DNA from: a virus
DNA length: 64,000 bases
Reading direction: 5' to 3' (one strand)
IMG/VR virus record: IMGVR_UViG_3300024978_000008
Coordinates: 14,319-78,318 of that record
The notes under the pieces are model-generated. The model did no database searches and was not told the origin of the DNA. It saw only the letters and a program-made list of their open reading frames with translations. The position numbers were made by a program, and so were the translations under genes. This document shows positions 1-64,000 of this stretch, one piece after another (position 1 is the stretch's first letter; the number at the start of each line of letters is the position of its first letter).

Positions 1-96
1 TAACTGTGGATCACGATAACTAGCCATTTGTACAAATATGGTGTTCAGTGTTGAAATTTTTTCTTCTTTATTGTTTTCTTTATTATTTTTCTTCAT
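1..96 (-). CDS. Partial gene (5' end; runs off left edge): probable GT60/PF11397-type UDP-GlcNAc:polypeptide N-acetylglucosaminyltransferase
   Basis: Hand translation of the minus strand from ATG at 96: MKKNNKENNKEEKISTLNTIFVQMASYRDPQL; SD GAGGA just upstream; TIFVxxASYRDxxL is the N-terminal signature of the Gnt1/GT60 family. Only 32 codons visible. Confidence 0.6.
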   Translation of the reverse strand, partial: MKKNNKENNKEEKISTLNTIFVQMASYRDPQL

Positions 97-125
97 TTTA
101 TCCTCTATATTCAAATGTAAAAAAT

Positions 126-152
126 GAAGGGAGTTAAATCCTAACTCCCTTC
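126..152 (-). terminator. Intrinsic terminator-like hairpin after the 175..633 gene
   Basis: 11-bp arms gaagggagtta/taactcccttc, 5-nt loop, followed by ATTTTT on the minus strand. Confidence 0.7.
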
Positions 153-174
153 CATGTGAAGCACTGGTATTCTA

Positions 175-633
175 TTAAGACTTATTCGCCTTGGGTGGAC
201 GGCCAGCCTTTCTAGGAGCTTCTTGATGTTGTAATGGAGTATCAATTGTTTGCTGTTGTTGAGCATGTTTAGCAGCATCAGCAAATGATTGAGCATTAAG
301 AAGCTTTGGTGCACCGCCAGCAGCACCGGCACGGCGCAAGTTAGGTGTCATAATTTCACCAGAACGAGTCTTTACTTTAACGAATTGATGGAAATATTCG
401 AGAGCATTTACACCATTAGCAAGCGTTATTTGACCAAACAAATCCCATGCTTCATAGCGGGCTGCATCTCTGCGTGACAAAATCATTCCAACGCGCTGAT
501 AATCGATTTGATCAAGATAATCGGTGCGGATGAAATAGATGTCTCCATTAGCTTTATCAACTTTCATGATAACAACTTCATAGACGACACCATTGTTAAA
601 TAGGTCTAAAACGGATACGTGTGGAATACTCAT
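175..633 (-). CDS. Hypothetical phage protein with C-terminal AT-hook-like motif
   Basis: 152-aa ORF, SD GGAG, late box CATAAATA at 670-677; C-terminus PRKAGRPPK. Confidence 0.75.
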   Translation of the reverse strand: MSIPHVSVLDLFNNGVVYEVVIMKVDKANGDIYFIRTDYLDQIDYQRVGMILSRRDAARYEAWDLFGQITLANGVNALEYFHQFVKVKTRSGEIMTPNLRRAGAAGGAPKLLNAQSFADAAKHAQQQQTIDTPLQHQEAPRKAGRPPKANKS

Positions 634-709
634 AGACTATCTCCTTAAATTAAAAATGTTAGTCGTAATTATTTATGACCCTCAAAAAAGCGTGTCTCGT
701 GGAGATAGA

Positions 710-1537
710 TCACAGATTATATCTGTGCATATTCATATCAAAATTGTAATAAACCTCATTAATATTAGGTATAATAAATGCACCATTAATATCGTAAAAT
801 TTTTGAAAAACTATACTTAATTTATTACCCCAATCGTAAGCACTGTCAAAAATATATGCTCTTAACACATAAATGTTATCTTCTTTAATTTTATTTTTTA
901 TATCTTCGTCAAATCCTCTGAAGACTTTAAATAAGTATACATTATTGGGATATTCTTTAGTCTGAGTTATAATCAAAACAGTTGATTGCTTGCGGATAGC
1001 TTCTATTTGATCCGTCAAGGATGTTGAACCCAGCCAATCTCTCCATGAATACCATTGTCCGCCACGCATTAATTTTCGTTTTCCTTTAGCGGAACGTCCA
1101 TAAGCGAAATCGGGTCTAGCTGGAATATCTTTTGGACGTTTCCCAGATCGACAATATTCTTGCCAATCTGTTTGTGTTGATAATCTTAATGATCGTGCAA
1201 AATTTCTAGCATCTTCAAAGCTTCTAAATTTCTGTGGTATATGCGGAAATATGTTCCATATTCCCAAGAAATCGCCCCATTTTGTCCATTCTTTTTTATA
1301 AGCTCTATCGGGACGTTTTGGGAGTCTAGCCGGTCTGTTATCCATCCACCATTGTATATACTGGTCGCGAGATTGTAAATTTTCTTTCTTTACAACTTCT
1401 TTTGCTTCTTCATAGGAAACACATATACGAGGTCTTCCAAGTTGTCCATGATTAATCGTTTTCTTTTTAACAGGTGAAGAACGTTTAAGTTTTTTTAATG
1501 TTCTCTTTTTCTTTTTGGATAGTAACTCTTCTGTCAT
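710..1537 (-). CDS. Integrase-repeat-unit-containing protein (putative DNA-binding)
   Basis: Two repeats of the type SFEDARNFARSLRLSTQTDWQEYCRSGKRPKDIPARPD...W.SWRDWLG; basic N-terminus; no tyrosine-recombinase catalytic domain seen. Confidence 0.65.
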   Translation of the reverse strand: MTEELLSKKKKRTLKKLKRSSPVKKKTINHGQLGRPRICVSYEEAKEVVKKENLQSRDQYIQWWMDNRPARLPKRPDRAYKKEWTKWGDFLGIWNIFPHIPQKFRSFEDARNFARSLRLSTQTDWQEYCRSGKRPKDIPARPDFAYGRSAKGKRKLMRGGQWYSWRDWLGSTSLTDQIEAIRKQSTVLIITQTKEYPNNVYLFKVFRGFDEDIKNKIKEDNIYVLRAYIFDSAYDWGNKLSIVFQKFYDINGAFIIPNINEVYYNFDMNMHRYNL

Positions 1538-1550
1538 TTTAAGCTCATTT

Positions 1551-1558
1551 TATAAATA
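1551..1558 (+). promoter_or_regulatory. T4-type late promoter box TATAAATA
   Basis: Exact TATAAATA 20 bp upstream of the ATG at 1579. Confidence 0.6.
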
Positions 1559-1578
1559 TATAATAACAATTTAATTCT

Positions 1579-2019
1579 ATGAACAAATTATCAAAATTTC
1601 GTAAAATGTCATTAGTATTGGCAGAAACTGTAGATGCTTGGCGGATTATTCCACGAGTCATGCTATTAGCTTATGGTGCATTAGTAATGAATATGTATAT
1701 GTGGTATAAATCTATACCAACATTTATACAAGAGAAATGCGATGCTGCCGTTTTACAGTTATTTATACAAGGTGGAATGGCTCTGCAACAGGCTCAATCA
1801 CTAGCGTGTACAGTAGTTGATGTGGTAGGTGGTCCTACTGCAGCACAATCTACATTTATAACCACCATAATTGGTTTATCTGCTGGAATCTTCGGATTAT
1901 ATACTGCTACTGGGAAACGTTGGGAAACTTTTGATTATTCTCAAAGAAATTTTGATGATAATATCCCACAGTACACGCCACCAACGACGCCACCAGCAAC
2001 AACATCATCATCCAAATAA
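1579..2019 (+). CDS. Small membrane protein, holin-like candidate
   Basis: Two hydrophobic segments (WRIIPRVMLLAYGALVMNMYMW; FITTIIGLSAGIFGLY), T/P-rich C-tail, late promoter. Confidence 0.5.
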   Translation: MNKLSKFRKMSLVLAETVDAWRIIPRVMLLAYGALVMNMYMWYKSIPTFIQEKCDAAVLQLFIQGGMALQQAQSLACTVVDVVGGPTAAQSTFITTIIGLSAGIFGLYTATGKRWETFDYSQRNFDDNIPQYTPPTTPPATTSSSK

Positions 2020-2967
2020 CGTCACATCTTTTGATTTAGTAGATAACATCTTAGTATAAAATTTAGGATTATCACTTATACGTTGTAAATCGTATCGACC
2101 ACAGAATTTTAGAAACTCTTTAACGTTAAATTTGTTTCTTGATTTTAAAGCTTTATATATTGTTGTAGCTATTAATGTTTTGATTTCATCGGGTTGACTA
2201 CGCAAATCAGTAAGCAAGATATTTTCTTTAAATAAATCTTCAGTCTTATAATGATATGTTTTAACTTTTCCATCAGCATCAATAGTGTCAACATCAAATT
2301 CATGTGCCATGATATTAGCTTTAAGAAAAGTATCACCATTATATGCTTTATCTATTTTATCTTTCCTTAATCTTGGATAAGCTGAATGTACATTATCACC
2401 ATTATCACCCCTTAAACATTTTTCAAACATAAAATATTTGGCATCCATGTTCCAATCCATTAATGTTCGTTTTTCTTCTTTTGCGGGTTCTATGAGAGTG
2501 ACATTTGGATTATCTAATAATTGAATAAAATCTTTATCAGAACTTATAATGATGTGTTTATCATCTTCATGTAAATCAACAAATCCAGCTACTAAATCAT
2601 CACATTCTAAGAGATTTCGTTTTAATACGATTAGTGAACTATAATCTCTCAAGTATTCATAAAATTCACAAATATGCTTATCGAAAACTTCTAATTGTTG
2701 TGCTTCTTTAGTAGTTAAATCCTGTCTACGTTGACCTTTATATTTTTTATGACTTATAGAAGCATATTTCGTATAATCTTTTCGCCATGAATGTGAATCA
2801 AATACTGCAACGATTTCATCTGGATTATATTTATTATTAAGATATTGCATTGTTGTCAAACCGGAATGATGACACATGCTGATTAATATATCATCATTTT
2901 CCTTTATATTCGCATAGAATGTTCGATATAATAGGTTAGACATATCTAATAATAAATATGTTTTCAT
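2008..2967 (-). CDS. rnh: RNase H / 5'-3' flap exonuclease (T4 rnh-like)
   Basis: LLLDMSN, VFDS, YKGQR, ECDDL, SSDKDF, GDNGDNV FEN/PIN-type acidic motifs. Confidence 0.9.
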   Translation of the reverse strand: MKTYLLLDMSNLLYRTFYANIKENDDILISMCHHSGLTTMQYLNNKYNPDEIVAVFDSHSWRKDYTKYASISHKKYKGQRRQDLTTKEAQQLEVFDKHICEFYEYLRDYSSLIVLKRNLLECDDLVAGFVDLHEDDKHIIISSDKDFIQLLDNPNVTLIEPAKEEKRTLMDWNMDAKYFMFEKCLRGDNGDNVHSAYPRLRKDKIDKAYNGDTFLKANIMAHEFDVDTIDADGKVKTYHYKTEDLFKENILLTDLRSQPDEIKTLIATTIYKALKSRNKFNVKEFLKFCGRYDLQRISDNPKFYTKMLSTKSKDVTLFG

Positions 2968-2969
2968 GA

Positions 2970-3275
2970 TTATTCTTCATCCTTGGCAGTAGGATCAAAT
3001 AATGTTTTCATGTAAGCCTTTTCGAATATTTTGTGTAAATATCCCTCAATAACTTGTTCATCAGTGATTCCTTCATATCCAAACTTACGTAATTCTTTAA
3101 TAAAAGAATTATTCCAATCCATTTCAAGTTGAATACCGTTTTCTTTTAAATCTTTACTTTCCATAGTAAAATGTGGTTTTTCAGATGCTTGGATAAATCT
3201 ATCTTTTTTATATTTTTCAAACTCCATTTTCATTTCTTTTCTGAGTTTAAAATATTCTTTAATTTTTTTAAACAT
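2970..3275 (-). CDS. Hypothetical phage protein
   Basis: ORF between clamp and rnh; likely start at ATG 3275 (MFKKIKEY) just after the clamp stop. Confidence 0.7.
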   Translation of the reverse strand: MFKKIKEYFKLRKEMKMEFEKYKKDRFIQASEKPHFTMESKDLKENGIQLEMDWNNSFIKELRKFGYEGITDEQVIEGYLHKIFEKAYMKTLFDPTAKDEE

Positions 3276-3276
3276 A

Positions 3277-4011
3277 TTAATTTTCCGGTAAAATGTAAAT
3301 ATTGAATCCATTGACAGTTACTTTCAATACTCCGCGAGTCGAAATGTGTACCGTTAATTGTCCATGCGTATCCATAACAGCTTTAAATAGAGGTAAAATA
3401 AATTTTATTTCATATGAAAATAGAAAATGTGGCTTGGGAGCTTCATCGGTAATGGAATATTTCTTGGCTATGATATGTTCGAACATATCACCACCAACAT
3501 CAGCAGTTTTAAATGTAATAGTTCCATCTTTTTCTGAAGAGAAAGTAATTTTCGTACTATCAATTGCCAATGATGCTTTACTCATTATCTTTAATGTGTC
3601 ATTTTCAATGTCAAAAGAATAACATACGGGGTCTTTGAAAGATTTTGGAGCTTTAATTTTTAATGGATCGCTACATGTGAATTCAATTTTTGTTTTATTG
3701 CTGCTTAATTGTAATTTAGTGGCAATAATGTCACCATTATCTCGTTCTTTCGGCGCAAATGACATAATTAATTCAGATGAATCTAAAATATTTATGCGCG
3801 TTCCTAACGTTTTAACTCGACCAATGCCCATGCCATTAAATTCAAATTTTGGAATGGTTTCTGTCTCTAAGAGAAATGTTCCTCTAGAACTGTCAGTTGA
3901 TTGCCCTCTGATAACATCACTTTGAATAGCAACCGCATCAATTCCACATAGAGAACATGTTTTGATAAGAGTTTGTAAGAATTCTACAGTATTTTTATTT
4001 AATTTTTCCAT
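3277..4011 (-). CDS. DNA polymerase sliding clamp (gp45-like)
   Basis: About 244 aa, alternating beta/alpha clamp-like pattern, immediately downstream of polB; likely ATG at 4011. Confidence 0.7.
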   Translation of the reverse strand: MEKLNKNTVEFLQTLIKTCSLCGIDAVAIQSDVIRGQSTDSSRGTFLLETETIPKFEFNGMGIGRVKTLGTRINILDSSELIMSFAPKERDNGDIIATKLQLSSNKTKIEFTCSDPLKIKAPKSFKDPVCYSFDIENDTLKIMSKASLAIDSTKITFSSEKDGTITFKTADVGGDMFEHIIAKKYSITDEAPKPHFLFSYEIKFILPLFKAVMDTHGQLTVHISTRGVLKVTVNGFNIYILPEN

Positions 4012-4050
4012 TATTATTTCCAATGTTTTTCGAGTCTATCACATAACAAC

Positions 4051-6651
4051 TTAATATTCAAATAGATCGTCCATCATAACAGTTTTTGTTGTTGGAGCAT
4101 ATTCGTCAATAGCTGACAATATAGATTGTAACGGCATATCTACTAATCGCTTAATTTGATTCTCTCTATCTACCAATGGAGCAAAATGTGTTGTAAACCA
4201 TTCGGGAGCAATTTTTGTATCAGTTGGTAATGCTATACTCTTAAATTTCCCAAATGTTTGTTTCAAATAATAGGTTTTGATCTTCATTCCCGAAATAATC
4301 TTCGGTGAATTATGATCACCGTATTCTTCTAAACATTTATTATAAAACATTGCTGCTGCTACATGTCCCGGTAATCTCAAATTTGGTTCTTTGGCATTAT
4401 ATCGTGCAGTATAACTTTCAATACCTTTAATGCCCTTGGGAAGTCCAATATCCATCAAATCTTGATTAAACAATTCTTCTTTATATGCCACAATAAGTCG
4501 TGCGATATCTTTCCAATCTTGAACTTCTTTCAAGAAATTTTCTAAGAATTTTATTAATTTTTTACTTATGGGTTTAGGTATGCTGGTTTTCTTTAATTGA
4601 ACTCCCATAACCTTCATTTTATCGGCTGGCATACCATCTGCATAAGCAAGATTCATTATATACATTTTCTTTTTAATAAAGATTGATTTTGGAGAAATAG
4701 TGTCCAATTCAGCATGCATAAGTTTTGATTGTTCATCTTGACAAAAAAACGTATTTTTACTAAATGCCGGGAATGATTCATTCACTTTATTCTCTATGAA
4801 TTTGGCAGTTTCGTACATTTCTTTGACATCTGTTCCATAAGTTTTAAAATATGTTGAATCTGTATCACCATATACGATAGATTTCGATGGAAACTTATAT
4901 TCACCATCTAAGATTTTTGCACATGTCTTAGCCATGTGGAATAAAAACTGTCTTCCAGTTAATGTAGTAGATATCGCCAAACGTATATCATAGAATTTGA
5001 AATATTTATTTCCTACCGCACCATAAGTAGAGTTTAACAAAATTTTCCTAACGAATTGTATTCTATTGTAATATTCGTACTCTTGTTTCAATCTCAAATA
5101 TTCTTCTGATTCTTTTTCGACTGATGACATAGCTTTTTTAGCTGCTTTAAGTTTTTTCTTGTATTCTACGCGAGCAGAAAACCATTCGCCTAATATTTCA
5201 GGAATCAACCCCATTTTATGTTGATCAAATATCGTACCATGAGCACTTAAAGCATGTTGTCTACTTTTGAAAATATCACCCCATTCATTAGCAGGATGCG
5301 TTTCTATACTACCATCTTCAAGCGTCAATGTTAATAATTTGCTTGTATTATCAAAAATTTCTGTAAAAGCATCTTCGGATGTTTGAAATTGTCCAACGAT
5401 AGTCTCTGGGCTTGCATTCAACATTCTCATGGTAGTAGGATACAATGAATTTAAATCGACACTACCTACACCTTCATGCAATCCAACGATAGGGTCAAAT
5501 ACATATGCGCCAGAGAATTTATCAACATTCAAATAATCGGGTTCTTTAGAATCTGGAACAATTTGATGCAATTCATGATGACATTTGTTAATAATGGCAC
5601 ATTCAACTATTTTCAATGTTTCTAATACATCATGTGGTAATGCCGTAGAAGATTGATATGTATCTAACGCAAGTTGTAGATAACCAAGCTTTTCTTCAAA
5701 TCCTTTAAGAACCTCGGTATCTCTGACGTTATATCTGCAGAACATTGGAAAATCATTATAATATAAATCGTATAATGATCCTTCATATTCAATTTTTTTC
5801 ATTTCCGGTAATATTTCTTCGGAAATTGCATCTAATGTGAAAGATGGACGTGTAGTAGTTTCAAACTTTTTGAAAATTTCTAAGTAATCTAAATGAACTC
5901 TTCCAAAAATATCGACTTGAGTTTGTGTTGATCCTACAAAAACTTCAACTTCTTTAGACTTAGGTTCGGGTGCATTGTGAAAAGATAATCGACTAGCCAT
6001 TGATTTATTATATCGATGGCACATCCTACTGTACATATATGGAATATCATATCCGGTGCTATTCCAACCACTAATTACATCAGTGTTTTCTATTTCATCT
6101 AAAAATCGTAATAATAATTCTTTTTCATTGCTACAAACAACAATTTCCGCTATATCATACAAATCCTTCGGAATATCTGATTTAGTCCATTTATCATTAT
6201 TTGGTAATACTACTAAAAGTATCATTCTATCATTATAATTGTGATATAATGAAATAGCACTGATCGGAGCGTAAGGATTTTCTATTGTAGCGTATCCGAT
6301 AGCAGGATCATAATCGGTTTCGATGTCGAAACATGATAAGTTTAATTTTGTTGGAGTTTTGTTGTAATAATTATCAGACAACACTTTATAAATGGGATTT
6401 ATGTCCGATTCAAACATCTCTATATTTTGTGATTTATAATTCTTTTTAGATTCGAAGAATTCCCATGAATTTGGAAAACTTTTTTTAATTAATTTGTTTC
6501 CGTGAATATCACTAAACGTTCCGTTATTATTTTTTATATAATAAAAATATGGAGCATCAAAATATTTTGTTACACGCTTTCCCGATTCATCGCGCTCCCA
6601 AACCATAACATGTTTACGATCATCGGATAACGTTGCTGATATATATGACAT
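4051..6651 (-). CDS. gp43: Family B DNA polymerase (gp43-like), unsplit, no intein
   Basis: Exo FDIETD, GWNSTGYDIPY, YNVRD; polymerase DLNSLYP, KILLNSTYG, YGDTDS. Confidence 0.97.
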   Translation of the reverse strand: MSYISATLSDDRKHVMVWERDESGKRVTKYFDAPYFYYIKNNNGTFSDIHGNKLIKKSFPNSWEFFESKKNYKSQNIEMFESDINPIYKVLSDNYYNKTPTKLNLSCFDIETDYDPAIGYATIENPYAPISAISLYHNYNDRMILLVVLPNNDKWTKSDIPKDLYDIAEIVVCSNEKELLLRFLDEIENTDVISGWNSTGYDIPYMYSRMCHRYNKSMASRLSFHNAPEPKSKEVEVFVGSTQTQVDIFGRVHLDYLEIFKKFETTTRPSFTLDAISEEILPEMKKIEYEGSLYDLYYNDFPMFCRYNVRDTEVLKGFEEKLGYLQLALDTYQSSTALPHDVLETLKIVECAIINKCHHELHQIVPDSKEPDYLNVDKFSGAYVFDPIVGLHEGVGSVDLNSLYPTTMRMLNASPETIVGQFQTSEDAFTEIFDNTSKLLTLTLEDGSIETHPANEWGDIFKSRQHALSAHGTIFDQHKMGLIPEILGEWFSARVEYKKKLKAAKKAMSSVEKESEEYLRLKQEYEYYNRIQFVRKILLNSTYGAVGNKYFKFYDIRLAISTTLTGRQFLFHMAKTCAKILDGEYKFPSKSIVYGDTDSTYFKTYGTDVKEMYETAKFIENKVNESFPAFSKNTFFCQDEQSKLMHAELDTISPKSIFIKKKMYIMNLAYADGMPADKMKVMGVQLKKTSIPKPISKKLIKFLENFLKEVQDWKDIARLIVAYKEELFNQDLMDIGLPKGIKGIESYTARYNAKEPNLRLPGHVAAAMFYNKCLEEYGDHNSPKIISGMKIKTYYLKQTFGKFKSIALPTDTKIAPEWFTTHFAPLVDRENQIKRLVDMPLQSILSAIDEYAPTTKTVMMDDLFEY

Positions 6652-6671
6652 AATTTCCTTTCAAAATAATA

Positions 6672-6698
6672 AGAGACAAGAATAACATTCTTGTCTCT
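6672..6698 (-). terminator. Hairpin/terminator between dsbA-like gene and polB
   Basis: 12-bp arms agagacaagaat/attcttgtctct, loop aac, T-rich tail on the minus strand. Confidence 0.65.
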
Positions 6699-6725
6699 CA
6701 AGATTATCATCTATCAAATTTTTAA

Positions 6726-7040
6726 TCAATCTTCATCACTATTCGATGAAGTTGTTATACCATTGATATCCATTACGCCATCATAGATGGTTTCAATCAT
6801 TGAATGTTCTTCAGTTATTTCATCATAATTATGATCGAATACTATTTTTGCAATTTTACCAATAAGTTTTTTTGGAATATGATGTTCTTCATGTAAGACT
6901 GCAACACAATCTTTAATATATTCATTTTTGTCTTGAATAAATTGTTTGGCTCCTGCAATTTCGTAGAACACATCTCTAATTTTCTTTCTGATTGCTGGAT
7001 CACTTGGAAGTGAAAAACTACTATCGTCTATTTTTGTCAT
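6726..7040 (-). CDS. Double-stranded DNA-binding protein (T4 DsbA/GapR-like)
   Basis: 104 aa; pattern IKDxxxxLxEExxIxxKxxxKxxKxxxxxNxxExxEExxxxExxYD resembles DsbA. Confidence 0.6.
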   Translation of the reverse strand: MTKIDDSSFSLPSDPAIRKKIRDVFYEIAGAKQFIQDKNEYIKDCVAVLHEEHHIPKKLIGKIAKIVFDHNYDEITEEHSMIETIYDGVMDINGITTSSNSDED

Positions 7041-7049
7041 ATTTTTCCT

Positions 7050-7307
7050 TTATATTTGATTTTGTATACCTAACACATATTTTTTATTATCTAAATAATC
7101 TATTAAAATTAATTGGCAATAATCATTATCAACCTTGTGTAATCTGATCATTATTGGACTGTTATCATGTCCATCTCTTTTGTATTTCATTACACGTTTA
7201 TAAATGCTATTAATTAAATTTTTTACTGGTGTTTTTTCCACCAAATCTAAAATAAGATTGCTAATATATTCACTTCTAGTATTGGAATTTTTTTCGTTAT
7301 TCATCAT
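7050..7307 (-). CDS. Hypothetical protein
   Basis: 85-aa ORF with 4-bp overlap to the upstream gene; SD AAGGA follows for the next gene. Confidence 0.65.
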   Translation of the reverse strand: MMNNEKNSNTRSEYISNLILDLVEKTPVKNLINSIYKRVMKYKRDGHDNSPIMIRLHKVDNDYCQLILIDYLDNKKYVLGIQNQI

Positions 7308-7927
7308 TTAAACCACGTTCTTATGTCGCCCGGAAACTGTTTCGGATCATATACATAAGGAGTTTTAGCAGTAATTAATACTCTAACGTAGTTAAGATTT
7401 CCAAACATTATATTACTAAATGTATGTAAAAAATTTGAACCAGACGGAAACATCAACATTGTTCCAGCTTTGGGTTTTATTGTCAAGTTATGATTGATGA
7501 ATTCCATATCACCACCGAAACTTTCTAAAAGAGAATCGCGTAAATCATTTTCTTTAGATGTTGATAAGAAGATAATAATGGTAAAATCTATGTCTTTTGA
7601 TTTTACCCATTTACCATCAAAAAGCATGGAATTATCCGTTTGAGGAACGTGAGCCTTATAGCCTTCTGTCATCCATTCATAACTAAAAGGTGCAATATCA
7701 CGAGTTTCAAACCCATAATAAGGTTCAGCAATATCTAACAAATCATCAACAAAAGGCATTAACCTAGTTTCTTCTAGTTGATTATATTTAATTGTTTTAA
7801 TTGGATTTAATTTAATATCATTATCAGGTAATGAATGTTTTAAACTTAAAACAACTTCTTCACATTTTTCTAATGAAATAACATCTTCTTGTAAGATAAA
7901 TGGAGATTTGATAATTTTTTGTACCAT
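7304..7927 (-). CDS. 2OG-Fe(II) oxygenase, prolyl-4-hydroxylase-like fold
   Basis: FTIIIFLS...FGGDMEF...IKPKAGTMLMFPS...FLH...R DSBH motifs; first metal ligand atypical (HVPQTD rather than HxD). Confidence 0.75.
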   Translation of the reverse strand: MVQKIIKSPFILQEDVISLEKCEEVVLSLKHSLPDNDIKLNPIKTIKYNQLEETRLMPFVDDLLDIAEPYYGFETRDIAPFSYEWMTEGYKAHVPQTDNSMLFDGKWVKSKDIDFTIIIFLSTSKENDLRDSLLESFGGDMEFINHNLTIKPKAGTMLMFPSGSNFLHTFSNIMFGNLNYVRVLITAKTPYVYDPKQFPGDIRTWFK

Positions 7928-7987
7928 AGTTAATATTCCACATATTTTGTGAATATAACAGATGATATCTTGTATGTCAACTAATAA

Positions 7988-9454
7988 TTAAAATCCAGAA
8001 GCTGTTGATGTACTCATCTGTCCTTGAGTCGGAGCAGCCGTGTTGGGTGCTTGATTAGCTAGATTGTTAGTTTGGTTTGGTTGATTAGTTTGAACTGGTT
8101 GCTTTTTTTGATCATTAGTTTGATCTGACTTGTATTGGGCGTTCAATTGAGCTAAATTAATTCTAGCATTCAATTCAGCTAATTCCAAACGATAGGCAGT
8201 TGTTTTATAATTTCTAGTTTCATTATCGTCAGTAGGATTAACTTTATACTTTACTTGAAGTTGTAATTTTTCTTTTTGTAAAGCTTGGGGGTTGTCAAAA
8301 TTATCTTCTAATAATTTTAACGCACTAGACAAAAACGACGTTGATTCATTAAAACTTCCATGAGTTGCATTATACCGTGCAACTTGTGCATATTTTTTAG
8401 CTTCTTTTTCTTTCTTCTTTTCGGCTTGAATTTGCGCTTCAACTCGTGCTATGTCTTCTTGACGGCGTACTTCTTTATCAGCGGCTATAGCAGACCATTC
8501 AGCTTGCTTGGCTCTTGCCTCTTCTGCTGCGGCATCAGCTTGAGCTTCTGCAGCACTTGCCTGAGCTTTCAACATAGCTACAATTTGTTTCAAAATAGAT
8601 TCTTCATCTTCGACAGGTTCCGGTTCCATGCCAAAATCTTCAACATTATCACCCTCTTCCATATCAGGATTTAATTCATTTGCCGAACCTTCAATTCCTT
8701 GTTCAGAGTCATTTTCTGAATTTTGGATATTGTCCATATCCATATTATCCATGTCACTCATTTGATCTTCGTCATCAAAATCATTTTGTTCATCAAAAGA
8801 ATTAGAAAAATCATCCGATTCTGGCATTACTTTATTGGAATTCATCGGTGTTTTGGAAGCTTGATCTGCATTGTATACTACATCTTTAGGAATGATGGGG
8901 AAATCTACGGTGATGATTTCAAATCGATTACGCAAATTAAATAAAATTTCGGCTAATGAATTACCTTTTAGAGATATTCCATTAGATTTGTTATCTTTAT
9001 TGTCTGCTAATAGTTTAGCAATAGTTTCTTCAAATTCTTGAGCTTGATCCGCTCTAACTGTAACGCGCATAACATTATTTTTGTCATCTTCAATGCCATA
9101 TGAAACAACACCGACATCAGCACCAGAAGTTTCTACATCAGCACCTTTCAAGCGTGAAACTATATCATTCATGTCAAAATCTTCAGTAACTTTTCTACGT
9201 AAAAGAAAAGCTTTAAATCCATTCATTTTGGATTTATCTTTCTTTAATTTTTTAGCGGCTGCAATTTTTTCACGCATCTTAGCATACTTGGCTTCTTCTT
9301 CATTATGTTCTTTGGAATCTTGATTCCAACGACGTTCATCATGTCTAGCCGAGCCAGCTTTACGTCTACTGTCACTATCCATATTAACAGCGATTGAACC
9401 TGCGCCAATTGAACCACCTGAAGCGGTTTCATTAATAACTGATTTTGAACTCAT
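7988..9454 (-). CDS. Acidic hypothetical protein, probable head-internal/core protein
   Basis: 488 aa, D/E-rich centre, coiled-coil; exact TATAAATA at 9479-9486; several I/L/V-x-E sites. Confidence 0.55.
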   Translation of the reverse strand: MSSKSVINETASGGSIGAGSIAVNMDSDSRRKAGSARHDERRWNQDSKEHNEEEAKYAKMREKIAAAKKLKKDKSKMNGFKAFLLRRKVTEDFDMNDIVSRLKGADVETSGADVGVVSYGIEDDKNNVMRVTVRADQAQEFEETIAKLLADNKDNKSNGISLKGNSLAEILFNLRNRFEIITVDFPIIPKDVVYNADQASKTPMNSNKVMPESDDFSNSFDEQNDFDDEDQMSDMDNMDMDNIQNSENDSEQGIEGSANELNPDMEEGDNVEDFGMEPEPVEDEESILKQIVAMLKAQASAAEAQADAAAEEARAKQAEWSAIAADKEVRRQEDIARVEAQIQAEKKKEKEAKKYAQVARYNATHGSFNESTSFLSSALKLLEDNFDNPQALQKEKLQLQVKYKVNPTDDNETRNYKTTAYRLELAELNARINLAQLNAQYKSDQTNDQKKQPVQTNQPNQTNNLANQAPNTAAPTQGQMSTSTASGF

Positions 9455-9478
9455 TGAGATATTCCATAATATTTCATA

Positions 9479-9486
9479 TATTTATA
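9479..9486 (-). promoter_or_regulatory. Late promoter box TATAAATA
   Basis: tatttata on the plus strand, 24 bp upstream of ATG 9454. Confidence 0.6.
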
Positions 9487-9520
9487 CGTTTTGTGATGTT
9501 CACATTAAATTAAACAATTA

Positions 9521-9994
9521 TTATCTAAATAATGTCTTTTCAGTAGCTACAATGAACTCTATTCCATGAGCAACACACCATTGTTGAGCAGCCGTGAATT
9601 TAGCCATGTTTATTGCATATACATAATTTTCTTTCATTTTAGTAGTTGCAATACGAGCTTTTGATGGTCTAGTTTGTTTTTCGGGTTTAATTTCTATAAG
9701 TTGTTTTCTCATATCACCATTATTATCAATAAATTCTACATAAAGATCGGGATAATATTTTGATAATTTTACACTCATTTTTCCTTTCACCATTACAGGC
9801 TTCATATATTGAATGTAAAACGGTTCAGACGCCCATGCTAATATTCTGCTATCATTATCTAAAAAAGTGAATACTCGTTTTTCCCATGATGATCTAAATA
9901 CAATATTATCTACACTTTCCATCAAATATTTGTGTGGATTATTCAATGTAAAAACACCTTGTCTATATTTTGACATGAGATTAAGCAAATCCAT
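9521..9994 (-). CDS. gp4: Head completion nuclease (T4 gp4 / TnsA-N-like)
   Basis: FRSSWE, WASEPFYIQY, YYPDLYVEF, IEIKP, KFTAAQQWC, TEKTL. Confidence 0.88.
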   Translation of the reverse strand: MDLLNLMSKYRQGVFTLNNPHKYLMESVDNIVFRSSWEKRVFTFLDNDSRILAWASEPFYIQYMKPVMVKGKMSVKLSKYYPDLYVEFIDNNGDMRKQLIEIKPEKQTRPSKARIATTKMKENYVYAINMAKFTAAQQWCVAHGIEFIVATEKTLFR

Positions 9995-10961
9995 TTGGAT
10001 TTATAGGAGTGCCATTGATCGGACTGTTTAAATCAACTTGAGGATTATAGCCAATAGGAATAGCACTATTTGTTAGAGGACTACCACCTGTTCCTGAAGG
10101 TGATGTGATAATAGGATTATTTGATGAAGTAGTAGATGTTGGATTCCCAATATTATTAACATCACTATAAGTAATATTTACTGAATCATACACAAATGTA
10201 ATATCTACTGTATTAGCCTCCGAAGATGACATATCAAGATCATCCAATGCTACAGTAATAATTTTAGGATTTAAATAATCGTAAAAAACTTGTTTTGGAC
10301 TCCCTGTATTAGGATTCTTATCATCTAACATGTGATGTGTAACTCGCATGTATTTAAATGGTCCCATGGCTGCACCCGTTCCTGCACCTAAACTTCCAAT
10401 ACTGCGCGCATTATTATAAGAACCGTCTAAATTGTCGGCAGTAATAGCCGCCATATTAGCTATAGGACTTACCATTTTAATATATTGAGATATAATATTA
10501 TGTGCGCGATTTACAACATCATCATAAAAAGATAATGTAACTGTACCATAATCCATTTTTATTGCAACTTTGGTTCTATAACCATAAAAGTTGACATCTT
10601 GATATGTTATAGTTGGAGCCGGTCTACTAGCTTTCTTTAAAGCAAACCTCATATCATCCATAGATTGTGCTCCAAGTTCGGGCAATGATAAACCTGATCG
10701 AGGAACAAACATCGCGGTAAATAAAAATTTTAATTTTGGTTGTTCAAATGTGCCAAATTTATCGGGAATACTTGACCCTAATGCATCAAAATTATTGTCA
10801 GTGTTGCCAAATGGTGCATTACTTGCAGGAGAATCTGTAAGTCTACGTGTAGGAACAAAGTCTCTAGATTGTCTATTAAATGGATTGTTCCTATTATTAG
10901 AGTCTATATTCACAGAGGTATTTGGCGAATTAAAATTTGCTGGATTAAATATTTGTGCCAT
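9981..10961 (-). CDS. Tail-tube-like protein (gp19/gp54 family; baseplate-tube junction candidate)
   Basis: KKASRPAPTITYQDVNFYG...YGTVTLSFYDD...LDMSSSEANTVDITFVYD tube-fold motifs. Confidence 0.7.
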   Translation of the reverse strand: MAQIFNPANFNSPNTSVNIDSNNRNNPFNRQSRDFVPTRRLTDSPASNAPFGNTDNNFDALGSSIPDKFGTFEQPKLKFLFTAMFVPRSGLSLPELGAQSMDDMRFALKKASRPAPTITYQDVNFYGYRTKVAIKMDYGTVTLSFYDDVVNRAHNIISQYIKMVSPIANMAAITADNLDGSYNNARSIGSLGAGTGAAMGPFKYMRVTHHMLDDKNPNTGSPKQVFYDYLNPKIITVALDDLDMSSSEANTVDITFVYDSVNITYSDVNNIGNPTSTTSSNNPIITSPSGTGGSPLTNSAIPIGYNPQVDLNSPINGTPINPNGFA

Positions 10962-11505
10962 TGTTCAATACCGTTTGTGCAATCGATTTAGATTGTGATA
11001 ATATATTACTTGAATATTTTGTTGTTATAAATTCACCAAGTTTAAGGTCTGAAACCATTTCGTCGATTAATGTCATATAGGTTGTTCTCATACTTAATGG
11101 AACCATATAAACAAAATCGTTCATAGATAAATTGAGTAAAATAATTGTTTCACCTTGTTGTAATGTAATCGATGAAAAATTTATTAATCCACCATAAATT
11201 ATAACATTACCAAATATATCGCCCTGATTTTGTGATCCAGTTATAACATTGCTATTTATAAGTTGAAGTGATTTCAATCCTTTTGAAATTGGTCCACTAC
11301 CATAATCTGTTAAAATAGAATTAAGTAAACTTTTGTCAACATTATTAATTTGTTTTGGCAATGTTGCATTAGCTACCGTAGAGGTTGTCGAAGAATTGAT
11401 AAAATTATTTGAGACAAATTGATCCACAGAAACCGTTTGGGGTCTATTCATGAAATTATTAGATATTTTATCTAATGGATATTTTGGAATTAATATTTGT
11501 GTCAT
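10945..11505 (-). CDS. Hypothetical late protein
   Basis: 186-aa ORF; TATAAATA at 11527-11534 (minus strand). Confidence 0.65.
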   Translation of the reverse strand: MTQILIPKYPLDKISNNFMNRPQTVSVDQFVSNNFINSSTTSTVANATLPKQINNVDKSLLNSILTDYGSGPISKGLKSLQLINSNVITGSQNQGDIFGNVIIYGGLINFSSITLQQGETIILLNLSMNDFVYMVPLSMRTTYMTLIDEMVSDLKLGEFITTKYSSNILSQSKSIAQTVLNNGTNI

Positions 11506-11534
11506 GAAAGTATGTCATTGTTAATATATTTATA

Positions 11535-11567
11535 AAAATAAAACCGCCAATTTGGCGGTTTTATTTT
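11535..11567 (-). terminator. Intrinsic terminator after the tail tube gene
   Basis: Inverted repeat aaaataaaaccgccaa-t-ttggcggttttatttt. Confidence 0.8.
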
Positions 11568-11587
11568 GTCTATTTTTACCATTGAAA

Positions 11588-12175
11588 TTAAAATGCACCA
11601 TTACCCGGCATAGCCTTGTAACTGATACCAGTATTGCGTTGACGTGCATGGTCAAAGCTTACTGTCATATTAATTTTTACTACTTCAGAGGCTGCATAAT
11701 CAAGATCAGTCCAATCAATAGTTTCAATCCAACAACCTTCAATTGACCATGATTCGAAGATGGTTTCATTACCATCTAGCATATCAAGACGAATGGCAAA
11801 CTTATATAGTTCACCGGCTGCGCTCGCAGGCATTAATGGAGCAGGAGTTTGAGCAATAATAGCTTGTTGGCTCTCTAATTGAGCTTGTAAAGCTTGTGCT
11901 ACTAAACCACCTGTATCATCTTCGAATACGATATTCATAGGATCGAAGCTATGTTTACCTGCAATGAATACGCGAGAGTTATAACGATCAAGTTTAATCT
12001 TTTCAAATGTCAATTTTGGACGTGAAGCTGTAATAGCTTGAACGGTCAAAAAATCAGAATCTTGATTACTACCACCAGCTGTACCAATGAAGGTCAATAG
12101 CCATCTATTTCTCAATTTTGGCTGATAAATGCCAAGGTTTAAGATATCATTACCAACGTCACTAAGTATTGCCAT
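11588..12175 (-). CDS. gp19: Tail tube protein (gp19-like)
   Basis: QPKLRNRW, SRPKLTFE, GKHSFDPMNIVFEDD, WSIEGCWI...LDY...INMTVSFD; start reset to ATG 12175 (SD GGAG, TATAAATA at 12205-12212). Confidence 0.85.
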   Translation of the reverse strand: MAILSDVGNDILNLGIYQPKLRNRWLLTFIGTAGGSNQDSDFLTVQAITASRPKLTFEKIKLDRYNSRVFIAGKHSFDPMNIVFEDDTGGLVAQALQAQLESQQAIIAQTPAPLMPASAAGELYKFAIRLDMLDGNETIFESWSIEGCWIETIDWTDLDYAASEVVKINMTVSFDHARQRNTGISYKAMPGNGAF

Positions 12176-12311
12176 TAAGATTCTCCGAAATTTAAATCTA
12201 CTATTATTTATATTCCAGAAAGTAAAACCTTTAAAAATGACCATTATTTCTCTTATTAATTGCTATACATGTAAACAAAATAATAAATAATGATATAAAA
12301 ATTGAGTTATT

Positions 12312-13049
12312 ATGAATTCTTTCAAAAACTATTTGCTTACTGAATATGTTAATTCCAAATCTAATGAAATAGAATCTATGTTGGTTCTACAAAAGGTCAT
12401 CGATATGGTAGATGATGGACATGTGGATTATGATGCATCATCTATAAAGATTAATGTGGGTCATCTTATAAAAAATAAAAAGTATAATAATCTTTCTATT
12501 TTGATCATAAAAGGTGAAGATGATGTTAGAATAGCTAGACATAATGAAAATAATGATTATGTTATTGTAATTTCCACAAGTAAGTTGCCAAGTAGAGAAT
12601 CTATAGACACGTTCTTATCCTCACAAGAGCGTTCTGAAAAATTCAAAACCTGCTTTATTAAATTTATGAACGATGCTGTTTTTGACGATTCTGAAAATAA
12701 TCAAGATTCTGCATATGAAAAGCGTTCGAATCTTAATACTAGAAAATCTTTTGAAGAATCATATGTTGAATTAATCAAAAAGTTAAATGGTGAACACGAA
12801 CAATATTTGACAGCAAAAAAAGAATTGGATGATAAATTATCTGGAATTCATGATGATCTTGGACATAAAGAAACCATGAAACTAGGTCTTGATAAGCTTA
12901 AAAAAGATATGATGGGTTCTTCAGAATCTGAATTTAAATCCAAAGCGATCAATCTCTATGGCAAAGATAATTATAAAGCTCTGAATAAAGAATTCAAATC
13001 TAAACTGGATTCGCGTTTAACTGATTATTATGAGTCAAAAATCCAATGA
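12312..13049 (+). CDS. Hypothetical protein with capsid-targeting-like N-terminus
   Basis: MNSFKNYLLTE resembles T4 internal-protein leaders (MKTYQEFIAE); AATAAATA box upstream. Confidence 0.6.
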   Translation: MNSFKNYLLTEYVNSKSNEIESMLVLQKVIDMVDDGHVDYDASSIKINVGHLIKNKKYNNLSILIIKGEDDVRIARHNENNDYVIVISTSKLPSRESIDTFLSSQERSEKFKTCFIKFMNDAVFDDSENNQDSAYEKRSNLNTRKSFEESYVELIKKLNGEHEQYLTAKKELDDKLSGIHDDLGHKETMKLGLDKLKKDMMGSSESEFKSKAINLYGKDNYKALNKEFKSKLDSRLTDYYESKIQ

Positions 13050-13759
13050 GTCATTCTAAATATTTTAAAGAATATTTACAAAAATCATTAACTGAAACCT
13101 TCGAAACAGATACTTCTGAACGAACGGACACAGATACTTCATATGATATACCAAATATGCGATTTGAACGATTGAAAAAATTACGTAAAAGCATGGGTAA
13201 AACTTCTGGTTCATTTGGATATGTATCCCCAGATGATACAGATGATACCATGGTCGTTAAACAACCTCATGAACCAGAAGAAAATCTAAAAAAAGATGGA
13301 TACTTCACATATATTAAATATATCGTTGATCATAAATTGGCACAACAGAATCCATATTTTCCCAGAGTCTATCGTTTCGAATTTGATAAAAACAAACAAG
13401 GTCAAGAATATTATAAAATACAATTAGAGAAATTAATTAATCTAAAAGAATTAGATTCTACAGAAATTATACAATTAGGGTTGCGCACATTCAAAGGATT
13501 TCAAAAGCATGTAGAATTATATCAAAAACATGAAGGAAGTATTATAGAAGCTTTTGTGGCGATGCTTATTGAATGTACTCAATATTCTAAACTTAGTTTG
13601 GCTAATGATCAAGAATTAGTTGAAGCTATAAAAATTATTAGCAATATTATAGACAATAATTCTAATCAGAAATTTTTCTGGGATATATCACAGTATAATG
13701 TAATGGCTAGACGAACGCAATTAGGTCTACAATTAGTTTTTGTAGACCCAATGGCTTAA
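13046..13759 (+). CDS. Protein kinase-like protein, T7 gp0.7-like
   Basis: Gly loop TSGSFGYV, VVK lysine, NPYFPRVY, catalytic loop WDISQYNVM, metal-binding VDPM at the extreme C-terminus, same order as T7 PK. Confidence 0.7.
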   Translation: MSHSKYFKEYLQKSLTETFETDTSERTDTDTSYDIPNMRFERLKKLRKSMGKTSGSFGYVSPDDTDDTMVVKQPHEPEENLKKDGYFTYIKYIVDHKLAQQNPYFPRVYRFEFDKNKQGQEYYKIQLEKLINLKELDSTEIIQLGLRTFKGFQKHVELYQKHEGSIIEAFVAMLIECTQYSKLSLANDQELVEAIKIISNIIDNNSNQKFFWDISQYNVMARRTQLGLQLVFVDPMA

Positions 13760-14544
13760 ACATCAATGATAAAATTGTCTTTAAATGTTTTGTTCTGATT
13801 ACCATAAATTTTGTGAGCATATCCTCTCGGATTAGAAATCATTCTTGTTTTTCCTATTTCATAATCTGATGAATTATGACAATGCCCTGAAATCCAGAAA
13901 TCTATGTTACTGTCATAGATGTAATCTTCCAATGGAGTGTAATACGCTCGATTTATTGAATTCCCTCTATATGATGACATAGTTGATAATTCACATGCTG
14001 CATGATGTGTAATTACTACAATTTTTGATGTTGTGGCATTGTCTACAGCATTTTTTATAAAATTCAAATCTTTGCGATGTTCATTTATTGTCATTATTGG
14101 CAATAATTTAAATTTATAAGGTTCGGTGGATGTACCTGCTCTAATATAATGATAATCATTCATTCTAGCTTGAGCATCCATCATAACAAAAGGGTCAGAA
14201 TCACCCAAATCTGTCCATAATGTTGCACCTATTATTGTTACATCATCGATAACAATAGATTGACGTTGTAAGATTATTACATTCTGAAGATGAACTATTT
14301 TTTCATTGAGTTTAGCTACAGATCGTGGAATCGCACCGGCATAATATTCATGATTACCAAAAATTATTAATATTTTTTTATAATTATTTGACAATTGCTC
14401 CAAAAATTGAACAAAAGTTGAAAGATGGTTTACTTCACAAGTGTCTCCCGCAAGAATCAACACAGTCTCTTTAGAATCTTCCAAAGGAATATCCATATAT
14501 GGTAAAACATCAATATGTAAGTCGCTGAGTATTTTGATTTTCAT
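13756..14544 (-). CDS. Calcineurin-like metallophosphoesterase
   Basis: SDLH, AGD, GNHE, THH, GHCH motifs. Confidence 0.92.
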   Translation of the reverse strand: MKIKILSDLHIDVLPYMDIPLEDSKETVLILAGDTCEVNHLSTFVQFLEQLSNNYKKILIIFGNHEYYAGAIPRSVAKLNEKIVHLQNVIILQRQSIVIDDVTIIGATLWTDLGDSDPFVMMDAQARMNDYHYIRAGTSTEPYKFKLLPIMTINEHRKDLNFIKNAVDNATTSKIVVITHHAACELSTMSSYRGNSINRAYYTPLEDYIYDSNIDFWISGHCHNSSDYEIGKTRMISNPRGYAHKIYGNQNKTFKDNFIIDV

Positions 14545-14550
14545 CTCAAC

Positions 14551-14579
14551 ATGTTATCATGTAGCGTATTGAAAGTCAA
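14551..14579 (-). promoter_or_regulatory. Sigma70-type early promoter of the metallophosphoesterase
   Basis: Minus strand TTGACT-17 bp-TAACAT with extended TG. Confidence 0.6.
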
Positions 14580-14598
14580 ACATTACATTCATAAAAAA

Positions 14599-14625
14599 TT
14601 AAGGACGGTGCTTCTCCGTCCTTAA
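14599..14625 (-). terminator. Intrinsic terminator after the tail sheath gene
   Basis: ttaaggacgg/ccgtccttaa arms, 7-nt loop, T-run on the minus strand. Confidence 0.8.
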
Positions 14626-14650
14626 ATAATTAACATATGTCAATTTAATA

Positions 14651-16819
14651 TTACACTCCAGTAGATGAAGTAGGAACAATCGAAGCGCCAGAAGCAAATT
14701 GTGCAAGGTTAGTACCAGTATTCACCAAAGTTATGTCCATATAAATGAACTCTACATCCTTTGTTGGTGCTATCAATAACTGAATATGCAATTCGTTGTT
14801 ATCAATAGTCTGTGGAGTGTTATTAGTACCGTCACAGATAACTAAGAAGTCATAAAGTCCTCTACGTGCTACCAAACCATTCAAGAAAGTATTAGCAACA
14901 TATGATACGTTATTCCATGTCTTAGCGTCATTAGGTTCAAACAAGAATGCAAACAGTGCTTGACGCAATTGACGTTGAATATACATAGTCAAACGAACCA
15001 CGTTTATTCTATCCAATGCTGAAGTGATAGGACTTGAACTCTTTTCACCAAATACTAAGATTCCACGACCGGGAATGTATGTAATCGGATTTACATTGAC
15101 TGGTGCTTGATACAAGGCATCACGTTCACCTTGGTCAAGATAATCAGTAACGAATGTAGTAGGTCCACCTAATGTTCCACTAACATAACCAAGATTGGTC
15201 AATTGTGGGCAAGTACCACGAGTAGCACCAGCAGGAGCATACCATTTTTGTGCAACTGAATCGCTATACAAAATAGTTCTTACGGCGGTTGATGCAGCAG
15301 TGCTCATAATGTCAGCACCATCAATATTTGATGATATGCCATGACCAAACCAATAGCCATTAACATAGTTATTAACACGAGCAGGAGTTGTAGCCCATGT
15401 AGTAATACCATTAGGCCCAACAGGTGGTAATGCCAAAGGTGTTTCACCAACTACGAATACTTCACTACGAATAGATTGTGAAAGTACTACTAGAGCATTA
15501 GTACATTCTGAATATCCGGGACAAGCTACTACATCATATTGTACACTTTCAGAAGTAGCACCTGTAGTAGGACTAGCAATAATAGCATTTAGTTGTTTAA
15601 CAATAGTTGCTCTACGAGCAGCATCATTTGATCCTAGTGCACTATAATTCTTGAACTCTTTAGTATCTTCATATAGTCCAGAAGCGGCTAACAACACACC
15701 TTCGGCTTCACTAGCAGTAAACTCATCTGGAACAACAGAACCATCTGTCCATGAATTAATTGCATTATCTAAACCATCATAAGTTCCTATAACAGTGCTA
15801 TAAGAATCATTATAGACATTTAAAGATGCTGCACCAACACCAACAACAGGAACTCCAAGTTCCTTATAAAGATTTAAACTACCAAATAATGGTAATGTTG
15901 CTGAAGGACCGTCTGAAGTGATGCTTACTTCAGATGTTGCGCCTGTTAGATTTGATATAACTCTAAGTGATCCTGCAACCAATGAAGCTGATCCAGATGC
16001 ATTAATTACTGTATTAATTTCGTCTATCAAATCGCCAAAAGTTGGAGCTTGACTTCCAGTAATGTGTATCTCATAACTTTCGCTTCCGCCTGTACCAACA
16101 ATATCAATAGCAGCACCGTAAGTACTTGTAGGAACGTAGCCAGTAGCATCAGAAAGTTGTAGATAACCATGTGAAGTATCAAACAAAACGTCTTGATAGC
16201 CTGCTTGAGCTTGTGTATGATCTTGGATAAAAGCATTTTGGAACAATTGTGATGAGAATGAATACATTCCTAACACGTTAGATAATGCTTCAGATACCAA
16301 TACTGTTAATTCGGCTGCCGTTACAGTTACTTTATAATTCGCATCTATTGGAATCAAATTATTTGCTGCATTGTATTGGGTAATAAAATCTTGCACTAAT
16401 ACATTTAAATAACCTGAAGCATCTTGTAATTGGCGGGTCCATAATGCTTTCAAGTCTGTAATGTCATCATTAAGGTTGACATTAGCTCTAATGACGTAGG
16501 CCATATTAGAAACTGTGAGCGCTTTCATCAAAGCGTCTAGACCATATTCATTTCTGCAATCGCCATGAAAAGGATTTCCTGCGGCGTCAGTTAAAAAGCG
16601 AGGAACACCATATAATTGTAATGCTTGTTGAATAGATGTTACTGTACGGAGAACGCCATATTCATAGGTTCCTAATGCTGGTGTAATTCCATCAGCTTGA
16701 AATTTTTCATCGGCGGTTGCAATGTAAAATAATGGGATGGTTGCACCCTGATCACTCACATATACTGAATTGTCAGTAATTGAAGATGATACGCCGGGGC
16801 TTACTAAAGTTGTTGACAT
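14651..16819 (-). CDS. gp18: Tail sheath protein (gp18-like)
   Basis: N-terminal LVSPGV; C-terminal WYAPAGATRG, RDALYQ..VNPI, GEK...SALDRINVVRL, FLFEPND, PTKDVEFI. Confidence 0.95.
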   Translation of the reverse strand: MSTTLVSPGVSSSITDNSVYVSDQGATIPLFYIATADEKFQADGITPALGTYEYGVLRTVTSIQQALQLYGVPRFLTDAAGNPFHGDCRNEYGLDALMKALTVSNMAYVIRANVNLNDDITDLKALWTRQLQDASGYLNVLVQDFITQYNAANNLIPIDANYKVTVTAAELTVLVSEALSNVLGMYSFSSQLFQNAFIQDHTQAQAGYQDVLFDTSHGYLQLSDATGYVPTSTYGAAIDIVGTGGSESYEIHITGSQAPTFGDLIDEINTVINASGSASLVAGSLRVISNLTGATSEVSITSDGPSATLPLFGSLNLYKELGVPVVGVGAASLNVYNDSYSTVIGTYDGLDNAINSWTDGSVVPDEFTASEAEGVLLAASGLYEDTKEFKNYSALGSNDAARRATIVKQLNAIIASPTTGATSESVQYDVVACPGYSECTNALVVLSQSIRSEVFVVGETPLALPPVGPNGITTWATTPARVNNYVNGYWFGHGISSNIDGADIMSTAASTAVRTILYSDSVAQKWYAPAGATRGTCPQLTNLGYVSGTLGGPTTFVTDYLDQGERDALYQAPVNVNPITYIPGRGILVFGEKSSSPITSALDRINVVRLTMYIQRQLRQALFAFLFEPNDAKTWNNVSYVANTFLNGLVARRGLYDFLVICDGTNNTPQTIDNNELHIQLLIAPTKDVEFIYMDITLVNTGTNLAQFASGASIVPTSSTGV

Positions 16820-16868
16820 GCAAAATCTCCTAATAATATTGATTTGATATTATTTATGATTATTGCAT

Positions 16869-18458
16869 TTATGAATATAAATTATTAAAATTTTTTATGA
16901 AGTGCAACTTGCCGCAATCCCATATTTTATCACATTGTTTATCATCATTTAGCAACTCTTTATATAATCTACGTGATGTAGATTTCTCTTTTAAATCTAC
17001 ATAATAATGTTTTGGTTCTGATATGTGATCTAATTCAAACCCACATTTTATAAAATGATATCCATTATTCCATCTTCTATCACATGTTACTGTTATTGAT
17101 GATGGTGAATTAAATTGGACAAAATGATATAATATTTTTTCTACTGCAGTTTCTATGTCAACATTTGGAGTGAATTCATAATTCAATATATCATATTTGT
17201 TATCATAAATTGAATTAAACGACATAATAGCAACAATGTTATTATTGTATTTTAAGCCTATATTAACATTTGCAGATTGATATCCATCAAAACAATTTTC
17301 ATTGTAAAATTTTATGGTTTCCAACTCTGTAGGAATAATTACTTCACATTCCATTCCGCTTATTTTATGTTTTTCTAACAATTGTTCAATTTTGGTAATA
17401 ACTACATGTTTTTTATGTAGCCATTCATTTTCCAATATTTGAATACATCTATAACCAGCTTGTTCAGCAGCGATTGTTTTGTTTAAATGATAATTTTTAT
17501 CTTTACCACCTTTATTTTCACTGTGCCAGTATAATCCATTATATTCAATGACCAATTTATTTTCTTTAGATACTATATCCAACTCTTGAGGATAGATCAC
17601 AGTTCTATCTTGCGTTATAACATTTTTATCATATTTGGATACAATATCAAATAATTCTTTTTCGGCTTTTGGTTTAGAATTACTATAAAGTTTAATCTCG
17701 ATTCCAAATTTTTTCATTTTCTTGCCTAATGCAGATTTGCTTATGTTCAAATTTTGAGCAATTTCGGTACATGACATATGTTCGTCATGATGCAAAGTTT
17801 TTAAATAATTTTTATCATTTAATTTCTGATATTGATCATCAGTAAATTTTAATTGTAATGAATTAACGCGATTATGATTTTTTAAATATTTTTCTTTGCG
17901 AAGTTTTGCCAAATGTTTATTGTAATTTTCACCATACTTTTTTAATAAAGTTTTTTTGACTTTTTTAACCAAAATTTTTGATTTTAATGGAACAGTTACA
18001 TTATAATTATCCATTAAGGTTTGTTTAGCTTTATTTCTTATTTCTAGACTCTTCATGGGATTAGTAACACCATATCGTTCTTTCATGGTGACATCTCGCT
18101 TTGCAAACGATGATTCAATATAATATGGACATAATTTTCCGCAAGTTGACGCATATTTGTAACCACCAGTTCTTCGAAATGGTAATTTGTTGCCACATTT
18201 ACATAATGGAATATCTGTTATAAAATTTATAATTCTATAAATTTTCTCTATAAATTCAACATTCTTATTGTCTGCACAATATTCATCAATTTCTGTAGAT
18301 AATTGTGGATAGTTTAATAAAATTTTTTTATGTTTCCCGTTAACTCTCATCTGATGAATATCAACGCAATCATCCGATAATAATAAATTAGTTTTGATCA
18401 ATTTTTCTATTAACGATAACCCTGTCAAATCATGTAAAATTTTATGCATTCTATTCAC
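16869..18458 (-). mobile_element. Free-standing homing-endonuclease-like gene (Zn motif, YGVxNP repeats, HTH, PD-(D/E)xK domain)
   Basis: CKCG...CGKLC, RYGVTNPM repeats, ELDIVSKENKLVIEYNGLYWHSE, IWDCG C-terminus; paralog of 58443..60146. Confidence 0.75.
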
Positions 18459-18504
18459 TGTTGATAATTAAATTTCTAATTAAATGTTTGATTAGAAATC
18501 TATA

Positions 18505-19242
18505 TTATAAAACGTTTTTTATAATTGTCAATGTTGATGGAATGTAAGATGGAACATTAATTGTATCAGATGGTAGCAGTATAGTGTTAATGCAGTATGT
18601 TCCCCATGATATTACAGTAGAAGAAGATTTTTCATCATTATCATCTAATAATGACCAAAACAATCCATCATAATCATGTAGAGATGATGGTGAATAATCA
18701 CCATAAACTTTGATAGTATAATCGCCAACAGTAGCATACTTATGTACAACTGAAATATTATTTGTGTCATCAATAGTGTCAATAAAACCATCACCCCAAT
18801 CCACAAAAGCATCATCAGAAGGATTATAGATTTTTAGAATATATCCAGAAGCATCATTGACACGTAACGTAAATGGACGTTTTGGTTCTGGTGTTGGTGT
18901 TACAGGAAGTCCATTATTGAATGACGTTGATGGTGTAGGGGATGGTGTGCTAGTCTGATATGGTGTTCTTGTTGGCGTTGGAGTGTTAGAGCTAGTAATT
19001 GTTGGTGTTGGTGTTATTTTGTACGAGTATGCTATTTCAGCTTTTGATAATGTTGGAAATAATTGATTATGTGACCATGATTCAATAGTTGAAGTATCTA
19101 ACATGATAAAACTATAAGTCATTTGGTCATTTACAATACCATCTACTGAATAACAAATACCTGACCTAATAGTAAGAGTATCCGATAACATCCATGCAAA
19201 ATTACCAATCTGATAAGTATATCCATGTAAATTATAATTCAT
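18505..19242 (-). CDS. Virion-associated protein: T/P linker plus PKD-like domain; truncated paralog of 21582..23267
   Basis: VDWGDG...HKYATVGDYTIKVYGDY...SWGTY...VPSYIPSTLT aligns with the 561-aa protein but stops where the DUF285 repeats begin. Confidence 0.7.
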   Translation of the reverse strand: MNYNLHGYTYQIGNFAWMLSDTLTIRSGICYSVDGIVNDQMTYSFIMLDTSTIESWSHNQLFPTLSKAEIAYSYKITPTPTITSSNTPTPTRTPYQTSTPSPTPSTSFNNGLPVTPTPEPKRPFTLRVNDASGYILKIYNPSDDAFVDWGDGFIDTIDDTNNISVVHKYATVGDYTIKVYGDYSPSSLHDYDGLFWSLLDDNDEKSSSTVISWGTYCINTILLPSDTINVPSYIPSTLTIIKNVL

Positions 19243-19283
19243 TTTATATCCAATTTATTGTATATTTATTATATAAGAATTAG

Positions 19284-20084
19284 TTATTGTTTAGGAAAAT
19301 CTGACATTGCATCGACATCGGCTAAAGTGAAATTCTCACCAGTTTCAAGCGTATCAAATGATATATTATTAAAATCTTCGGGTGATAATGCTTGTAATCT
19401 TAATTGAATAGATTTTATATAATTTTCTTTAAAATTGACAGGTACTTGGAACCATGCATAAGTGCTAAAAATCATGCTAGATATGTTTATCTTTTGACCT
19501 GTTCCTGACGGATAATTTTCTTCGAATCCAATAGTTTCTAGTTGTAATTGAGTTATTTTTCCACCATCAAAAGGATCATCACTTGTTTGAATTTGGATGC
19601 TTGGATCAAATATAGGCAATATTTGTTCAAATATTTGAAATTTTTGTAAATCATTTGAAGTGAATATGTTCAAAGCAAAAGCTAATTTGTAAGGAAGTGG
19701 AGTTCTTCTATAATTTACTTGCAATCCATCGGGTAATGATTCTCCTGAAGGTAAAAAAACTTTTCTATCAATTGAACCGATACCTTTGTATCTTTCGGGA
19801 GCAGGTTGAATGTCCGCTAGTTTTACTGAAAACATAGGAAGTCTAAGTGGTTTATTTTGTGTATTTGCAGAAATAATTGCTTCTACTACTCTATCAACAC
19901 CAGCATATCTAATAGGTACATTTATCAAGTTAGATGCAGAATTAAAATCATTTTTACCAATTCGAACTTGCATTCCTGAAAATACTGCCATAAATTGTAT
20001 AATGTACGATTTTAATTGTTCGTCATACCAGAAGTTACCAAAAGGTGTGTCGAAAAATGGGATGTTTGGATCAGTAACAGCCAT
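19284..20084 (-). CDS. Neck / tail-completion protein (gp15-like)
   Basis: FWYDEQLKSYIIQF..VFS, VPIRY, LRLP, PLPYKLAFAL.I, QIFEQILPIFDP. Confidence 0.75.
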   Translation of the reverse strand: MAVTDPNIPFFDTPFGNFWYDEQLKSYIIQFMAVFSGMQVRIGKNDFNSASNLINVPIRYAGVDRVVEAIISANTQNKPLRLPMFSVKLADIQPAPERYKGIGSIDRKVFLPSGESLPDGLQVNYRRTPLPYKLAFALNIFTSNDLQKFQIFEQILPIFDPSIQIQTSDDPFDGGKITQLQLETIGFEENYPSGTGQKINISSMIFSTYAWFQVPVNFKENYIKSIQLRLQALSPEDFNNISFDTLETGENFTLADVDAMSDFPKQ

Positions 20085-20097
20085 AATATTCTCTTAA

Positions 20098-20436
20098 TTA
20101 TAGATTATTTATTACGGTATATACTTCACCAAAAAATAATATAGAAGCCATTCCAGTTACATATGCTGAATTAAAGTTTATAGAAATACTATTAGGGTCT
20201 ATAAATGTTATTTCTGGATATACTTGAGTTTGTGAACCGTCTTCATTATCAATGAAAATTTGAACAAACACTTCATAGGAGCCTAAATTATGTTTAACAT
20301 TCCAAATGTTTGAAGCTGATGTTTGAGTAAATTTAAATCCTTCCTGAAATTTTTCGGCTCTCTGATCAGTGTCAAAAATTTGTCCAGTGTCAGTATCAAT
20401 AACGATTTTTTTGATGTTTGGAAAAATATTATTCAT
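20098..20436 (-). CDS. Small virion protein with W..KHNLG beta-domain
   Basis: QTSASNIWNVKHNLG...FIDPNSISINF module, also present in the 561-aa protein. Confidence 0.6.
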   Translation of the reverse strand: MNNIFPNIKKIVIDTDTGQIFDTDQRAEKFQEGFKFTQTSASNIWNVKHNLGSYEVFVQIFIDNEDGSQTQVYPEITFIDPNSISINFNSAYVTGMASILFFGEVYTVINNL

Positions 20437-20446
20437 ACATTTCCTA

Positions 20447-21550
20447 TTATGTTGGAGAAACTGTTGGTGTTACTGTAGTTGTTGGAGTAAATGTTGGAGT
20501 AACAGTAATTGATGGAGTAGGTGTTGGCGTTTGCGTGGATGAAATAGTTATCGATGGAGTAGGCGTCGGAGACAGTGTTGGCGTAATAGATGGGACTACT
20601 ATACCATTTATCAGTTCAATAGGTTGTATATCAATATATACGGTATTTGACGACACAACATGTCCTATACGTTGAATTGAATAACGTTGAGGCACTGTCG
20701 TTGTTAATTCTCCTTGTGCACCAACAAATAAGGGTGTGTTAGGTGCTTCAGAAAAATTCCAATTAATATAATTGGTAACTAATCCTTTAGTTATAAAAGG
20801 TTTTACTTCATTGATTCCAGAATTTTCAACAGAAATACCAATGCATGGATATTGAAAATTCATATAGGATGCCACACCTAATTTTTTCGGTCCTTTCCAT
20901 GTAACACAATGATATGCTGGAATAGGTTCAAAAGATTGAGCCGACATTAAAACTGCATCTAATCTATACGCATTTTTATTGTCTTGTTGTGTATGTATGG
21001 GAGTTTCTGTTGTCAGAAAATAATTATTTCCTGCATTATCTGTAAATTTTCCCGGAATTTGATTAGAATCAAATAAAATATATCCTAATGATATTTGAGA
21101 ATTTAGATTAACTTGAGAACCTAATGGTGATGGATTAAGAATAGCGGCGTTTTCAACATTTCCAGCAAAAATTCTCAAACATGGAATCCAAGATGATCCA
21201 CTCCAATAGAACATTTTCTTTTGTATTAGATCAAAAAAATGTGTATGTAATGCTGGATTTGTTGGATATGTTGTACCAAAAGTCGGAGCTATTGTAGTCA
21301 TCCCGAAAGTTCTAACACCCGTTCTTAAATTTATATCCCAATAAAGATAAGATGTTACGCCCGCTTGAAATGGTCCCCAAGCAGCTAATACTTGTTCAGA
21401 TTCTGTAAATAGATAATCATGTGTACCATATGCAAAAGCTAAATCTATAGGAACTATGTCAACATTAAGGTTAACATATCCATTATTTAATTGCACATAA
21501 TCATTTGCAACTTGTGCATTGATAATTCCTTGTCTAAAGTTTATTAACAT
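20447..21550 (-). CDS. Virion structural protein with C-terminal Thr/Pro tract
   Basis: 367 aa, structural cluster, AATAAATA box at 21573-21580; ends PSITPTLSPTPTPSIT...VTPTVSPT. Confidence 0.65.
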   Translation of the reverse strand: MLINFRQGIINAQVANDYVQLNNGYVNLNVDIVPIDLAFAYGTHDYLFTESEQVLAAWGPFQAGVTSYLYWDINLRTGVRTFGMTTIAPTFGTTYPTNPALHTHFFDLIQKKMFYWSGSSWIPCLRIFAGNVENAAILNPSPLGSQVNLNSQISLGYILFDSNQIPGKFTDNAGNNYFLTTETPIHTQQDNKNAYRLDAVLMSAQSFEPIPAYHCVTWKGPKKLGVASYMNFQYPCIGISVENSGINEVKPFITKGLVTNYINWNFSEAPNTPLFVGAQGELTTTVPQRYSIQRIGHVVSSNTVYIDIQPIELINGIVVPSITPTLSPTPTPSITISSTQTPTPTPSITVTPTFTPTTTVTPTVSPT

Positions 21551-21581
21551 ATTAATTCAAAATAATTTATTATATTTATTA

Positions 21582-23267
21582 TCACGGTGGACAAGTTCCC
21601 CAAACTGGTCGTGATAATATCCATGAAGATGCTCCAGTATCAAAATTTGTAGGCAATGATGCAATATTTGTCACGCACCATCCAGATAAATCCTTATTAA
21701 ATGTTGATGCATTTTGGAACATGGAAATCATATCAGTTACATTACTGGTATCCCATGATGATATGTCTTGATTAAAATTTGTAGCACCGTTAAACATATT
21801 TCTAGTAGTAGTAACTTTGTTAGTATTCCATGTTGAAATATCACTATTAAATGCTGATGCACCACCAAACATGCCACTCATACTTGTTACATTACCAGTG
21901 TTCCATGACGACAAATCTTGATTGAAATTTGTCGCAAATGAAAACATTTGGAACATATTCGTTACATTGCTTACATCCCAAGAACTAATATTTTGATTAA
22001 AAATAGATTGTCGGAAAGTGCTAACCATAGAGATTACATTGCTCACATTCCATGAAGATATATCTATATTAAATGCTGCAGTTTGATTGAACATTTGAGT
22101 CATATCAGTTACGTTACTAACATCCCACCCAGATATATTTTGATTAAATATGGTTGCTCCACTAAACATACTATTCATAGAGGTTACATTGCTTACATTC
22201 CATGAAATAATATTACCATTAAATGTTGCACAATTGGCAAACATACTATCCATATTAGTTACATTACTAGTATTCCATGATGGCAAATCTTGATTGAAAT
22301 TTGTTGTGGATGAGAACATTTGTGACATATTAGTTACATTACTGACATCCCATGAATTAATATTTTGATTAAATCCTGAATAAGCAAACATTTGACTCAT
22401 GTTTGTTACATTAGACGTATTCCATGATGACAAATCTTGATTAAAATTAGATGATCCTTTAAACATTCTAGTTAAATTCGTCAATGTTGTTGGTATAGAA
22501 TTTGGAACATTAATAATATCCATCGGTAAACTTATACTATGAATATTGTAAGTTCCCCAAGACGCTACTGTAGATGCTGATTCGCCGGGATCATCGTCTA
22601 GTAACTCAAAACTTATTCCACCAAAATTTATAGTTGTTGAAAAATAATCACCATAAATTTTAATAGTATAATCACCTACTGTAGCATATGTATGAATTAT
22701 TCCATTACTACAAGCATCATCACTACCATCATCACTACCATCAGGAATATTATCAATAGTGCCATCACCCCAATCAACTGATGCATTATTAGAAGCACCG
22801 CATGCATATAATGTATATCCAAAACCATTAGTTACATTCATTATAAACGGATTCAATAATACGGGTGATGGTGTAGGAGAAGGCATAGGATTATTAATGC
22901 AAACTTTTGGTGTAAAACTATCTAAAAATAATATATTGACAAATCCTGATGTGGGCTGGTTGAAAGCTATTGATATGTTATTTTCATCTATTATAATAAT
23001 ATCAGCTATGCATAATTTATTATCAATGAATACATTAGCTTTGAACATTTTTGAGTTCTTGTTATGTTGTATTTGCCAAGTTGTTGAAACTGTTGATTGA
23101 ATGAATTGAATGCCTCTCGCTTGATCATATATTTCAGATTGTAAAATTTTTACACCATCGGAATATCTTCTAAATTCTTGTACTAATGGGATACATCCAT
23201 CTACAGGAAATGATGTCGATGGTGTAATTGATGGTGTAAGCGATGGCGTTAATGTTGGTGTTGGCAT
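21582..23267 (-). CDS. Virion surface protein: T/P tract, HNxx domain, PKD-like domain, about 11 DUF285 (BspA-type) repeats
   Basis: About 25-aa repeats FNQDLSSWNTSNVTNMxxM; C-cap WCVTNI...RPVWGTCPP. Confidence 0.85.
   Translation of the reverse strand: MPTPTLTPSLTPSITPSTSFPVDGCIPLVQEFRRYSDGVKILQSEIYDQARGIQFIQSTVSTTWQIQHNKNSKMFKANVFIDNKLCIADIIIIDENNISIAFNQPTSGFVNILFLDSFTPKVCINNPMPSPTPSPVLLNPFIMNVTNGFGYTLYACGASNNASVDWGDGTIDNIPDGSDDGSDDACSNGIIHTYATVGDYTIKIYGDYFSTTINFGGISFELLDDDPGESASTVASWGTYNIHSISLPMDIINVPNSIPTTLTNLTRMFKGSSNFNQDLSSWNTSNVTNMSQMFAYSGFNQNINSWDVSNVTNMSQMFSSTTNFNQDLPSWNTSNVTNMDSMFANCATFNGNIISWNVSNVTSMNSMFSGATIFNQNISGWDVSNVTDMTQMFNQTAAFNIDISSWNVSNVISMVSTFRQSIFNQNISSWDVSNVTNMFQMFSFATNFNQDLSSWNTGNVTSMSGMFGGASAFNSDISTWNTNKVTTTRNMFNGATNFNQDISSWDTSNVTDMISMFQNASTFNKDLSGWCVTNIASLPTNFDTGASSWILSRPVWGTCPP
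21670..22470 (-). repeat. DUF285-type coding repeats (about 11 x 24-25 aa)
   Basis: Counted in the translation; approximate boundaries. Confidence 0.85.
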
Positions 23268-23289
23268 ATATGTTTAATTATATTTATGA

Positions 23290-26200
23290 TTAGATCGCTG
23301 GTGTTGTTGTTGGCGTAAACGTAGGTGTTACAGTGGTTGTAGGTGTAATAGTTGGGGTCACTGTAGCAGTATTAGTTGGCGTCACTGTAACTGGCGGTGT
23401 TGTAGTACTCGTCATAGTTGGGGTCACTGTAACTTCCGGTGTTACGGTTACTGGTGGTGTCGATGTTGGAGTATACGTTGGAGTAACTGTAGGACTCATT
23501 GTTATCGACGGAGTAATAGTATTCGTCATCGTCGGTGTGGGAGTAGCCTCGGGTGTAATAGTAATGGTTGCCGTCATTGTTGGAGTGACTGTTATCGTTG
23601 GAGTAGCTGTCATCGTTGGTGACGCAGTGACCGATGGTGTAGGCGTTGGTGTAGTACTTGCACCCAATGAACCTGTCACTGATGGTGTAACTGTAATAGT
23701 TGGTGTCGCTGTTGCAGTAATAGTTGGAGTTGTAGTAATAGTTGGTGACATTGTAGGCGTGATAGTTACTGTCGGTGTTATCGTTGCAGTTACTGTTGAC
23801 GTAGCTGTTACTGTTGGTGATGGTGATGCTGTCACTGTAACGGTTGGCGTTACAGTCATTGTAGGTGTTATCGTTGCAGTTACTGTTGGCGTAGCCGTTG
23901 TTGTCGGTGTTGGTGATGTTGTCATTGTCATCGTCGGTGTAACAGTCATTGTTGGTGTATACGATGGTGTATGTGTTGGGAATACACTTGGTGTAATAGA
24001 AATAGTAACCGATATTGTTGGCGTAATTGACGGTGTTGGTGATGGTGTAGGTAATGGTAATTGTGTAGGAATAATAATATTCTCATTAATATCACAAGCA
24101 CCACCCGGAAATACAGTAGCAATGCTTGGTGTATAATTGCTGACAGTATCTACATTTTGTGCAATATCTATAGCTACCCAAGAAGTCTTGAAAAAATCAG
24201 GACTATTATATCTGAGTGTCATTGCATCATTTAATGTAGCGAAATAGATATAATTGACATTTACTACATTGAAGCTTTCATATATAGCATACATCGCATC
24301 GATGATATTATTAACTGTAGAAAAATTGTAAGTATTTAAAAATGATGTAATATCAATGTTGATAAAATTTTGGTTAGGATCATTTAAAATAGTTTGAATA
24401 GTGGTCAAACCTAAATCTGGCGACACAAAAATTTGTTCATCACCTAAACCATATTGTGTATCAGTATCATATAATGAATCAAAAAGAATTCGGTCTAATG
24501 ATGGTATAGTCTTAGATGTGTCAATAATGTTATTGACTACTGGATATCCGACTAAAGCGCTAATTAATTTTTCCCACAAGAATATGTCAATTTTATCAGT
24601 TTGGTTTTTTCTGAACATTTTCCATTCATAATGAACATTCTTTAAAGCCAATGGTGTTTTGACTGGATTTACACTGGAATAATCATAGATATTACCGTTG
24701 ATAGGCATTTTATCTCGCAACGTGAAATCGCGGATAAATCGTAATGCATATCTATTATCATCCATTACTTGGCCTTTCAATCCTTTGATTGCTACTTGAG
24801 TATAGCGAACAGGTAAGTCATATGGTACACCATCAAAAATATCACCAAAGATAATGCCATATCCGTCATCATTATATCTTAAACCACTTAATATCATATA
24901 AGGATTCGGATTATTCAGTAAATCTTTTTTAGCCTGTAATGACGAAGAAGCATAATTAGTTGTATTAGTAATAATTGATGTATTATTCTGCACCCAGAAA
25001 TAATAATATGGTACAAGAGAACCATTTGTTTCACTAACTTTCGACATAACTGAATAAGGTGTATCATACTTATAAAGTAGATTTGAAATATCCGCCGCTG
25101 TAGGAGAATATACAGGTAATATAACAGTAATATTGTCGCTCAATAATGGTTTACTAATTTGATCAGGTATTAAGGCACCATACATATAATCATTCAATGT
25201 GTGTTGTGTCAAATCCATTGATAAATCAAATATACCATTTCTATACATATTAACAACACCACTAAATGGAACAGTAGTACTCGTTGTAATTAAAGCTGCT
25301 AATATATTAAAAATTTCATCTTCGATTGGATTCCATAAAGGATTATCAATAGTTCCTACATTTTTGTACAATAATTGTCTAGGTGTACCACCATTTGGGT
25401 ATACTTGTGTATAATTAGCAGGTAAAACTGTAGATTCTATCCATTGGTTTACATTAAGTTGTGCATAATCGGCTAACTTACCCCAATTGTTTATTCTATC
25501 ATTAGAACTTGGGAAAATGTATTGATCATAATATGGTATATAAGCCAATTTAGATGTATCCATCCACACAGTGTTTAATCTAGATTTGTACCAAATATTA
25601 ACGTCTGCTGAATTTATAAAATCATTTGTATATACGGCTGGATCGACATTATCGATGATATCCATTAGAGAATATGCATATTGATTATGTTGATTTAATG
25701 CTGGATTCCATATAGCAATCTGATTAACGATTCGTCCTTCAGTCTTATCCACAAATACTGCTGGAGTATGTGCATTATAATTGTAAGTAAGTTCACTTAC
25801 TGTTAAATTTGTTAAATTCGTAGGATCATTAACAAATTTAACTATTTGTGAATTTAACATTACATAATCTGTAGATTTCGTTAAAGTTTTAGTTTTTCCA
25901 GTTGTGTTATCCAAATATGTGATTATAACACCATCATAATGTCCATCTAATAATAACAAATAATTTCCATTCAAATGTTGAATATGAGATTCTTGGTTAT
26001 AGAGAATATTCGCTACTCTAGCGTTTAAATAGAATGATAAGTAAGGATTCATTTTATCTACAACATCAGGTTGATCCCACCAACGAGTATTATCTGTTAA
26101 CGCTACTGATGTATAAGTATCATCCAACGCATTTTCGTCTGGGTTAACAAATTCCACTTTCATCACAGATTTAGTAGAATCCGAACGTTTCATTTTTAAT

Positions 26201-29200
26201 TCTATGTAATTTTTCTCTTTAGAATCTCCAAAACGACCTAATTTATATACCCAGAATTCATCAAGGTCGGCATTGTTGAATATCTTTTGATTGGTGTAAG
26301 CGTCAATACTTAAATTAGTGCCTTTGTTCTTAATCATTGCTCGCCAAAAAATGAAATCACTTTTTGCGTTGATATTGATGTCTTTCATGTATGAATGACG
26401 ACCAGTAAATCCTAAAGATTTACGTCCTTCTTGTATAACAGGTTTAGATTCTAAAACTTTGTAAGTATCGTATAAAGTTCTGACATCATTTATCGAAGAT
26501 TCGAAATTCTGCATCAAATCGTTATTGTATAAAATAAATCCACCTACATTAGGGCGTAATGTTTTTGTAGGTTGACGGTTAAATTCAACATAGAATCTTT
26601 GAGTTTTCAAACCTAAGAAAGGGTCATATATTAAATTATTAGCAACTGAATAATCATTAAAAGTAATAATGTTTTCATATCCATCCACAAAAGCATGCAT
26701 TCCAGTGATATAAACTGGATTAGAAGATGTCAAATTGTTATTGTTTATTTCAGTAGTTAAACCTATTTGAGTGTTATCATCATTTCTTAATACCATTAAC
26801 TGTGATTGTGTTAATGATGTACCATATTGATTATAGATTTTTTGATTAGTCAATACATCTTGTCTATCATTTTTTAACACATCCGATAGAACGCCAACAG
26901 GATGATTTATCGCTACAGCTTTTTTATATGGGTTTAACATAAATTTTGGCAATATTGGAAGCTTTCTATATATTTTAAATCCCATATTGCCAGAACCGGG
27001 GTTATCAAATGTTATGTAATTTCCTTTTTTAGCGTCATCGCTTGTATATGCTAATTGAAATCCCTTTCCATCATTAGATGGAATAACATAATACGGAATA
27101 TATTGTTTTAACGGATTATCAAATGGTGTTGGTAGAATTGCACCATCCAATGCTATTAAAACTACTTGTTGAGAAATATTAACTTGCGTGTTTACTGAAC
27201 TTATATTGTCATCAATATACACAAATCGACTATTTGCATAATCTGATTTGATCCTATATGTTAAATCATTTTGTTGATTTAGAACAGTTAACAAATATAT
27301 CCAGTTAATGAAATATTCTATTTCCAACTGCCAACTATTCATTCTTCCCGAAGAAACTTCTATATTATCCAAATCTTTTGTTTTTGTTGAAAAGCCTATG
27401 CTTTCCATATAATCTGAATAGCCATCTATAAAATCTACCATAGATTGTATGTTTGAAATATATAATGGTTGCGGTACAGTAATAGCTTGTCTTGTATCAG
27501 AGTAGTGTTTTCTCCACGCAGTATCAACGACATTCCCACCTAACGATGTAAATGTGCTTTGTATTCTTCCTACATATTGTTGACTTATAGTATTAGTTAA
27601 TGGTGTAATTTTACCTACATTAGTTATGGCTGAATCATAATTTTTAGTCAAACTAAAAGTATAATCATCAATAACAATAATATAATATGGTGTATATTCA
27701 TCGAACGGCACTGATAATACACTATCTGAAGTAAGATATACTTCTGTTCCAGTTGTCCATGTGTCGGGTATTGTTCGTCTTGAAAGAGGTCTTACAATAC
27801 CATCTACCGTAGGAATTGTTACTGTTAATGATTCATTGACAAATATTTTTGTAATTGAATTAGTTATATCATAATATACAGATTTTACAGTAAAAGTACC
27901 ATTCAATTGTGTAGAATCTTCGATAGTGAAGGTAGCACCTTCATAGAATATATCAGTTAAATTGCCATTTAAATCAAATGATTTATCAAATGCATATTCA
28001 GTACTGATATTATTTGTTATTCCTGTATAATTTGAATATAAGGTAACAAATAATCCAAAGTCTGTTATAGTAATATCGTTTTCGGATTGAACATACAAAT
28101 TACCATCATTAAGGAAAAAAGTTGCTTCTCCATTCAACTGATTATTTAAAGTTGTTATTGCTGTTTCTATCGTAGATGCATTAGTAGCATTTAAAGTCAA
28201 TGAAACATCAGTTATTCCTAATGTAATAGTAGCGGTATACGATGAAGACCCTGTATATAATGTTGAGTAATTTAAATTCAATGATTCGCTGTAACTCACT
28301 ATAGCTTGGTTGGTTGGAGTAACAATTCCTGCATTAACAAGATCATATGCATAGATTTCAAATATGTTTGAGTTTTTTACGGCCCTAAAGCTAAAGTTTT
28401 CTTTTGGAAAATAGGTTATATCTCTATTAATGGATGATGATGTATTAAATTGTGTAGTCCAACCTATACCTAAACTTCTATTCTTAGAATATGTTGATGG
28501 TGCACTTAATACCGTGCTGTATAATGAATCGAACCAGAAATCATTATATCCGTAAGTTTTCTTTACATCTACTTGATAATCTTTATTTGTCATATCAAAT
28601 AGTTGATTGGTGATGGTGAAACTAGGTGTATCTACATAAGCTTCAAACAAATATCCTAGTTTAACATCCCAATCTTTCCACAATGATTTAAACTGTGCAG
28701 CATCTGAATCATAACCATAATATCTGTTGTTATGTATATACCATTGATTTAAACCGTTGGATGAGTAGACGTTTCCATTATCATCAATTTCGCCATGGAA
28801 TAAAACATCCTTATGCGAGTATACATTTTTTGTTGTTGGGTCAACATTTAAACAATTAATGTTAATTAATGAATTACCATTAAATGTATAATATATAAAT
28901 CTTATTGGGTCCAATTTAAATGATATGATCATTTGATCATACCAATATTGTGCAGAGGTTTTCCATTCCCATTCGTTTATGTTACCGTCACCAAATGTAT
29001 AATCTATGTTAGGATTTACGATCACATCATTTACATTCGCATCATATAATGGCTTTATTCTAGAATTGGAGGTATTTGCGCTGTTCCAATATGGTGGTAA
29101 CAATGCATCTGATTCATATCCATCCGAAGTTGGAGTGTTTTCAATATTAATGGGAAGATATGTGAATACAGTGTCTATTTGGTTATTAATTCCTGTTGAG

Positions 29201-32200
29201 ACATTCCCTGATGGTAATAGACGCCCGGCAGGGACTACACCATTAAAGATGTTGTTCCACATGAAACTTTTCCATTTTCTTGTTCCAGTAGTGTCTACAT
29301 AAACACTGTCCCACCATACAGGTTTATTATCATACCACTGTAGTTTCCATGGTTCTAAATGAGGAAATGGAGTATTAAAAACTTTTGTATAAAGTTCTTG
29401 ATAACTAGCAGCTATGTCATATGAAATATTACCAGTTAAAGGACTTACTGGAATAGGAGTAAATCCATAATTCCATGTAAACGGATCATTTTGTACATAA
29501 TCATTGTTTATTAACTGACTTGAAATATCATTTTTCATCGCCCATAACGAAAACTGACTATTATTTAATTCTCTATATGCTTCATTTGTGTTATTTTTAG
29601 TTAAATCGTAGATTAAAGAATCGTACACTGGAACCGCTTTATATAGTTGAGTTTCAATGTCTAAAATTATGTTAGCTAATACATTGTTTAAATCGATATG
29701 TTCCCAAATCGATGAAGAATTCAATCTATACAATTTTCGAGTCTTTGTCACAGTGTTTACTCTTATCAAAAGAGAACCTAATGATCCTAAGCTAAATGGA
29801 GTGCTATCTGAAGTCACTATTTGAGTAGGTATTCCAACATTTCTTAATGTGGAGAATATTTTTTGTTCTATCGACATTTGAAGCTTAACTTCTTGTATAT
29901 GTCCATCATGACATACTACAGAATTCAATTTTAGTTCACTATCATATAAAATGTATGGAACTACAGGTTTTAATAATCCGAAAAACGGTAGTGTTGCTAC
30001 CCAATTTTTAAATCCTATGTTAGTAGTTGAATTATAAGTTGTGCTATCTCCAAACCAATCATCAAATTTTGAATTTGATGTATATGAATTCTCAATAAAA
30101 GATGTAATTATTTTTTGCAACGATGTTAAATTTGAGACTGTTACATTTGTTGTTAATAAGCTAACAATATTTTTAATATAATCTTCTTGTATAAAATTAT
30201 ATCCATTCAAATATTGGTCATGTCCAAATTGAATAACTTGGAGTGGATTTGTATTATTCACCATAACAGAAGATATGGACAAATCTAATCCATTATTATG
30301 TTCTTTTATGGTTCCACCTAAACCATAATTTATATTATCATCTAGATAAGCTAAATTAGTTGTTGCAGTATTGATTAATCCCGGAACTTCTTGTTGAGAG
30401 ATAATCGTAGAAAAGTGATTCAATAATTCGGAATAGTTTATGTAATTTTCTAATCCATGATTAATGTTGTATATCCAAGAATTGGGTATATCCCATGATC
30501 CATCAGATAGAGTTTGAGGCACATATTGTTCGTTATGTAAACCGCGTTTCCAAATAGTTTGTAATGGATAGTTAGGCTGCGCAAAGTTTTTATAGCAATA
30601 TAATGTTTTGTTATCTGAATCAGATAACAATTGTGTAAATCCATAATCATTAGTCGAAGCATCATTTACTATTCGACGTAATAGATATAAGTTGACATTA
30701 TATGAAGGGTCTTCTCTAAATTTAAATATTTCATTTGCAAAATCTTTGGCTGTACCATCTACGTCATAGAGATTGAAAAATGGATAGAGATTTTGTAATG
30801 GCTTATCTTGTTCCATTTTTCTAATTCTGACAATGTTAACCAAATCATAAGATAGATTTGGATCAAGAGTTTGTTCAGATGTAACTAGTGGAATTGATCT
30901 TCTACCAATATCTTCTATGTCATATTCACCTAATTCTATTCTAATAATGTCAGATTTATTGATTATTACATCACTATCAAACGTTATCGAACCTACATAT
31001 TCTGGATAAACTAATGATCTATTGTCTGTGAATTTGCCATATTGTCTAATTTCGTTAATATAGACTCTAATGTCACCTTCTTGATAATCATCATACAACA
31101 CATATTGTTGCAATGATGGATCAAAAGTTATGGTAGTTCCTATGTTGCCATCTGTCAAATATGACATTGATTGCCACATTAACCCAACGTTAACTTCGAC
31201 ACTATTTACATGATCTACATAAGATTGGATGAAGATTTCAAGCATTGGATTTGGAGTAGGTTGTAAACTTGAAGCCTCAATATTTTTTGTTCCATAAAAC
31301 ATCCAATGTTTTTTAGAACCTAACCATAAATCTCCTTGAGACGTATATTGTGGGCCTATATTAGCTCCTACAGGTAAATCAAATGGATTTGTTATATTTT
31401 TAGTTAATGTTACATAAGTACAAAATTCTTCTGTTGGTGATGGTTGATGATAACTAACACTTTGTACTGTAACCAATCCATTGTTATTGGCGAATCCAGA
31501 TAATTTCAACCGTGATCCTACAGAAATATCTGCAACTAAATTACCAAATTTAGAATTAAATTTAATAGAATTTGATGTATTAAAAATAAATGCTGGTGAT
31601 GTAGTGCCATCCAATGTAGCATCGATTAATTCAAACAATGTAGGTTCAGTCTCCACTTCTTCATATAGATTTGAAGGAATATTTCTATATTTCCATTCAT
31701 ATGTGGCTAATGAAGTATCAGACAATTCTAAGAATGGATAAAATTCGATAATAGGTAATTGTGCGCGAACTTTTCCAGAAAAGTTTACAATTTCATTTTT
31801 ATGAATCCATTTATTTGATGCTGACCATGGATCATTTTGTTTTAACGATAATTTGTATCGTTGTTGAGTAGCATTAGTTAATAGTAATATTCCTTTGACT
31901 ACAGTAACCCATTCATAACCATTCCATTGATTTACTGTATCATTAACTGTGTTAATCCATACTTCGTTAATGAATGGAGCTGTTGGAGCCATATCATCCG
32001 ATATCGAAGCATATGATTGTGGTTTGGCGATAACATAATTTAAATTATCTTTTGTGAAAGTTCTAACATATGAATCAACAGCAATGAAATTTGATTGTAC
32101 ATTGATGATGCGATATGTTCCTGTGTTAGGACCATTGTTTATATGTAAAGTATCACCAGCAACTATTCCTAATGAAATAAAATCATAGGAATCATCGTAA

Positions 32201-33327
32201 ATACCATGATCACCAAGATGGCTATAGCCTGTTTCAGAAGATAACAATGAAACTTCATTGGCCCATATCAGATTACCGACATATGCATCATTCCAAGAAT
32301 TAATATATCTGACTTCTCTATCACCGTTTACTGCATTATATTCAGCTTCAGCTAATGTGGCTAATGGAATAGTAGATATTTGAGTCCAACCACCGGCATA
32401 ATCAATCGGTTGGTCTACTGTAATCGTTGATGTATTTGTTTGTGGATCATAAGTCGTATTAACTACTGAAAATAATGTATTGATAGATGTAGAATGATTT
32501 ATCGCAGAAAAGATATAATCAGGCGTGAATATTTGTGTTAAATCATTAGACAACGTAAATGAGTTGTCAGTATTTGTAGAAATAATAGGTATAGAAGCGT
32601 TATACATTGTTGTATAAGTTATTCCATCCATACTATTAACTAGGGATATTTCAGTTTTACCTGTTATAGAATCCAAAGATATAGAATCTATTTGATTAAT
32701 TTGGTAATTATTAGATGAGTCATGTAATATAACAAAATCATCAAGATCAAAAAATGGTAATTGATTACCTGTCAAATATAAATTGAACGGATCAATGATG
32801 TTTACATCGAATGATGTTTGTATTTGTGTAATCGCAAACTTATATTGATTACTACGTGATAATGCCCAATTCAATTCATTTTTAATAGTTATGTAATCTG
32901 GAATTTCATTGACATTTGACGTATTCCAATAATAATCTTGATAATTGATTAATTTGTCTATATCAATAGGTGGAGCATAGTTGAATTGGAGCATGTTACC
33001 CCATTCATTAAACTTGCTGATATCTACTCCCAATCGAGACAATCTTTGTAGATAATCAGGAAATGTTAGATATTCAGTCTCCGATCCCAATTTGGAATAA
33101 ACTACTGGTTGTAATTGGTTTTTTTGTGCGTATAACGAAGACTCAATAATTTGTTTAAGCGGACTTGTATAATCTGGAGAACCAATAATACCGACAATAT
33201 GATTATATTCATCTTTAGTCAAAAATCTATTAAATAAGTTGTTATTTAAATTCTTCAAAAATGAAGATTTATTTTGTTCTGGAATGAAGCTATTTAAATC
33301 AGTCCGTGGTTTGGTGTAGTCCGACAT
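23290..33327 (-). CDS. Giant (3345 aa) virion structural protein, probable baseplate wedge-associated, with about 260-aa Thr/Pro C-terminal tract
   Basis: Directly downstream of the gp6-like gene, exact TATAAATA at 33352-33359; N-terminal IDIDKLINYQDYYW motif. Confidence 0.7.
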   Translation of the reverse strand: MSDYTKPRTDLNSFIPEQNKSSFLKNLNNNLFNRFLTKDEYNHIVGIIGSPDYTSPLKQIIESSLYAQKNQLQPVVYSKLGSETEYLTFPDYLQRLSRLGVDISKFNEWGNMLQFNYAPPIDIDKLINYQDYYWNTSNVNEIPDYITIKNELNWALSRSNQYKFAITQIQTSFDVNIIDPFNLYLTGNQLPFFDLDDFVILHDSSNNYQINQIDSISLDSITGKTEISLVNSMDGITYTTMYNASIPIISTNTDNSFTLSNDLTQIFTPDYIFSAINHSTSINTLFSVVNTTYDPQTNTSTITVDQPIDYAGGWTQISTIPLATLAEAEYNAVNGDREVRYINSWNDAYVGNLIWANEVSLLSSETGYSHLGDHGIYDDSYDFISLGIVAGDTLHINNGPNTGTYRIINVQSNFIAVDSYVRTFTKDNLNYVIAKPQSYASISDDMAPTAPFINEVWINTVNDTVNQWNGYEWVTVVKGILLLTNATQQRYKLSLKQNDPWSASNKWIHKNEIVNFSGKVRAQLPIIEFYPFLELSDTSLATYEWKYRNIPSNLYEEVETEPTLFELIDATLDGTTSPAFIFNTSNSIKFNSKFGNLVADISVGSRLKLSGFANNNGLVTVQSVSYHQPSPTEEFCTYVTLTKNITNPFDLPVGANIGPQYTSQGDLWLGSKKHWMFYGTKNIEASSLQPTPNPMLEIFIQSYVDHVNSVEVNVGLMWQSMSYLTDGNIGTTITFDPSLQQYVLYDDYQEGDIRVYINEIRQYGKFTDNRSLVYPEYVGSITFDSDVIINKSDIIRIELGEYDIEDIGRRSIPLVTSEQTLDPNLSYDLVNIVRIRKMEQDKPLQNLYPFFNLYDVDGTAKDFANEIFKFREDPSYNVNLYLLRRIVNDASTNDYGFTQLLSDSDNKTLYCYKNFAQPNYPLQTIWKRGLHNEQYVPQTLSDGSWDIPNSWIYNINHGLENYINYSELLNHFSTIISQQEVPGLINTATTNLAYLDDNINYGLGGTIKEHNNGLDLSISSVMVNNTNPLQVIQFGHDQYLNGYNFIQEDYIKNIVSLLTTNVTVSNLTSLQKIITSFIENSYTSNSKFDDWFGDSTTYNSTTNIGFKNWVATLPFFGLLKPVVPYILYDSELKLNSVVCHDGHIQEVKLQMSIEQKIFSTLRNVGIPTQIVTSDSTPFSLGSLGSLLIRVNTVTKTRKLYRLNSSSIWEHIDLNNVLANIILDIETQLYKAVPVYDSLIYDLTKNNTNEAYRELNNSQFSLWAMKNDISSQLINNDYVQNDPFTWNYGFTPIPVSPLTGNISYDIAASYQELYTKVFNTPFPHLEPWKLQWYDNKPVWWDSVYVDTTGTRKWKSFMWNNIFNGVVPAGRLLPSGNVSTGINNQIDTVFTYLPINIENTPTSDGYESDALLPPYWNSANTSNSRIKPLYDANVNDVIVNPNIDYTFGDGNINEWEWKTSAQYWYDQMIISFKLDPIRFIYYTFNGNSLININCLNVDPTTKNVYSHKDVLFHGEIDDNGNVYSSNGLNQWYIHNNRYYGYDSDAAQFKSLWKDWDVKLGYLFEAYVDTPSFTITNQLFDMTNKDYQVDVKKTYGYNDFWFDSLYSTVLSAPSTYSKNRSLGIGWTTQFNTSSSINRDITYFPKENFSFRAVKNSNIFEIYAYDLVNAGIVTPTNQAIVSYSESLNLNYSTLYTGSSSYTATITLGITDVSLTLNATNASTIETAITTLNNQLNGEATFFLNDGNLYVQSENDITITDFGLFVTLYSNYTGITNNISTEYAFDKSFDLNGNLTDIFYEGATFTIEDSTQLNGTFTVKSVYYDITNSITKIFVNESLTVTIPTVDGIVRPLSRRTIPDTWTTGTEVYLTSDSVLSVPFDEYTPYYIIVIDDYTFSLTKNYDSAITNVGKITPLTNTISQQYVGRIQSTFTSLGGNVVDTAWRKHYSDTRQAITVPQPLYISNIQSMVDFIDGYSDYMESIGFSTKTKDLDNIEVSSGRMNSWQLEIEYFINWIYLLTVLNQQNDLTYRIKSDYANSRFVYIDDNISSVNTQVNISQQVVLIALDGAILPTPFDNPLKQYIPYYVIPSNDGKGFQLAYTSDDAKKGNYITFDNPGSGNMGFKIYRKLPILPKFMLNPYKKAVAINHPVGVLSDVLKNDRQDVLTNQKIYNQYGTSLTQSQLMVLRNDDNTQIGLTTEINNNNLTSSNPVYITGMHAFVDGYENIITFNDYSVANNLIYDPFLGLKTQRFYVEFNRQPTKTLRPNVGGFILYNNDLMQNFESSINDVRTLYDTYKVLESKPVIQEGRKSLGFTGRHSYMKDININAKSDFIFWRAMIKNKGTNLSIDAYTNQKIFNNADLDEFWVYKLGRFGDSKEKNYIELKMKRSDSTKSVMKVEFVNPDENALDDTYTSVALTDNTRWWDQPDVVDKMNPYLSFYLNARVANILYNQESHIQHLNGNYLLLLDGHYDGVIITYLDNTTGKTKTLTKSTDYVMLNSQIVKFVNDPTNLTNLTVSELTYNYNAHTPAVFVDKTEGRIVNQIAIWNPALNQHNQYAYSLMDIIDNVDPAVYTNDFINSADVNIWYKSRLNTVWMDTSKLAYIPYYDQYIFPSSNDRINNWGKLADYAQLNVNQWIESTVLPANYTQVYPNGGTPRQLLYKNVGTIDNPLWNPIEDEIFNILAALITTSTTVPFSGVVNMYRNGIFDLSMDLTQHTLNDYMYGALIPDQISKPLLSDNITVILPVYSPTAADISNLLYKYDTPYSVMSKVSETNGSLVPYYYFWVQNNTSIITNTTNYASSSLQAKKDLLNNPNPYMILSGLRYNDDGYGIIFGDIFDGVPYDLPVRYTQVAIKGLKGQVMDDNRYALRFIRDFTLRDKMPINGNIYDYSSVNPVKTPLALKNVHYEWKMFRKNQTDKIDIFLWEKLISALVGYPVVNNIIDTSKTIPSLDRILFDSLYDTDTQYGLGDEQIFVSPDLGLTTIQTILNDPNQNFINIDITSFLNTYNFSTVNNIIDAMYAIYESFNVVNVNYIYFATLNDAMTLRYNSPDFFKTSWVAIDIAQNVDTVSNYTPSIATVFPGGACDINENIIIPTQLPLPTPSPTPSITPTISVTISITPSVFPTHTPSYTPTMTVTPTMTMTTSPTPTTTATPTVTATITPTMTVTPTVTVTASPSPTVTATSTVTATITPTVTITPTMSPTITTTPTITATATPTITVTPSVTGSLGASTTPTPTPSVTASPTMTATPTITVTPTMTATITITPEATPTPTMTNTITPSITMSPTVTPTYTPTSTPPVTVTPEVTVTPTMTSTTTPPVTVTPTNTATVTPTITPTTTVTPTFTPTTTPAI
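23293..24060 (-). repeat. Low-complexity (T/V/I)TPT mucin-like coding tract
   Basis: TPTVTATITPTMTVTPT-type repeats with varied codons, so protein-level rather than DNA-level repetition. Confidence 0.9.
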
Positions 33328-33388
33328 AGAAACCGTTTATTGTTATATTGCTATTTATAATTTTGAATTATGAACATTTTTCACAATT

Positions 33389-36301
33389 TTAAAATTGTTT
33401 CAATATTGACGGATTCAACGAATCAACAATTTGTATGTTATTTACGCTAATAGACGGTTGAATAATTTCATCATCTTTTGCATATACTTGGAACATATCA
33501 CCAAAAACGTGAGATGAATATTTTGGCACTAATACCACCGAACTGATCTCGTTCGATAATGTTGAATGTATGTAAGATGCTAAATCAGTAAAATAAAATG
33601 TTTGACCAAATTCCCAACGATTTATATCAAAATACACGTTAATAGCATCTACAATAGCAGTTTTTATTTGATTATTAGTTAATGAATTATTTTGTGATCT
33701 TACTACAGCAAAATTAGCTTGTAAAGCATTATCTGCTTGAGGGCCAAATATAAGTTTTATGTTTCCGGGATGCAATATCAATTCATCTGAAATCATTTTG
33801 CTATTAATCAAATATGAATATGATGATTTTAAATCATAAGGTGTTGGTAATGTCGGCTCTATTGAAGATTGACCGGATAACCATTGTTTTAATGCAGTAT
33901 AATATCCGCGAGTAATAATGAAGGCATCGATTATATTAGATGGAGCAGGATCAACTAAATGATATGCTGGTGTTCTATGCATCCACAAGAAATTTAAGTT
34001 TTCTCTACCATTTTCTCTTTTCCACAAGCCAGTCCCTGCATCCTGATCTGCTGTGTAAGCTGCTAAGGTAGCTGCAGAATAAGGTACAAAAGTCCATTCA
34101 CATGCATCTGTGCATAATCTATTAAAATACACAAATGTGGTTGGTGTTATTATATAAGATAAAGTTACATAATCGGGAATACCATCGCCATTATCATCAC
34201 CGGGTAATAGTAGAATGTCATTAATGCTATCTAAGCCTTTATTAGCTCCCACTTCATAAACATATTGATTGGTTGCAATCAAATTATAATTACTTGTTAA
34301 GATGCCGTCGCCAGCTGCATTAATATTTGCAGCCAAAACAATAATATTATCGTAATTTCCATTTAGTGTATCATATGAAATGGTACGAGAACCTTTATTA
34401 GTTATCCAGAAATTTAATCCATCGCTATGAAGGATGATACGTTTAGCTAACAATTGTATATCCCAGAAATTGTCTGTCTGCAATTCCACACTAATCCAAT
34501 ATACAATCGGTGGAGTTAACGTAAATTGCCATGTACCCGATGGAACATCATAATTTAAATATAAAGTGTTAGGTGGTGAATTAATCATACTAGAAAGTAA
34601 TGATTTAAGAGTTGATGTTTCAGTAGGAGTGAACGTAGTTCTAACTGTGTTTGGGTTTACACCAGCCAATACCGAAGCTGTATAAAAATCATCTGTAGAT
34701 AATAATGGTTGAATATAATTCAATATTAATGCTGTTGTTAACGTATTATTGGTTTCGTAATCGGGCGATGGTAATGATCCCGGAGAAACAATTTTATCTG
34801 TGACATATGAATCAAAATAAATGACACCATCATCAGAGAACATTTTCACATTATCATAATATTCACGAGGATCATGCCATTCAGCATACTTCGAATCACC
34901 CGCAAAGGTTCTATTAATAGCTCTAAGTTTTAATATGCTATTATCTTGTAACATGAATTGGTTATAGTCGGGACCATTAACCATGCGATCTTGTGAATAG
35001 TAAGATGCTGGTGCAATACGTTGAATGTGTTCTATATCTTCTGATGGTGCCGAATTTTGTATAGAATCCAATAAGGATATGCTTACTGTCAAAGTTTGTT
35101 TAGAGTTTGTAATGTCAAAATATGACACGTTTATAGATATATTTTGAATAGCTGTAGTTGGAATTACCATATCTACATTAGCCGACGATCTAGACCAAAT
35201 TTCGAAAGTGCCTGAAGGAATATTCGCAAAGTTACCATCACCGAAGATGAGTCTAAATTGGTCTTTGTCTAATGTTTCAATTTCATATTTGTTACCATTG
35301 GTGTTGGTATTAAACATGATATTTTTACCATTAGTTACGTCTACTTGAATCCATTCACCAGAAGGATTAGATTGTGTACCCGATCCTACAACAACATTTC
35401 CATCAGCATCAATATTATTAACCCATACATCAGTGTTATTAGTGTTTTCTAACAATACATCAAAAGTCTGATTAGGTGTTACACCATCGAATGATGTTGT
35501 AGTGCGTTGCAATTGTCCCTGCTTTGTAAAAAAGAAGAATCCTGTATTGTCAGAAGAATCTCCCATACCATCTGATAAGTACAAAATGTTCATAGGAAGA
35601 TTTAACACTGGACGCATTTCCGAAGGTCCACTATCTTTGTTTAATTGGGCGCTCACCAATTCCATTGGATAAGTTTGTCCAGAGAATGTTATGTTATATG
35701 AAATTACATTATTTTTTAATGGTGCATTATCCATTTCATAAAGTTCAAATACAATGTCCTGTAATTGAATTCTGTCTGAGGGTAACACAGTACCAAAATC
35801 TTGACATAAAACTCTATTAAGAATCGTTATAAATTGATCTTTCCATTGAGAGTTATTTTGATCGTTCCAATAAACAATAGTATTAGTTAAATCATTGCCG
35901 TTGGAGTCATAACATAATTCAGTAGTTGATATAGACGTAATTTTTACTAAGCCGCGAGCGGGAATATTTCTAGAAGTGTTATAAGACAACATTTTAGCTA
36001 ATCGCAATACAGATTCTTTACGATCAGCTTGAGTGATAATATTTTCATGAGCGTTCATATCATAACGATATGCCAATAGTTCACCAATGTAGGCGAACAA
36101 TTCAATTATCATGATAAGCTCAGAAGATTCTATATAATCATTAAAATCTTCTTCAGGATAATAAAGTTTAAGATAATCAAGTAATGATTTTTTGATGGAT
36201 GAAAAGTCCCATGCAGTAAAATTAACCTGTTGAAAGGCTTGATAAGCCATTTGCCATGTTTCTGCACTGTTTATATTTGCTATTGCCATCAATATTCCCA
36301 A
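33389..36301 (-). CDS. gp6: Baseplate wedge protein (gp6-like)
   Basis: DFSSIKKSLLDYL, FNDYIESS, IELFAY, ENIITQA.RKESVLRLAKMLSY, YSQDRMVNGPDY. Confidence 0.85.
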   Translation of the reverse strand: MGILMAIANINSAETWQMAYQAFQQVNFTAWDFSSIKKSLLDYLKLYYPEEDFNDYIESSELIMIIELFAYIGELLAYRYDMNAHENIITQADRKESVLRLAKMLSYNTSRNIPARGLVKITSISTTELCYDSNGNDLTNTIVYWNDQNNSQWKDQFITILNRVLCQDFGTVLPSDRIQLQDIVFELYEMDNAPLKNNVISYNITFSGQTYPMELVSAQLNKDSGPSEMRPVLNLPMNILYLSDGMGDSSDNTGFFFFTKQGQLQRTTTSFDGVTPNQTFDVLLENTNNTDVWVNNIDADGNVVVGSGTQSNPSGEWIQVDVTNGKNIMFNTNTNGNKYEIETLDKDQFRLIFGDGNFANIPSGTFEIWSRSSANVDMVIPTTAIQNISINVSYFDITNSKQTLTVSISLLDSIQNSAPSEDIEHIQRIAPASYYSQDRMVNGPDYNQFMLQDNSILKLRAINRTFAGDSKYAEWHDPREYYDNVKMFSDDGVIYFDSYVTDKIVSPGSLPSPDYETNNTLTTALILNYIQPLLSTDDFYTASVLAGVNPNTVRTTFTPTETSTLKSLLSSMINSPPNTLYLNYDVPSGTWQFTLTPPIVYWISVELQTDNFWDIQLLAKRIILHSDGLNFWITNKGSRTISYDTLNGNYDNIIVLAANINAAGDGILTSNYNLIATNQYVYEVGANKGLDSINDILLLPGDDNGDGIPDYVTLSYIITPTTFVYFNRLCTDACEWTFVPYSAATLAAYTADQDAGTGLWKRENGRENLNFLWMHRTPAYHLVDPAPSNIIDAFIITRGYYTALKQWLSGQSSIEPTLPTPYDLKSSYSYLINSKMISDELILHPGNIKLIFGPQADNALQANFAVVRSQNNSLTNNQIKTAIVDAINVYFDINRWEFGQTFYFTDLASYIHSTLSNEISSVVLVPKYSSHVFGDMFQVYAKDDEIIQPSISVNNIQIVDSLNPSILKQF

Positions 36302-36316
36302 ATTTCTTTATATTTA

Positions 36317-36685
36317 TTAACTATTAAACGGTATATTAATACTTATTTGATCACTAAAATTCAAATAGATATAGAATACATTAGCGAAAGCCATAATAGT
36401 ATTCTGGTCATATAATGGTATAACTCTCAAATCTTGTAATTTAACTCGTGGATCATTATTAAAAACTGTTGTCAAATCTTCTTCAACAATGAACGTGGAG
36501 ATATCATCTAGAGGTTCAAATATTAGATCGGGAATGCGCGTGCCGTAAGTAGACATCATTACTCGTTCTCCACGTCTAGTATAGATATTATTCAACAAAT
36601 CCTGTTTAATTAAATTTACATTTTTTAATATCAAACTTTTGTTTTGTTGAAACTGTAATGTGGAAAGACCAACATAATTATCCAT
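36317..36685 (-). CDS. gp25: Baseplate wedge protein (gp25/GPW-like)
   Basis: IKQDLLNNIYTRRGERVMMSTYGTRIPDLIFEPLD...DPRV. Confidence 0.92.
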   Translation of the reverse strand: MDNYVGLSTLQFQQNKSLILKNVNLIKQDLLNNIYTRRGERVMMSTYGTRIPDLIFEPLDDISTFIVEEDLTTVFNNDPRVKLQDLRVIPLYDQNTIMAFANVFYIYLNFSDQISINIPFNS

Positions 36686-36716
36686 TATTAATTACCAAAT
36701 ATTCATTATTTATCGT

Positions 36717-38675
36717 TCATCGACGCCAGAATTGATTGCGTGTAATAGTATCTGTACCTTCTACTCTATTGATAGAATATGATCCGATGCCGCCATTGTC
36801 ATCTGTAAATTGTGGATTGTGTCCGGTATTGTAATTACATTCATCATTTTGAGTATTACTTCCCGCAGTATTTCCCATCATAGTCCGAGGCCATGGTTCA
36901 TGATCGGGTACACGATTAGTCCACGGTGCGCTACTAGCAGCAGATAAGCATGCTGTTGCTGGTACTACAGGCGCAGGAAATGCTCCTGTTGGGAAACTTG
37001 GCATTCCTGTTACTACTGAATTATTCACAACAATTTCACCGCCACTAGCTCCAAATAATATCGGATATTCGACATCCTTTGGAATCACAGTTTCTATTGT
37101 ATGCTTTGAAGGGAATATTGACAAATCCAATGGCATTGCAGCACTAGCTGGTGGAGAAATAACAACTGATGTTGAACTTGTAATTGCTATAGTTCCTACA
37201 GATGATATGCTTGTAATACCCATTGAATTTGATGTAAAATTACCTGTTGCAGTCATACTAATGTTAGATGTTGTAGTCAGGTTTATTCCATTTTCACCAT
37301 TTATGGAAGTATTTCCACTATATGAATGGATATCTATATTCCCATTAGATTCATAATGTGATGAATCTACTGACAACTCTGTTATCTTTCCAGATGCTGC
37401 TAGATTATAGTCACCGAATATCATGGTATTATAATCACCAGCATTTGATATCAAATTTATATCATTTTGAACTTGTGTAAAAGATGATCCTCCAATGCTT
37501 TCGCATTTATCTGTACCTATTTCGAATATCGTTTTCTCAAATGACAGCTCACGTATATTTTTTCCTACCAAATGCAGATCATCTGAAGATTGAATTCTTA
37601 CTTGCCCTATGGCTGGAGCACTAGACAATTCAGGATTATCATTAACTCCACCCGAATAAATGAAAACACCTTCACCACCGTTAATTCTTACTGTTTTAGA
37701 GGCTGTCAGATTTATATCCATATCTGATTTTAAAGATATTCTTCTTGCTGAATATGCATCAATATTACCTGATTTATCTAATTCAACCCAAGCATTTCCG
37801 GTATTTGTTCTAATGTATATTCTTTCATTTGTATCATCAAGAAGTATGACATGTCCCGTCGATGAACGTAATTTAACTTTATTATTAAATTGTCTGTCAT
37901 CCATGATTAATGATGCGAATCCGGGAGATGTTAATCCGAAAGTTTTATTAGTTTTAAATGGTATTCCGAAAGATGACCAATCATATCCATTGCTTCCAAC
38001 AATAGCTTTATTGAAAGAAAATTGTTGATTCTGTGCAATTTCTTTTTGTTGTTGATCCAAATAAGAAATTTTATCTGGTGTCGGTGGTTGATTCAAAGAT
38101 TTATCAACCGCAGTCATAGAATACTCGGCTTCTCTAGATTGCCATTCTGGTGATCCATTGTTGCCATTAAATGCCGTTTTAGAATTGCTGTATAATGGTT
38201 CTATGGGGTCGCCTGAAGAAGATAATGGTCCTTCTACCGTACCATCCGGTTTCCAATTATATCTGCCATTTCCTAATGTATGAGTTTCTTGTTGATCATA
38301 CATAGTTCCTATCCAGAATCTGCGACGCAAATCACCGTCTACACAACCCACAAGGACGTTTGCACCCATTTCAGGGATGGCCCAAAAACCATAAGATACG
38401 GAACCTGAAGTAGTCTCTCCTTGACGTTCAAACTTATCATTACAAACAGTTCCACCAAAAGGTGAGACATAAACTGCCCATGGCAATAAATGTATTTTAG
38501 CTGGATCATCTCCGTGTGCAGGACAAAATACTCGTAATCTACCATTTTGTAGAGGATCATCTGTATCAACTACAACGCCCGCTGTCAATGAAGTGGTTAC
38601 ATGGAAGTAATCACCTTTGTTATCCGTCGAATATCGTTTTTCTAATATATCTAATAATCTATCTTGATCCATCAT
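36717..38675 (-). CDS. Baseplate central spike (gp5/VgrG-like, OB-fold plus beta-helix, no lysozyme domain)
   Basis: GVVVDTDDPLQNGRLRVFCP, LPWA, GFWAIPEMGANVLV, SSTGHVILLDDT, beta-helix repeats, C-terminal RVPDHEPW. Confidence 0.85.
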   Translation of the reverse strand: MMDQDRLLDILEKRYSTDNKGDYFHVTTSLTAGVVVDTDDPLQNGRLRVFCPAHGDDPAKIHLLPWAVYVSPFGGTVCNDKFERQGETTSGSVSYGFWAIPEMGANVLVGCVDGDLRRRFWIGTMYDQQETHTLGNGRYNWKPDGTVEGPLSSSGDPIEPLYSNSKTAFNGNNGSPEWQSREAEYSMTAVDKSLNQPPTPDKISYLDQQQKEIAQNQQFSFNKAIVGSNGYDWSSFGIPFKTNKTFGLTSPGFASLIMDDRQFNNKVKLRSSTGHVILLDDTNERIYIRTNTGNAWVELDKSGNIDAYSARRISLKSDMDINLTASKTVRINGGEGVFIYSGGVNDNPELSSAPAIGQVRIQSSDDLHLVGKNIRELSFEKTIFEIGTDKCESIGGSSFTQVQNDINLISNAGDYNTMIFGDYNLAASGKITELSVDSSHYESNGNIDIHSYSGNTSINGENGINLTTTSNISMTATGNFTSNSMGITSISSVGTIAITSSTSVVISPPASAAMPLDLSIFPSKHTIETVIPKDVEYPILFGASGGEIVVNNSVVTGMPSFPTGAFPAPVVPATACLSAASSAPWTNRVPDHEPWPRTMMGNTAGSNTQNDECNYNTGHNPQFTDDNGGIGSYSINRVEGTDTITRNQFWRR

Positions 38676-41098
38676 GTCACGTCATCCGTTCTATATAATT
38701 CTAATATTTGATTAAAGAAACTTGAAGTGATACTAGTTTTCACTTTACCCAAATGATAATATCCACTGTAATAATATTTTTTAGGTGTATTTTTATCTAA
38801 TTTTTCTCCGATGGTGGTAGATGGTTTTATGAAAATGTTCAATTTTGCATACATGGGATAATATTCTGGATACTTATAATAATATGGATTATCGTCATCT
38901 TCTGACATAACCTTTATAGGATTGCGGAATAAATCTGACAACAAATATGGATTACCCATGATAGTTATCATTAATTTTGTTGTTTGTGCTAAATTAGTTT
39001 TTATAAGATTATCAATATAAACAGGGCCATTAGGTCTTTCCAATCCATAATTTTTTGGATTCGCCATGCCTCTGACACCACTATATGATGTTTTGAAGAA
39101 TTCTTGTTCTGGATTTCTTTCTAACATAATTTGTTCACGATTGCCATACAAAGCTCTATTGTCTTGACTGTTATTAGGCTGACTTAAAATGCCTAATGAG
39201 TTATTTGAAAATAACGACATTCCAACATCAAGAATGTCACGAGTCTTTGATGTTTCTTGATATGAAAATTCTAAAGGTTTATAGGCTCCTTCACCTATTC
39301 CCGGTCCAGTGTCAATTGTGCCATTATTTTTAGGAACAACATAACGTGTGATATGAATATCAAATTGATATTTCTCGTCGCATGTTTTTATAGTTGAAAT
39401 ATTACATTTGTAGCTTTTTTGATTGTCAATATCATCTCTAGCATCTTCACCAACTTGATTAGATAATTTCATTAAATTGTTTATGGTTTTTGTAATCATT
39501 TTTCCCGGTTTTACTTGGAATGATTTGATTCCACCAATAAGTTGTGATTGGTCATTTTGTTCGAATGGAATGTTTCTATTATCAATTACATAATCATTAT
39601 ACACGTCGTCTAATCTAATATAATAATCTATAGGTAATACACCTTTTGATTTCTTCTGATCATCGGGGATTAATGGATTTACATAATTTTGATTAATAGA
39701 TGCCATCCATGATGATAATCTTGGTTCTGGCGGTGTTGTAGTATCTTTTAATGCCGATTCAAAACCTTCCATAATATCTTTTAAGGTTAACATCGTTTTG
39801 TTATTAGATATGCGTGTGTTTCTATTAGAAGTTAAGCCGCGATATCTGGCATCTGTGTTTATCGTGCGTGTAGTAGCTAACCCGGCACTTGGTTGTAATG
39901 GTAATGGTTGATTTCCTGTCGGTAGAGGTTGTCCGTCAAATAATGCAGCTTCTTGTGCTCTACGGTTAACCAATGCTTGATTAACTTTTCCACCACTATT
40001 GCAATATAAAGCAAAATCATTTTTAGCTTGATTATAATCACCAGCATTTAAATTGGATAATAATGTAGGATAACTTCCCACATTATAAGTTAAACTGCAT
40101 AATGCATCATATTGATTTTGGTTTAATGGAACTTTTACATTATTACATACATACGCATTGACCCATTGTAAATCTTCCGTCAAAAATTGTTCTGCTTGTG
40201 AATTGTCTATGATGTCACCTTCATTAACTCCACGACGATGACCATATCCAATAGCCCATGCGTTAACATCAAAATACGCTGTCAAACTTAAACCTTCAAA
40301 ATTTTTGATAATGCTTCTACCATTTTCACTTATTGTTAATGTACATGGATTTGTACCACCAGTAATTGTTGGAGTAGGTGAAATCGGTACTGTGTTAGTA
40401 ATAGTAACAGTTGGAGTTAATCGTGGAGTATTTGTAGGAACAATATTGGGCGTTGATGGTGGAATATTTAAATTTGATGCTGAAAAATCACTTGGTGAAG
40501 AACTATTTTTATGAGTGATAGTCATCTGGAATGTGTTTGAGTAGTTTGGCAAAAGTGCAAAAGTATTATAATCTGCAACATACATTAACGTATAATAATT
40601 TAATGGATATTCTTTATTAAATGATTGTGTTAAATTATACATATGGAAAATTAATGGTTTAATAGGAATAATTTGTTCACTATGATCTTTTTTCGTTCCA
40701 ATAATATAAGTTTTTAATGCAAATATAATATGAGTTTGAGATACATTTAATTTCTTGGCGACTTCAGTTCTTAAAAAATCCTGAAATAATCCAGCTACTT
40801 TATCCACAATCGTTATTGATCCTGTCATTGAAGACGTAGAATGATCAAAATACGAATGAAACGTGAATTCGTTATCATGAGAATGAATTATGAATTGATA
40901 ATCTACAAATTCATTAACGACAACAACGCCATCTTTCCCACACCCAGCACCTTTAACAATTGATCCGGGTTTCCCTACTGTGTAATCTATTTTAGTATTA
41001 ACTGCATCAGATGTAGTAGTGTAAGCCATCAATATATTTTTGACGGTGTAAGATGAGAAATTTAATATCGGATTTTGAACAGGTTGTTGTGTAGGCAT
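38672..41098 (-). CDS. Baseplate hub-like protein with inserted GH24 lysozyme domain
   Basis: IIKNFEGLSLTAYFD..WAIGYGH...LNQNQYDALCSLTYNVG...LVNRRAQEAALF (about 39935-40335) flanked by P/T linkers; C-terminal ITIMGNP...YSGYY hub motif. Confidence 0.8.
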   Translation of the reverse strand: MPTQQPVQNPILNFSSYTVKNILMAYTTTSDAVNTKIDYTVGKPGSIVKGAGCGKDGVVVVNEFVDYQFIIHSHDNEFTFHSYFDHSTSSMTGSITIVDKVAGLFQDFLRTEVAKKLNVSQTHIIFALKTYIIGTKKDHSEQIIPIKPLIFHMYNLTQSFNKEYPLNYYTLMYVADYNTFALLPNYSNTFQMTITHKNSSSPSDFSASNLNIPPSTPNIVPTNTPRLTPTVTITNTVPISPTPTITGGTNPCTLTISENGRSIIKNFEGLSLTAYFDVNAWAIGYGHRRGVNEGDIIDNSQAEQFLTEDLQWVNAYVCNNVKVPLNQNQYDALCSLTYNVGSYPTLLSNLNAGDYNQAKNDFALYCNSGGKVNQALVNRRAQEAALFDGQPLPTGNQPLPLQPSAGLATTRTINTDARYRGLTSNRNTRISNNKTMLTLKDIMEGFESALKDTTTPPEPRLSSWMASINQNYVNPLIPDDQKKSKGVLPIDYYIRLDDVYNDYVIDNRNIPFEQNDQSQLIGGIKSFQVKPGKMITKTINNLMKLSNQVGEDARDDIDNQKSYKCNISTIKTCDEKYQFDIHITRYVVPKNNGTIDTGPGIGEGAYKPLEFSYQETSKTRDILDVGMSLFSNNSLGILSQPNNSQDNRALYGNREQIMLERNPEQEFFKTSYSGVRGMANPKNYGLERPNGPVYIDNLIKTNLAQTTKLMITIMGNPYLLSDLFRNPIKVMSEDDDNPYYYKYPEYYPMYAKLNIFIKPSTTIGEKLDKNTPKKYYYSGYYHLGKVKTSITSSFFNQILELYRTDDVT

Positions 41099-41101
41099 AT
41101 A

Positions 41102-41437
41102 TTAATCGTTAGTTAAACTGTACATGGCTCTATCATAGGAAGGCAAAACAATAATTTTTCCTGCAGATAATTCTTCGTTAATATCCACTATATTGTTATA
41201 TTGAAGAACTAACCATTGGTAATCTTCTCTACCATAAATTTCATAGGCTATTTTATCTGGTCTATAAGCATAAAACAAAGTTATTGTGAATTGTATATCT
41301 GTGGCCGAATTTTTTTCAAATGGTAATTTTTCCCACCATCCTAGAAAATTTCCTAAATTGTCTGTAGTTCCACCCGCAACCATCCTGCAATATGGTTGTA
41401 ATAGGGAACTTTTGTTTTCATATAATTTAAATGCCAT
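41102..41437 (-). CDS. Baseplate protein (gp53/LysM-like)
   Basis: YRPDKIAYEIYG...WLVLQYNNIVD. Confidence 0.8.
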   Translation of the reverse strand: MAFKLYENKSSLLQPYCRMVAGGTTDNLGNFLGWWEKLPFEKNSATDIQFTITLFYAYRPDKIAYEIYGREDYQWLVLQYNNIVDINEELSAGKIIVLPSYDRAMYSLTND

Positions 41438-41443
41438 TTTATA

Positions 41444-42301
41444 TTACCATTCCCAAAGCGTACCAGCTTTATATTGTGTATAATCAAATGATCCTAAATC
41501 TTCTGCCGATCTTACTTCTTTTAATTGTAAAGAAACTGTTTGGATAATGGGAACCCATGCTTTTTTATCGGAAGTTTGTATATAATCAACTTCTGATGAA
41601 TATTCAATATTTAAACCTTGTAACATCACAGGAATACCACGGATTGCAGCACTGTATCCATATAGTCGCAGAGTTTCAGGCTCTGCTCCATGCGATTCTC
41701 CAAGATTCAATACGGGCATTCTCCATGCTTTTAATAAACTTATATTTTTAAAATTTAAATCAGCTTCTTGCGGAGTTCTTGAAACTAGTTTTGCGTTTAC
41801 ACCAAAACTTCTTGAAGGACTGCCCATATAGATGCTTATAGATGCTGCAGCACGAGTATCACTAATTTCAGCTATGATCATTGAACCATTTTCAGTTAAA
41901 TCTGGTGTAATTAAAAAAGTTACATGATCCATTGTATTATTAACACCATTATTCCGAGTTCCTAATGCACCTTGGATAGCATTTAAAGATTCGCCTGATG
42001 TTATTCCTCTGCTACCTTCACCTGTTCTTCCTACTAATGAAACTTTCTGCTCATCGGCACCTAACAAATATTGTCTGTCAAAAAAATCGTTTGATGAACT
42101 ATAGAATGTACTAGGCGGCAAATCTAAAGTTTTTTGAGCTTGATATTTAGGTGTGTTATTGGCGATATCATACATAGTTATATCATGTGAACTGGTACTA
42201 CCTGAAGATTGAACAGAATTTTTCCATCCTCCTGTAGGATCAGGAATAGAACCATCTTGAAATGCTGATGGTGGTAAATTGAATGAAACGGGACCGGCCA
42301 T
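41444..42301 (-). CDS. Tail tube initiator-like baseplate protein
   Basis: SPSRSFGVNAKL, PETLRLYGY, IPVMLQGLNIEY, VPIIQTVSLQLKEVRS. Confidence 0.6.
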   Translation of the reverse strand: MAGPVSFNLPPSAFQDGSIPDPTGGWKNSVQSSGSTSSHDITMYDIANNTPKYQAQKTLDLPPSTFYSSSNDFFDRQYLLGADEQKVSLVGRTGEGSRGITSGESLNAIQGALGTRNNGVNNTMDHVTFLITPDLTENGSMIIAEISDTRAAASISIYMGSPSRSFGVNAKLVSRTPQEADLNFKNISLLKAWRMPVLNLGESHGAEPETLRLYGYSAAIRGIPVMLQGLNIEYSSEVDYIQTSDKKAWVPIIQTVSLQLKEVRSAEDLGSFDYTQYKAGTLWEW

Positions 42302-42398
42302 GTAATAATACTCTATTTCTGATATTTATCATTGGAAAATGTTCAATTTTATTGGATTTTTTGGAACATAAATAATCTTACTAATAAAGGTAATATCT

Positions 42399-43226
42399 AT
42401 GTTAACTAATGAGAATAATAATCCATTATTAAAAAAATTAAATAAATCAAATACTTTGCCTCCTATGACATATCGACTTCCATCTAAAGGACTTCCATAT
42501 GAGAATGGTGAATTATCTGATGAAGTAATTGATGGTGAATTTTTAATTTATCCCATGTCTATGTTGGATGAAATATATTTAAAGACTCCAGACATGTTAT
42601 TTCAAGGCACTGCCATTGAAAAAACTATTAGTAGATGTTGTCCTCAATTATTGAAACCTCTCGATTTATTATCTAAAGACGTGGATTTCGTTCTTACTGC
42701 CATGAGACAAGTGTCTTATGGAAACATTCTTAGCGTAGACTTTAAATGTGAATGTGAGAAATCAAAACAAATAGAATTAGAAATTCCTATTTCTGGATTT
42801 ATTAATACGGCTAAATCGATCACACCAGAAACTTTGAATAATTTAACTTTCGAACTTGAAGGATTTTTAATAAAAGTCAAATATGTAACATTTTCACAAA
42901 TGTTGGCTTTAAATGCAGTAAATTCTCTAGAAACTCCAGATGAAATATTTGAAACTTTTGTAAAAAATCTTGCTGCAAACATAGAATCCATCGATGAAGT
43001 CGATAACGTCGATAACATTTTAGAATTCATTAGAATGCAAACAAGGCATTTTCAACTTGAATTATTGAAAAAAATACAAACTGTTAATGAATGGGGAGTT
43101 GATTTTGATTATACGTTCACTTGTAAATGGTGTAATACTAAGCAAACTTATCCAATATCATTGAATCCTACCAGTTTTTTTACAGAACCCTCCGATCAGG
43201 AAGTGCTGAAGAAAAGAAGCGCTTAA
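42399..43226 (+). CDS. Baseplate hub assembly protein (gp26-like)
   Basis: YRLPSKG..Y, IYPMSMLDEI.LKTPD.L..G, D.DFVL..MRQVSYG, CECE and CKWC pairs. Confidence 0.8.
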   Translation: MLTNENNNPLLKKLNKSNTLPPMTYRLPSKGLPYENGELSDEVIDGEFLIYPMSMLDEIYLKTPDMLFQGTAIEKTISRCCPQLLKPLDLLSKDVDFVLTAMRQVSYGNILSVDFKCECEKSKQIELEIPISGFINTAKSITPETLNNLTFELEGFLIKVKYVTFSQMLALNAVNSLETPDEIFETFVKNLAANIESIDEVDNVDNILEFIRMQTRHFQLELLKKIQTVNEWGVDFDYTFTCKWCNTKQTYPISLNPTSFFTEPSDQEVLKKRSA

Positions 43227-43234
43227 ACCTCGAT

Positions 43235-43417
43235 TTGGAGGAACAAAGACGAACTATGTATAAAAATGGAATTGAGTTGATGTATTTCATGCGCGGTGGC
43301 TTGACTAAAGAAGAAATGTTAGACCTTACGCCTTATGAAAGAGAAATAATTTCAGAGTTTATTAAAGAACGTCTTGATATTGAACTTAGTAAAAAACATA
43401 CTCAACCCATATATTAA
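43235..43417 (+). CDS. Small baseplate hub assembly protein (gp51-like)
   Basis: LMYFMRGGLT.EEM.DLTPYEREII..FIKER; follows the gp26-like gene. Confidence 0.6.
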   Translation: MEEQRRTMYKNGIELMYFMRGGLTKEEMLDLTPYEREIISEFIKERLDIELSKKHTQPIY

Positions 43418-43421
43418 TATC

Positions 43422-44117
43422 ATGAACATAATAGCAATCGATCCTTCATTAATATGTACTGCTTTAGTGATTAATGATAAAAAATTCATTTACGTACAAG
43501 AAAGTAATGTGTTATCAGAAAAAACTGGAAAAATGAAAAAATGGTTTGAATTGTGTTCACCGTTCATTACTTATCGTTACATAAATTATATAAAAGCTTT
43601 GATTCATTCTGATCAAGAGATTTATAAGCTTATTCAATATAATGAAATAACTGATTTAATCATATCAGACATAATATCGAATATTAATCCATCTGAAGAT
43701 ACAAAAATAGGTATTGAAGGATATAGCTATTCATCATCTTCAGGACCATTGATTGATCTTGTTACTTTTAGCACTTTATTGAGGTCAAAGTTATATACTA
43801 AATTATCTAAAAATATATCAATACTTCCACCTTCAAGTCTTAAACTTGCGGCTGCAAAATTAACCTATCTGCCTATTGTTAAAGGTAAAAAAGTATTAAA
43901 GTATGAATATCGAAATGAACAAGGTATTTCAGGTGGAAAATTTAGAAAACCTGAAATGTATAAAGCTTTGATAGACAATCAACAACTGAAAAGTTCATGG
44001 GTTGAATTCCTACGGTTACATCATTCGGATATATGTGGTTTGAATACAGTTCCTAAACCTATTGAAGATATGAACGATGCCGTTCTCTTATATGAAATAC
44101 TAAAATGCAATAAATAG
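43422..44117 (+). CDS. RuvC-like Holliday junction resolvase
   Basis: IIAIDPS, IGIEGYSY, EDMNDA acidic residues; start reset to ATG 43422. Confidence 0.75.
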   Translation: MNIIAIDPSLICTALVINDKKFIYVQESNVLSEKTGKMKKWFELCSPFITYRYINYIKALIHSDQEIYKLIQYNEITDLIISDIISNINPSEDTKIGIEGYSYSSSSGPLIDLVTFSTLLRSKLYTKLSKNISILPPSSLKLAAAKLTYLPIVKGKKVLKYEYRNEQGISGGKFRKPEMYKALIDNQQLKSSWVEFLRLHHSDICGLNTVPKPIEDMNDAVLLYEILKCNK

Positions 44118-44140
44118 CTTGATAATCGGTATTTTTAAGT

Positions 44141-45319
44141 ATGGCATCAACAAAAGAAATATTTTCAGAAATAAATCAAGCTATAAATTCGGATAATTCA
44201 TCAAAAAGACCTACAATGTCTTGGATTGCTGGTGTTTTTAAAAAAATACGTGAATTTAATAGAATGGAAAACGCTCTAGAACGTTCTGATGAATTGAATG
44301 ATGATGTAAGAGAGAACTACATTAATTCTTTGAAACTTCGTGATATTGCTTTAGAAAATGGATTGATGACCCGAGAAATCAAAGACAATGGATTTCCAAA
44401 ATATGAAGTTACGGATAAAGGTAGTAAATTTCTACAAAATCTGGCTAAACATATTCAATCTTGGAATTCTATTAACGATTTAACCTTTAAACAATTACGC
44501 AGTAAATATCAAGAAGGTAAATATTCTGTTGATCAAGAATGGGCTGCATCACTTCCAGAAAATGAACAGGAAGCCTTAAAAATTTATTCACAATTAACTA
44601 ATAAAGAATTCAGATTTCTTATTGGGTTAAAAATGGATAAAGATCGTAAACAAAGCTATACAAGCCGTATTGAAACTTTAGAAGAAAAGGATTTCGAATC
44701 TTATAGTTTATTAAGAGATATTGGTATTATTACTAAAAATAATACTATTAACAATAATGTTGTATCAAATTTATTTTCAACATTATCAAAGTATGACGAA
44801 GCTCATTTGCGCTCTTTTAACAAATCCGTAAGCAAAAGTGCCAATGACATATCAGCTAAGAAAGGATTAGCTAGAAACTATCTTAATAAAAGTTTAGATA
44901 ATACTTCCTCTAGGAGTTCAGATATTGGTATTCGTGCTAGAGAGTTTATAGAAAATTCTAATGATTGTGTTAAATCATGGATCGTATCTTTATCTTCTGG
45001 CCGCAATGCTAAATGTGGTCAAGTAGATTTTGAAGAATTGAGATTACAAAATATTATTACATCTACACAATCTAAAGAACTAACCAATTTTGGTAACATT
45101 GTCGCCTCAATTATTAAAACTGATCGTGATATGAGTTCATTCAACGATCAAGATACAGTCAATTCTAGAATGCCTATGAATTCTGTACGTGCTAATGATA
45201 GACAACGACAACGTTCCAAAATTCAACAAGGACGAGCAACAGAGTTCAATAAACATTTACATAAAGTAAAAGAAAGCAAAAATCTATCCTTCAAAAAATA
45301 TTTGATAGAATCGAATTAA
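44141..45319 (+). CDS. Hypothetical protein with repeated winged-helix-like segments
   Basis: LENGLM...YEVTDKG, LRDIGII, LRLQNII...ELTNFG; C-terminus SFKKYLIES. Confidence 0.55.
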   Translation: MASTKEIFSEINQAINSDNSSKRPTMSWIAGVFKKIREFNRMENALERSDELNDDVRENYINSLKLRDIALENGLMTREIKDNGFPKYEVTDKGSKFLQNLAKHIQSWNSINDLTFKQLRSKYQEGKYSVDQEWAASLPENEQEALKIYSQLTNKEFRFLIGLKMDKDRKQSYTSRIETLEEKDFESYSLLRDIGIITKNNTINNNVVSNLFSTLSKYDEAHLRSFNKSVSKSANDISAKKGLARNYLNKSLDNTSSRSSDIGIRAREFIENSNDCVKSWIVSLSSGRNAKCGQVDFEELRLQNIITSTQSKELTNFGNIVASIIKTDRDMSSFNDQDTVNSRMPMNSVRANDRQRQRSKIQQGRATEFNKHLHKVKESKNLSFKKYLIESN

Positions 45320-45324
45320 AACAC

Positions 45325-45354
45325 TTGACAAGGTTGCAGGAACAAGGTTATAAT
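45325..45354 (+). promoter_or_regulatory. Consensus sigma70 promoter with no adjacent ORF
   Basis: TTGACA (45325-30)-18 bp-TATAAT (45349-54). Confidence 0.75.
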
Positions 45355-45363
45355 ATCTTTAAC

Positions 45364-45603
45364 GCTTTTAATAAAAATCTTTTGCTCTTATTTAAAAAGC
45401 ACTTATTTTTTCTTTTTCTAAGTACTTTATAGTGCTGGTTAAGTACTGAATTCAATTAACAACTAAAACAGATATTAATATGAACGTAGTGAATATTAAT
45501 ATCTTATTTGTTTTTATAATGAACGTAGTGAATTTAAAAACAAATAATATTATTGCTTTTGCTTTTAATAAAAAGAGCTTTTGCTTTTGCTTTTGCTTTT
45601 TTT
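45364..45603. repeat. Non-coding repeat/hairpin cluster (candidate origin or ncRNA)
   Basis: Two hairpins sharing loop GAACGTAGTGA; tandem GCTTTT repeats; GCTTTTAATAAAAA at 45364 and 45561. Confidence 0.7.
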
Positions 45604-45689
45604 AAATATAATTACTGGTTTTATTATAAATCACATGATAGCATTTTATAGAATTTTTTCAAGCACTATAATATAAATGAAATTTTGAT

Positions 45690-45718
45690 TTGATAATCGG
45701 ATGTAAACATGATATAGT
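45690..45718 (+). promoter_or_regulatory. Sigma70-type promoter of the helicase-gp47-gp46 operon
   Basis: TTGATA-17 bp-TATAGT with extended TG. Confidence 0.6.
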
Positions 45719-45749
45719 TCCAAATCAAATACATTAAGAGCTATATAAC

Positions 45750-47354
45750 ATGTCATTAGATATTATACAATATTGGCCGATGGAAGGATATAAGCCAAGA
45801 AAATCACAATTGGAAGTTCTCAATTGGATTCAGAATTTGCCTTCGCACATCAAATACATTTTATGTGAAGTTCCTGTTGGTGGTGGTAAATCACCATTAG
45901 GAATCAATTACAGTGCATATCTAGCTAATTCATTAGGTAGTTCATTTATTTTAACACCACAAAAAATATTACAAAAGCAATATCAAGATTCATTTGATAG
46001 AAGTCGTCTATTTTCGCTTTATGGAAAAAGCAATTATACATGTGTTCCGAAAGACACAAATTGCGATATCGGATCAGATATAAAACCTAAATGTGCTCAA
46101 TGTCCACATAGAGATGCTATGGCTACAATGAAGCATTCACCTAATATAGTACTTAATTACACATTAGCATTACTTCTTTTTATGCTCAGCCCTGAACTTT
46201 CGCTTGGAAAACGGGAATTATTAGTATTTGATGAATGTCATCAATTGGAAAATCATCTTACCGAATTTAAAGCACTTCAAATAGGTGATAAGAGATGTAG
46301 ACAATTTAAAGTAAAATCTATTTCACCTAAGAATGAATATGAGGCAATGGATTGGATTGAAAACACCTATTTTCCAGCTGTCAAGCATGAATATAACATT
46401 CTAAAATCTGTTGTAGATGAAATCATGAATCGATATGAACGCAATGAAGCTATGGATAAAGCGGATGCAGATGTAATTGGTAAGCTTAAAGATATCGTAA
46501 AACATATGGACGTGATAAACCACTATATAAAATTAACCAGAGATGAGTTAATTGATAATTATGCATTAATTAGAGAGAAAACCTTTTTCAAGTTCAAACC
46601 TCTTTATGGAAAAGATATATTCCATGAATATTGCAAACCCATGGCCAATAAGTTCTTGTTCATGTCATCTACTATATTGGATAAAGATGCTTATTGTCAT
46701 GATTTAGGCATTCCACCTAATGAAGCTGCTTTCATTTCTATCGATTCTGAATTTCCTATTGACAATAGACCAGTATTTTATTCTCCTGCCATGAAAATGA
46801 CATACGGATGGGATAAGGATGATAAAAAACAATCACGTAAAAAGATGATCGAAAAAATAATCGAAATATGCAAAACACATGTTGATGATTGTGGTATTAT
46901 TCACACTGGCAGTTTCAATGTTGCAAGTTGGTTATCTAAAGAATTAGAAGGAAAAATATCTCAACGCATAATGCATCATAATCCAGATTCTGATTATACT
47001 CGGGATCAAGTTATTGACGAATTTACAAATAATGAAAACAATGAAAAATTATTACTCATTAGTCCAAGTATTACAGAAGGACTTGATCTTAAAGAGGACA
47101 AAGGTCGCTTTAACATTATTTCTAAAATACCTTTCCCGAACTTATCCGATAATTGGATTAAACGAAGAATGGAATTATCAAAAGAGTGGTACACAAGACA
47201 AGCCATGTTGGGTGTAATACAGGCAACTGGCAGAACGACTAGAACGATAGAGGATTGGAGTTACACCTATATACTAGATCAATCATTTGATATGTTATTG
47301 AAAATGTACTATAAACATACTCCAAAATGGTTCAAGGATTCTATTATCAGATGA
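45750..47354 (+). CDS. DinG/XPD-family SF2 helicase with Fe-S cluster
   Basis: PVGGGKS, four Cys (C..C..C..C) after motif Ia, DECH, SPSITEGLD, QATGRTTR. Confidence 0.88.
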   Translation: MSLDIIQYWPMEGYKPRKSQLEVLNWIQNLPSHIKYILCEVPVGGGKSPLGINYSAYLANSLGSSFILTPQKILQKQYQDSFDRSRLFSLYGKSNYTCVPKDTNCDIGSDIKPKCAQCPHRDAMATMKHSPNIVLNYTLALLLFMLSPELSLGKRELLVFDECHQLENHLTEFKALQIGDKRCRQFKVKSISPKNEYEAMDWIENTYFPAVKHEYNILKSVVDEIMNRYERNEAMDKADADVIGKLKDIVKHMDVINHYIKLTRDELIDNYALIREKTFFKFKPLYGKDIFHEYCKPMANKFLFMSSTILDKDAYCHDLGIPPNEAAFISIDSEFPIDNRPVFYSPAMKMTYGWDKDDKKQSRKKMIEKIIEICKTHVDDCGIIHTGSFNVASWLSKELEGKISQRIMHHNPDSDYTRDQVIDEFTNNENNEKLLLISPSITEGLDLKEDKGRFNIISKIPFPNLSDNWIKRRMELSKEWYTRQAMLGVIQATGRTTRTIEDWSYTYILDQSFDMLLKMYYKHTPKWFKDSIIR

Positions 47355-48400
47355 AAACGTTAAACAAGGCTGCAATTTTCGGTGATTTACATGTAGGGGC
47401 CAAAAATGGTTCTATTCAATACAATGAAGATTGTTTAGAATATATTACATGGTTTTGCAACAATGTAAAAAATGATTCAACAATTGATCACATTGTTGAT
47501 GTCGGAGATTTCTTCGATGATAGAGCAAAATTATCAACATTTACTTTGGATTATGGTTATCGAATATCAAAAATGATCGACGATTTAAATCTTCCATTTT
47601 ATCGCTTGTTGGGAAACCATTCATTAGGACAGAGAAATAATCGAGATGTTCATAACATGATTAGTTTTTCAACAATGAAAAACACGACTTTAATTGAAGA
47701 AATTACAATCATGAAACATTTTGGTAAAAAGGGAGCAGTTTTAGCCCCATATTTGTTTAAAGATGAGTATCCTGAAATGCTCAAGTATGTTGAATATCCA
47801 TACGCTTACATGCATGCAGAATTCAATGGATTTGTTATAACAGGTGATTCTATTCTGTGTGAAAATGGAGTAGATCATTCAACTTATAAACAATTCAAAC
47901 GGATCATTACTGGACATTTTCATCGTCGTGATGAGAAAGATAATGTTACTTACATTGGAAATACCTTTCCAACAAACTTTGCAGATGCTAATGATTCTAA
48001 GCGTGGTATGGCAACTCTTGAATATGACACAAATAAAATTACATTTATTGATTGGTCTGAATGTCCTACTTATATTAGAACAAAACTATCTAAAATATTA
48101 GAATCACCTAAAGATATATTAAAATCGAAGGCTACGGTACAATGTCTGGTGGATATCGATTTGACACATGAAGAGTCTATCGAATTGAAATCTAATTTAA
48201 TAAAAAAGTATAATTTGCGTGAATTAACTTTAGATGAAGGGTTTAATATGAACAAAAATTTGGATGGAGATACAGAAGTTGATGATGAACTCGTCTTAGA
48301 ATCTCTTGATACAATAATTAAAGAAAAATTAAAAACAGTATCTGTTGAAAAAATCAAAACGGATACATTAATAAAACTATATGATGATTTGAAGTTATGA
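47351..48400 (+). CDS. gp47: Recombination endonuclease subunit (gp47/SbcD/Mre11)
   Basis: GDLH, GDFFD, GNH, MHAE, GHFH; start reset to ATG 47351 (ATGA overlap). Confidence 0.92.
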   Translation: MKTLNKAAIFGDLHVGAKNGSIQYNEDCLEYITWFCNNVKNDSTIDHIVDVGDFFDDRAKLSTFTLDYGYRISKMIDDLNLPFYRLLGNHSLGQRNNRDVHNMISFSTMKNTTLIEEITIMKHFGKKGAVLAPYLFKDEYPEMLKYVEYPYAYMHAEFNGFVITGDSILCENGVDHSTYKQFKRIITGHFHRRDEKDNVTYIGNTFPTNFADANDSKRGMATLEYDTNKITFIDWSECPTYIRTKLSKILESPKDILKSKATVQCLVDIDLTHEESIELKSNLIKKYNLRELTLDEGFNMNKNLDGDTEVDDELVLESLDTIIKEKLKTVSVEKIKTDTLIKLYDDLKL

Positions 48401-50637
48401 AAACGCCTATTAAATTTATATCATTATCGTTAAGAAATTTTCAATCATATGGTAATAATAAAACTACAATATCTCTTGATTTTTCAGACCCTACTCTTAT
48501 CATTGGTCGAAATCTTGATGCCATGGTTAATGGTCAAATAGATTCAAATGGTTCAGGTAAAACCACACTCATTAATGCTTTGTCATGGGTATTATACGAT
48601 AAACCCATATCGAAAATATCACAAGATCGGTTAATTAATAATATTAATAAGAAAAATTTGGAAGTAACATTAATCTTCGAAAAAGATGAAAAATATTATA
48701 AAATAATTCGTTATAGAAAAAACAAAACACTTGGCGATAATGGTGCAAAAGTATATCAATCTGATACATTAGATTTTTCTGATAATGATATTGCACGAGA
48801 CAGCATTGCTAACATTAATACACAAATAGAAGAAATTGTTGGAATTCCTTATGATATATTCACCAGAATTGTCATTTATAGTGCACGTAACGAACCATTT
48901 TTTTCATTGCCAGTAACATCAACATCCGGCAAGTCAAATCAATCTGACATTATGGAAGAACTTTGTGGTATTACAGAAATAAGTGCCAAGGGTGAATTAT
49001 TAAATAAAACTCTGAAAGAAGATAAGAAAGAATTAGAATCGCTATTAAGAATTGAAGAACAAATTACACAACAAAAAGAACAATATAAAGACAAATTAAA
49101 GCTATTGGAATCTCGGGTAAAATCATGGGATGAAAATCAATTAGAAAATATAAAAATTGCTTCCAATAAAATTGATGAATATAAAAATATTGATTTTGAT
49201 TTTCAGAGAGAATGTATTAATCATTTTAATAAACTAAACAAATCATTAGAAAAAATTCAAAACACCATTTCTATCAAAACACATGAAGCATCTACATTAA
49301 AATCAAAATTATCGTCTGCTCAAACGTGGCAAGAGAATCATGATAAGGCTATTGAAAAACTTATAGAATCTATTACCACTTATGAAGGAATATCTTTCGA
49401 CAAAGAGTTGGAATATCTAAATCAATATGATGTAATCAACGATGATATAAAAACTTATCGCCAAAGTGTTGAAGAGAAAACCAAAAAAATAGCAGACAAC
49501 AGTAAAAAGATGTCTAAGAATACAACAGAGATAGAACATTTGCAGGATAACAGATGCCCATACTGTTTACAGAAATTTGTTAATGTTCAAGAAAAATTGG
49601 ATAGTCTTGAAAAAGAATCTGGTGATTTATACACACAAAATGTAAATTTGGAAAAAGAAACAAATAAAATTATAAGATTAATTGAAGATTTAAAAGATGA
49701 GAAATCTAAATTGATAGATATGATGAAATATTCGTCTATTACTGAACTCAAAAATGTCGAAAATCAATTTAATGCTTTAACCAAAGAATTAGAAGTTTAT
49801 CAGAATCAATCAAATCCATATGAGGATGTTGACACAAATCAAATAATATCAGAAATAACAAAATATGATGATGAATTGAATAGACTACAAACATCTAAAA
49901 CATCTACAATAGAAAAAATTAACATCGTTAAAGCTGAAATGAAATATACATCGGAAACTTCATTAGCAAACGATTATAATGCTATGTCTAATCTTTTTGA
50001 AAAAATAGAAAAGTTGAAAATAGAAGTAAATCCACATTTAGAAACATTAAATGACATCAATCAAATAAAATTTGATAGTGAAAACTCTAAGAAAATAGAC
50101 AGCCTAGAAGATATTATCTTACATAAAACGTTTCTTTATAAGTTATTGACTAAGAAAGATTCATTCATCCGTAAATCATTATTAAATAGAAGTCTACCAT
50201 ATCTTAACAAACAACTTAAGAAATATTTGAGTGAATTAGGCATGCCACATAAAGTAGAATTCACAGAAGATTTGACCGCTTCTATTAGTCAATTCGGTAA
50301 TGTTTTGGATTTTGATAATTTATCTTCTGGTCAACAAGCCAGAGTTAATTTAGCATTATCGTTCTCTTTTAGAGATGTCTTACAATTACGATATGGAAAA
50401 ATTGGTTTCTGTATTCTTGATGAATGTTTAGATGTCGGATTAGGTTCGGTCGGTGTGCAGATGGCAGCTAAAATGATAAAGAAGATAGCAACATCTGAAA
50501 AATTATCCATGTTCATTATTTCTCATAGAGACGAAATAACTAATCTATTTCCAAATATTATGGAAATAGAGTTAGATAAAGGGTTTTCAAGAATATTAGA
50601 TTCTAAATTATCATCAAGCGCTGTAGAATTAATCTGA
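48397..50637 (+). CDS. gp46: Recombination ATPase subunit (gp46/SbcC/Rad50)
   Basis: NGSGKTT Walker A, coiled coils, CPYC zinc hook, LSSGQ signature, ILDE, ISH. Confidence 0.95.
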   Translation: MKTPIKFISLSLRNFQSYGNNKTTISLDFSDPTLIIGRNLDAMVNGQIDSNGSGKTTLINALSWVLYDKPISKISQDRLINNINKKNLEVTLIFEKDEKYYKIIRYRKNKTLGDNGAKVYQSDTLDFSDNDIARDSIANINTQIEEIVGIPYDIFTRIVIYSARNEPFFSLPVTSTSGKSNQSDIMEELCGITEISAKGELLNKTLKEDKKELESLLRIEEQITQQKEQYKDKLKLLESRVKSWDENQLENIKIASNKIDEYKNIDFDFQRECINHFNKLNKSLEKIQNTISIKTHEASTLKSKLSSAQTWQENHDKAIEKLIESITTYEGISFDKELEYLNQYDVINDDIKTYRQSVEEKTKKIADNSKKMSKNTTEIEHLQDNRCPYCLQKFVNVQEKLDSLEKESGDLYTQNVNLEKETNKIIRLIEDLKDEKSKLIDMMKYSSITELKNVENQFNALTKELEVYQNQSNPYEDVDTNQIISEITKYDDELNRLQTSKTSTIEKINIVKAEMKYTSETSLANDYNAMSNLFEKIEKLKIEVNPHLETLNDINQIKFDSENSKKIDSLEDIILHKTFLYKLLTKKDSFIRKSLLNRSLPYLNKQLKKYLSELGMPHKVEFTEDLTASISQFGNVLDFDNLSSGQQARVNLALSFSFRDVLQLRYGKIGFCILDECLDVGLGSVGVQMAAKMIKKIATSEKLSMFIISHRDEITNLFPNIMEIELDKGFSRILDSKLSSSAVELI

Positions 50638-50650
50638 TTCTACAGCGCTT
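50616..50650. terminator. 14-bp inverted repeat spanning the overlapping stops of gp46 and gp55; probable bidirectional terminator
   Basis: aagcgctgtagaat-taatctg-attctacagcgctt. Confidence 0.6.
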
Positions 50651-51123
50651 TCAGTATTATCCAGATCATTATCAAAAATGGTTTCTTGGACATAATCATT
50701 ACTGGTCATGTTATCACTAAAGTCATCATGTCCATTTCTGTCCAAGAATGAGAATGATGCATTTTCACCATGTGAAATTAATATTTCATCTCTAATATCA
50801 CGTTGCTTTCTTTCGGAATTATCAAACTGGAAGAAAGCATGCTTTATGGTTTGAGTAAAATATGCGAAAGGGTTGTTACTTTTCGTACAATCAAAACCTT
50901 TCCAAACTTTCACTATAGTTAATAGGGCAAAAGATTGCATGTCATCATTATAGGTATAATTAGCAAAACGTCCTTTCATAGCAAACCTATGAGTTAATAA
51001 CATTAACATTTTCGTTAAATTATCAGTCATTTTATTCTGAGCATTACTAATTTCTAATTCTTTTAAAAGGTCTGCATTGTTAATATAATTTTTTTTCTTT
51101 TTGGGTTTAACTTCGGATGCCAT
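50629..51123 (-). CDS. gp55: Late-transcription sigma factor (gp55-like)
   Basis: NYINNADLLKEL, FANYTYNDDMQS.A, FD..KSNNPFAYFTQ.IKHAF...E.KQRDIRD. Confidence 0.9.
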   Translation of the reverse strand: MASEVKPKKKKNYINNADLLKELEISNAQNKMTDNLTKMLMLLTHRFAMKGRFANYTYNDDMQSFALLTIVKVWKGFDCTKSNNPFAYFTQTIKHAFFQFDNSERKQRDIRDEILISHGENASFSFLDRNGHDDFSDNMTSNDYVQETIFDNDLDNTESAVESD

Positions 51124-51245
51124 ATGTTATTACCTTTATATTTTATAACATAAAGAAATTTAACATAAATTAAATAATAATGTCAAGTTATTTTAAAATA
51201 TTTGTCAAGATAAATATCGTATATATTTCGGACACTTAGTTAATT

Positions 51246-54137
51246 ATGGCTATAACACAACAAGATGCACAAATGTTAGCTGATGCTATCGTTAAATCAT
51301 TAAAAGGTAACAGTCAATATCAATCCAGTAATAGTGCTTTTGCTTCATATAAAAGTGATTCCAAACTTGATATTAAACAGTTAGAACAAATCGTAAAAAA
51401 TAATGGTGATATAGCTAAACAATTTGGAACCATGTTAAGAAATCTTACTCAACGTGGTACAGCATTGGAAGGGGTGTATAAAGAATTAGAAAAATTAACT
51501 AGAAATCAATCCGAAACTACACGTAAATCCGCTTTAGCATTTGCTGACCTATTAGAAGTTGTTCGCAAAGGTGCAAAAGGAGCGGGTGACGAATATGATA
51601 AAATGATAGCCACATTAAAGTTCGTCAATGCTACTACTACACAAGTTGTAGCTAATATGAAAGATATGGGAAAAACTTTATCAAATTTTGATGCCTTAAC
51701 AGCTAAATCAGCAAAAATGACAGCTGAAAAAACTGAACGAGAAGCTCAATATATAAAGAAAATAGCTGAAGCTCAAGATGAACTGGATAATGTTAGAAAA
51801 AATAAAAAATCTACAGTAACTGCAAAAACAAATCTAAAAAAAGCACAAGATGATTTTGATGATTTTTTGATATTTCATAGTAAGAATAATAAAATATTAG
51901 ATGAAACTAATAAATCGTTGAATGAGGTATCAGCACAATTTGATAATATTATAGAAACTCTTGAGGATTATAATAAAATTACTGATGTATTGACTGATGA
52001 AGAAATGCAACAAGTCAAAAATATCAAAGCTTTAAATGCTGAACAACGTAAAATATTATTAGATAAAGTCAACACTAAAGTAGGAGAAAGTGCTAAAGGA
52101 TTACATCTTAGTATGAATGGTGCTGCTTCTGGTATAACTAAAAGTGCTGATAAAATGGGTAATGCGTTTTCAAAAGCCGGTGAATATAGCTTAAAATTTG
52201 GTAAATTATTAGTTAACTTAATTCCGGGTCTAGTTTCAGACATGCAATCTAGATTAAGATTTAATGTAAACACCACAGGATATTTGTCAGGCATTGCGCA
52301 TGGATTTTCAGAACAAGAACGTGCAGAGATTATAGGCACTAATCGTATTGGGTTACGAGGTTTAGGCGCAGGTAATGCAGAACTAGGATTCTCTAATACA
52401 AGAGAATTACAGAATACGGCACACATATTTGGTGCTATAGGTGCCGAAGCAATCCAAAAAGCATTAGCATATCAACAAACTGGTATAGGCATGGGCATCA
52501 GTACAAGTAATGCGACTGGTACAATGACTCAAATGAAGTTCATGCACAAATTCTCGGAACAAGTTGGCATGACTGATGATCAGCTAAAAGATTTTTATGA
52601 TAGTTTAACTGCTATGGGCGAAATGTCTAATGAAGTCCAATCATTACAGAATAAATCGGAAGAAGAACGTCAAAAAATTGTTAATAATGAAATAGCACAA
52701 CGTACAAAGTTGAATACTGTTTTGGGTATGAGTATAGAACAACAAAAACAGGCTGCACAAGCTATAGTGAATTCTAAATTTAGTACTATTGAAAGTAGTA
52801 TTAAAGCTCAAGTAAGCATGCAAATGTATATACAACAATTTAATAAGGCTAATCCTAATAATAGAATTGATTCACGGACTGCGAAAATTTTACAAAATAC
52901 TGCTAATGCTGCAGGAACAACTGATCTTGTACAAATGCAAGGAATTATTGGAAAAAATACTGGTTTATCGGAGAGTGAAAGACAAAGAATTGCAAAGACT
53001 TTGACAGATATTTACGTTTCTGACAATAATAGAATTAAATCAGCACAAGATGCATTTATAGCTAGTGGAAACACTACGGGAAGAGCCGCTTCAGCATACC
53101 AGAATCAGCAAGTAGTTACTCAACTTCAAAGTGCTTTGGGAAGTAATAGAGCACAAAATGCTATAGAAGCTACAATAGAAGCTACACGAGCAAAAGCCAT
53201 AGGACCGAACGCCGTAGGAAAGGAATCATTCGATTCAATATGGGGAGCGGCAGAAAAAGTTGGTAATGGTTTATCTAAATTGGATGAAGCTGTATTGCGT
53301 ACTACTGAAGTATTTACAGGATTGAATAAATCATTTGGTGGTGGAGCTTCTGGATTATTGAGTGGAATTGTTTCTAACGCTTTTGGATACCTTGCAGGAA
53401 AAGGAATTATAAAAGTAGGTGGATCAATTCTAGGTAGAGTAGCTGGAGGGACTGCTGGAGCCGCTGCAGAAGGTGGAATGTTAGCTTCAGCAACTTCATT
53501 ATTAAAATTAGCATTACCCGCAATAACGGTAACAGCTGCAGCTGTTGCTGGAACATTAGCAGGTAGATTTATTTACAGTAAAATGGAAAATAATATTACT
53601 GGACGAGTTGCAGGTTTTCAAGTTGCAAGCATAATGGCTGAATTGGGAAATGAAAAAGCACAACAAGCAATAAAACAAGATATAATAAGCGGCCAAGTAC
53701 AAAAAACGGGTGACACTAGACGAGCACAATTAAAAGCTGTAATTGATGCACAGAAATTGGCTGGAACTACACGTTCTGATACTGATATTCAAAAAGCAAT
53801 TGGATTAACTAAACAATACAAATCATTATATAATGTAAACATATCCAGTGAATATGCACATTACTCGGACACGTTGAAAGCAGCTACTTATTCGCCAAAT
53901 CAAGCTATTGCACAATCTGCGAAGGAACAACTGGCTGCTATGAGTAGTAGTGAAACTCAACAACAACAGAATACTAATGCATTATTAAAAGCTACTCAAG
54001 AGACAGCTAATAATACGAAAGTTACTGCTGATAAAGCCAAAGATGATAAAAATAAAGATATGAATAATGCTGCGACAACGGACTCTGCCTATGTTGCCCA
54101 CTTGAGACAACTTGCAGCATCTAATTATAGTTTCTAA
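51246..54137 (+). CDS. Tape-measure-like protein
   Basis: 963 aa, helical Ala/Gln/Gly-rich, hydrophobic Gly/Ala segment near C-terminus; GATAAATA box at 51209-51216. Confidence 0.6.
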   Translation: MAITQQDAQMLADAIVKSLKGNSQYQSSNSAFASYKSDSKLDIKQLEQIVKNNGDIAKQFGTMLRNLTQRGTALEGVYKELEKLTRNQSETTRKSALAFADLLEVVRKGAKGAGDEYDKMIATLKFVNATTTQVVANMKDMGKTLSNFDALTAKSAKMTAEKTEREAQYIKKIAEAQDELDNVRKNKKSTVTAKTNLKKAQDDFDDFLIFHSKNNKILDETNKSLNEVSAQFDNIIETLEDYNKITDVLTDEEMQQVKNIKALNAEQRKILLDKVNTKVGESAKGLHLSMNGAASGITKSADKMGNAFSKAGEYSLKFGKLLVNLIPGLVSDMQSRLRFNVNTTGYLSGIAHGFSEQERAEIIGTNRIGLRGLGAGNAELGFSNTRELQNTAHIFGAIGAEAIQKALAYQQTGIGMGISTSNATGTMTQMKFMHKFSEQVGMTDDQLKDFYDSLTAMGEMSNEVQSLQNKSEEERQKIVNNEIAQRTKLNTVLGMSIEQQKQAAQAIVNSKFSTIESSIKAQVSMQMYIQQFNKANPNNRIDSRTAKILQNTANAAGTTDLVQMQGIIGKNTGLSESERQRIAKTLTDIYVSDNNRIKSAQDAFIASGNTTGRAASAYQNQQVVTQLQSALGSNRAQNAIEATIEATRAKAIGPNAVGKESFDSIWGAAEKVGNGLSKLDEAVLRTTEVFTGLNKSFGGGASGLLSGIVSNAFGYLAGKGIIKVGGSILGRVAGGTAGAAAEGGMLASATSLLKLALPAITVTAAAVAGTLAGRFIYSKMENNITGRVAGFQVASIMAELGNEKAQQAIKQDIISGQVQKTGDTRRAQLKAVIDAQKLAGTTRSDTDIQKAIGLTKQYKSLYNVNISSEYAHYSDTLKAATYSPNQAIAQSAKEQLAAMSSSETQQQQNTNALLKATQETANNTKVTADKAKDDKNKDMNNAATTDSAYVAHLRQLAASNYSF

Positions 54138-54186
54138 CAATACCTCTAAAATTGGATAAATACCATGATGAATAAGAGAACGTAGT

Positions 54187-55923
54187 ATGGAAATACCTGA
54201 TGCGAATCATGGCAAATTAGTAAAATTCTATAAAATAATTACGCCTGAATCTGCACGTACAAGTGTGGAAAGTAGTCAAGATATTCTTGGTGATCATGGC
54301 TTGTATGGTAATTATAGTTGGGTCCATAAACTATTACAAGGTAGCACTGTAAGGTTACAACGTTATCGCGAATTCGATATGATGGATGAAGATACTGATG
54401 TTAATAGAGCATTAGATATCATTACTGAAGAAATTGTAGGTAATAATCCAAAAGCTGAATTACCCATGTCTATAAAGATTACTGCAGGAGAAGAACAACA
54501 AATCTCTAGCAGAGTCCTTGTAACTTTAAATGCAGCATTAAAAACATGGTGCAACATACATCGATGGAATCGAAGATTATTTCATACAGTTCGTAATACC
54601 ATTAAATATGGAGATTCATTCTTTTTCAGAAATAAAAGCGTAAATCTTCCATTTATTTTTTGTCATCCAAAGAATGTTGTGGGGGCCATTGTATTAAAAG
54701 ATGATGTGACAGATGTAAAAGGTTGGCAGATTAGATCAGATTATAAAAAAGCTACACAAAATGTCAATTATACATTAACTTCAACTGCCGAATCATATAA
54801 CATTGAAAACTATTCAACAGCTGAAATTGTTCGATTTGGTTTGCATGATGATATGAGTGATGAAGCTCCTTTCTCACGATCAGTGCTTACTGCTGCATAT
54901 AAAGTTTTTAAACAAAAACAAATGTTGGAAGACTCAATTTTAATCTACAGAATCTCTCGTGCTCCCGAAAAGCGAGTATTTAAGATAGAATTAGGAAATA
55001 CGCCACCACATTTACGTGCTCAAATTCTAGAAAATGCTAAAAATGAAATAAAACAAAGAAAAATCCCATCGTTCAGTGGTGGTGGTAATGGTGAACAAAT
55101 GGATTCAATTTACTCACCGATTTCACAAAATGAAGATTTTTTCTTTTCTATGAAAAATGGTGCCGGTTCCACGGTTGAAACCCTTCCCGGTGGAACATTA
55201 GGCAATGGTGAAGATGCTAACTTACAATACTTTTACCATAAAATGTGGAGAGCATTACGTATTCCACAATCTTATATGGATAATAGTACCGAAGGTGGTT
55301 CAATATTTAATGATGGAAAAGTTGGCATCGCTTATCAACAAGAAATAAAATTTACATTATATATTGAATCTTTACAAGTTCATTTCGAAGATGTATTAGA
55401 TAGAGAGTTTAAAAAATTCTTATTAGATCAAAATATAAATTTCGATCCCACAATATTCAGAGTAGTTTTGCCAGAACCATCGAATTATAAACAATCTCGT
55501 GAAAATGAAATAGACCAAGCTTTGGTAAGTCTTGCTACTAATGCTATGGGTATTGATTGGCTTTCTCGTCGTTTCATTGGAACGAAATATTTACAACTAA
55601 CTAAGAATGAAATGATATTGAATGACCGTATGAAAAGAGAAGAATTGGGTCTTGATCCAAACGGTGGCATCAGAGATATGGCTAAAGTATATTCTCCCGA
55701 AAATGCTGATTCTGGAGGATTTGACGGTGGATTAACTTCAGGTGGTGGTAATCTTGGAACTGATGTCGGTCCTATTGGATTAGGTAATGAACCTGATGAA
55801 GAATTAGGTGGAGAAGAATTTAATGCTGAAGAAGAATTAAATAAACCCGTAGGTAATGAAAATAAATCTACAACTCCTGAAGCTAAACCAAATGAAACGT
55901 CAAAAACACCTGAAAATGTATAA
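54187..55923 (+). CDS. gp20: Portal protein (gp20-like)
   Basis: QRYREFDMMD, LEDSILIYRISRAPEKRVFKIELGN, EDFFF, VETLPGG, ALRIPQSY. Confidence 0.95.
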   Translation: MEIPDANHGKLVKFYKIITPESARTSVESSQDILGDHGLYGNYSWVHKLLQGSTVRLQRYREFDMMDEDTDVNRALDIITEEIVGNNPKAELPMSIKITAGEEQQISSRVLVTLNAALKTWCNIHRWNRRLFHTVRNTIKYGDSFFFRNKSVNLPFIFCHPKNVVGAIVLKDDVTDVKGWQIRSDYKKATQNVNYTLTSTAESYNIENYSTAEIVRFGLHDDMSDEAPFSRSVLTAAYKVFKQKQMLEDSILIYRISRAPEKRVFKIELGNTPPHLRAQILENAKNEIKQRKIPSFSGGGNGEQMDSIYSPISQNEDFFFSMKNGAGSTVETLPGGTLGNGEDANLQYFYHKMWRALRIPQSYMDNSTEGGSIFNDGKVGIAYQQEIKFTLYIESLQVHFEDVLDREFKKFLLDQNINFDPTIFRVVLPEPSNYKQSRENEIDQALVSLATNAMGIDWLSRRFIGTKYLQLTKNEMILNDRMKREELGLDPNGGIRDMAKVYSPENADSGGFDGGLTSGGGNLGTDVGPIGLGNEPDEELGGEEFNAEEELNKPVGNENKSTTPEAKPNETSKTPENV

Positions 55924-55963
55924 TAAATTTAAATACAAATAAATACTAACAATAGGAATTGAG

Positions 55964-56527
55964 ATGAACGCAAAAGAATATTTAAAACAGTTTGTACAAG
56001 CTATAGTCAACGGTAATAACGATGAAGCTAAGGTTGCACACAAACAATATACAGAATTGAAATCTAAAGAAATTTTCAAGAATAATGTCACTGAAGCTAA
56101 ATTGACTCCGGGGTATTCCGATTATGCTATTGATAGAAGCGATGATGGTGATCAAATAACCAACAGGCAGCGTGGAATAAATTATGAAACAGATGATTCT
56201 CCAATGAAATTCGAAGTTTCATTTTTTCACCCTGATAGAGATAATGAAGGACGCGATACAACATATCCAGCCACAGAAATAGATAAAAAATACACTAAAC
56301 AATTTGCGACCATGCGCCAAGCTGAAAAATATCTCAATTCTCCTTATGTATTAGATATGATTAAAAATTATAGAAAAGCAAACCAAAGTATTCGTCCTAG
56401 TGAAAATGATATAGGATCGGTTAACTACAATCCTGAAACTAATTTGGTAGGATATATAAATCAAATTAATTTAACGAAAGCTGGGCAAGCTGATTTTGAT
56501 GAAGTTCAATCGGAAAGATTCTATTGA
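55964..56527 (+). CDS. Prohead core-like protein (gp67-like N-terminus)
   Basis: YLKQFVQAIVNGNNDEAKVA...VTE; between portal and protease; late box at 55938-55945. Confidence 0.55.
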   Translation: MNAKEYLKQFVQAIVNGNNDEAKVAHKQYTELKSKEIFKNNVTEAKLTPGYSDYAIDRSDDGDQITNRQRGINYETDDSPMKFEVSFFHPDRDNEGRDTTYPATEIDKKYTKQFATMRQAEKYLNSPYVLDMIKNYRKANQSIRPSENDIGSVNYNPETNLVGYINQINLTKAGQADFDEVQSERFY

Positions 56528-56811
56528 AAATCCTTGACGTTTTACCATCATTAGATGAAAAATTTGATCCTTCTAACAGAGATTATATCAAAACCACTGT
56601 TCCTGTAAAAAATGTTATAGGTGCTAAGTTACCAAATGCGTTTGATAGCACATATCATAAACCAGTAGTTTATAGAAACGGCGATTCAGTAGATGACGAA
56701 ATCGGTTTAACCTTTGATAGTCACGATTATGACAAGGATGTGAACATATCCAAGGATGGTATCCATTCCAAGAAAAGTAGAAAGAAGAAGTTAGACAATG
56801 AAGATGAATAA
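56524..56811 (+). CDS. Hypothetical head-associated protein
   Basis: TTG start coupled to the previous stop; leader MKILDVLPSLDE. Confidence 0.55.
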   Translation: MKILDVLPSLDEKFDPSNRDYIKTTVPVKNVIGAKLPNAFDSTYHKPVVYRNGDSVDDEIGLTFDSHDYDKDVNISKDGIHSKKSRKKKLDNEDE

Positions 56812-56995
56812 ATGTTTTAAAGATTACATAAATTCTATTAAGGGTTCTCCATATTTTTATTTGGAATCTAATACAGATGATTTCAAAGAAGCTGAAAAGG
56901 AAGCTGGAATAGATAAAACGCAAGATGAAAAAGATGAACAAAATAGCAAGTCTTTATTACAATATTTGCTAAATATTTCAGCTACCCACCAATAA
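56798..56995 (+). CDS. Small hypothetical head-associated protein
   Basis: FKDY...YLE leader, acidic. Confidence 0.5.
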   Translation: MKMNKCFKDYINSIKGSPYFYLESNTDDFKEAEKEAGIDKTQDEKDEQNSKSLLQYLLNISATHQ

Positions 56996-57009
56996 TGAGG
57001 AAATTATAA

Positions 57010-57738
57010 ATGAGTATGAAAAAGTTTTTAGAAGAATTCTTTGACGCGGTTGTTCAAAAGAATGATGAAGCTGCAGCTGCAGCGTTTGATGCATACGCTC
57101 CTGCAAAAGTTGTTGCTATGATTAAAAGCGTTAAAGAAGCCGAATCACCTATTAAATTAAAAGGTGATGATGTCTATGTTAACGGAAAAAAGGTTGGATG
57201 CCTTAAACATGATGTTGATAAAGATGAAAATCTAGAGTTCATCCCAGATCAAGGTAAGAAAGCTAAATTCGCCAAACTTCCCGATTTGTATGCTCATTTG
57301 AGCAAAGAATATAAGTTAACCGAAGCCAAAGAAGAAAAACAACTTTGGGGACTTTATTGTGGCAAAAGAGGTTCTGGTAAACTTGGATTAGAATTTTCAG
57401 GTACTAAGAAAGAATGTGAAGAAGAAAAACATTCTTATAAAGAAGATGATGCAAATAAAGATTACGTTTATAAAATCGTAAGAATTAATGATAATTCTCC
57501 ACAGACTATTAAAGAATCTGTGAAGGACTTTGAATCAGAAGTTCAGAGTCTTGCACCACGCTTAAAACTTAAGAAATTGGATGCATTCACTGATGATGAA
57601 GGTGAAGGTCTTGATGCTGATGGGGACCATGATGGTCCAGAAGATGCTAAAGAATGTGATGAAATTCGTCAGAAGCCTTTGAAGGATTTAATCAAAAAGG
57701 TTAAAGATGGTGGTCGTGAAACTAAGGTGAAAGGTTAA
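57010..57738 (+). CDS. Prohead core-like protein (gp67-like N-terminus)
   Basis: KKFLEEFFDAVVQKNDEAAAAAF...VKE; repeated LTE/IKE sites; directly upstream of the protease. Confidence 0.55.
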   Translation: MSMKKFLEEFFDAVVQKNDEAAAAAFDAYAPAKVVAMIKSVKEAESPIKLKGDDVYVNGKKVGCLKHDVDKDENLEFIPDQGKKAKFAKLPDLYAHLSKEYKLTEAKEEKQLWGLYCGKRGSGKLGLEFSGTKKECEEEKHSYKEDDANKDYVYKIVRINDNSPQTIKESVKDFESEVQSLAPRLKLKKLDAFTDDEGEGLDADGDHDGPEDAKECDEIRQKPLKDLIKKVKDGGRETKVKG

Positions 57739-57743
57739 TAGTA

Positions 57744-58367
57744 ATGGAACTTCTAATTGAAACATATACTGCAGATGAAGCCAATGTTATTACAGAATCG
57801 GTTAATGATGGTAAGGAAATTTATTTAAGTGGTAGATTTTTATCCGGTAATTTAAAAAATCGTAATGGTAGAATTTATCCAGTAAATGAAATTATGCAAG
57901 CTGTTACATCATTGAACGAAGGTATTAACCAACATGGTTCTATTGCTGGTGAATTAGATCACCCTGCTGATAGGTTAACTACTGAACTTAAATATGCTTC
58001 ACATGTTATTACAGAAATCCATATGGACGGTGATAATGCAGTGGGAAAAATGAAAATTATGAACACTCCTAATGGACTTGTAGTGAAGGAACTGATTAGA
58101 AATGGTTTTAGACCTGACGTATCAAGCCGCGGGGCAGGAAATGTAAATCAAGATGGTATTGTTGAAGGATTTATTATTCAAACAATTGACATTGTAAATC
58201 AAGCATCTGGCATTGGATGTAGTCCGATATCAGTTTATGAAGCAATTCAAGATAATAAATTTGGTCGCAGATCAATATCGTTAGCCGAAGCATTACTTGA
58301 AGATAAAGATGCTCAGAAATACTTCATTGTTGAGGTTAAAAAATTTATGAATTCTTTAAAATTTTAA
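57744..58367 (+). CDS. gp21: Prohead core protease (gp21-like, S77)
   Basis: KNRNGRIYP, GELDHP, SHVIT, GKMKIMNTPNG, VSSRGAG, TIDIV..AS. Confidence 0.95.
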   Translation: MELLIETYTADEANVITESVNDGKEIYLSGRFLSGNLKNRNGRIYPVNEIMQAVTSLNEGINQHGSIAGELDHPADRLTTELKYASHVITEIHMDGDNAVGKMKIMNTPNGLVVKELIRNGFRPDVSSRGAGNVNQDGIVEGFIIQTIDIVNQASGIGCSPISVYEAIQDNKFGRRSISLAEALLEDKDAQKYFIVEVKKFMNSLKF

Positions 58368-58393
58368 AATGATATTTTAAAAAATTGATCTAT

Positions 58394-58431
58394 AATAAAA
58401 AATGCTCTATAATTATAGAGCATTTTTTATT
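58394..58431 (+). terminator. Perfect 38-bp palindrome, terminator after the protease gene
   Basis: aataaaaaatgctctataa/ttatagagcattttttatt. Confidence 0.75.
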
Positions 58432-58442
58432 GGATAATTTAT

Positions 58443-60146
58443 ATGCTTTTAAATGAATTAAAAGAACTATTGATGAAACCAAGGTGGCAAACATCATTTG
58501 CTAAATCTTCTAGACCGATAGTGACAGAAGCTAAAATGTTGATGGTAGAATTGACCAATTTTTTACCTCAAAACGCATCGTATTCTCAACGTGCTTGGCA
58601 TATACTTAATGATACCGACGAAATACCAAATTGCATTGAATGTGGTAAAGTTACACATTGGGGAAGTTGGAACTCTAGGACAACTTATTCTACATTTTGC
58701 TCTGATATATGTGCTAAAAATTCACCATTAACCAAAGAGAAGCGGCGTCAAACTGTATTAAAAAAATATGGTACAGAATATGTAACGCAATCTAAAGTTT
58801 TTAAAGAAAAATCCGAAGCTACTAATTTAAAGCGATATGGTACAAAAAGTTCATTATCAAACGAAGATGTTCGCAATAAAATAAAAATTTCTAATTTAGA
58901 GAAATATGGTTCAGAAAATCCTTTCGGTTCAGATGAAATTAAGAACAAGATAAAAAATACCATGATCGAAAAATATGGAGTAGACAATGCACGCCATATT
59001 TCAGGAATGTCTGATAAGATTAAAAAATTGAACATTAAAAAATATGGAGTAACACATCCATCTAAACTGGAATCAGTTAAAAATAAAAATAAAGAGACAA
59101 ATTTAGCTAAGTATGGCAAAAATCATATGCAGCAACATATATCAGATGATGCATTAACATTATTAAATGATGCATCGTGGTTAACCGATCAACATCATAA
59201 CCAAAAAAAAACTATTACTGAAATAGCAGAATTTTTAGGAATATATGATACTACCTTAAACAGTTATTTTAAAAAATATAATATCGAAACTAAACATTTT
59301 TTCACATCGGCACCCGAAAAACATATATGTGAATTTCTAAGTACATTTAACATAAAATATATACAAAATTGCAGAAATGTAATATTTCCATATGAACTTG
59401 ACATTTATTTACCGTCTCACAATTTAGCTATTGAATATTGTGGATTATATTGGCATTCAGAGATTCGAATACCTAAAAATTACCATAAAAATAAATATAT
59501 GTTATGTAAAGAAAAAGGAATAAGACTTATTCAGATTTTTGAACACGAATGGCTTCAGAATAAAGAAATTGTGAAATCGAAAATATTGAATGTATTAAAA
59601 ATATCAAATGTGCAAAAAATTTTTGCACGCAAAACTATCATAAAAACTGTTGAATCACAAATTAAAACAAATTTCTTTAATCAATATCATATCCAAGGAA
59701 ATGGATCGAGTTCTATCAATTACGGATTAACATATGGAAATGAATTAGTAGCTGTTATAGGATTTATTAAAAATCATGACGGTTCATTTACATTGAACAG
59801 ATATGCAACATCGTGTCGTGTTGTTGGCGGGTTTAGCAAACTTTTGACACATTTTGAAAAACAATATAATACGCCTAAAATCATAACTTTTGCTGACTTA
59901 CGATGGAGTGAAGGTAGTTTATATTACAATAACGGATTTATATTAGATAAAGAATTAAATCCTGATTATTGTTGGACGACTGGTAAAAAAATATTTCACA
60001 AATTTAATTTTAGACATGCAGGTATGAAAAATAAATTAAAAAATTATAATCCATCTTTATCGGAAACTGAAAACATGCATAATCATCATTATTATAGATT
60101 ATATGATTGTGGTAAACTGCGATTTGTAAAAAACAAAACATCTTAA
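58443..60146 (+). mobile_element. Free-standing homing-endonuclease-like gene (Hef-like)
   Basis: CIECG...FCSDIC, about 5 KYGx.N repeats, HTH, ELDIYLPSHNLAIEYCGLYWHSE, HIQG...LNRYA...GGFSKL...YADLRWSEG, LYDCG. Confidence 0.8.
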
Positions 60147-60184
60147 ATTTGTCTTGAATATTTGAATGATTTGATAAAACCCAA

Positions 60185-60222
60185 GAAATAAAAAAGTCTA
60201 CATATGCAGACTTTTTTATTTC
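60185..60222. terminator. Bidirectional terminator between convergent genes
   Basis: gaaataaaaaagtct...agacttttttatttc. Confidence 0.8.
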
Positions 60223-60240
60223 AAATTGACGAATTATTTT

Positions 60241-60588
60241 TTAATCTAACTCAACATCGAAATCTGGTTCATTAATATCATCATCTGACATACTTGAACG
60301 TGATAGTTCTTGACGCTTAGATTGATCTAATTGTCTACGTTCTGTACTACCATACTTGACAGCTAATCGCAGAGCTTCCTCACCTGTTTCTGTAGCTTCT
60401 AGACTCATACCATTCACTAATCCAAGGTCTACAAGTCTATCAACAGCATCTTGTGATGCTTGTGATGCAATGTCATAGTCAAAACGATGATCAACTATTT
60501 TTTTCAATAATCCAATTTGCAAAGGTGATAACTGTCTATAAGCTATCATTGGACTAACTTCTTCTTTCAATATATCTAAAATTTTCAT
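60241..60588 (-). CDS. Hypothetical late protein, winged-helix-like
   Basis: Leader MKILDILKEE; AVDRLVDLGLV...EATETG; GATAAATA at 60614-60621 (minus strand). Confidence 0.6.
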   Translation of the reverse strand: MKILDILKEEVSPMIAYRQLSPLQIGLLKKIVDHRFDYDIASQASQDAVDRLVDLGLVNGMSLEATETGEEALRLAVKYGSTERRQLDQSKRQELSRSSMSDDDINEPDFDVELD

Positions 60589-60702
60589 TTATGAATTCCG
60601 TTATTGTAACTATTATTTATCACTTGCAATTTAAAATCAAGCCAAATAATCGATAAAAGTTTTAGACTTGACTTCATCTTTAATGATGATACCATTAATA
60701 GT

Positions 60703-61074
60703 ATGGAAAATTTGATAATTACTCTGAATAAACCTAATAGATGTTGTGGAAGTACAACAGTTATACAAGAACTGTTGTTAAAAAGATTTAATCCAGAAAT
60801 GACATATATTATAATTTCAAAAAATCAACGGCATTCTAAAACATTTATAGAAGAAATATCATATAAATGTACTATACGAGGGAAAAATATTAATCACAAT
60901 CTATGGAAACCGTATTCATATAATAACATCACAATGGATCGGTTACGCGGTTATAGAAATTTAGTAATAATATTAGTGGATTATTCAAACATGTGCAAAT
61001 TTGATTTACATGAATTAACTTGCATTGTAAAGAATTCTGTAATAATTATAGAAAATGATTCCACATTAATTTAA
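60703..61074 (+). CDS. Hypothetical protein resembling a degenerate P-loop fragment
   Basis: RCCGSTT, LRGY...ILVD; sigma70-like promoter TTGACT(60668)-16-TACCAT upstream. Confidence 0.5.
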   Translation: MENLIITLNKPNRCCGSTTVIQELLLKRFNPEMTYIIISKNQRHSKTFIEEISYKCTIRGKNINHNLWKPYSYNNITMDRLRGYRNLVIILVDYSNMCKFDLHELTCIVKNSVIIIENDSTLI

Positions 61075-61088
61075 CATAAGGAAAAATT

Positions 61089-61643
61089 ATGACTTGTATT
61101 ATAGCACATGTAAAAAATGGTGTAGGTTACATGGCAGGAGACTACTTAGCCAGTAATTCTCATATGAAAGTAGATAGAAAGGATGATAAAGTTTTTGAAA
61201 AACATGACATGTTATTTGGATTTACTTCATCGTATAGAATGGGACAAATATTGAAATATTGTTTCGAACCGCCCAAGAATGAACCAAAGTTAACTGACCA
61301 TGGCTATATGGTTAAATTATTCATCCCAGAACTGATTAAGGTGTATAATGATAATTCTTATGGAATGAAAACAACGAAGGGTGATGCAGTTGGTGGAACG
61401 TTTTTAGTGATCAGAAATGGAAAAATATTCTGTATTGAAGGAGATTTTCAAGTTGGTGAATATAAAGACAATATATGGACTTGTGGTTCAGGATATGAAG
61501 TAGCTTATGGAGCTATGAAAGCTTTTGAATACTCAGATTTTTCTCCTGAAGAAAAATTGAGAAAATCAATTACAATAACTTCGGAAATTATTGGCTCTGT
61601 AGGGAAGAGATGTAAAATTATAAAAAAGGATTTTCAAAAATGA
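61089..61643 (+). CDS. HslV/proteasome-like Ntn-hydrolase protease
   Basis: N-terminal MTCI, AGD, DKVF, GFTSS.R, GSG..VAYGAM. Confidence 0.75.
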   Translation: MTCIIAHVKNGVGYMAGDYLASNSHMKVDRKDDKVFEKHDMLFGFTSSYRMGQILKYCFEPPKNEPKLTDHGYMVKLFIPELIKVYNDNSYGMKTTKGDAVGGTFLVIRNGKIFCIEGDFQVGEYKDNIWTCGSGYEVAYGAMKAFEYSDFSPEEKLRKSITITSEIIGSVGKRCKIIKKDFQK

Positions 61644-61813
61644 TTTATAGTTTTCAATGCAATACCAAAAAATGTTCAAATTATCATAAAATTGAAGATA
61701 GATTAATCAGAATGGATGATGTCGATAAACAAACATGTAAAGATTGTGGTAAATTAATGGATCAAGTTGATACATTTTGTACATCGTTTATTCTAAAAGG
61801 AAAATTTCACTAA
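61640..61813 (+). CDS. FmdB-family zinc-ribbon protein (57 aa; missed by the ORF track)
   Basis: MIYSFQCNTKKCSNYHKIEDRLIRMDDVDKQTCKDCGKLMDQV...FILKGKFH; ATGA and TAATG overlaps on both sides. Confidence 0.75.
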   Translation: MIYSFQCNTKKCSNYHKIEDRLIRMDDVDKQTCKDCGKLMDQVDTFCTSFILKGKFH

Positions 61814-62199
61814 TGGAATATAGAACTAGAAAATTAATCAAACACGAAGATTTGAATCCTAGTGGAACACTATTTGGTGGCCGAGCATTAGAAATGTGTG
61901 ATGAAGAGATGGCAATATTCGTATCATGTGTTTTAAATAATCCTAAGCATGTTGTTACAAAGTTTATGAGTGCAATCAATTTTAAAGCACCCGCACATTT
62001 AGGAGATATTATTGAAATTGGAACCAATTTAATAAAATTCGGAACTACATCAGTAACAATATCATGTTCATTACGAAACAAAACTACTTTACAAGAAATT
62101 TTAACTATTGATGAATGTGTATTTGTAAATTTGGATGAAAATGGTAAACCATTAGCACATGGATATGGTCAACATTCAATTCAAAATGAAATTTTTTAA
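61813..62199 (+). CDS. Acyl-CoA thioesterase (HotDog fold)
   Basis: DLNPSGTLFGG..L...DEE, INFKAPAHLGDI, FVNLDENGKP; start reset to ATG 61813. Confidence 0.88.
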   Translation: MEYRTRKLIKHEDLNPSGTLFGGRALEMCDEEMAIFVSCVLNNPKHVVTKFMSAINFKAPAHLGDIIEIGTNLIKFGTTSVTISCSLRNKTTLQEILTIDECVFVNLDENGKPLAHGYGQHSIQNEIF

Positions 62200-62205
62200 A
62201 TTAAT

Positions 62206-62730
62206 ATGAAACTTTATTATACCGGAGTCGGCTCAAGAACTATTCCAATTGATGTTGCACATCAAATGACACATATTGCACATATACTACAGGAAATGTA
62301 TACATTACGATCTGGAGCAGCATCAGGTTCGGATGAGAGTTTTGAATTAGGATGCACAAATAATAATAAGGAAATATACATTCCATGGAAAGGATTTAAT
62401 CATAATGACTCAAAGCTTTATTATCAATCTGATATAGCATTTGATATAGCATCACAATATCATCCGAATTGGAAAAATTTAAAAGACTCTGTTAAGAAAC
62501 TACATGCTAGAAATGTTCATCAAGTTCTTGGATTAGATTGTTCAACGCCATCATCTTTTTTAATTTGTTATACACAAGATGGATGTGAAAGTCATAAATC
62601 TAGAACTAGAAATACAGGTGGAACAGGACAAGCTATATCAATAGCATCAGAACATGGAATAGAAATAATAAACATGAAAAACTTATTATGGAAAGAACGA
62701 TTTGAAGATATTACGGGTATAATTATATGA
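62206..62730 (+). CDS. SLOG/DprA-like protein
   Basis: YTGVGSR, LRSGAASGSD, LHARNVHQVLG, GGTGQAISIA. Confidence 0.75.
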   Translation: MKLYYTGVGSRTIPIDVAHQMTHIAHILQEMYTLRSGAASGSDESFELGCTNNNKEIYIPWKGFNHNDSKLYYQSDIAFDIASQYHPNWKNLKDSVKKLHARNVHQVLGLDCSTPSSFLICYTQDGCESHKSRTRNTGGTGQAISIASEHGIEIINMKNLLWKERFEDITGIII

Positions 62731-63296
62731 AGAAACATTATGACGAAATGATGAAACGATATGATGAAGTAATGAAATGTTTTGACCACATCATGAACAT
62801 GTTTCCAAAAATTACAACAAATTTTATTTTTGATTCATTTAAAAAAATTGAAAAGAATGAAAAAATTGACAAAGGAAAGGTAAAACAAGTAATTATCATT
62901 AGAAAAGATTTGAACATGACTAAAGGGAAAATGTGTGCTCAAACAAGTCATGCAAGTTTAGGTGTTATTTTGAATTTAATGGAAAATAAAACCAAATCAT
63001 CAGATATAGGAAATCCCAACAAATTCTTTAAACAAAAGATATTGACATATTCTAATGACAGTGCATTGGACATATGGCTTAATGATAAATTTACTAAAAT
63101 ATGTGTCTATGTTAATTCTGAACAAGAATTATTAGATTTACAAAAACGTGCTGAAAAAGCTGGTCTTATAAATTGTTTAATAAAAGATGCAGGAGATACT
63201 ATGTTTCACGGTGTTCCTACTTTCACAACTCTAGCAATAGGTCCAGCATATTCATCAGAAATCGACCCGATTACGAAAAGTTTACCATTGCTTTAA
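62727..63296 (+). CDS. Peptidyl-tRNA hydrolase, PTH2 type
   Basis: KQVIIIRKDLNMTKGKMCAQTSHA, KICV, IKDAGDT, TTLAIGP...IDPITKSLPLL. Confidence 0.92.
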   Translation: MKKHYDEMMKRYDEVMKCFDHIMNMFPKITTNFIFDSFKKIEKNEKIDKGKVKQVIIIRKDLNMTKGKMCAQTSHASLGVILNLMENKTKSSDIGNPNKFFKQKILTYSNDSALDIWLNDKFTKICVYVNSEQELLDLQKRAEKAGLINCLIKDAGDTMFHGVPTFTTLAIGPAYSSEIDPITKSLPLL

Positions 63297-63383
63297 ATAT
63301 ATTGTATAAATAAATTTAAAGCTTGACAGTTGTAAGAATTACAGTAATAATGTATTCAAATATTAACGAGGCTATATATCACT

Positions 63384-64000
63384 ATGTCAACATTAGCAAA
63401 TAATTTCAAAGATTCATTCTTATCAAAGAAACAAGAAGAATATTCAATCGAAGAATATTTGGAGTTATGTAAAACTAATAAAGATTATTATGCCAATGCT
63501 GCTGAACGTATGTTAAAGGCTATTGGAGAACCAATTCTAGTAGACACTGCTAATGATTCTAGATTATCTCGCATTTTTTCTAATCGTAAAATAAAAGTTT
63601 ATCCAGCTTTCAAAGATTTTTATGGTATGGAAGATGTAATAGAGAACATTGTAAATCATTTTAAACATGCTGCGCAAAATCTTGAAGAATCTAAACAAAT
63701 TCTCTATCTTCTTGGTCCTGTTGGCGGTGGTAAATCTAGCTTGGCTGAAAAATTGAAAAAATTGATGGAAAAAGAACCTATATACGTCCTTAAAGCTAAT
63801 AATCAATTATCACCCATTTTCGAATCTCCATTGGGACTATTTTTCGAAGATAAATATGCAGATATATTAGAAGAAAAATATAACATTCCTAAGCGATATT
63901 TGAAAGTAACTGCATCTCCATGGGCCATTAAACGTCTAAATGAATTTGATGGAGATTTATCAAAGTTCTCTGTAGTTAAAATATATCCATCTATTCTCAA
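63384..64000 (+). CDS. prkA: PrkA/YeaG-family AAA serine kinase, partial (runs off right edge; absent from the ORF track)
   Basis: Hand translation: MSTLANNF...YANAAERMLKAIGEP...RLSRIFSNR.I..YPAF.DFYGME..IE.IV..FKHAAQ.LEE.KQILYLLGPVGGGKSSLAE. Confidence 0.92.
   Translation, partial: MSTLANNFKDSFLSKKQEEYSIEEYLELCKTNKDYYANAAERMLKAIGEPILVDTANDSRLSRIFSNRKIKVYPAFKDFYGMEDVIENIVNHFKHAAQNLEESKQILYLLGPVGGGKSSLAEKLKKLMEKEPIYVLKANNQLSPIFESPLGLFFEDKYADILEEKYNIPKRYLKVTASPWAIKRLNEFDGDLSKFSVVKIYPSIL

Follow-up and report, generated by a model that had tools for sequence, protein, structure and literature searches.

ORF2, the second gene of a predicted late operon in a jumbo (giant) phage that is uncultured, XacN1-like, related to T4 and of 32% GC, is a mini protein kinase of the T7 gp0.7 (T7K) family, and the proteins of both genes of the operon begin with a leader that resembles the capsid-targeting sequences of T4. 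Since the kinase would be made late and begins with a tag of the kind that loads proteins into the T4 head, its injection into the next host is plausible. The reading tentatively favoured here, with a confidence just short of an even chance, is that ORF1 and ORF2 form a late operon for leader-tagged cargo that would be packaged, trimmed and injected with the DNA, while the neighbouring metallophosphoesterase would be independent of it. The features concerned are collected in Table 1, numbered in the window, which is the whole 64,000-nucleotide stretch of DNA analysed. All three ORFs lie where a preliminary description had placed them, both leaders read exactly as given there, and ORF2 and the metallophosphoesterase gene do converge with a 4-bp overlap. 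A megablast search of the region against isolated phages returned no match.

Table 1. Position of the operon, its control elements and the head-assembly genes in the window.
Feature	Position	Strand	Remarks
Late promoter box AATAAATA (predicted)	12282-12289	+	T4-type; 22 nt from box to ORF1 ATG
ORF1	12312-13049	+	245 aa; first gene of the predicted operon
ORF1 leader MNSFKNYLLTE	12312-12344	+	Candidate capsid-targeting propeptide
ORF2 (mini-kinase)	13046-13759	+	237 aa
ORF2 leader MSHSKYFKEYLQKSLTE	13046-13096	+	Candidate propeptide, L-T-E at its end
Metallophosphoesterase	13756-14544	-	262 aa; calcineurin-like
Sigma-70-like match TTGACT-17-(TG)TAACAT	14551-14579	-	Upstream of the metallophosphoesterase
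Intrinsic terminator (predicted)	14599-14625	-	After the tail sheath gene; 10-bp stem with 5 G-C pairs, then a T run
Portal gene	54187-55923		Upstream of the prohead protease gene
Prohead protease, T4 gp21-type (Peptidase_S77)	57744-58367	+	PF03420, phrog_207

The kinase fold previously proposed for ORF2 is borne out by the profile of its relatives, by its catalytic motifs, by an AlphaFold model and by Foldseek and VIA matches. A word-indexed protein search matched nothing but ORF2 itself, and an exhaustive protein search found 744 cluster representatives with E≤1e-3. The T7 0.7 kinase family phrog_15752 is matched by 48 of 80 ORF2 relatives (best 3.1e-16) and by ORF2 itself at 6.6e-4, and hhalign aligned the ORF2 family profile with the T7 gp0.7 kinase domain over 159 columns (probability 96.1%, E 3.1e-9). 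The conserved residues of ORF2 are G55, K72, E128, D213, N218 and D234. Gly-55 of the GSFGYV loop, Lys-72 of VVK, Asp-213 and Asn-218 of WDISQYN and the D234-P235 pair of VDP are invariant or more than 90% conserved among the 80 relatives. The Val of the DPV motif is replaced by Met in ORF2, and jumbo-phage T7K homologues likewise lack this Val (PMC13645617). As read from the sequence, the catalytic motifs are all intact. The AlphaFold model has a pLDDT of 92.5 and the matches listed for it by Foldseek and VIA are exclusively protein kinases, of eukaryotic type or pseudokinase domains (MK2, TTK, VRK, PINK1, MLKL), with Z scores that reach 8.0 across 129-148 aligned residues and alignments that stop at the DFG position. 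ORF2 comprises the N-lobe and the catalytic core up to the DFG-equivalent 'DP' and ends three residues past it, and a C-terminal host shut-off/DNA-binding domain is absent from its 237 residues. A PDB sequence search with the kinase profile gave chance matches to helical proteins alone. The ORF2 subfamily is mostly uncultured, with only two isolated phages carrying it; the cultured Stenotrophomonas phages RAS14 and CM1 hold both the kinase and an ORF1 homologue (WAX21561 and WAX21621, respectively, in RAS14). The 450-aa homologue P0003, considered as an ORF1-kinase fusion, proved to be a tandem double kinase.

ORF1 is a conserved, presumably late protein with no match in Pfam, PHROG or NCBIfam. 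It has 20 homologues in related jumbo phages, and others occur in XacN1, Xoo-sp13, CM1 and RAS14, so that cultured Xanthomonas phages are among its carriers (the XacN1 copy is ORF352). Its position is invariably between the tail tube and the sheath/gp15 genes, which lie on the opposite strand. Fold searches with its AlphaFold model (pLDDT 82) found one close, uncharacterised viral homologue in BFVD, which offers no functional lead, and otherwise generic helical-bundle matches in the PDB with Z scores of 8.2 or less. The possibility that ORF1 is a paralogue of ORF2 or of a 488-aa protein was rejected, the BLASTP likeness being confined to the short leader.

The box AATAAATA reported before ORF1 is real, and the class to which it belongs is placed far above chance. 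Of the 30 copies of ATAAATA in the window, 20 precede a gene start on the same strand by 20-45 nt, whereas 0.33 would be expected at that spacing (P about 1e-32). Genes preceded in this way include those of the sheath, gp15, the portal, a 3345-aa protein and ORF1, with an additional copy before the tail tube gene. Taken as an exact octamer, TATAAATA is rarer overall than expected (8 versus 19); the informative element is the 7-mer ATAAATA with a variable first base. ATAAATA is thus the predicted late-promoter element of this phage, and the element NATAAATA is common to the clade. The box is found at the same spacing before the ORF1 orthologues of L003, L005, L020, L024 and the cultured XacN1 and RAS14, being kept in these six relatives despite differing flanking DNA. 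ORF2 has neither a box nor a promoter of its own. Its ATG at 13046 is the sole possible start upstream of the conserved family N-terminus and overlaps the end of ORF1 by 4 bp (ATGA), through which ORF2 is predicted to be translationally coupled to ORF1. The proposed late synthesis of the kinase together with ORF1 is therefore supported by the box and the ATGA coupling, the promoter itself being a prediction, and ORF1-ORF2 is best described as a putative late operon. Homologous kinases in L009 (the cultured RAS14), L010, L012, L015, L029, L030 and L031 have ATAAATA 26-41 nt upstream, the RAS14 kinase WAX21561 presenting a GATAAATA box at 29 nt, and those in L016, L018 and L023 have it 11-12 nt upstream. 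Because the box is kept before ORF1 in six relatives and before many homologous kinases, the kinase family looks late-transcribed, unlike the early T7 gp0.7. The complete relative G001 has its kinase amid genes provisionally identified, from N-terminal sequences and sizes, as nrdAB and topoisomerase II, surroundings that look like an early or middle region; nonetheless the kinase is preceded by a CATAAATA box.

The ORF1 leader presents aromatic residues at positions 4 and 7 (Phe-4 and Tyr-7), Leu at position 8 and L-T-E at positions 9-11. In T4 IPIII, residues 4 and 7 determine targeting and residues 8 and 10 processing (PMC9026906). With the T4 leaders read directly from the T4 genome, Phe-4/Tyr-7 of ORF1 fall in the exact register of IPIII (Y4, F7) and IPI (F4, F7), while Phe-7/Tyr-10 of ORF2 keep the same spacing shifted by +3, FKEYL being aromatic-x-x-aromatic-Leu; in both proteins the likeness is one of sequence only. 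L9-T10-E11 is the single [LI]-x-E site in the whole of ORF1, and an N-terminal [LIV]-x-E is present in 20 of 20 database members of the family, the window protein included, as well as in the XacN1 and RAS14 homologues (22/22). The L15-T16-E17 site of ORF2 is aligned across the kinase family, and four further [LI]-x-E sites lie inside the fold. The first 20 residues of the ORF2 model have a pLDDT of about 65 and those after them exceed 90, most structural alignments to kinases begin at residue 19-20, and the kinase fold starts directly after LTE. Similar starts are carried by the homologues P0018 (MRSFKEYLKE) and P0009 (SFKEYLIE). A T4-derived pattern fixed beforehand (aromatic-x-x-aromatic-hydrophobic followed by [LIVM]-x-E) occurs six times in 28,291 residues of the genome and two of these occurrences are the N-termini of ORF1 and ORF2 (P 0.006), the leader motif itself having been partly defined after seeing the data. 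Lys, Phe, Tyr, Leu and Asn are common in a genome of this GC content, a caveat on the leader likeness. The claimed resemblance in sequence to a T4 capsid-targeting sequence with a gp21-type L-x-E end is supported, with the three-residue shift in ORF2.

The candidate enzyme for such a site is encoded in the same window. The prohead protease matches PF03420 (6.5e-19) and phrog_207 (1.5e-42), and would be the enzyme that cuts after L-x-E. Its gene comes after the portal gene and the genes for three small core-like proteins, which begin with similar K-x-[YF]-L N-termini (MNAKEYLKQF, MKMNKCFKDYI and MSMKKFLEEF). The MK[IL]xE[IL] start of the kinase recurs in other phages on unrelated proteins encoded next to it; these neighbours include DUF6267 proteins, several PHROGs without assigned function and proteins with weak ADP-ribosyltransferase-domain or nucleotidyltransferase-domain matches, both below Pfam cut-offs. 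The start of T4 Alt, MELITELFDEDTT, is close to the kinase family consensus MKLxEIFDT. Most members of the kinase family would lose just 5-8 residues at the Glu, fewer than in any proven T4 targeting sequence, where the propeptide has 10-19 residues, and part of what is conserved at the N-terminus may be the opening structural element of the kinase fold.

From these elements we infer a tentative sequence of events. The ORF1 and ORF2 proteins would be made late and taken by their leaders into the prohead scaffolding core, where the gp21-type protease would cut after Glu-11 of ORF1 and Glu-17 of ORF2. Once mature, the proteins would remain in the head until they enter the next cell together with the DNA, where the injected kinase could phosphorylate host proteins ahead of all phage gene expression and would be the kinase equivalent of T4 Alt. 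A rather unlikely alternative is that the kinase acts late in the producing cell, unpackaged, on targets such as phage assembly proteins, or host proteins of defence or stress response that detect late structural proteins; its likeness to T4 leaders would then be coincidental and its conserved N-terminus a structural or translation-related feature. The late-promoter evidence fits this alternative equally well, and the short stretch before the Glu in most homologues also agrees with it, as does the confidently modelled fold of ORF2 from about residue 18 on, given that the conserved N-terminal block may be partly structural. In addition, T7K was recently shown to defeat many bacterial defences through promiscuous phosphorylation (PMC13645617). 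However, an unpackaged kinase leaves unexplained the same start on unrelated neighbouring proteins, the aromatics at positions 4 and 7 of ORF1 with its single L-x-E, and the similar N-termini of the phage's own prohead-core-like proteins. In the literature on virion proteomics of RAS14/CM1, XacN1, RsoM2USA and RaK2-like phages nothing was found that covers the kinase or ORF1 homologues, and the virion studies of XacN1 and RsoM2USA identified major gel bands only. Late expression does not require packaging. Packaging and injection could extend to the whole of the large, almost wholly uncultured T7K-like mini-kinase family of T4-related jumbo phages, which at 50% identity forms more than 700 clusters and whose members often adjoin other leader-tagged proteins, some with the weak ADP-ribosyltransferase-like or nucleotidyltransferase-like matches. 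It is possible, if somewhat doubtful, that these kinases are generally late-made, capsid-loaded, protease-trimmed and injected to phosphorylate host proteins, including defence systems, in advance of the expression of any phage gene.

The metallophosphoesterase had been proposed as an early antagonist of the kinase. Its identity as such an enzyme is well founded, with matches to PF00149 (9e-11) and phrog_1649 (3e-57) and all five metal-site motifs, D8-x-H10, G33-D34, G63-N64-H65-E66, H180 and G220-H221-x-H223, invariant in 36 homologues. Its NCBIfam matches are weak and limited to acc_ester, YfcE and CpdA. The PDB profile matches are to generic metallophosphoesterases, Lmo2642, purple acid phosphatases and Dbr1, with no PPP phosphatase among those listed (E≤0.01), and a single-sequence PDB search found nothing. 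The PPP signature GDxVDRG is absent, motif II reading AGDTCEV without VDRG, though some activity on phosphoproteins is conceivable. The protein shares 37-40% identity with homologues from RaK2-like, Vibrio and other jumbo phages. As for its own sigma70 promoter, the TTGACT-17-TAACAT match does exist, with 9 of 12 positions and the TG extension, but its frequency is at chance level, 31 such matches being found in the region against 32.6 expected in shuffled sequence. Just 6 nt separate the end of the -10 hexamer from the ATG, so any transcript would be nearly leaderless. No ATAAATA box is present within 110 nt upstream, and the predicted terminator would separate the gene from late sheath transcription.

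A packaged, injected kinase that is reversed or limited by an adjacent early protein phosphatase, the full model of the preliminary description, draws on the convergent overlap of the two genes, on a phosphoesterase gene that has no late box and lies behind a terminator with a sigma-70-like match upstream, on the fact that metallophosphoesterases include protein phosphatases, and on the complete relative G001, where kinase and phosphoesterase are only 6 kb apart. We nevertheless consider it very improbable, since the pairing is not conserved, the phosphoesterase being adjacent to the kinase in none of 16 other kinase loci. L020 and L024 have ORF1-kinase without the phosphoesterase, and in L003-L006 only ORF1 stands between the genes of the tail tube and sheath. 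G003 has kinases and no phosphoesterase was found within the 79% of its genome examined, and G002 has four kinases, each at a distance of about 10 kb or more from the phosphoesterase. The phosphoesterase family is present in 198 isolated phages, of which only 2 have the ORF2 kinase subfamily, and in phage Munch its member adjoins DNA ligase and dCMP deaminase. The phosphodiesterase-type family and PDB matches, the absence of GDxVDRG and the chance-level promoter match likewise stand against an early protein phosphatase. The metallophosphoesterase gene is most likely an independent accessory gene, its product a probable phosphodiesterase on nucleotides or nucleic acids and not the kinase's partner.

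The same comparison of loci bears on whether ORF1 and the kinase work as a pair, with ORF1 regulating or chaperoning the kinase or serving as its substrate adaptor instead of being an independent head protein. The gene order ORF1-kinase is shared by the window, L020 and L024; in the window and L020 the two genes overlap or abut. We hold such a pair to be improbable, as ORF1 occurs without a neighbouring kinase in L003-L006, XacN1 and RAS14, and elsewhere kinases stand alone or in tandem arrays. In addition, the window kinase resembles the G001 kinase, which is at another locus, more than it does its positional equivalents in L020 and L024, a pattern that suggests that the kinase has been inserted repeatedly downstream of a convenient late promoter.

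The T7 kinase must be expressed before it can act. If the packaged-cargo reading is true, a capsid-preloaded kinase would act from the moment of DNA entry, which would change the view of the first minutes of a giant-phage infection and of which defences can be pre-empted, and would point to a general route for delivering enzymes with the genome. If packaging were disproved, the kinase subfamily would still appear to be used late, unlike the early kinase of T7. The analysis in either case provides handles in the clade-wide element NATAAATA, the leader-tagged ORF1 and the cultured carriers of kinase and ORF1.

Among known systems, the phosphoesterase shares the same five metal-binding motifs with the Icc/CpdA/YfcE-type calcineurin-like metallophosphoesterases of large phages (phrog_1649), and differs in placement, being in the tail gene block and convergent with the kinase whereas the Munch homologue is among DNA-metabolism genes. 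T7 0.7 is an early class I gene. The kinase domain of ORF2 is homologous to that of T7 gp0.7 and its RaK2-like jumbo-phage homologues (Munch, G17, Sharanji), and ORF2 shares with T7K the glycine loop, the catalytic Lys, the D-x-H-x-x-N-type loop and the 'DP' that replaces DFG. Similarly to the jumbo-phage T7K homologues, ORF2 is without the C-terminal shut-off/DNA-binding domain (PMC13645617). In contrast to T7 gp0.7, ORF2 is short, has a T4-type predicted late promoter and an N-terminal leader ending in L-x-E, and early expression from host-RNA-polymerase promoters, a trait of T7 gp0.7, was not found for it. ORF1 and ORF2 resemble the gp21-processed T4 proteins IPI, IPII, IPIII and Alt in their short candidate propeptide, with aromatics three apart, a hydrophobic residue and a Glu as candidate cleavage site, and as in the T4 internal-protein system a gp21-family protease is encoded in the same genome and the leader is found on unrelated proteins. 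Unlike in T4, the leaders differ from MKTYQEFIAE, the motif of ORF2 is displaced by three residues, and packaging and cleavage are candidate steps. To our knowledge there is no report of a protein kinase as phage-head cargo; such a cargo would, like T4 Alt, be a host-modifying enzyme.

The three open reading frames of the kinase locus and their leaders are confirmed as first described, including the ATGA in which ORF1 overlaps ORF2, the kinase gene, and the 4 bp that ORF2 shares with the converging phosphoesterase gene. The 17-residue N-terminal extension of ORF2 is real, because no start codon other than ATG 13046 precedes the N-terminus conserved in the family. At E<=1e-3, an exhaustive HMMER search with ORF2 returned 744 cluster representatives, most of which are stand-alone and 200-250 aa long. 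In an 80-sequence kinase alignment G55, E128, D213, N218 and D234 never vary, and conservation of K72 exceeds 90%; the family displays a glycine loop, a beta-3 lysine, a catalytic loop and a 'DP' equivalent to DFG, and the conserved Glu-128 may be the counterpart of the helix-C glutamate. The T7 gp0.7 PHROG is matched by 48 of the 80 relatives (best 3e-16), and the family profile aligns T7 gp0.7 residues 65-224 with 96% probability. The AlphaFold model (pLDDT 92.5) matches protein kinases only, in alignments that begin near residue 19, reach the C-terminus and stop at the DFG position of the targets. Thus, family matches, catalytic motifs, fold and alignment extent identify ORF2 as a minimal T7K-type kinase, in line with the T7-like kinase first proposed, without the C-terminal domain present in the T7 protein. 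Earlier work describes jumbo-phage T7K homologues with this architecture, to which no function was assigned (PMC13645617; PMC11895373). Among 50,697 isolated phage records, only those of Stenotrophomonas phages CM1 and RAS14 contain the subfamily.

The window (GC 32%) is part of an 89.7-kb IMG/VR fragment of 26% estimated completeness, and proteins identical to its own are also encoded on contigs of 257-295 kb. It carries a T4-like set of PolB, DsbA-like, gp15, tail tube, sheath, baseplate hub, portal and gp21-type prohead protease genes, a content that marks the phage as a distant T4 relative. ORF1 homologues are found in Xanthomonas phage XacN1, Xoo-sp13 and Stenotrophomonas phages CM1 and RAS14, and the phage is therefore placed in their clade.

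The exact T4 octamer TATAAATA is depleted across the window (8 copies versus ~19 expected from shuffles) and lies mostly just upstream of structural genes, an under-representation consistent with selection against stray late promoters. Of 30 copies of the ATAAATA 7-mer, 20 precede a gene start on the same strand by 20-45 nt, against 0.33 expected (P about 1e-32), and serve sheath, gp15, a 3345-aa protein, portal and ORF1 among others; one more precedes the tail tube gene, counted from its shorter start. The ORF1 box is kept at unchanged spacing upstream of orthologues in related phages (L003, L005, L020, L024), and is also present in cultured XacN1 (GC 49%) and RAS14 (GC 41%), while the flanking sequence differs. 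ORF2 has no ATAAATA box and is translationally coupled to ORF1, so the operon is predicted to be late; box enrichment and conservation uphold this part of the preliminary description. Homologous kinases elsewhere display ATAAATA 26-41 nt upstream in seven loci, cultured RAS14 among them, while in L016, L018 and L023 its distance from the kinase ATG is just 11-12 nt, reflecting either wrong annotated starts or nearly leaderless late transcripts. Late transcription appears, from these upstream elements, to be general in the ORF2 kinase subfamily.

ORF1 is a core late gene, always positioned between the tail tube and sheath/gp15 genes, those being on the opposite strand. In the window, L020 and L024 the kinase comes next after it, and is absent from this position in L003-L006, XacN1 and RAS14 (elsewhere in these genomes a kinase is present or was not sought). 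The window kinase is nearer to a kinase from another locus, in the related genome G001, than to the same-position kinases of L020 and L024. Homing endonucleases also occupy the tube-sheath gap, two large ones separating kinase and sheath gene in relatives (L020 6572-9746; L024 6510-9691), and the gap looks like an insertion hot spot with an exploited late promoter. Other kinase arrangements are tandem arrays, two or three genes long (L018 4729-6624; L021 22-2717; L030 1648-2855), fused double-kinase proteins of ~450 aa (P0003, P0063) and, in the complete 307-kb phage G002, four copies at three loci.

The converging gene encodes a complete calcineurin-like metallophosphoesterase, for which a role in opposing the kinase had been suggested. 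It adjoins the kinase at 0/16 other kinase loci, its database family and structure matches are phosphodiesterase-type enzymes, and it lacks the PPP protein-phosphatase signature, all of which argues against that role. Among complete relatives, G001 has 6 kb between phosphoesterase and kinase, and in G002 each of the four kinases is about 10 kb or more away from the phosphoesterase; none was found in the examined 79% of the G003 genome. Members of the family are encoded by 198 isolated phages, and the one of phage Munch adjoins DNA ligase and dCMP deaminase. The gene lacks a late box and is located after the sheath terminator. The TTGACT-17-(TG)TAACAT match, read earlier as its own sigma70 promoter, is plausibly positioned but occurs at chance-level frequency; it ends 6 nt from the ATG, and the clearly strong sigma-70 promoters of the window lie 24-45 nt from start codons. 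The phosphoesterase gene is concluded to be an accessory one outside the late class, and no tie between it and the kinase is demonstrated. A near-identical promoter-like arrangement is found at 14551-14579 (-), before the phosphoesterase, and at 60667-60696 (+), before a 123-aa ORF at 60703; both comprise TTGACT, 16-17 nt and TG-n-TA(A/C)CAT, leave only 6-7 nt between the -10 hexamer and the ATG, and could represent a minor group of transcripts with little or no leader.

Further features of the window and of related loci
Feature	Location	Strand	Remarks
488-aa late protein	7988-9454	-	TATAAATA box upstream; acidic; rich in coiled-coil-like sequence
Large homing endonuclease (phrog_3339, DUF7487)	16869-18458	-	Tail/head gene-block insertion; perfect TTGACA-16-TATAAT promoter
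Three small proteins (187, 65, 242 aa)	55964-57738	+	Between portal and prohead protease
Large homing endonuclease (phrog_3339, DUF7487)	58443-60146	+	Tail/head gene-block insertion
ADP-ribosyltransferase-like (ART-PolyVal, E 2.7e-4, below cut-off) and nucleotidyltransferase-like (NTP_transf_2, E 1.7e-4, below cut-off) genes	L022 5061-5978; L010 6701-7444		Genes flanking kinases

In the T4 genome the leaders of IPII and IPIII read MKTYQEFIAE, that of IPI MKTFKEF...ITE and that of Alt MELITELFDEDTT. In the IPIII leader, targeting depends on residues 4 and 7 and processing on residues 8 and 10; propeptides span 10-19 residues (PMC9026906). The ORF1 leader displays F4, Y7 and L8 followed by L-T-E at 9-11, the sole [LI]-x-E site of the protein; F4 is invariant in an 18-sequence alignment and an N-terminal [LIV]-x-E is kept in 22/22 family members examined. 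Similarly, the ORF2 leader carries F7, Y10, L11 and L-T-E at 15-17, within a low-confidence AlphaFold segment (residues 1-20) that precedes most kinase structural alignments, starting at residue 19-20. In some homologous kinases the N-terminus reads MRSFKEYLKE, which matches the T4 leader conservatively at each position; most start MK[LI]xE[LI][IF]xT, resembling the T4 Alt N-terminus. A T4-derived pattern, fixed in advance, has 6 matches in 28,291 residues of this genome, two being the N-termini of ORF1 and ORF2 (P 0.006). The leader motif is short, partly post hoc and rich in residues common in AT-rich genomes. In most kinase family members cleavage would remove only 5-8 residues, and part of the conserved N-terminal block may belong to the kinase fold as its first element.

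The three small proteins beside the protease start MNAKEYLKQF, MKMNKCFKDYI and MSMKKFLEEF, have no database family match and occupy the position of T4 gp67/gp68; in two of them a T4 gp67-like segment follows a K-x-[YF]-L N-terminus. In other phages, kinase-adjoining proteins of unrelated families (DUF6267, weak ADP-ribosyltransferase-like, weak nucleotidyltransferase-like, several PHROGs of unknown function) have the N-terminal motif of the kinase, which in the L022 and L010 products is of the type MK[IL]..[IL] / L-x-E. The 488-aa late protein, conserved in L020 and L024, has a 76-residue charged N-terminal part and then an internal Met and NGFKAFLL...VTE, which repeats the ORF1-type leader motif; the protein could be scaffold- or core-like, or have an internal start.

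Literature searches found no proteomic data on ORF1 or the kinase family. T4-like aromatic/L-x-E leaders and a gp21-family protease are present, and packaging itself is kept as a reasonable, testable idea. In the overall interpretation the late, leader-tagged kinase is retained and the opposing phosphoesterase is not; that a late-made T7K-type kinase with such a leader may be packaged is suggested by sequence, and is held tentatively, at somewhat less than even confidence. The shared leaders and the protease fit a T4-type capsid-loading system with enzymatic cargo. The apparent late transcription of the ORF2 subfamily is opposite in timing to T7 gene 0.7.

What the first reader, a model, noticed from the sequence alone, without database searches (positions are those of the whole stretch)
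18890..24060. Mucin-like Thr/Pro tracts on a run of neighbouring virion proteins
Seen: T/P tracts at the C-end of the 3345-aa protein (about 260 aa), N-end and middle of the 561-aa protein, C-end of the 367-aa protein, middle of the 245-aa protein, and also beside the lysozyme domain of the hub (about 40340-40500). Codons vary, so selection acts on the peptide. The terminal tracts link nothing, which argues against a simple linker role. Inference: extended stalks or bristles, probably O-glycosylation acceptors.
Basis: partly seen in the sequence, partly recalled or inferred. Interest (0 to 1): 0.7.

Follow-up and report, generated by a model that had tools for sequence, protein, structure and literature searches.

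The report
Thr/Pro stalks on phage tail proteins
Several tail and baseplate proteins of this uncultured jumbo phage carry long threonine/proline stalks, usually placed between an anchoring part and an outer binding part, and the phage encodes an enzyme of the family that starts mucin-type sugar coats, so the stalks are probably sugar-coated spacer arms.

Summary
All the tracts lie in frame at the stated places, use mixed codons and show a strict two-residue rhythm, (X-Thr)n with X = Pro, Val, Ile, Ala or Met.

The window is part of an 89.7-kb piece of an XacN1-like jumbo myovirus. Just outside the window lies a 1895-residue protein that is about half tract, including one uninterrupted run of about 585 residues.

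The tracts sit where conserved virion-anchoring domains meet exchangeable outer modules (PKD plus DUF285 repeats, SPRY-like domains, lysozyme, a small beta domain). About 85% of the tracts in related phages are internal. Two of the three terminal tracts here match internal linkers in relatives or look like gene splits (367|112, giant|561).

The glycosylation idea gains real but indirect support:
- A GT60 polypeptide GlcNAc-transferase gene, with an HtrL-like partner and a carbamoyltransferase, lies next to the tract-richest gene.
- GT60 and Thr/Pro tracts occur together in at least three phage lineages and in bacteria.
- The cultured relative XacN1 has Schiff-positive virion proteins.

No chemistry was tested. 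I re-tested it independently and it held.

The parts
23290..33327 (-). Giant 3345-aa protein in the gp7 position, next to the gp6-like wedge. The conserved body is aa 1 to about 3083.
   Evidence: ORF. 40% identity to XacN1 ORF325 over aa 2-3078. 59.5% identity to the G001 orthologue over aa 1-3083.
23293..24078 (-). C-terminal Thr/Pro tract of the giant protein, about 260 aa, ending at the stop codon.
   Evidence: It starts exactly where homology to XacN1 and G001 ends.
21582..23267 (-). 561-aa protein: N-terminal tract, small beta domain ('domain X'), short P/S/T linker, PKD-like domain, DUF285 repeats.
   Evidence: PF03382 at 2.4e-114. Domain X matches the 112-aa protein. The PKD-like part is 48% identical to the 245-aa protein.
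23211..23264 (-). N-terminal Thr/Pro tract of the 561-aa protein (aa 2-19).
   Evidence: The G001 orthologue also begins with a tract.
22860..22889 (-). Short P/S/T linker (aa 127-136) between domain X and the PKD-like domain of the 561-aa protein.
20447..21550 (-). 367-aa fibre-base protein: shoulder-like domain (aa 1-152), beta-tulip domain (aa 196-315), then the tract.
   Evidence: AlphaFold2 model. VIA-align Z 11.8-9.9 to phage capsid-decoration proteins and Z 5.5-7.3 to receptor-binding-protein shoulder domains. 31 homologues.
20450..20593 (-). C-terminal Thr/Pro tract of the 367-aa protein (aa 320-367), ending at a double stop.
   Evidence: pLDDT about 45.
20098..20436 (-). 112-aa 'domain X' protein, probably the detached distal module of the 367-aa protein.
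   Evidence: It aligns to aa 339-427 of P0021, directly after the 367-type body of P0021 (E 1e-5). PHROG hits to the ends of head-decoration and virion structural proteins.
18505..19242 (-). 245-aa protein: 75-aa N-terminal anchor domain, tract, PKD-like domain.
   Evidence: The same N-domain heads the 1895-aa protein, a 691-aa ORF of G001 and P0032.
18883..19017 (-). Internal Thr/Pro tract of the 245-aa protein (aa 76-120).
38672..41098 (-). 808-aa baseplate hub protein with an inserted lysozyme domain.
   Evidence: PF00959 at 9.4e-35. The insertion is seen only in this window, G001 and G005.
40358..40462 (-). Thr/Pro tract at the N-terminal boundary of the inserted lysozyme domain.
   Evidence: The tract and lysozyme are present together or absent together.
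1..96 (-). First 32 codons of the 480-aa GT60 glycosyltransferase gene. The rest lies upstream of the window at contig 12972-14414.
   Evidence: PF11397 at 3.5e-71. Gene call of 480 aa in L314. 60% identical to XacN1 ORF334.

Best explanation
The tracts are intrinsically extended (X-Thr)n spacer arms, with Pro every 4-8 residues. They are built into tail, baseplate and fibre proteins of an XacN1-like jumbo myovirus.

They sit at the junction between a conserved domain that fixes the protein to the virion and an exchangeable outer module. The anchoring domains are the giant gp7-position body, the 367-aa shoulder plus beta-tulip base, the 75-aa N-domain and the hub. The outer modules are PKD plus DUF285 repeats, SPRY-like domains, lysozyme and the small domain X.

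In the infected cell the Thr residues are most likely O-glycosylated. The phage's soluble GT60 polypeptide alpha-GlcNAc-transferase would start the glycan, its constant HtrL-like companion would extend it, and the carbamoyltransferase would sometimes decorate it. This would turn the tracts into stiff, hydrated, protease-resistant bottle-brush stalks. At 0.25-0.34 nm per residue these would be about 12-17 nm (367-aa protein), 65-88 nm (giant protein) and 146-199 nm (1895-aa protein).

Terminal tracts are what remains when the outer module is encoded by the next gene (367|112, giant|561) or has been lost. As free glycosylated bristles they may still be useful.

Shown: sequence features, position, disorder prediction, modular exchange and gene co-occurrence. 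Inferred: glycosylation, its chemistry, stalk stiffness and virion location.
For: - **Sequence and position.** Composition, period-2 rhythm and mixed codons are. Pro spacing is even, and TPT is the commonest context. The tract is predicted unstructured next to a confident body.
- **Junction position.**
  - The giant body aligns to XacN1 and G001 only up to aa 3078-3083; beyond that all three have Pro/Thr tracts of different length, and those two orthologues also have different end modules.
  - The 367-type body occurs alone (312-341 aa), with a tract plus module, with the tract only, or with collagen-like, PTR or DUF2793 shafts instead.
  - The hub tract arrives together with the inserted lysozyme.
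  - The 75-aa N-domain is followed by a tract in four different proteins.
- **Tract census.** 103 internal, 12 C-terminal and 5 N-terminal.
- **Virion role.**
  - The genes lie between the gp6-like wedge and the gp15-like protein and sheath.
  - The 367-aa fold matches capsid-decoration and fibre-base proteins.
  - In an unrelated 152-kb phage the tract genes follow a tape-measure-like gene and hit baseplate-wedge families.
- **Glycosylation genes in the contig.** GT60, the HtrL-like protein and the carbamoyltransferase lie beside the 1895-aa tract protein.
- **GT60 and tracts together.**
  - Tracts lie within 10 kb of 44/80 GT60 loci against 6/80 control wedge loci (p = 5e-11).
  - All 10 GT60-positive genomes that are at least 90% complete carry 17-175 pattern hits.
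  - The largest (75-365 kb) GT60-negative relatives bar one 23%-complete fragment carry 0-2 hits.
  - 12/26 tract-sampled records carry GT60, against 0/27 tract-free ones (p = 4e-5).
- **Independent lineages.** The GT60-positive phages have at least three different baseplate types. Eight of 10 bacterial GT60 loci carry long Pro/Thr ORFs within 10 kb, five directly next to GT60.
- **Companion enzyme.** The HtrL-like protein accompanies GT60 in 70/90 loci.
- **Known chemistry of the family.** GT60 enzymes add alpha-GlcNAc to Thr of mucin-like domains that are about 50% Thr (PMC8724618, PMC3769586).
- **Cultured relative.** XacN1, whose GT60 is 60% identical, has Schiff-positive virion bands and at least 12 Pro/Thr-tract loci.
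Against: - No direct chemical evidence exists for this phage. The XacN1 glycoprotein bands were never identified.
- Three complete tract-bearing phage records lack GT60 (G068, G081, G097), so the tracts do not need this enzyme.
- Many co-occurring records are related to each other, so the Fisher p-values overstate independence.
- The GT60 gene could serve another substrate.
- Virion location of the giant, 561-aa and 245-aa proteins rests on gene order only. The relatives annotate the giant protein as hypothetical.
- Terminal tracts recur in 17 of 120 tracts and in four or five of 13 tract-bearing members of the 367-aa family. They may therefore have a role of their own that the spacer model does not explain.
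Confidence: 0.6

Rival explanations
1. The tracts are plain, unmodified flexible linkers, like many bacterial Pro/Thr linkers. The GT60 cluster serves another target, such as host surface molecules, other phage proteins or DNA.
For: Most tracts are internal linkers. Three complete tract-bearing phages have no GT60. Phage glycosyltransferases often modify DNA or host antigens (PMC12619734).
Against: GT60 is a polypeptide-modifying family. Tracts are enriched 9-fold around GT60 genes and are present in every complete GT60-positive genome, also in bacteria. XacN1 virions contain glycoproteins.
Confidence: 0.2
2. Glycosylation follows the Skp1 route. The prolyl-hydroxylase-like oxygenase (window 7304-7927) hydroxylates Pro in the tracts, and GT60 then adds GlcNAc to hydroxyproline rather than to Thr.
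For: There is a weak 2OG-Fe(II) oxygenase hit (4.4e-4). The tracts are 15-28% Pro.
Against: The oxygenase follows the XacN1-like clade, not GT60. It is present in tract-free, GT60-free G008 and G010, and absent from eight GT60-positive genomes of other lineages. The Pfam hit is below threshold.
Confidence: 0.06
3. The main selected property is at the DNA level. Low-complexity tract DNA serves as a recombination joint for swapping outer modules between fibre genes, and the peptide is a tolerated by-product.
For: The tracts sit exactly at module exchange points. The same small Cys module follows Pro/Thr tracts on two different anchors.
Against: DNA identity between tracts is only 63-82% over short stretches, which is too low for efficient homologous exchange. 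Mixed codons and a strictly kept peptide rhythm point to selection on the peptide.
Confidence: 0.08
4. The alternating Thr/hydrophobic pattern folds into regular beta structure (cross-beta or solenoid fibres with a Thr face), giving rigid protein rods without any sugar.
For: There is a strict period of 2, with Val, Ile or Met at many X positions.
Against: Pro occupies about 30% of X positions and recurs every 4-8 residues. AlphaFold2 gives no strands and low confidence. Tract lengths vary freely among orthologues.
Confidence: 0.05

Closest known systems
Mucin-type O-GlcNAc domains made by GT60 polypeptide alpha-GlcNAc-transferases (Trypanosoma cruzi mucins; Dictyostelium mucin-type domains that carry the modB glycan epitope)
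   Same: The domains are Thr-dominated and Pro-containing with low complexity. An initiating enzyme of the same Pfam/CAZy family is encoded alongside.
   Different: Here the enzyme would act in a bacterial cytoplasm on phage structural proteins. The tracts have a strict (X-Thr)n rhythm with Val or Ile and twice as much Pro. No glycan has been shown.
Pro/Thr-rich interdomain linkers of bacterial secreted multidomain enzymes (cellulases, cellulosomal scaffoldins). This comparison rests on my own knowledge, not on a tool result.
   Same: Similar composition, an extended conformation, a position between modules, and frequent O-glycosylation.
   Different: Those linkers are usually 20-60 residues long and are glycosylated outside the cytoplasm. 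The tracts here reach 260-585 residues, lie in virion proteins and are sometimes terminal.
Mycobacteriophage virion glycosylation (Freeman et al. 2023, as summarised in PMC12619734)
   Same: Phage-encoded glycosyltransferases modify C-terminal regions of structural proteins.
   Different: The targets there are the capsid and tail-tube subunits. The enzyme families, hosts and phage lineages differ. I could not read the paper itself.
Xanthomonas phage XacN1
   Same: It is the closest cultured relative: wedge 56%, giant protein 40%, GT60 60%, HtrL-like protein 54% and carbamoyltransferase 50% identical. It has Pro/Thr linkers at the same position in ORF325. Its virion proteins are Schiff-positive.
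   Different: Its tracts are short (PT)n linkers in a high-GC genome. It has no homologues of the 245-, 367- and 561-aa proteins in the syntenic region. No tail fibres were seen by EM.
Fibre shafts of phage head and tail fibres (phi29 gp8.5 head fibre; collagen-like fibre shafts)
   Same: A beta-tulip or shoulder-type base is followed by an elongated shaft and a distal domain. Distant members of the 367-aa family carry collagen-like or PTR shafts where this phage has the tract.
   Different: Those shafts are folded trimeric helices. The Thr/Pro tract is predicted to have no regular structure.

Membership tests
Pro/Thr-rich interdomain linker | Low-complexity segment dominated by Pro and Thr/Ser, nearly uncharged | tested here: met
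   Thr plus Ser plus Pro is 63-83%. There are 0-9 charged residues per tract.
Pro/Thr-rich interdomain linker | Lies between two folded domains | tested here: inconclusive
   Met for the tracts of the 245-aa protein, the hub and the 1895-aa protein, and for 103/120 tracts in relatives. Not met for three terminal tracts in the window, two of which are internal in orthologues.
Pro/Thr-rich interdomain linker | No regular secondary structure | tested here: met
   AlphaFold2 gives pLDDT about 45 and no helix or strand for aa 318-367, against about 90 for the body. This is a prediction only.
Mucin-type O-glycosylated domain (GT60 substrate) | Thr-rich acceptor region | tested here: met
   Thr is 42-44% in the long tracts. 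T. cruzi mucins are 46-54% Thr.
Mucin-type O-glycosylated domain (GT60 substrate) | Cognate initiating transferase encoded by the same genome | tested here: met
   PF11397 at E 3.5e-71 covering model positions 6-350 of 352. The gene is 480 aa.
Mucin-type O-glycosylated domain (GT60 substrate) | Enzyme and acceptor tracts co-distributed across independent lineages | tested here: met
   The link is not obligatory: three complete tract-bearing genomes lack GT60.
Mucin-type O-glycosylated domain (GT60 substrate) | Sugar covalently attached to Thr | not testable with these tools
   The only evidence is indirect: Schiff-positive virion bands in XacN1, whose identity is not given.
Skp1-type hydroxyproline glycosylation | Prolyl 4-hydroxylase working together with the GlcNAc-transferase | tested here: not met
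   The oxygenase-like gene does not follow GT60. It is absent from eight GT60-positive genomes of other lineages and present in two GT60-negative relatives. The Pfam score is below the cut-off.
Virion structural protein | Encoded in the tail/baseplate module, or with the fold of a virion protein | tested here: met
   The gene order is hub, VgrG-like, gp25-like (inferred from gene order and size only), gp6-like, giant, 561, 367, 112, gp15-like, 245, endonuclease, sheath. The 367-aa fold reaches Z 11.8 to decoration proteins.
Virion structural protein | Detected in purified particles | not testable with these tools
   The phage is uncultured. The XacN1 paper gives no readable list that includes ORF325.

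The most novel reading that the evidence does not exclude
Several unrelated lineages of large phages, and some bacteria, run a self-contained cytoplasmic 'mucin factory'. A GT60 enzyme with an HtrL-like partner coats (X-Thr)n tracts with sugars. The result is bottle-brush stalks up to 150-200 nm long that carry adhesin or enzyme modules away from the baseplate. Free terminal tracts would act as glycan bristles for shielding or weak adhesion. This would be a phage counterpart of eukaryotic mucin-type O-glycosylation.
Probability: 0.45. Interest if true: 0.8.

Novelty: new variant of a known kind. Interest (0 to 1): 0.6.

Why it matters
Glycosylation of phage particles is documented for very few phages, and I found no paper describing a mucin-like stalk system in phages.

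If the tracts are sugar-coated, a large share of the surface of these jumbo phages is glycan rather than protein. That bears on host recognition, protease resistance, sticking to mucus or biofilm, and recognition by antibodies.

The tracts also mark the points where fibre genes swap outer modules, which is useful when reading host-range determinants in uncultured phage genomes.

XacN1 is cultured and carries the same enzymes and tracts, so the idea can be tested directly.

Tried and rejected
- **Megablast of the region against GenBank phages:** no match. Relatives were reached only at the protein level.
- **Fusion of giant+561 or 367+112 by frameshift or readthrough:** rejected. The spacers are AT-rich; a stop two codons upstream of the 561 start blocks fusion with the giant, and the 367 gene ends in a double stop.
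- **Recent gene conversion between tracts:** rejected. DNA identity is only 63-82% over 40-620 bases.
- **Prolyl-hydroxylase partner:** not co-distributed with GT60.
- **Sequence search of solved structures:** nothing for GT60 and only noise for the oxygenase.
- **Foldseek on the 367-aa model:** no hit at E <= 0.001. Re-alignment with VIA-align gave the decoration-protein matches.
- **Identity of the XacN1 glycoprotein bands and of its virion proteins:** not recoverable, because the figures are images.
- **Freeman et al. 2023:** not held in the library.
- **Search for longer proteins with the 245-type N-domain:** a single hit.
- **Not run:** a complex prediction of the enzyme with a tract peptide, as unlikely to be informative.
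Full report
**What the window is**

The window is bases 14319-78318 of an 89.7-kb IMG/VR viral contig that CheckV rates 26% complete. GC content is about 31%.

Genes from 14651 to 42301 all lie on the minus strand and form a T4-like tail and baseplate module. Read along that strand, the order is:
- an 808-aa hub carrying a lysozyme domain
- a 652-aa VgrG-like spike
- a 122-aa ORF in the gp25 position (role inferred from gene order and size only; no search was run on it)
- a 970-aa gp6-like wedge
- a 3345-aa giant protein
- proteins of 561, 367 and 112 aa
- a gp15-like protein
- a 245-aa protein
- a homing endonuclease
- the sheath

The wedge is 56% identical to those of the Xanthomonas jumbo phages XacN1 and Xoo-sp13 and two Stenotrophomonas phages. 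The giant protein occurs only in that group, with two much weaker partial matches in Ralstonia and Sinorhizobium jumbo phages. The same phage is also found on metagenome contigs of 257 and 295 kb.

**Observation**

The one overstatement is the 'middle' tract of the 561-aa protein, which is a linker of only nine or ten residues.

The tracts are not just Thr/Pro-rich. They have a strict period of two, with Thr (less often Ser) at every second residue. The positions in between hold Pro (30%), Val (19%), Ile (15%), Ala, Thr or Met. Pro recurs at even spacings of 2, 4, 6 or 8, and charged residues are nearly absent.

Codon choice for Thr, Pro and Val is mixed and close to the genome background. At the DNA level there are only degenerate repeats. 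Selection on the peptide is therefore a fair reading.

Just upstream of the window, next to the sugar-enzyme genes described below and read toward them, is a gene for a 1895-aa protein (read in full from L314). Its layout is:
- a 75-aa N-domain
- a tract
- a domain of about 150 aa
- an uninterrupted tract of about 585 aa
- three SPRY-like domains separated by further tracts

About half of this protein is tract.

**Where the tracts sit**

Four independent comparisons place the tracts at the joint between a conserved anchoring part and a variable outer part.

1. *Giant protein.* It aligns with XacN1 ORF325 up to residue 3078 and with the orthologue in G001, a complete 340-kb relative, up to residue 3083.
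   - Beyond that point XacN1 has short (PT)n linkers, two small Cys-containing repeats and a globular end.
   - G001 has a 110-aa tract, a 230-aa domain and a 70-aa terminal tract.
   - This phage has 260 aa of tract and then a stop.
2. *367-aa family.* A search found 31 members.
   - Distant members are the 315-aa body alone, or carry collagen-like, PTR or DUF2793 shafts.
   - Closer members (44-63% identity), apart from two that lack a tract (P0006, P0013), carry a Thr/Pro tract of 50-160 aa, with or without a distal module.
   - Four or five members end in the tract, as this one does.
   - G001 has the body inside a 1061-aa ORF, with the tract at 322-364 and about 700 further residues.
   - In P0021 the body is fused directly to a domain that aligns with the 112-aa protein encoded by the next gene here (E 1e-5). 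The pair 367|112 therefore looks like a gene split just after the linker.
   - The same small domain follows the N-terminal tract of the 561-aa protein. In G001 it opens the gene after the giant protein.
3. *75-aa N-domain of the 245-aa protein.* The same domain heads the 1895-aa protein, a 691-aa G001 protein and P0032, each time followed at once by a tract.
4. *Hub.* The tract and the lysozyme domain are a joint insertion found here, in G001 and in G005. Both are absent from XacN1 and three other relatives.

A census of tract positions gives 103 internal, 12 C-terminal and 5 N-terminal in 79 GT60-centred loci. The counts are 16, 2 and 1 in G001, and 4, 2 and 1 on this contig. Terminal tracts are therefore a recurrent minority state, not the rule.

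The gene boundaries here are genuine. The spacers are AT-rich, and stop codons block a simple frameshift fusion.

**Structure**

With a 31-sequence alignment, AlphaFold2 folds the 367-aa body confidently as an all-beta structure (pLDDT about 90). It leaves residues 318-367 without structure (pLDDT about 45).

Residues 196-315 match the beta-tulip fold of phage capsid-decoration and head-fibre-base proteins:
- Z 11.8 to phage Adjutor
- Z 11.7 to HFTV1
- Z 9.9 to T1
- Z 7.4 to phi29 gp8.5
- Z 6.4 to lambda gpD

Residues 1-152 resemble the shoulder domains of receptor-binding proteins and TssK, at middling Z of 5.5-7.3. This fits a fibre base that docks on the particle. It does not settle whether the base docks on the head or the tail.

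**Glycosylation**

The contig carries a cluster of sugar-related genes:
- a 550-aa HtrL/YibB-like protein
- a 287-aa protein of unknown family
- a NodU/CmcH-type carbamoyltransferase
- a homing endonuclease
- a 480-aa PF11397 (GT60) glycosyltransferase whose first 32 codons are window bases 1-96

XacN1 has the same cluster (ORF330-334, 33-60% identity) right behind its giant gene.

[quoted passage not shown] They add alpha-GlcNAc to Thr in domains that are about 50% Thr (PMC8724618, PMC3769586).

I tested the link between GT60 and the tracts in several ways.
- *Near GT60 genes.* Tracts of at least 30 aa lie within 10 kb of 44/80 GT60 loci against 6/80 wedge-centred control loci (p = 5e-11).
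- *Complete GT60-positive genomes.* All ten that are at least 90% complete (131-350 kb) have 17-175 hits to a tract DNA pattern. The reversed-pattern control gives 0-2.
- *GT60-negative relatives.* Seven of the eight records of 75-365 kb have 0-2 hits; the eighth, G007, a 23%-complete fragment of a close relative, has 6.
- *Starting from the tract pattern.* 12 of 26 records of at least 40 kb carry GT60, and most of the negatives are fragments. None of 27 tract-free records carries it (p = 4e-5).
- *Independent phage lineages.* The GT60-positive phages fall into at least three groups by baseplate wedge type. In one unrelated 152-kb phage the tract genes form a run of nine or more tail-module genes.
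- *Bacteria.* In eight of ten bacterial GT60 loci, spanning Betaproteobacteria, Bacteroidota and Gemmatimonadota, long Pro/Thr ORFs lie within 10 kb of the enzyme gene; in five they are immediately adjacent.
- *Companion enzymes.* The HtrL-like protein accompanies GT60 in 70 of 90 loci and the carbamoyltransferase in 27.

XacN1 virions contain at least two Schiff-positive proteins. Its genome holds 31 (PT)3 pattern hits at 12 or more places.

There are limits to this evidence:
- The sampled records are partly related to one another.
- Three complete tract-bearing genomes lack GT60.
- Nothing chemical has been measured.

The prolyl-hydroxylase-like gene at 7304-7927 does not travel with GT60. 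A hydroxyproline route is therefore unlikely.

**Conclusion**

The tracts are best read as extended spacer arms at the anchor-to-module joints of virion surface proteins. They are probably converted into mucin-like glycosylated stalks by a phage-encoded GT60-based system.

The argument drawn from terminal tracts does not.

The GT60 link was already noted by this scan on the same genome (e1-5349983). My tests reproduce it for phages and bacteria, but I did not examine its type VI secretion claim.

Noticed in passing
window 16869-18458 (-), window 58443-60146 (+), L009:11136-12914 (-): Three paralogous homing-endonuclease-like genes (DUF7487 plus an MTES_1575-type nuclease). They are inserted between the sheath and the 245-aa gene, after the prohead protease, and between the carbamoyltransferase and GT60.
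   Followed up: no
L010:19-5249 (contig 78.2-83.4 kb, just past the window end): The phage encodes a PrkA kinase, a DUF444 protein and a SpoVR-like protein in a row. This is the bacterial PrkA/YeaH/SpoVR stress trio.
   Followed up: no
L010:9076-10358: Adjacent genes for a WGR domain and a PARP catalytic domain.
   Followed up: no
giant protein aa 3216-3232 (window about 23630-23680) and the 1895-aa protein (own-contig ORF aa 1361-1377): The same non-repetitive island, VTGSLGAS followed by TPTPTP, interrupts tracts in two different proteins. It could be a hinge, a processing site or a recognition site.
   Followed up: partly
P0012 C-terminus; L008:22982-32923 (XacN1 ORF325) C-terminal 230 aa: A small module with two Cys and a GRITEDG motif follows Pro/Thr tracts on two different anchor proteins. 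It occurs twice in XacN1.
   Followed up: no
window 7304-7927 (-): The prolyl-hydroxylase-like oxygenase is conserved in XacN1-like phages whether or not they have GT60 or tracts. Its substrate is probably something else.
   Followed up: partly
G004 (via L014, 77-kb contig) and G003 (via L013, 40-kb contig): Extreme tract density: 298 pattern hits in 77 kb and 47 in 40 kb.
   Followed up: no
L201, L210 (IMG/VR giant-virus MAG contigs): The same Thr/Pro DNA pattern occurs in contigs labelled as giant-virus MAGs. They were not held for the GT60 search.
   Followed up: no
L314:16481-17677 (-): A 398-aa protein next to the 1895-aa tract protein looks, by eye (a shared short conserved N-terminal stretch; no alignment was run), like XacN1 ORF329, which lies between XacN1's giant gene and its sugar-enzyme cluster.
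   Followed up: no
window 62727-63296 (+): A phage-encoded PTH2-type peptidyl-tRNA hydrolase.
   Followed up: no
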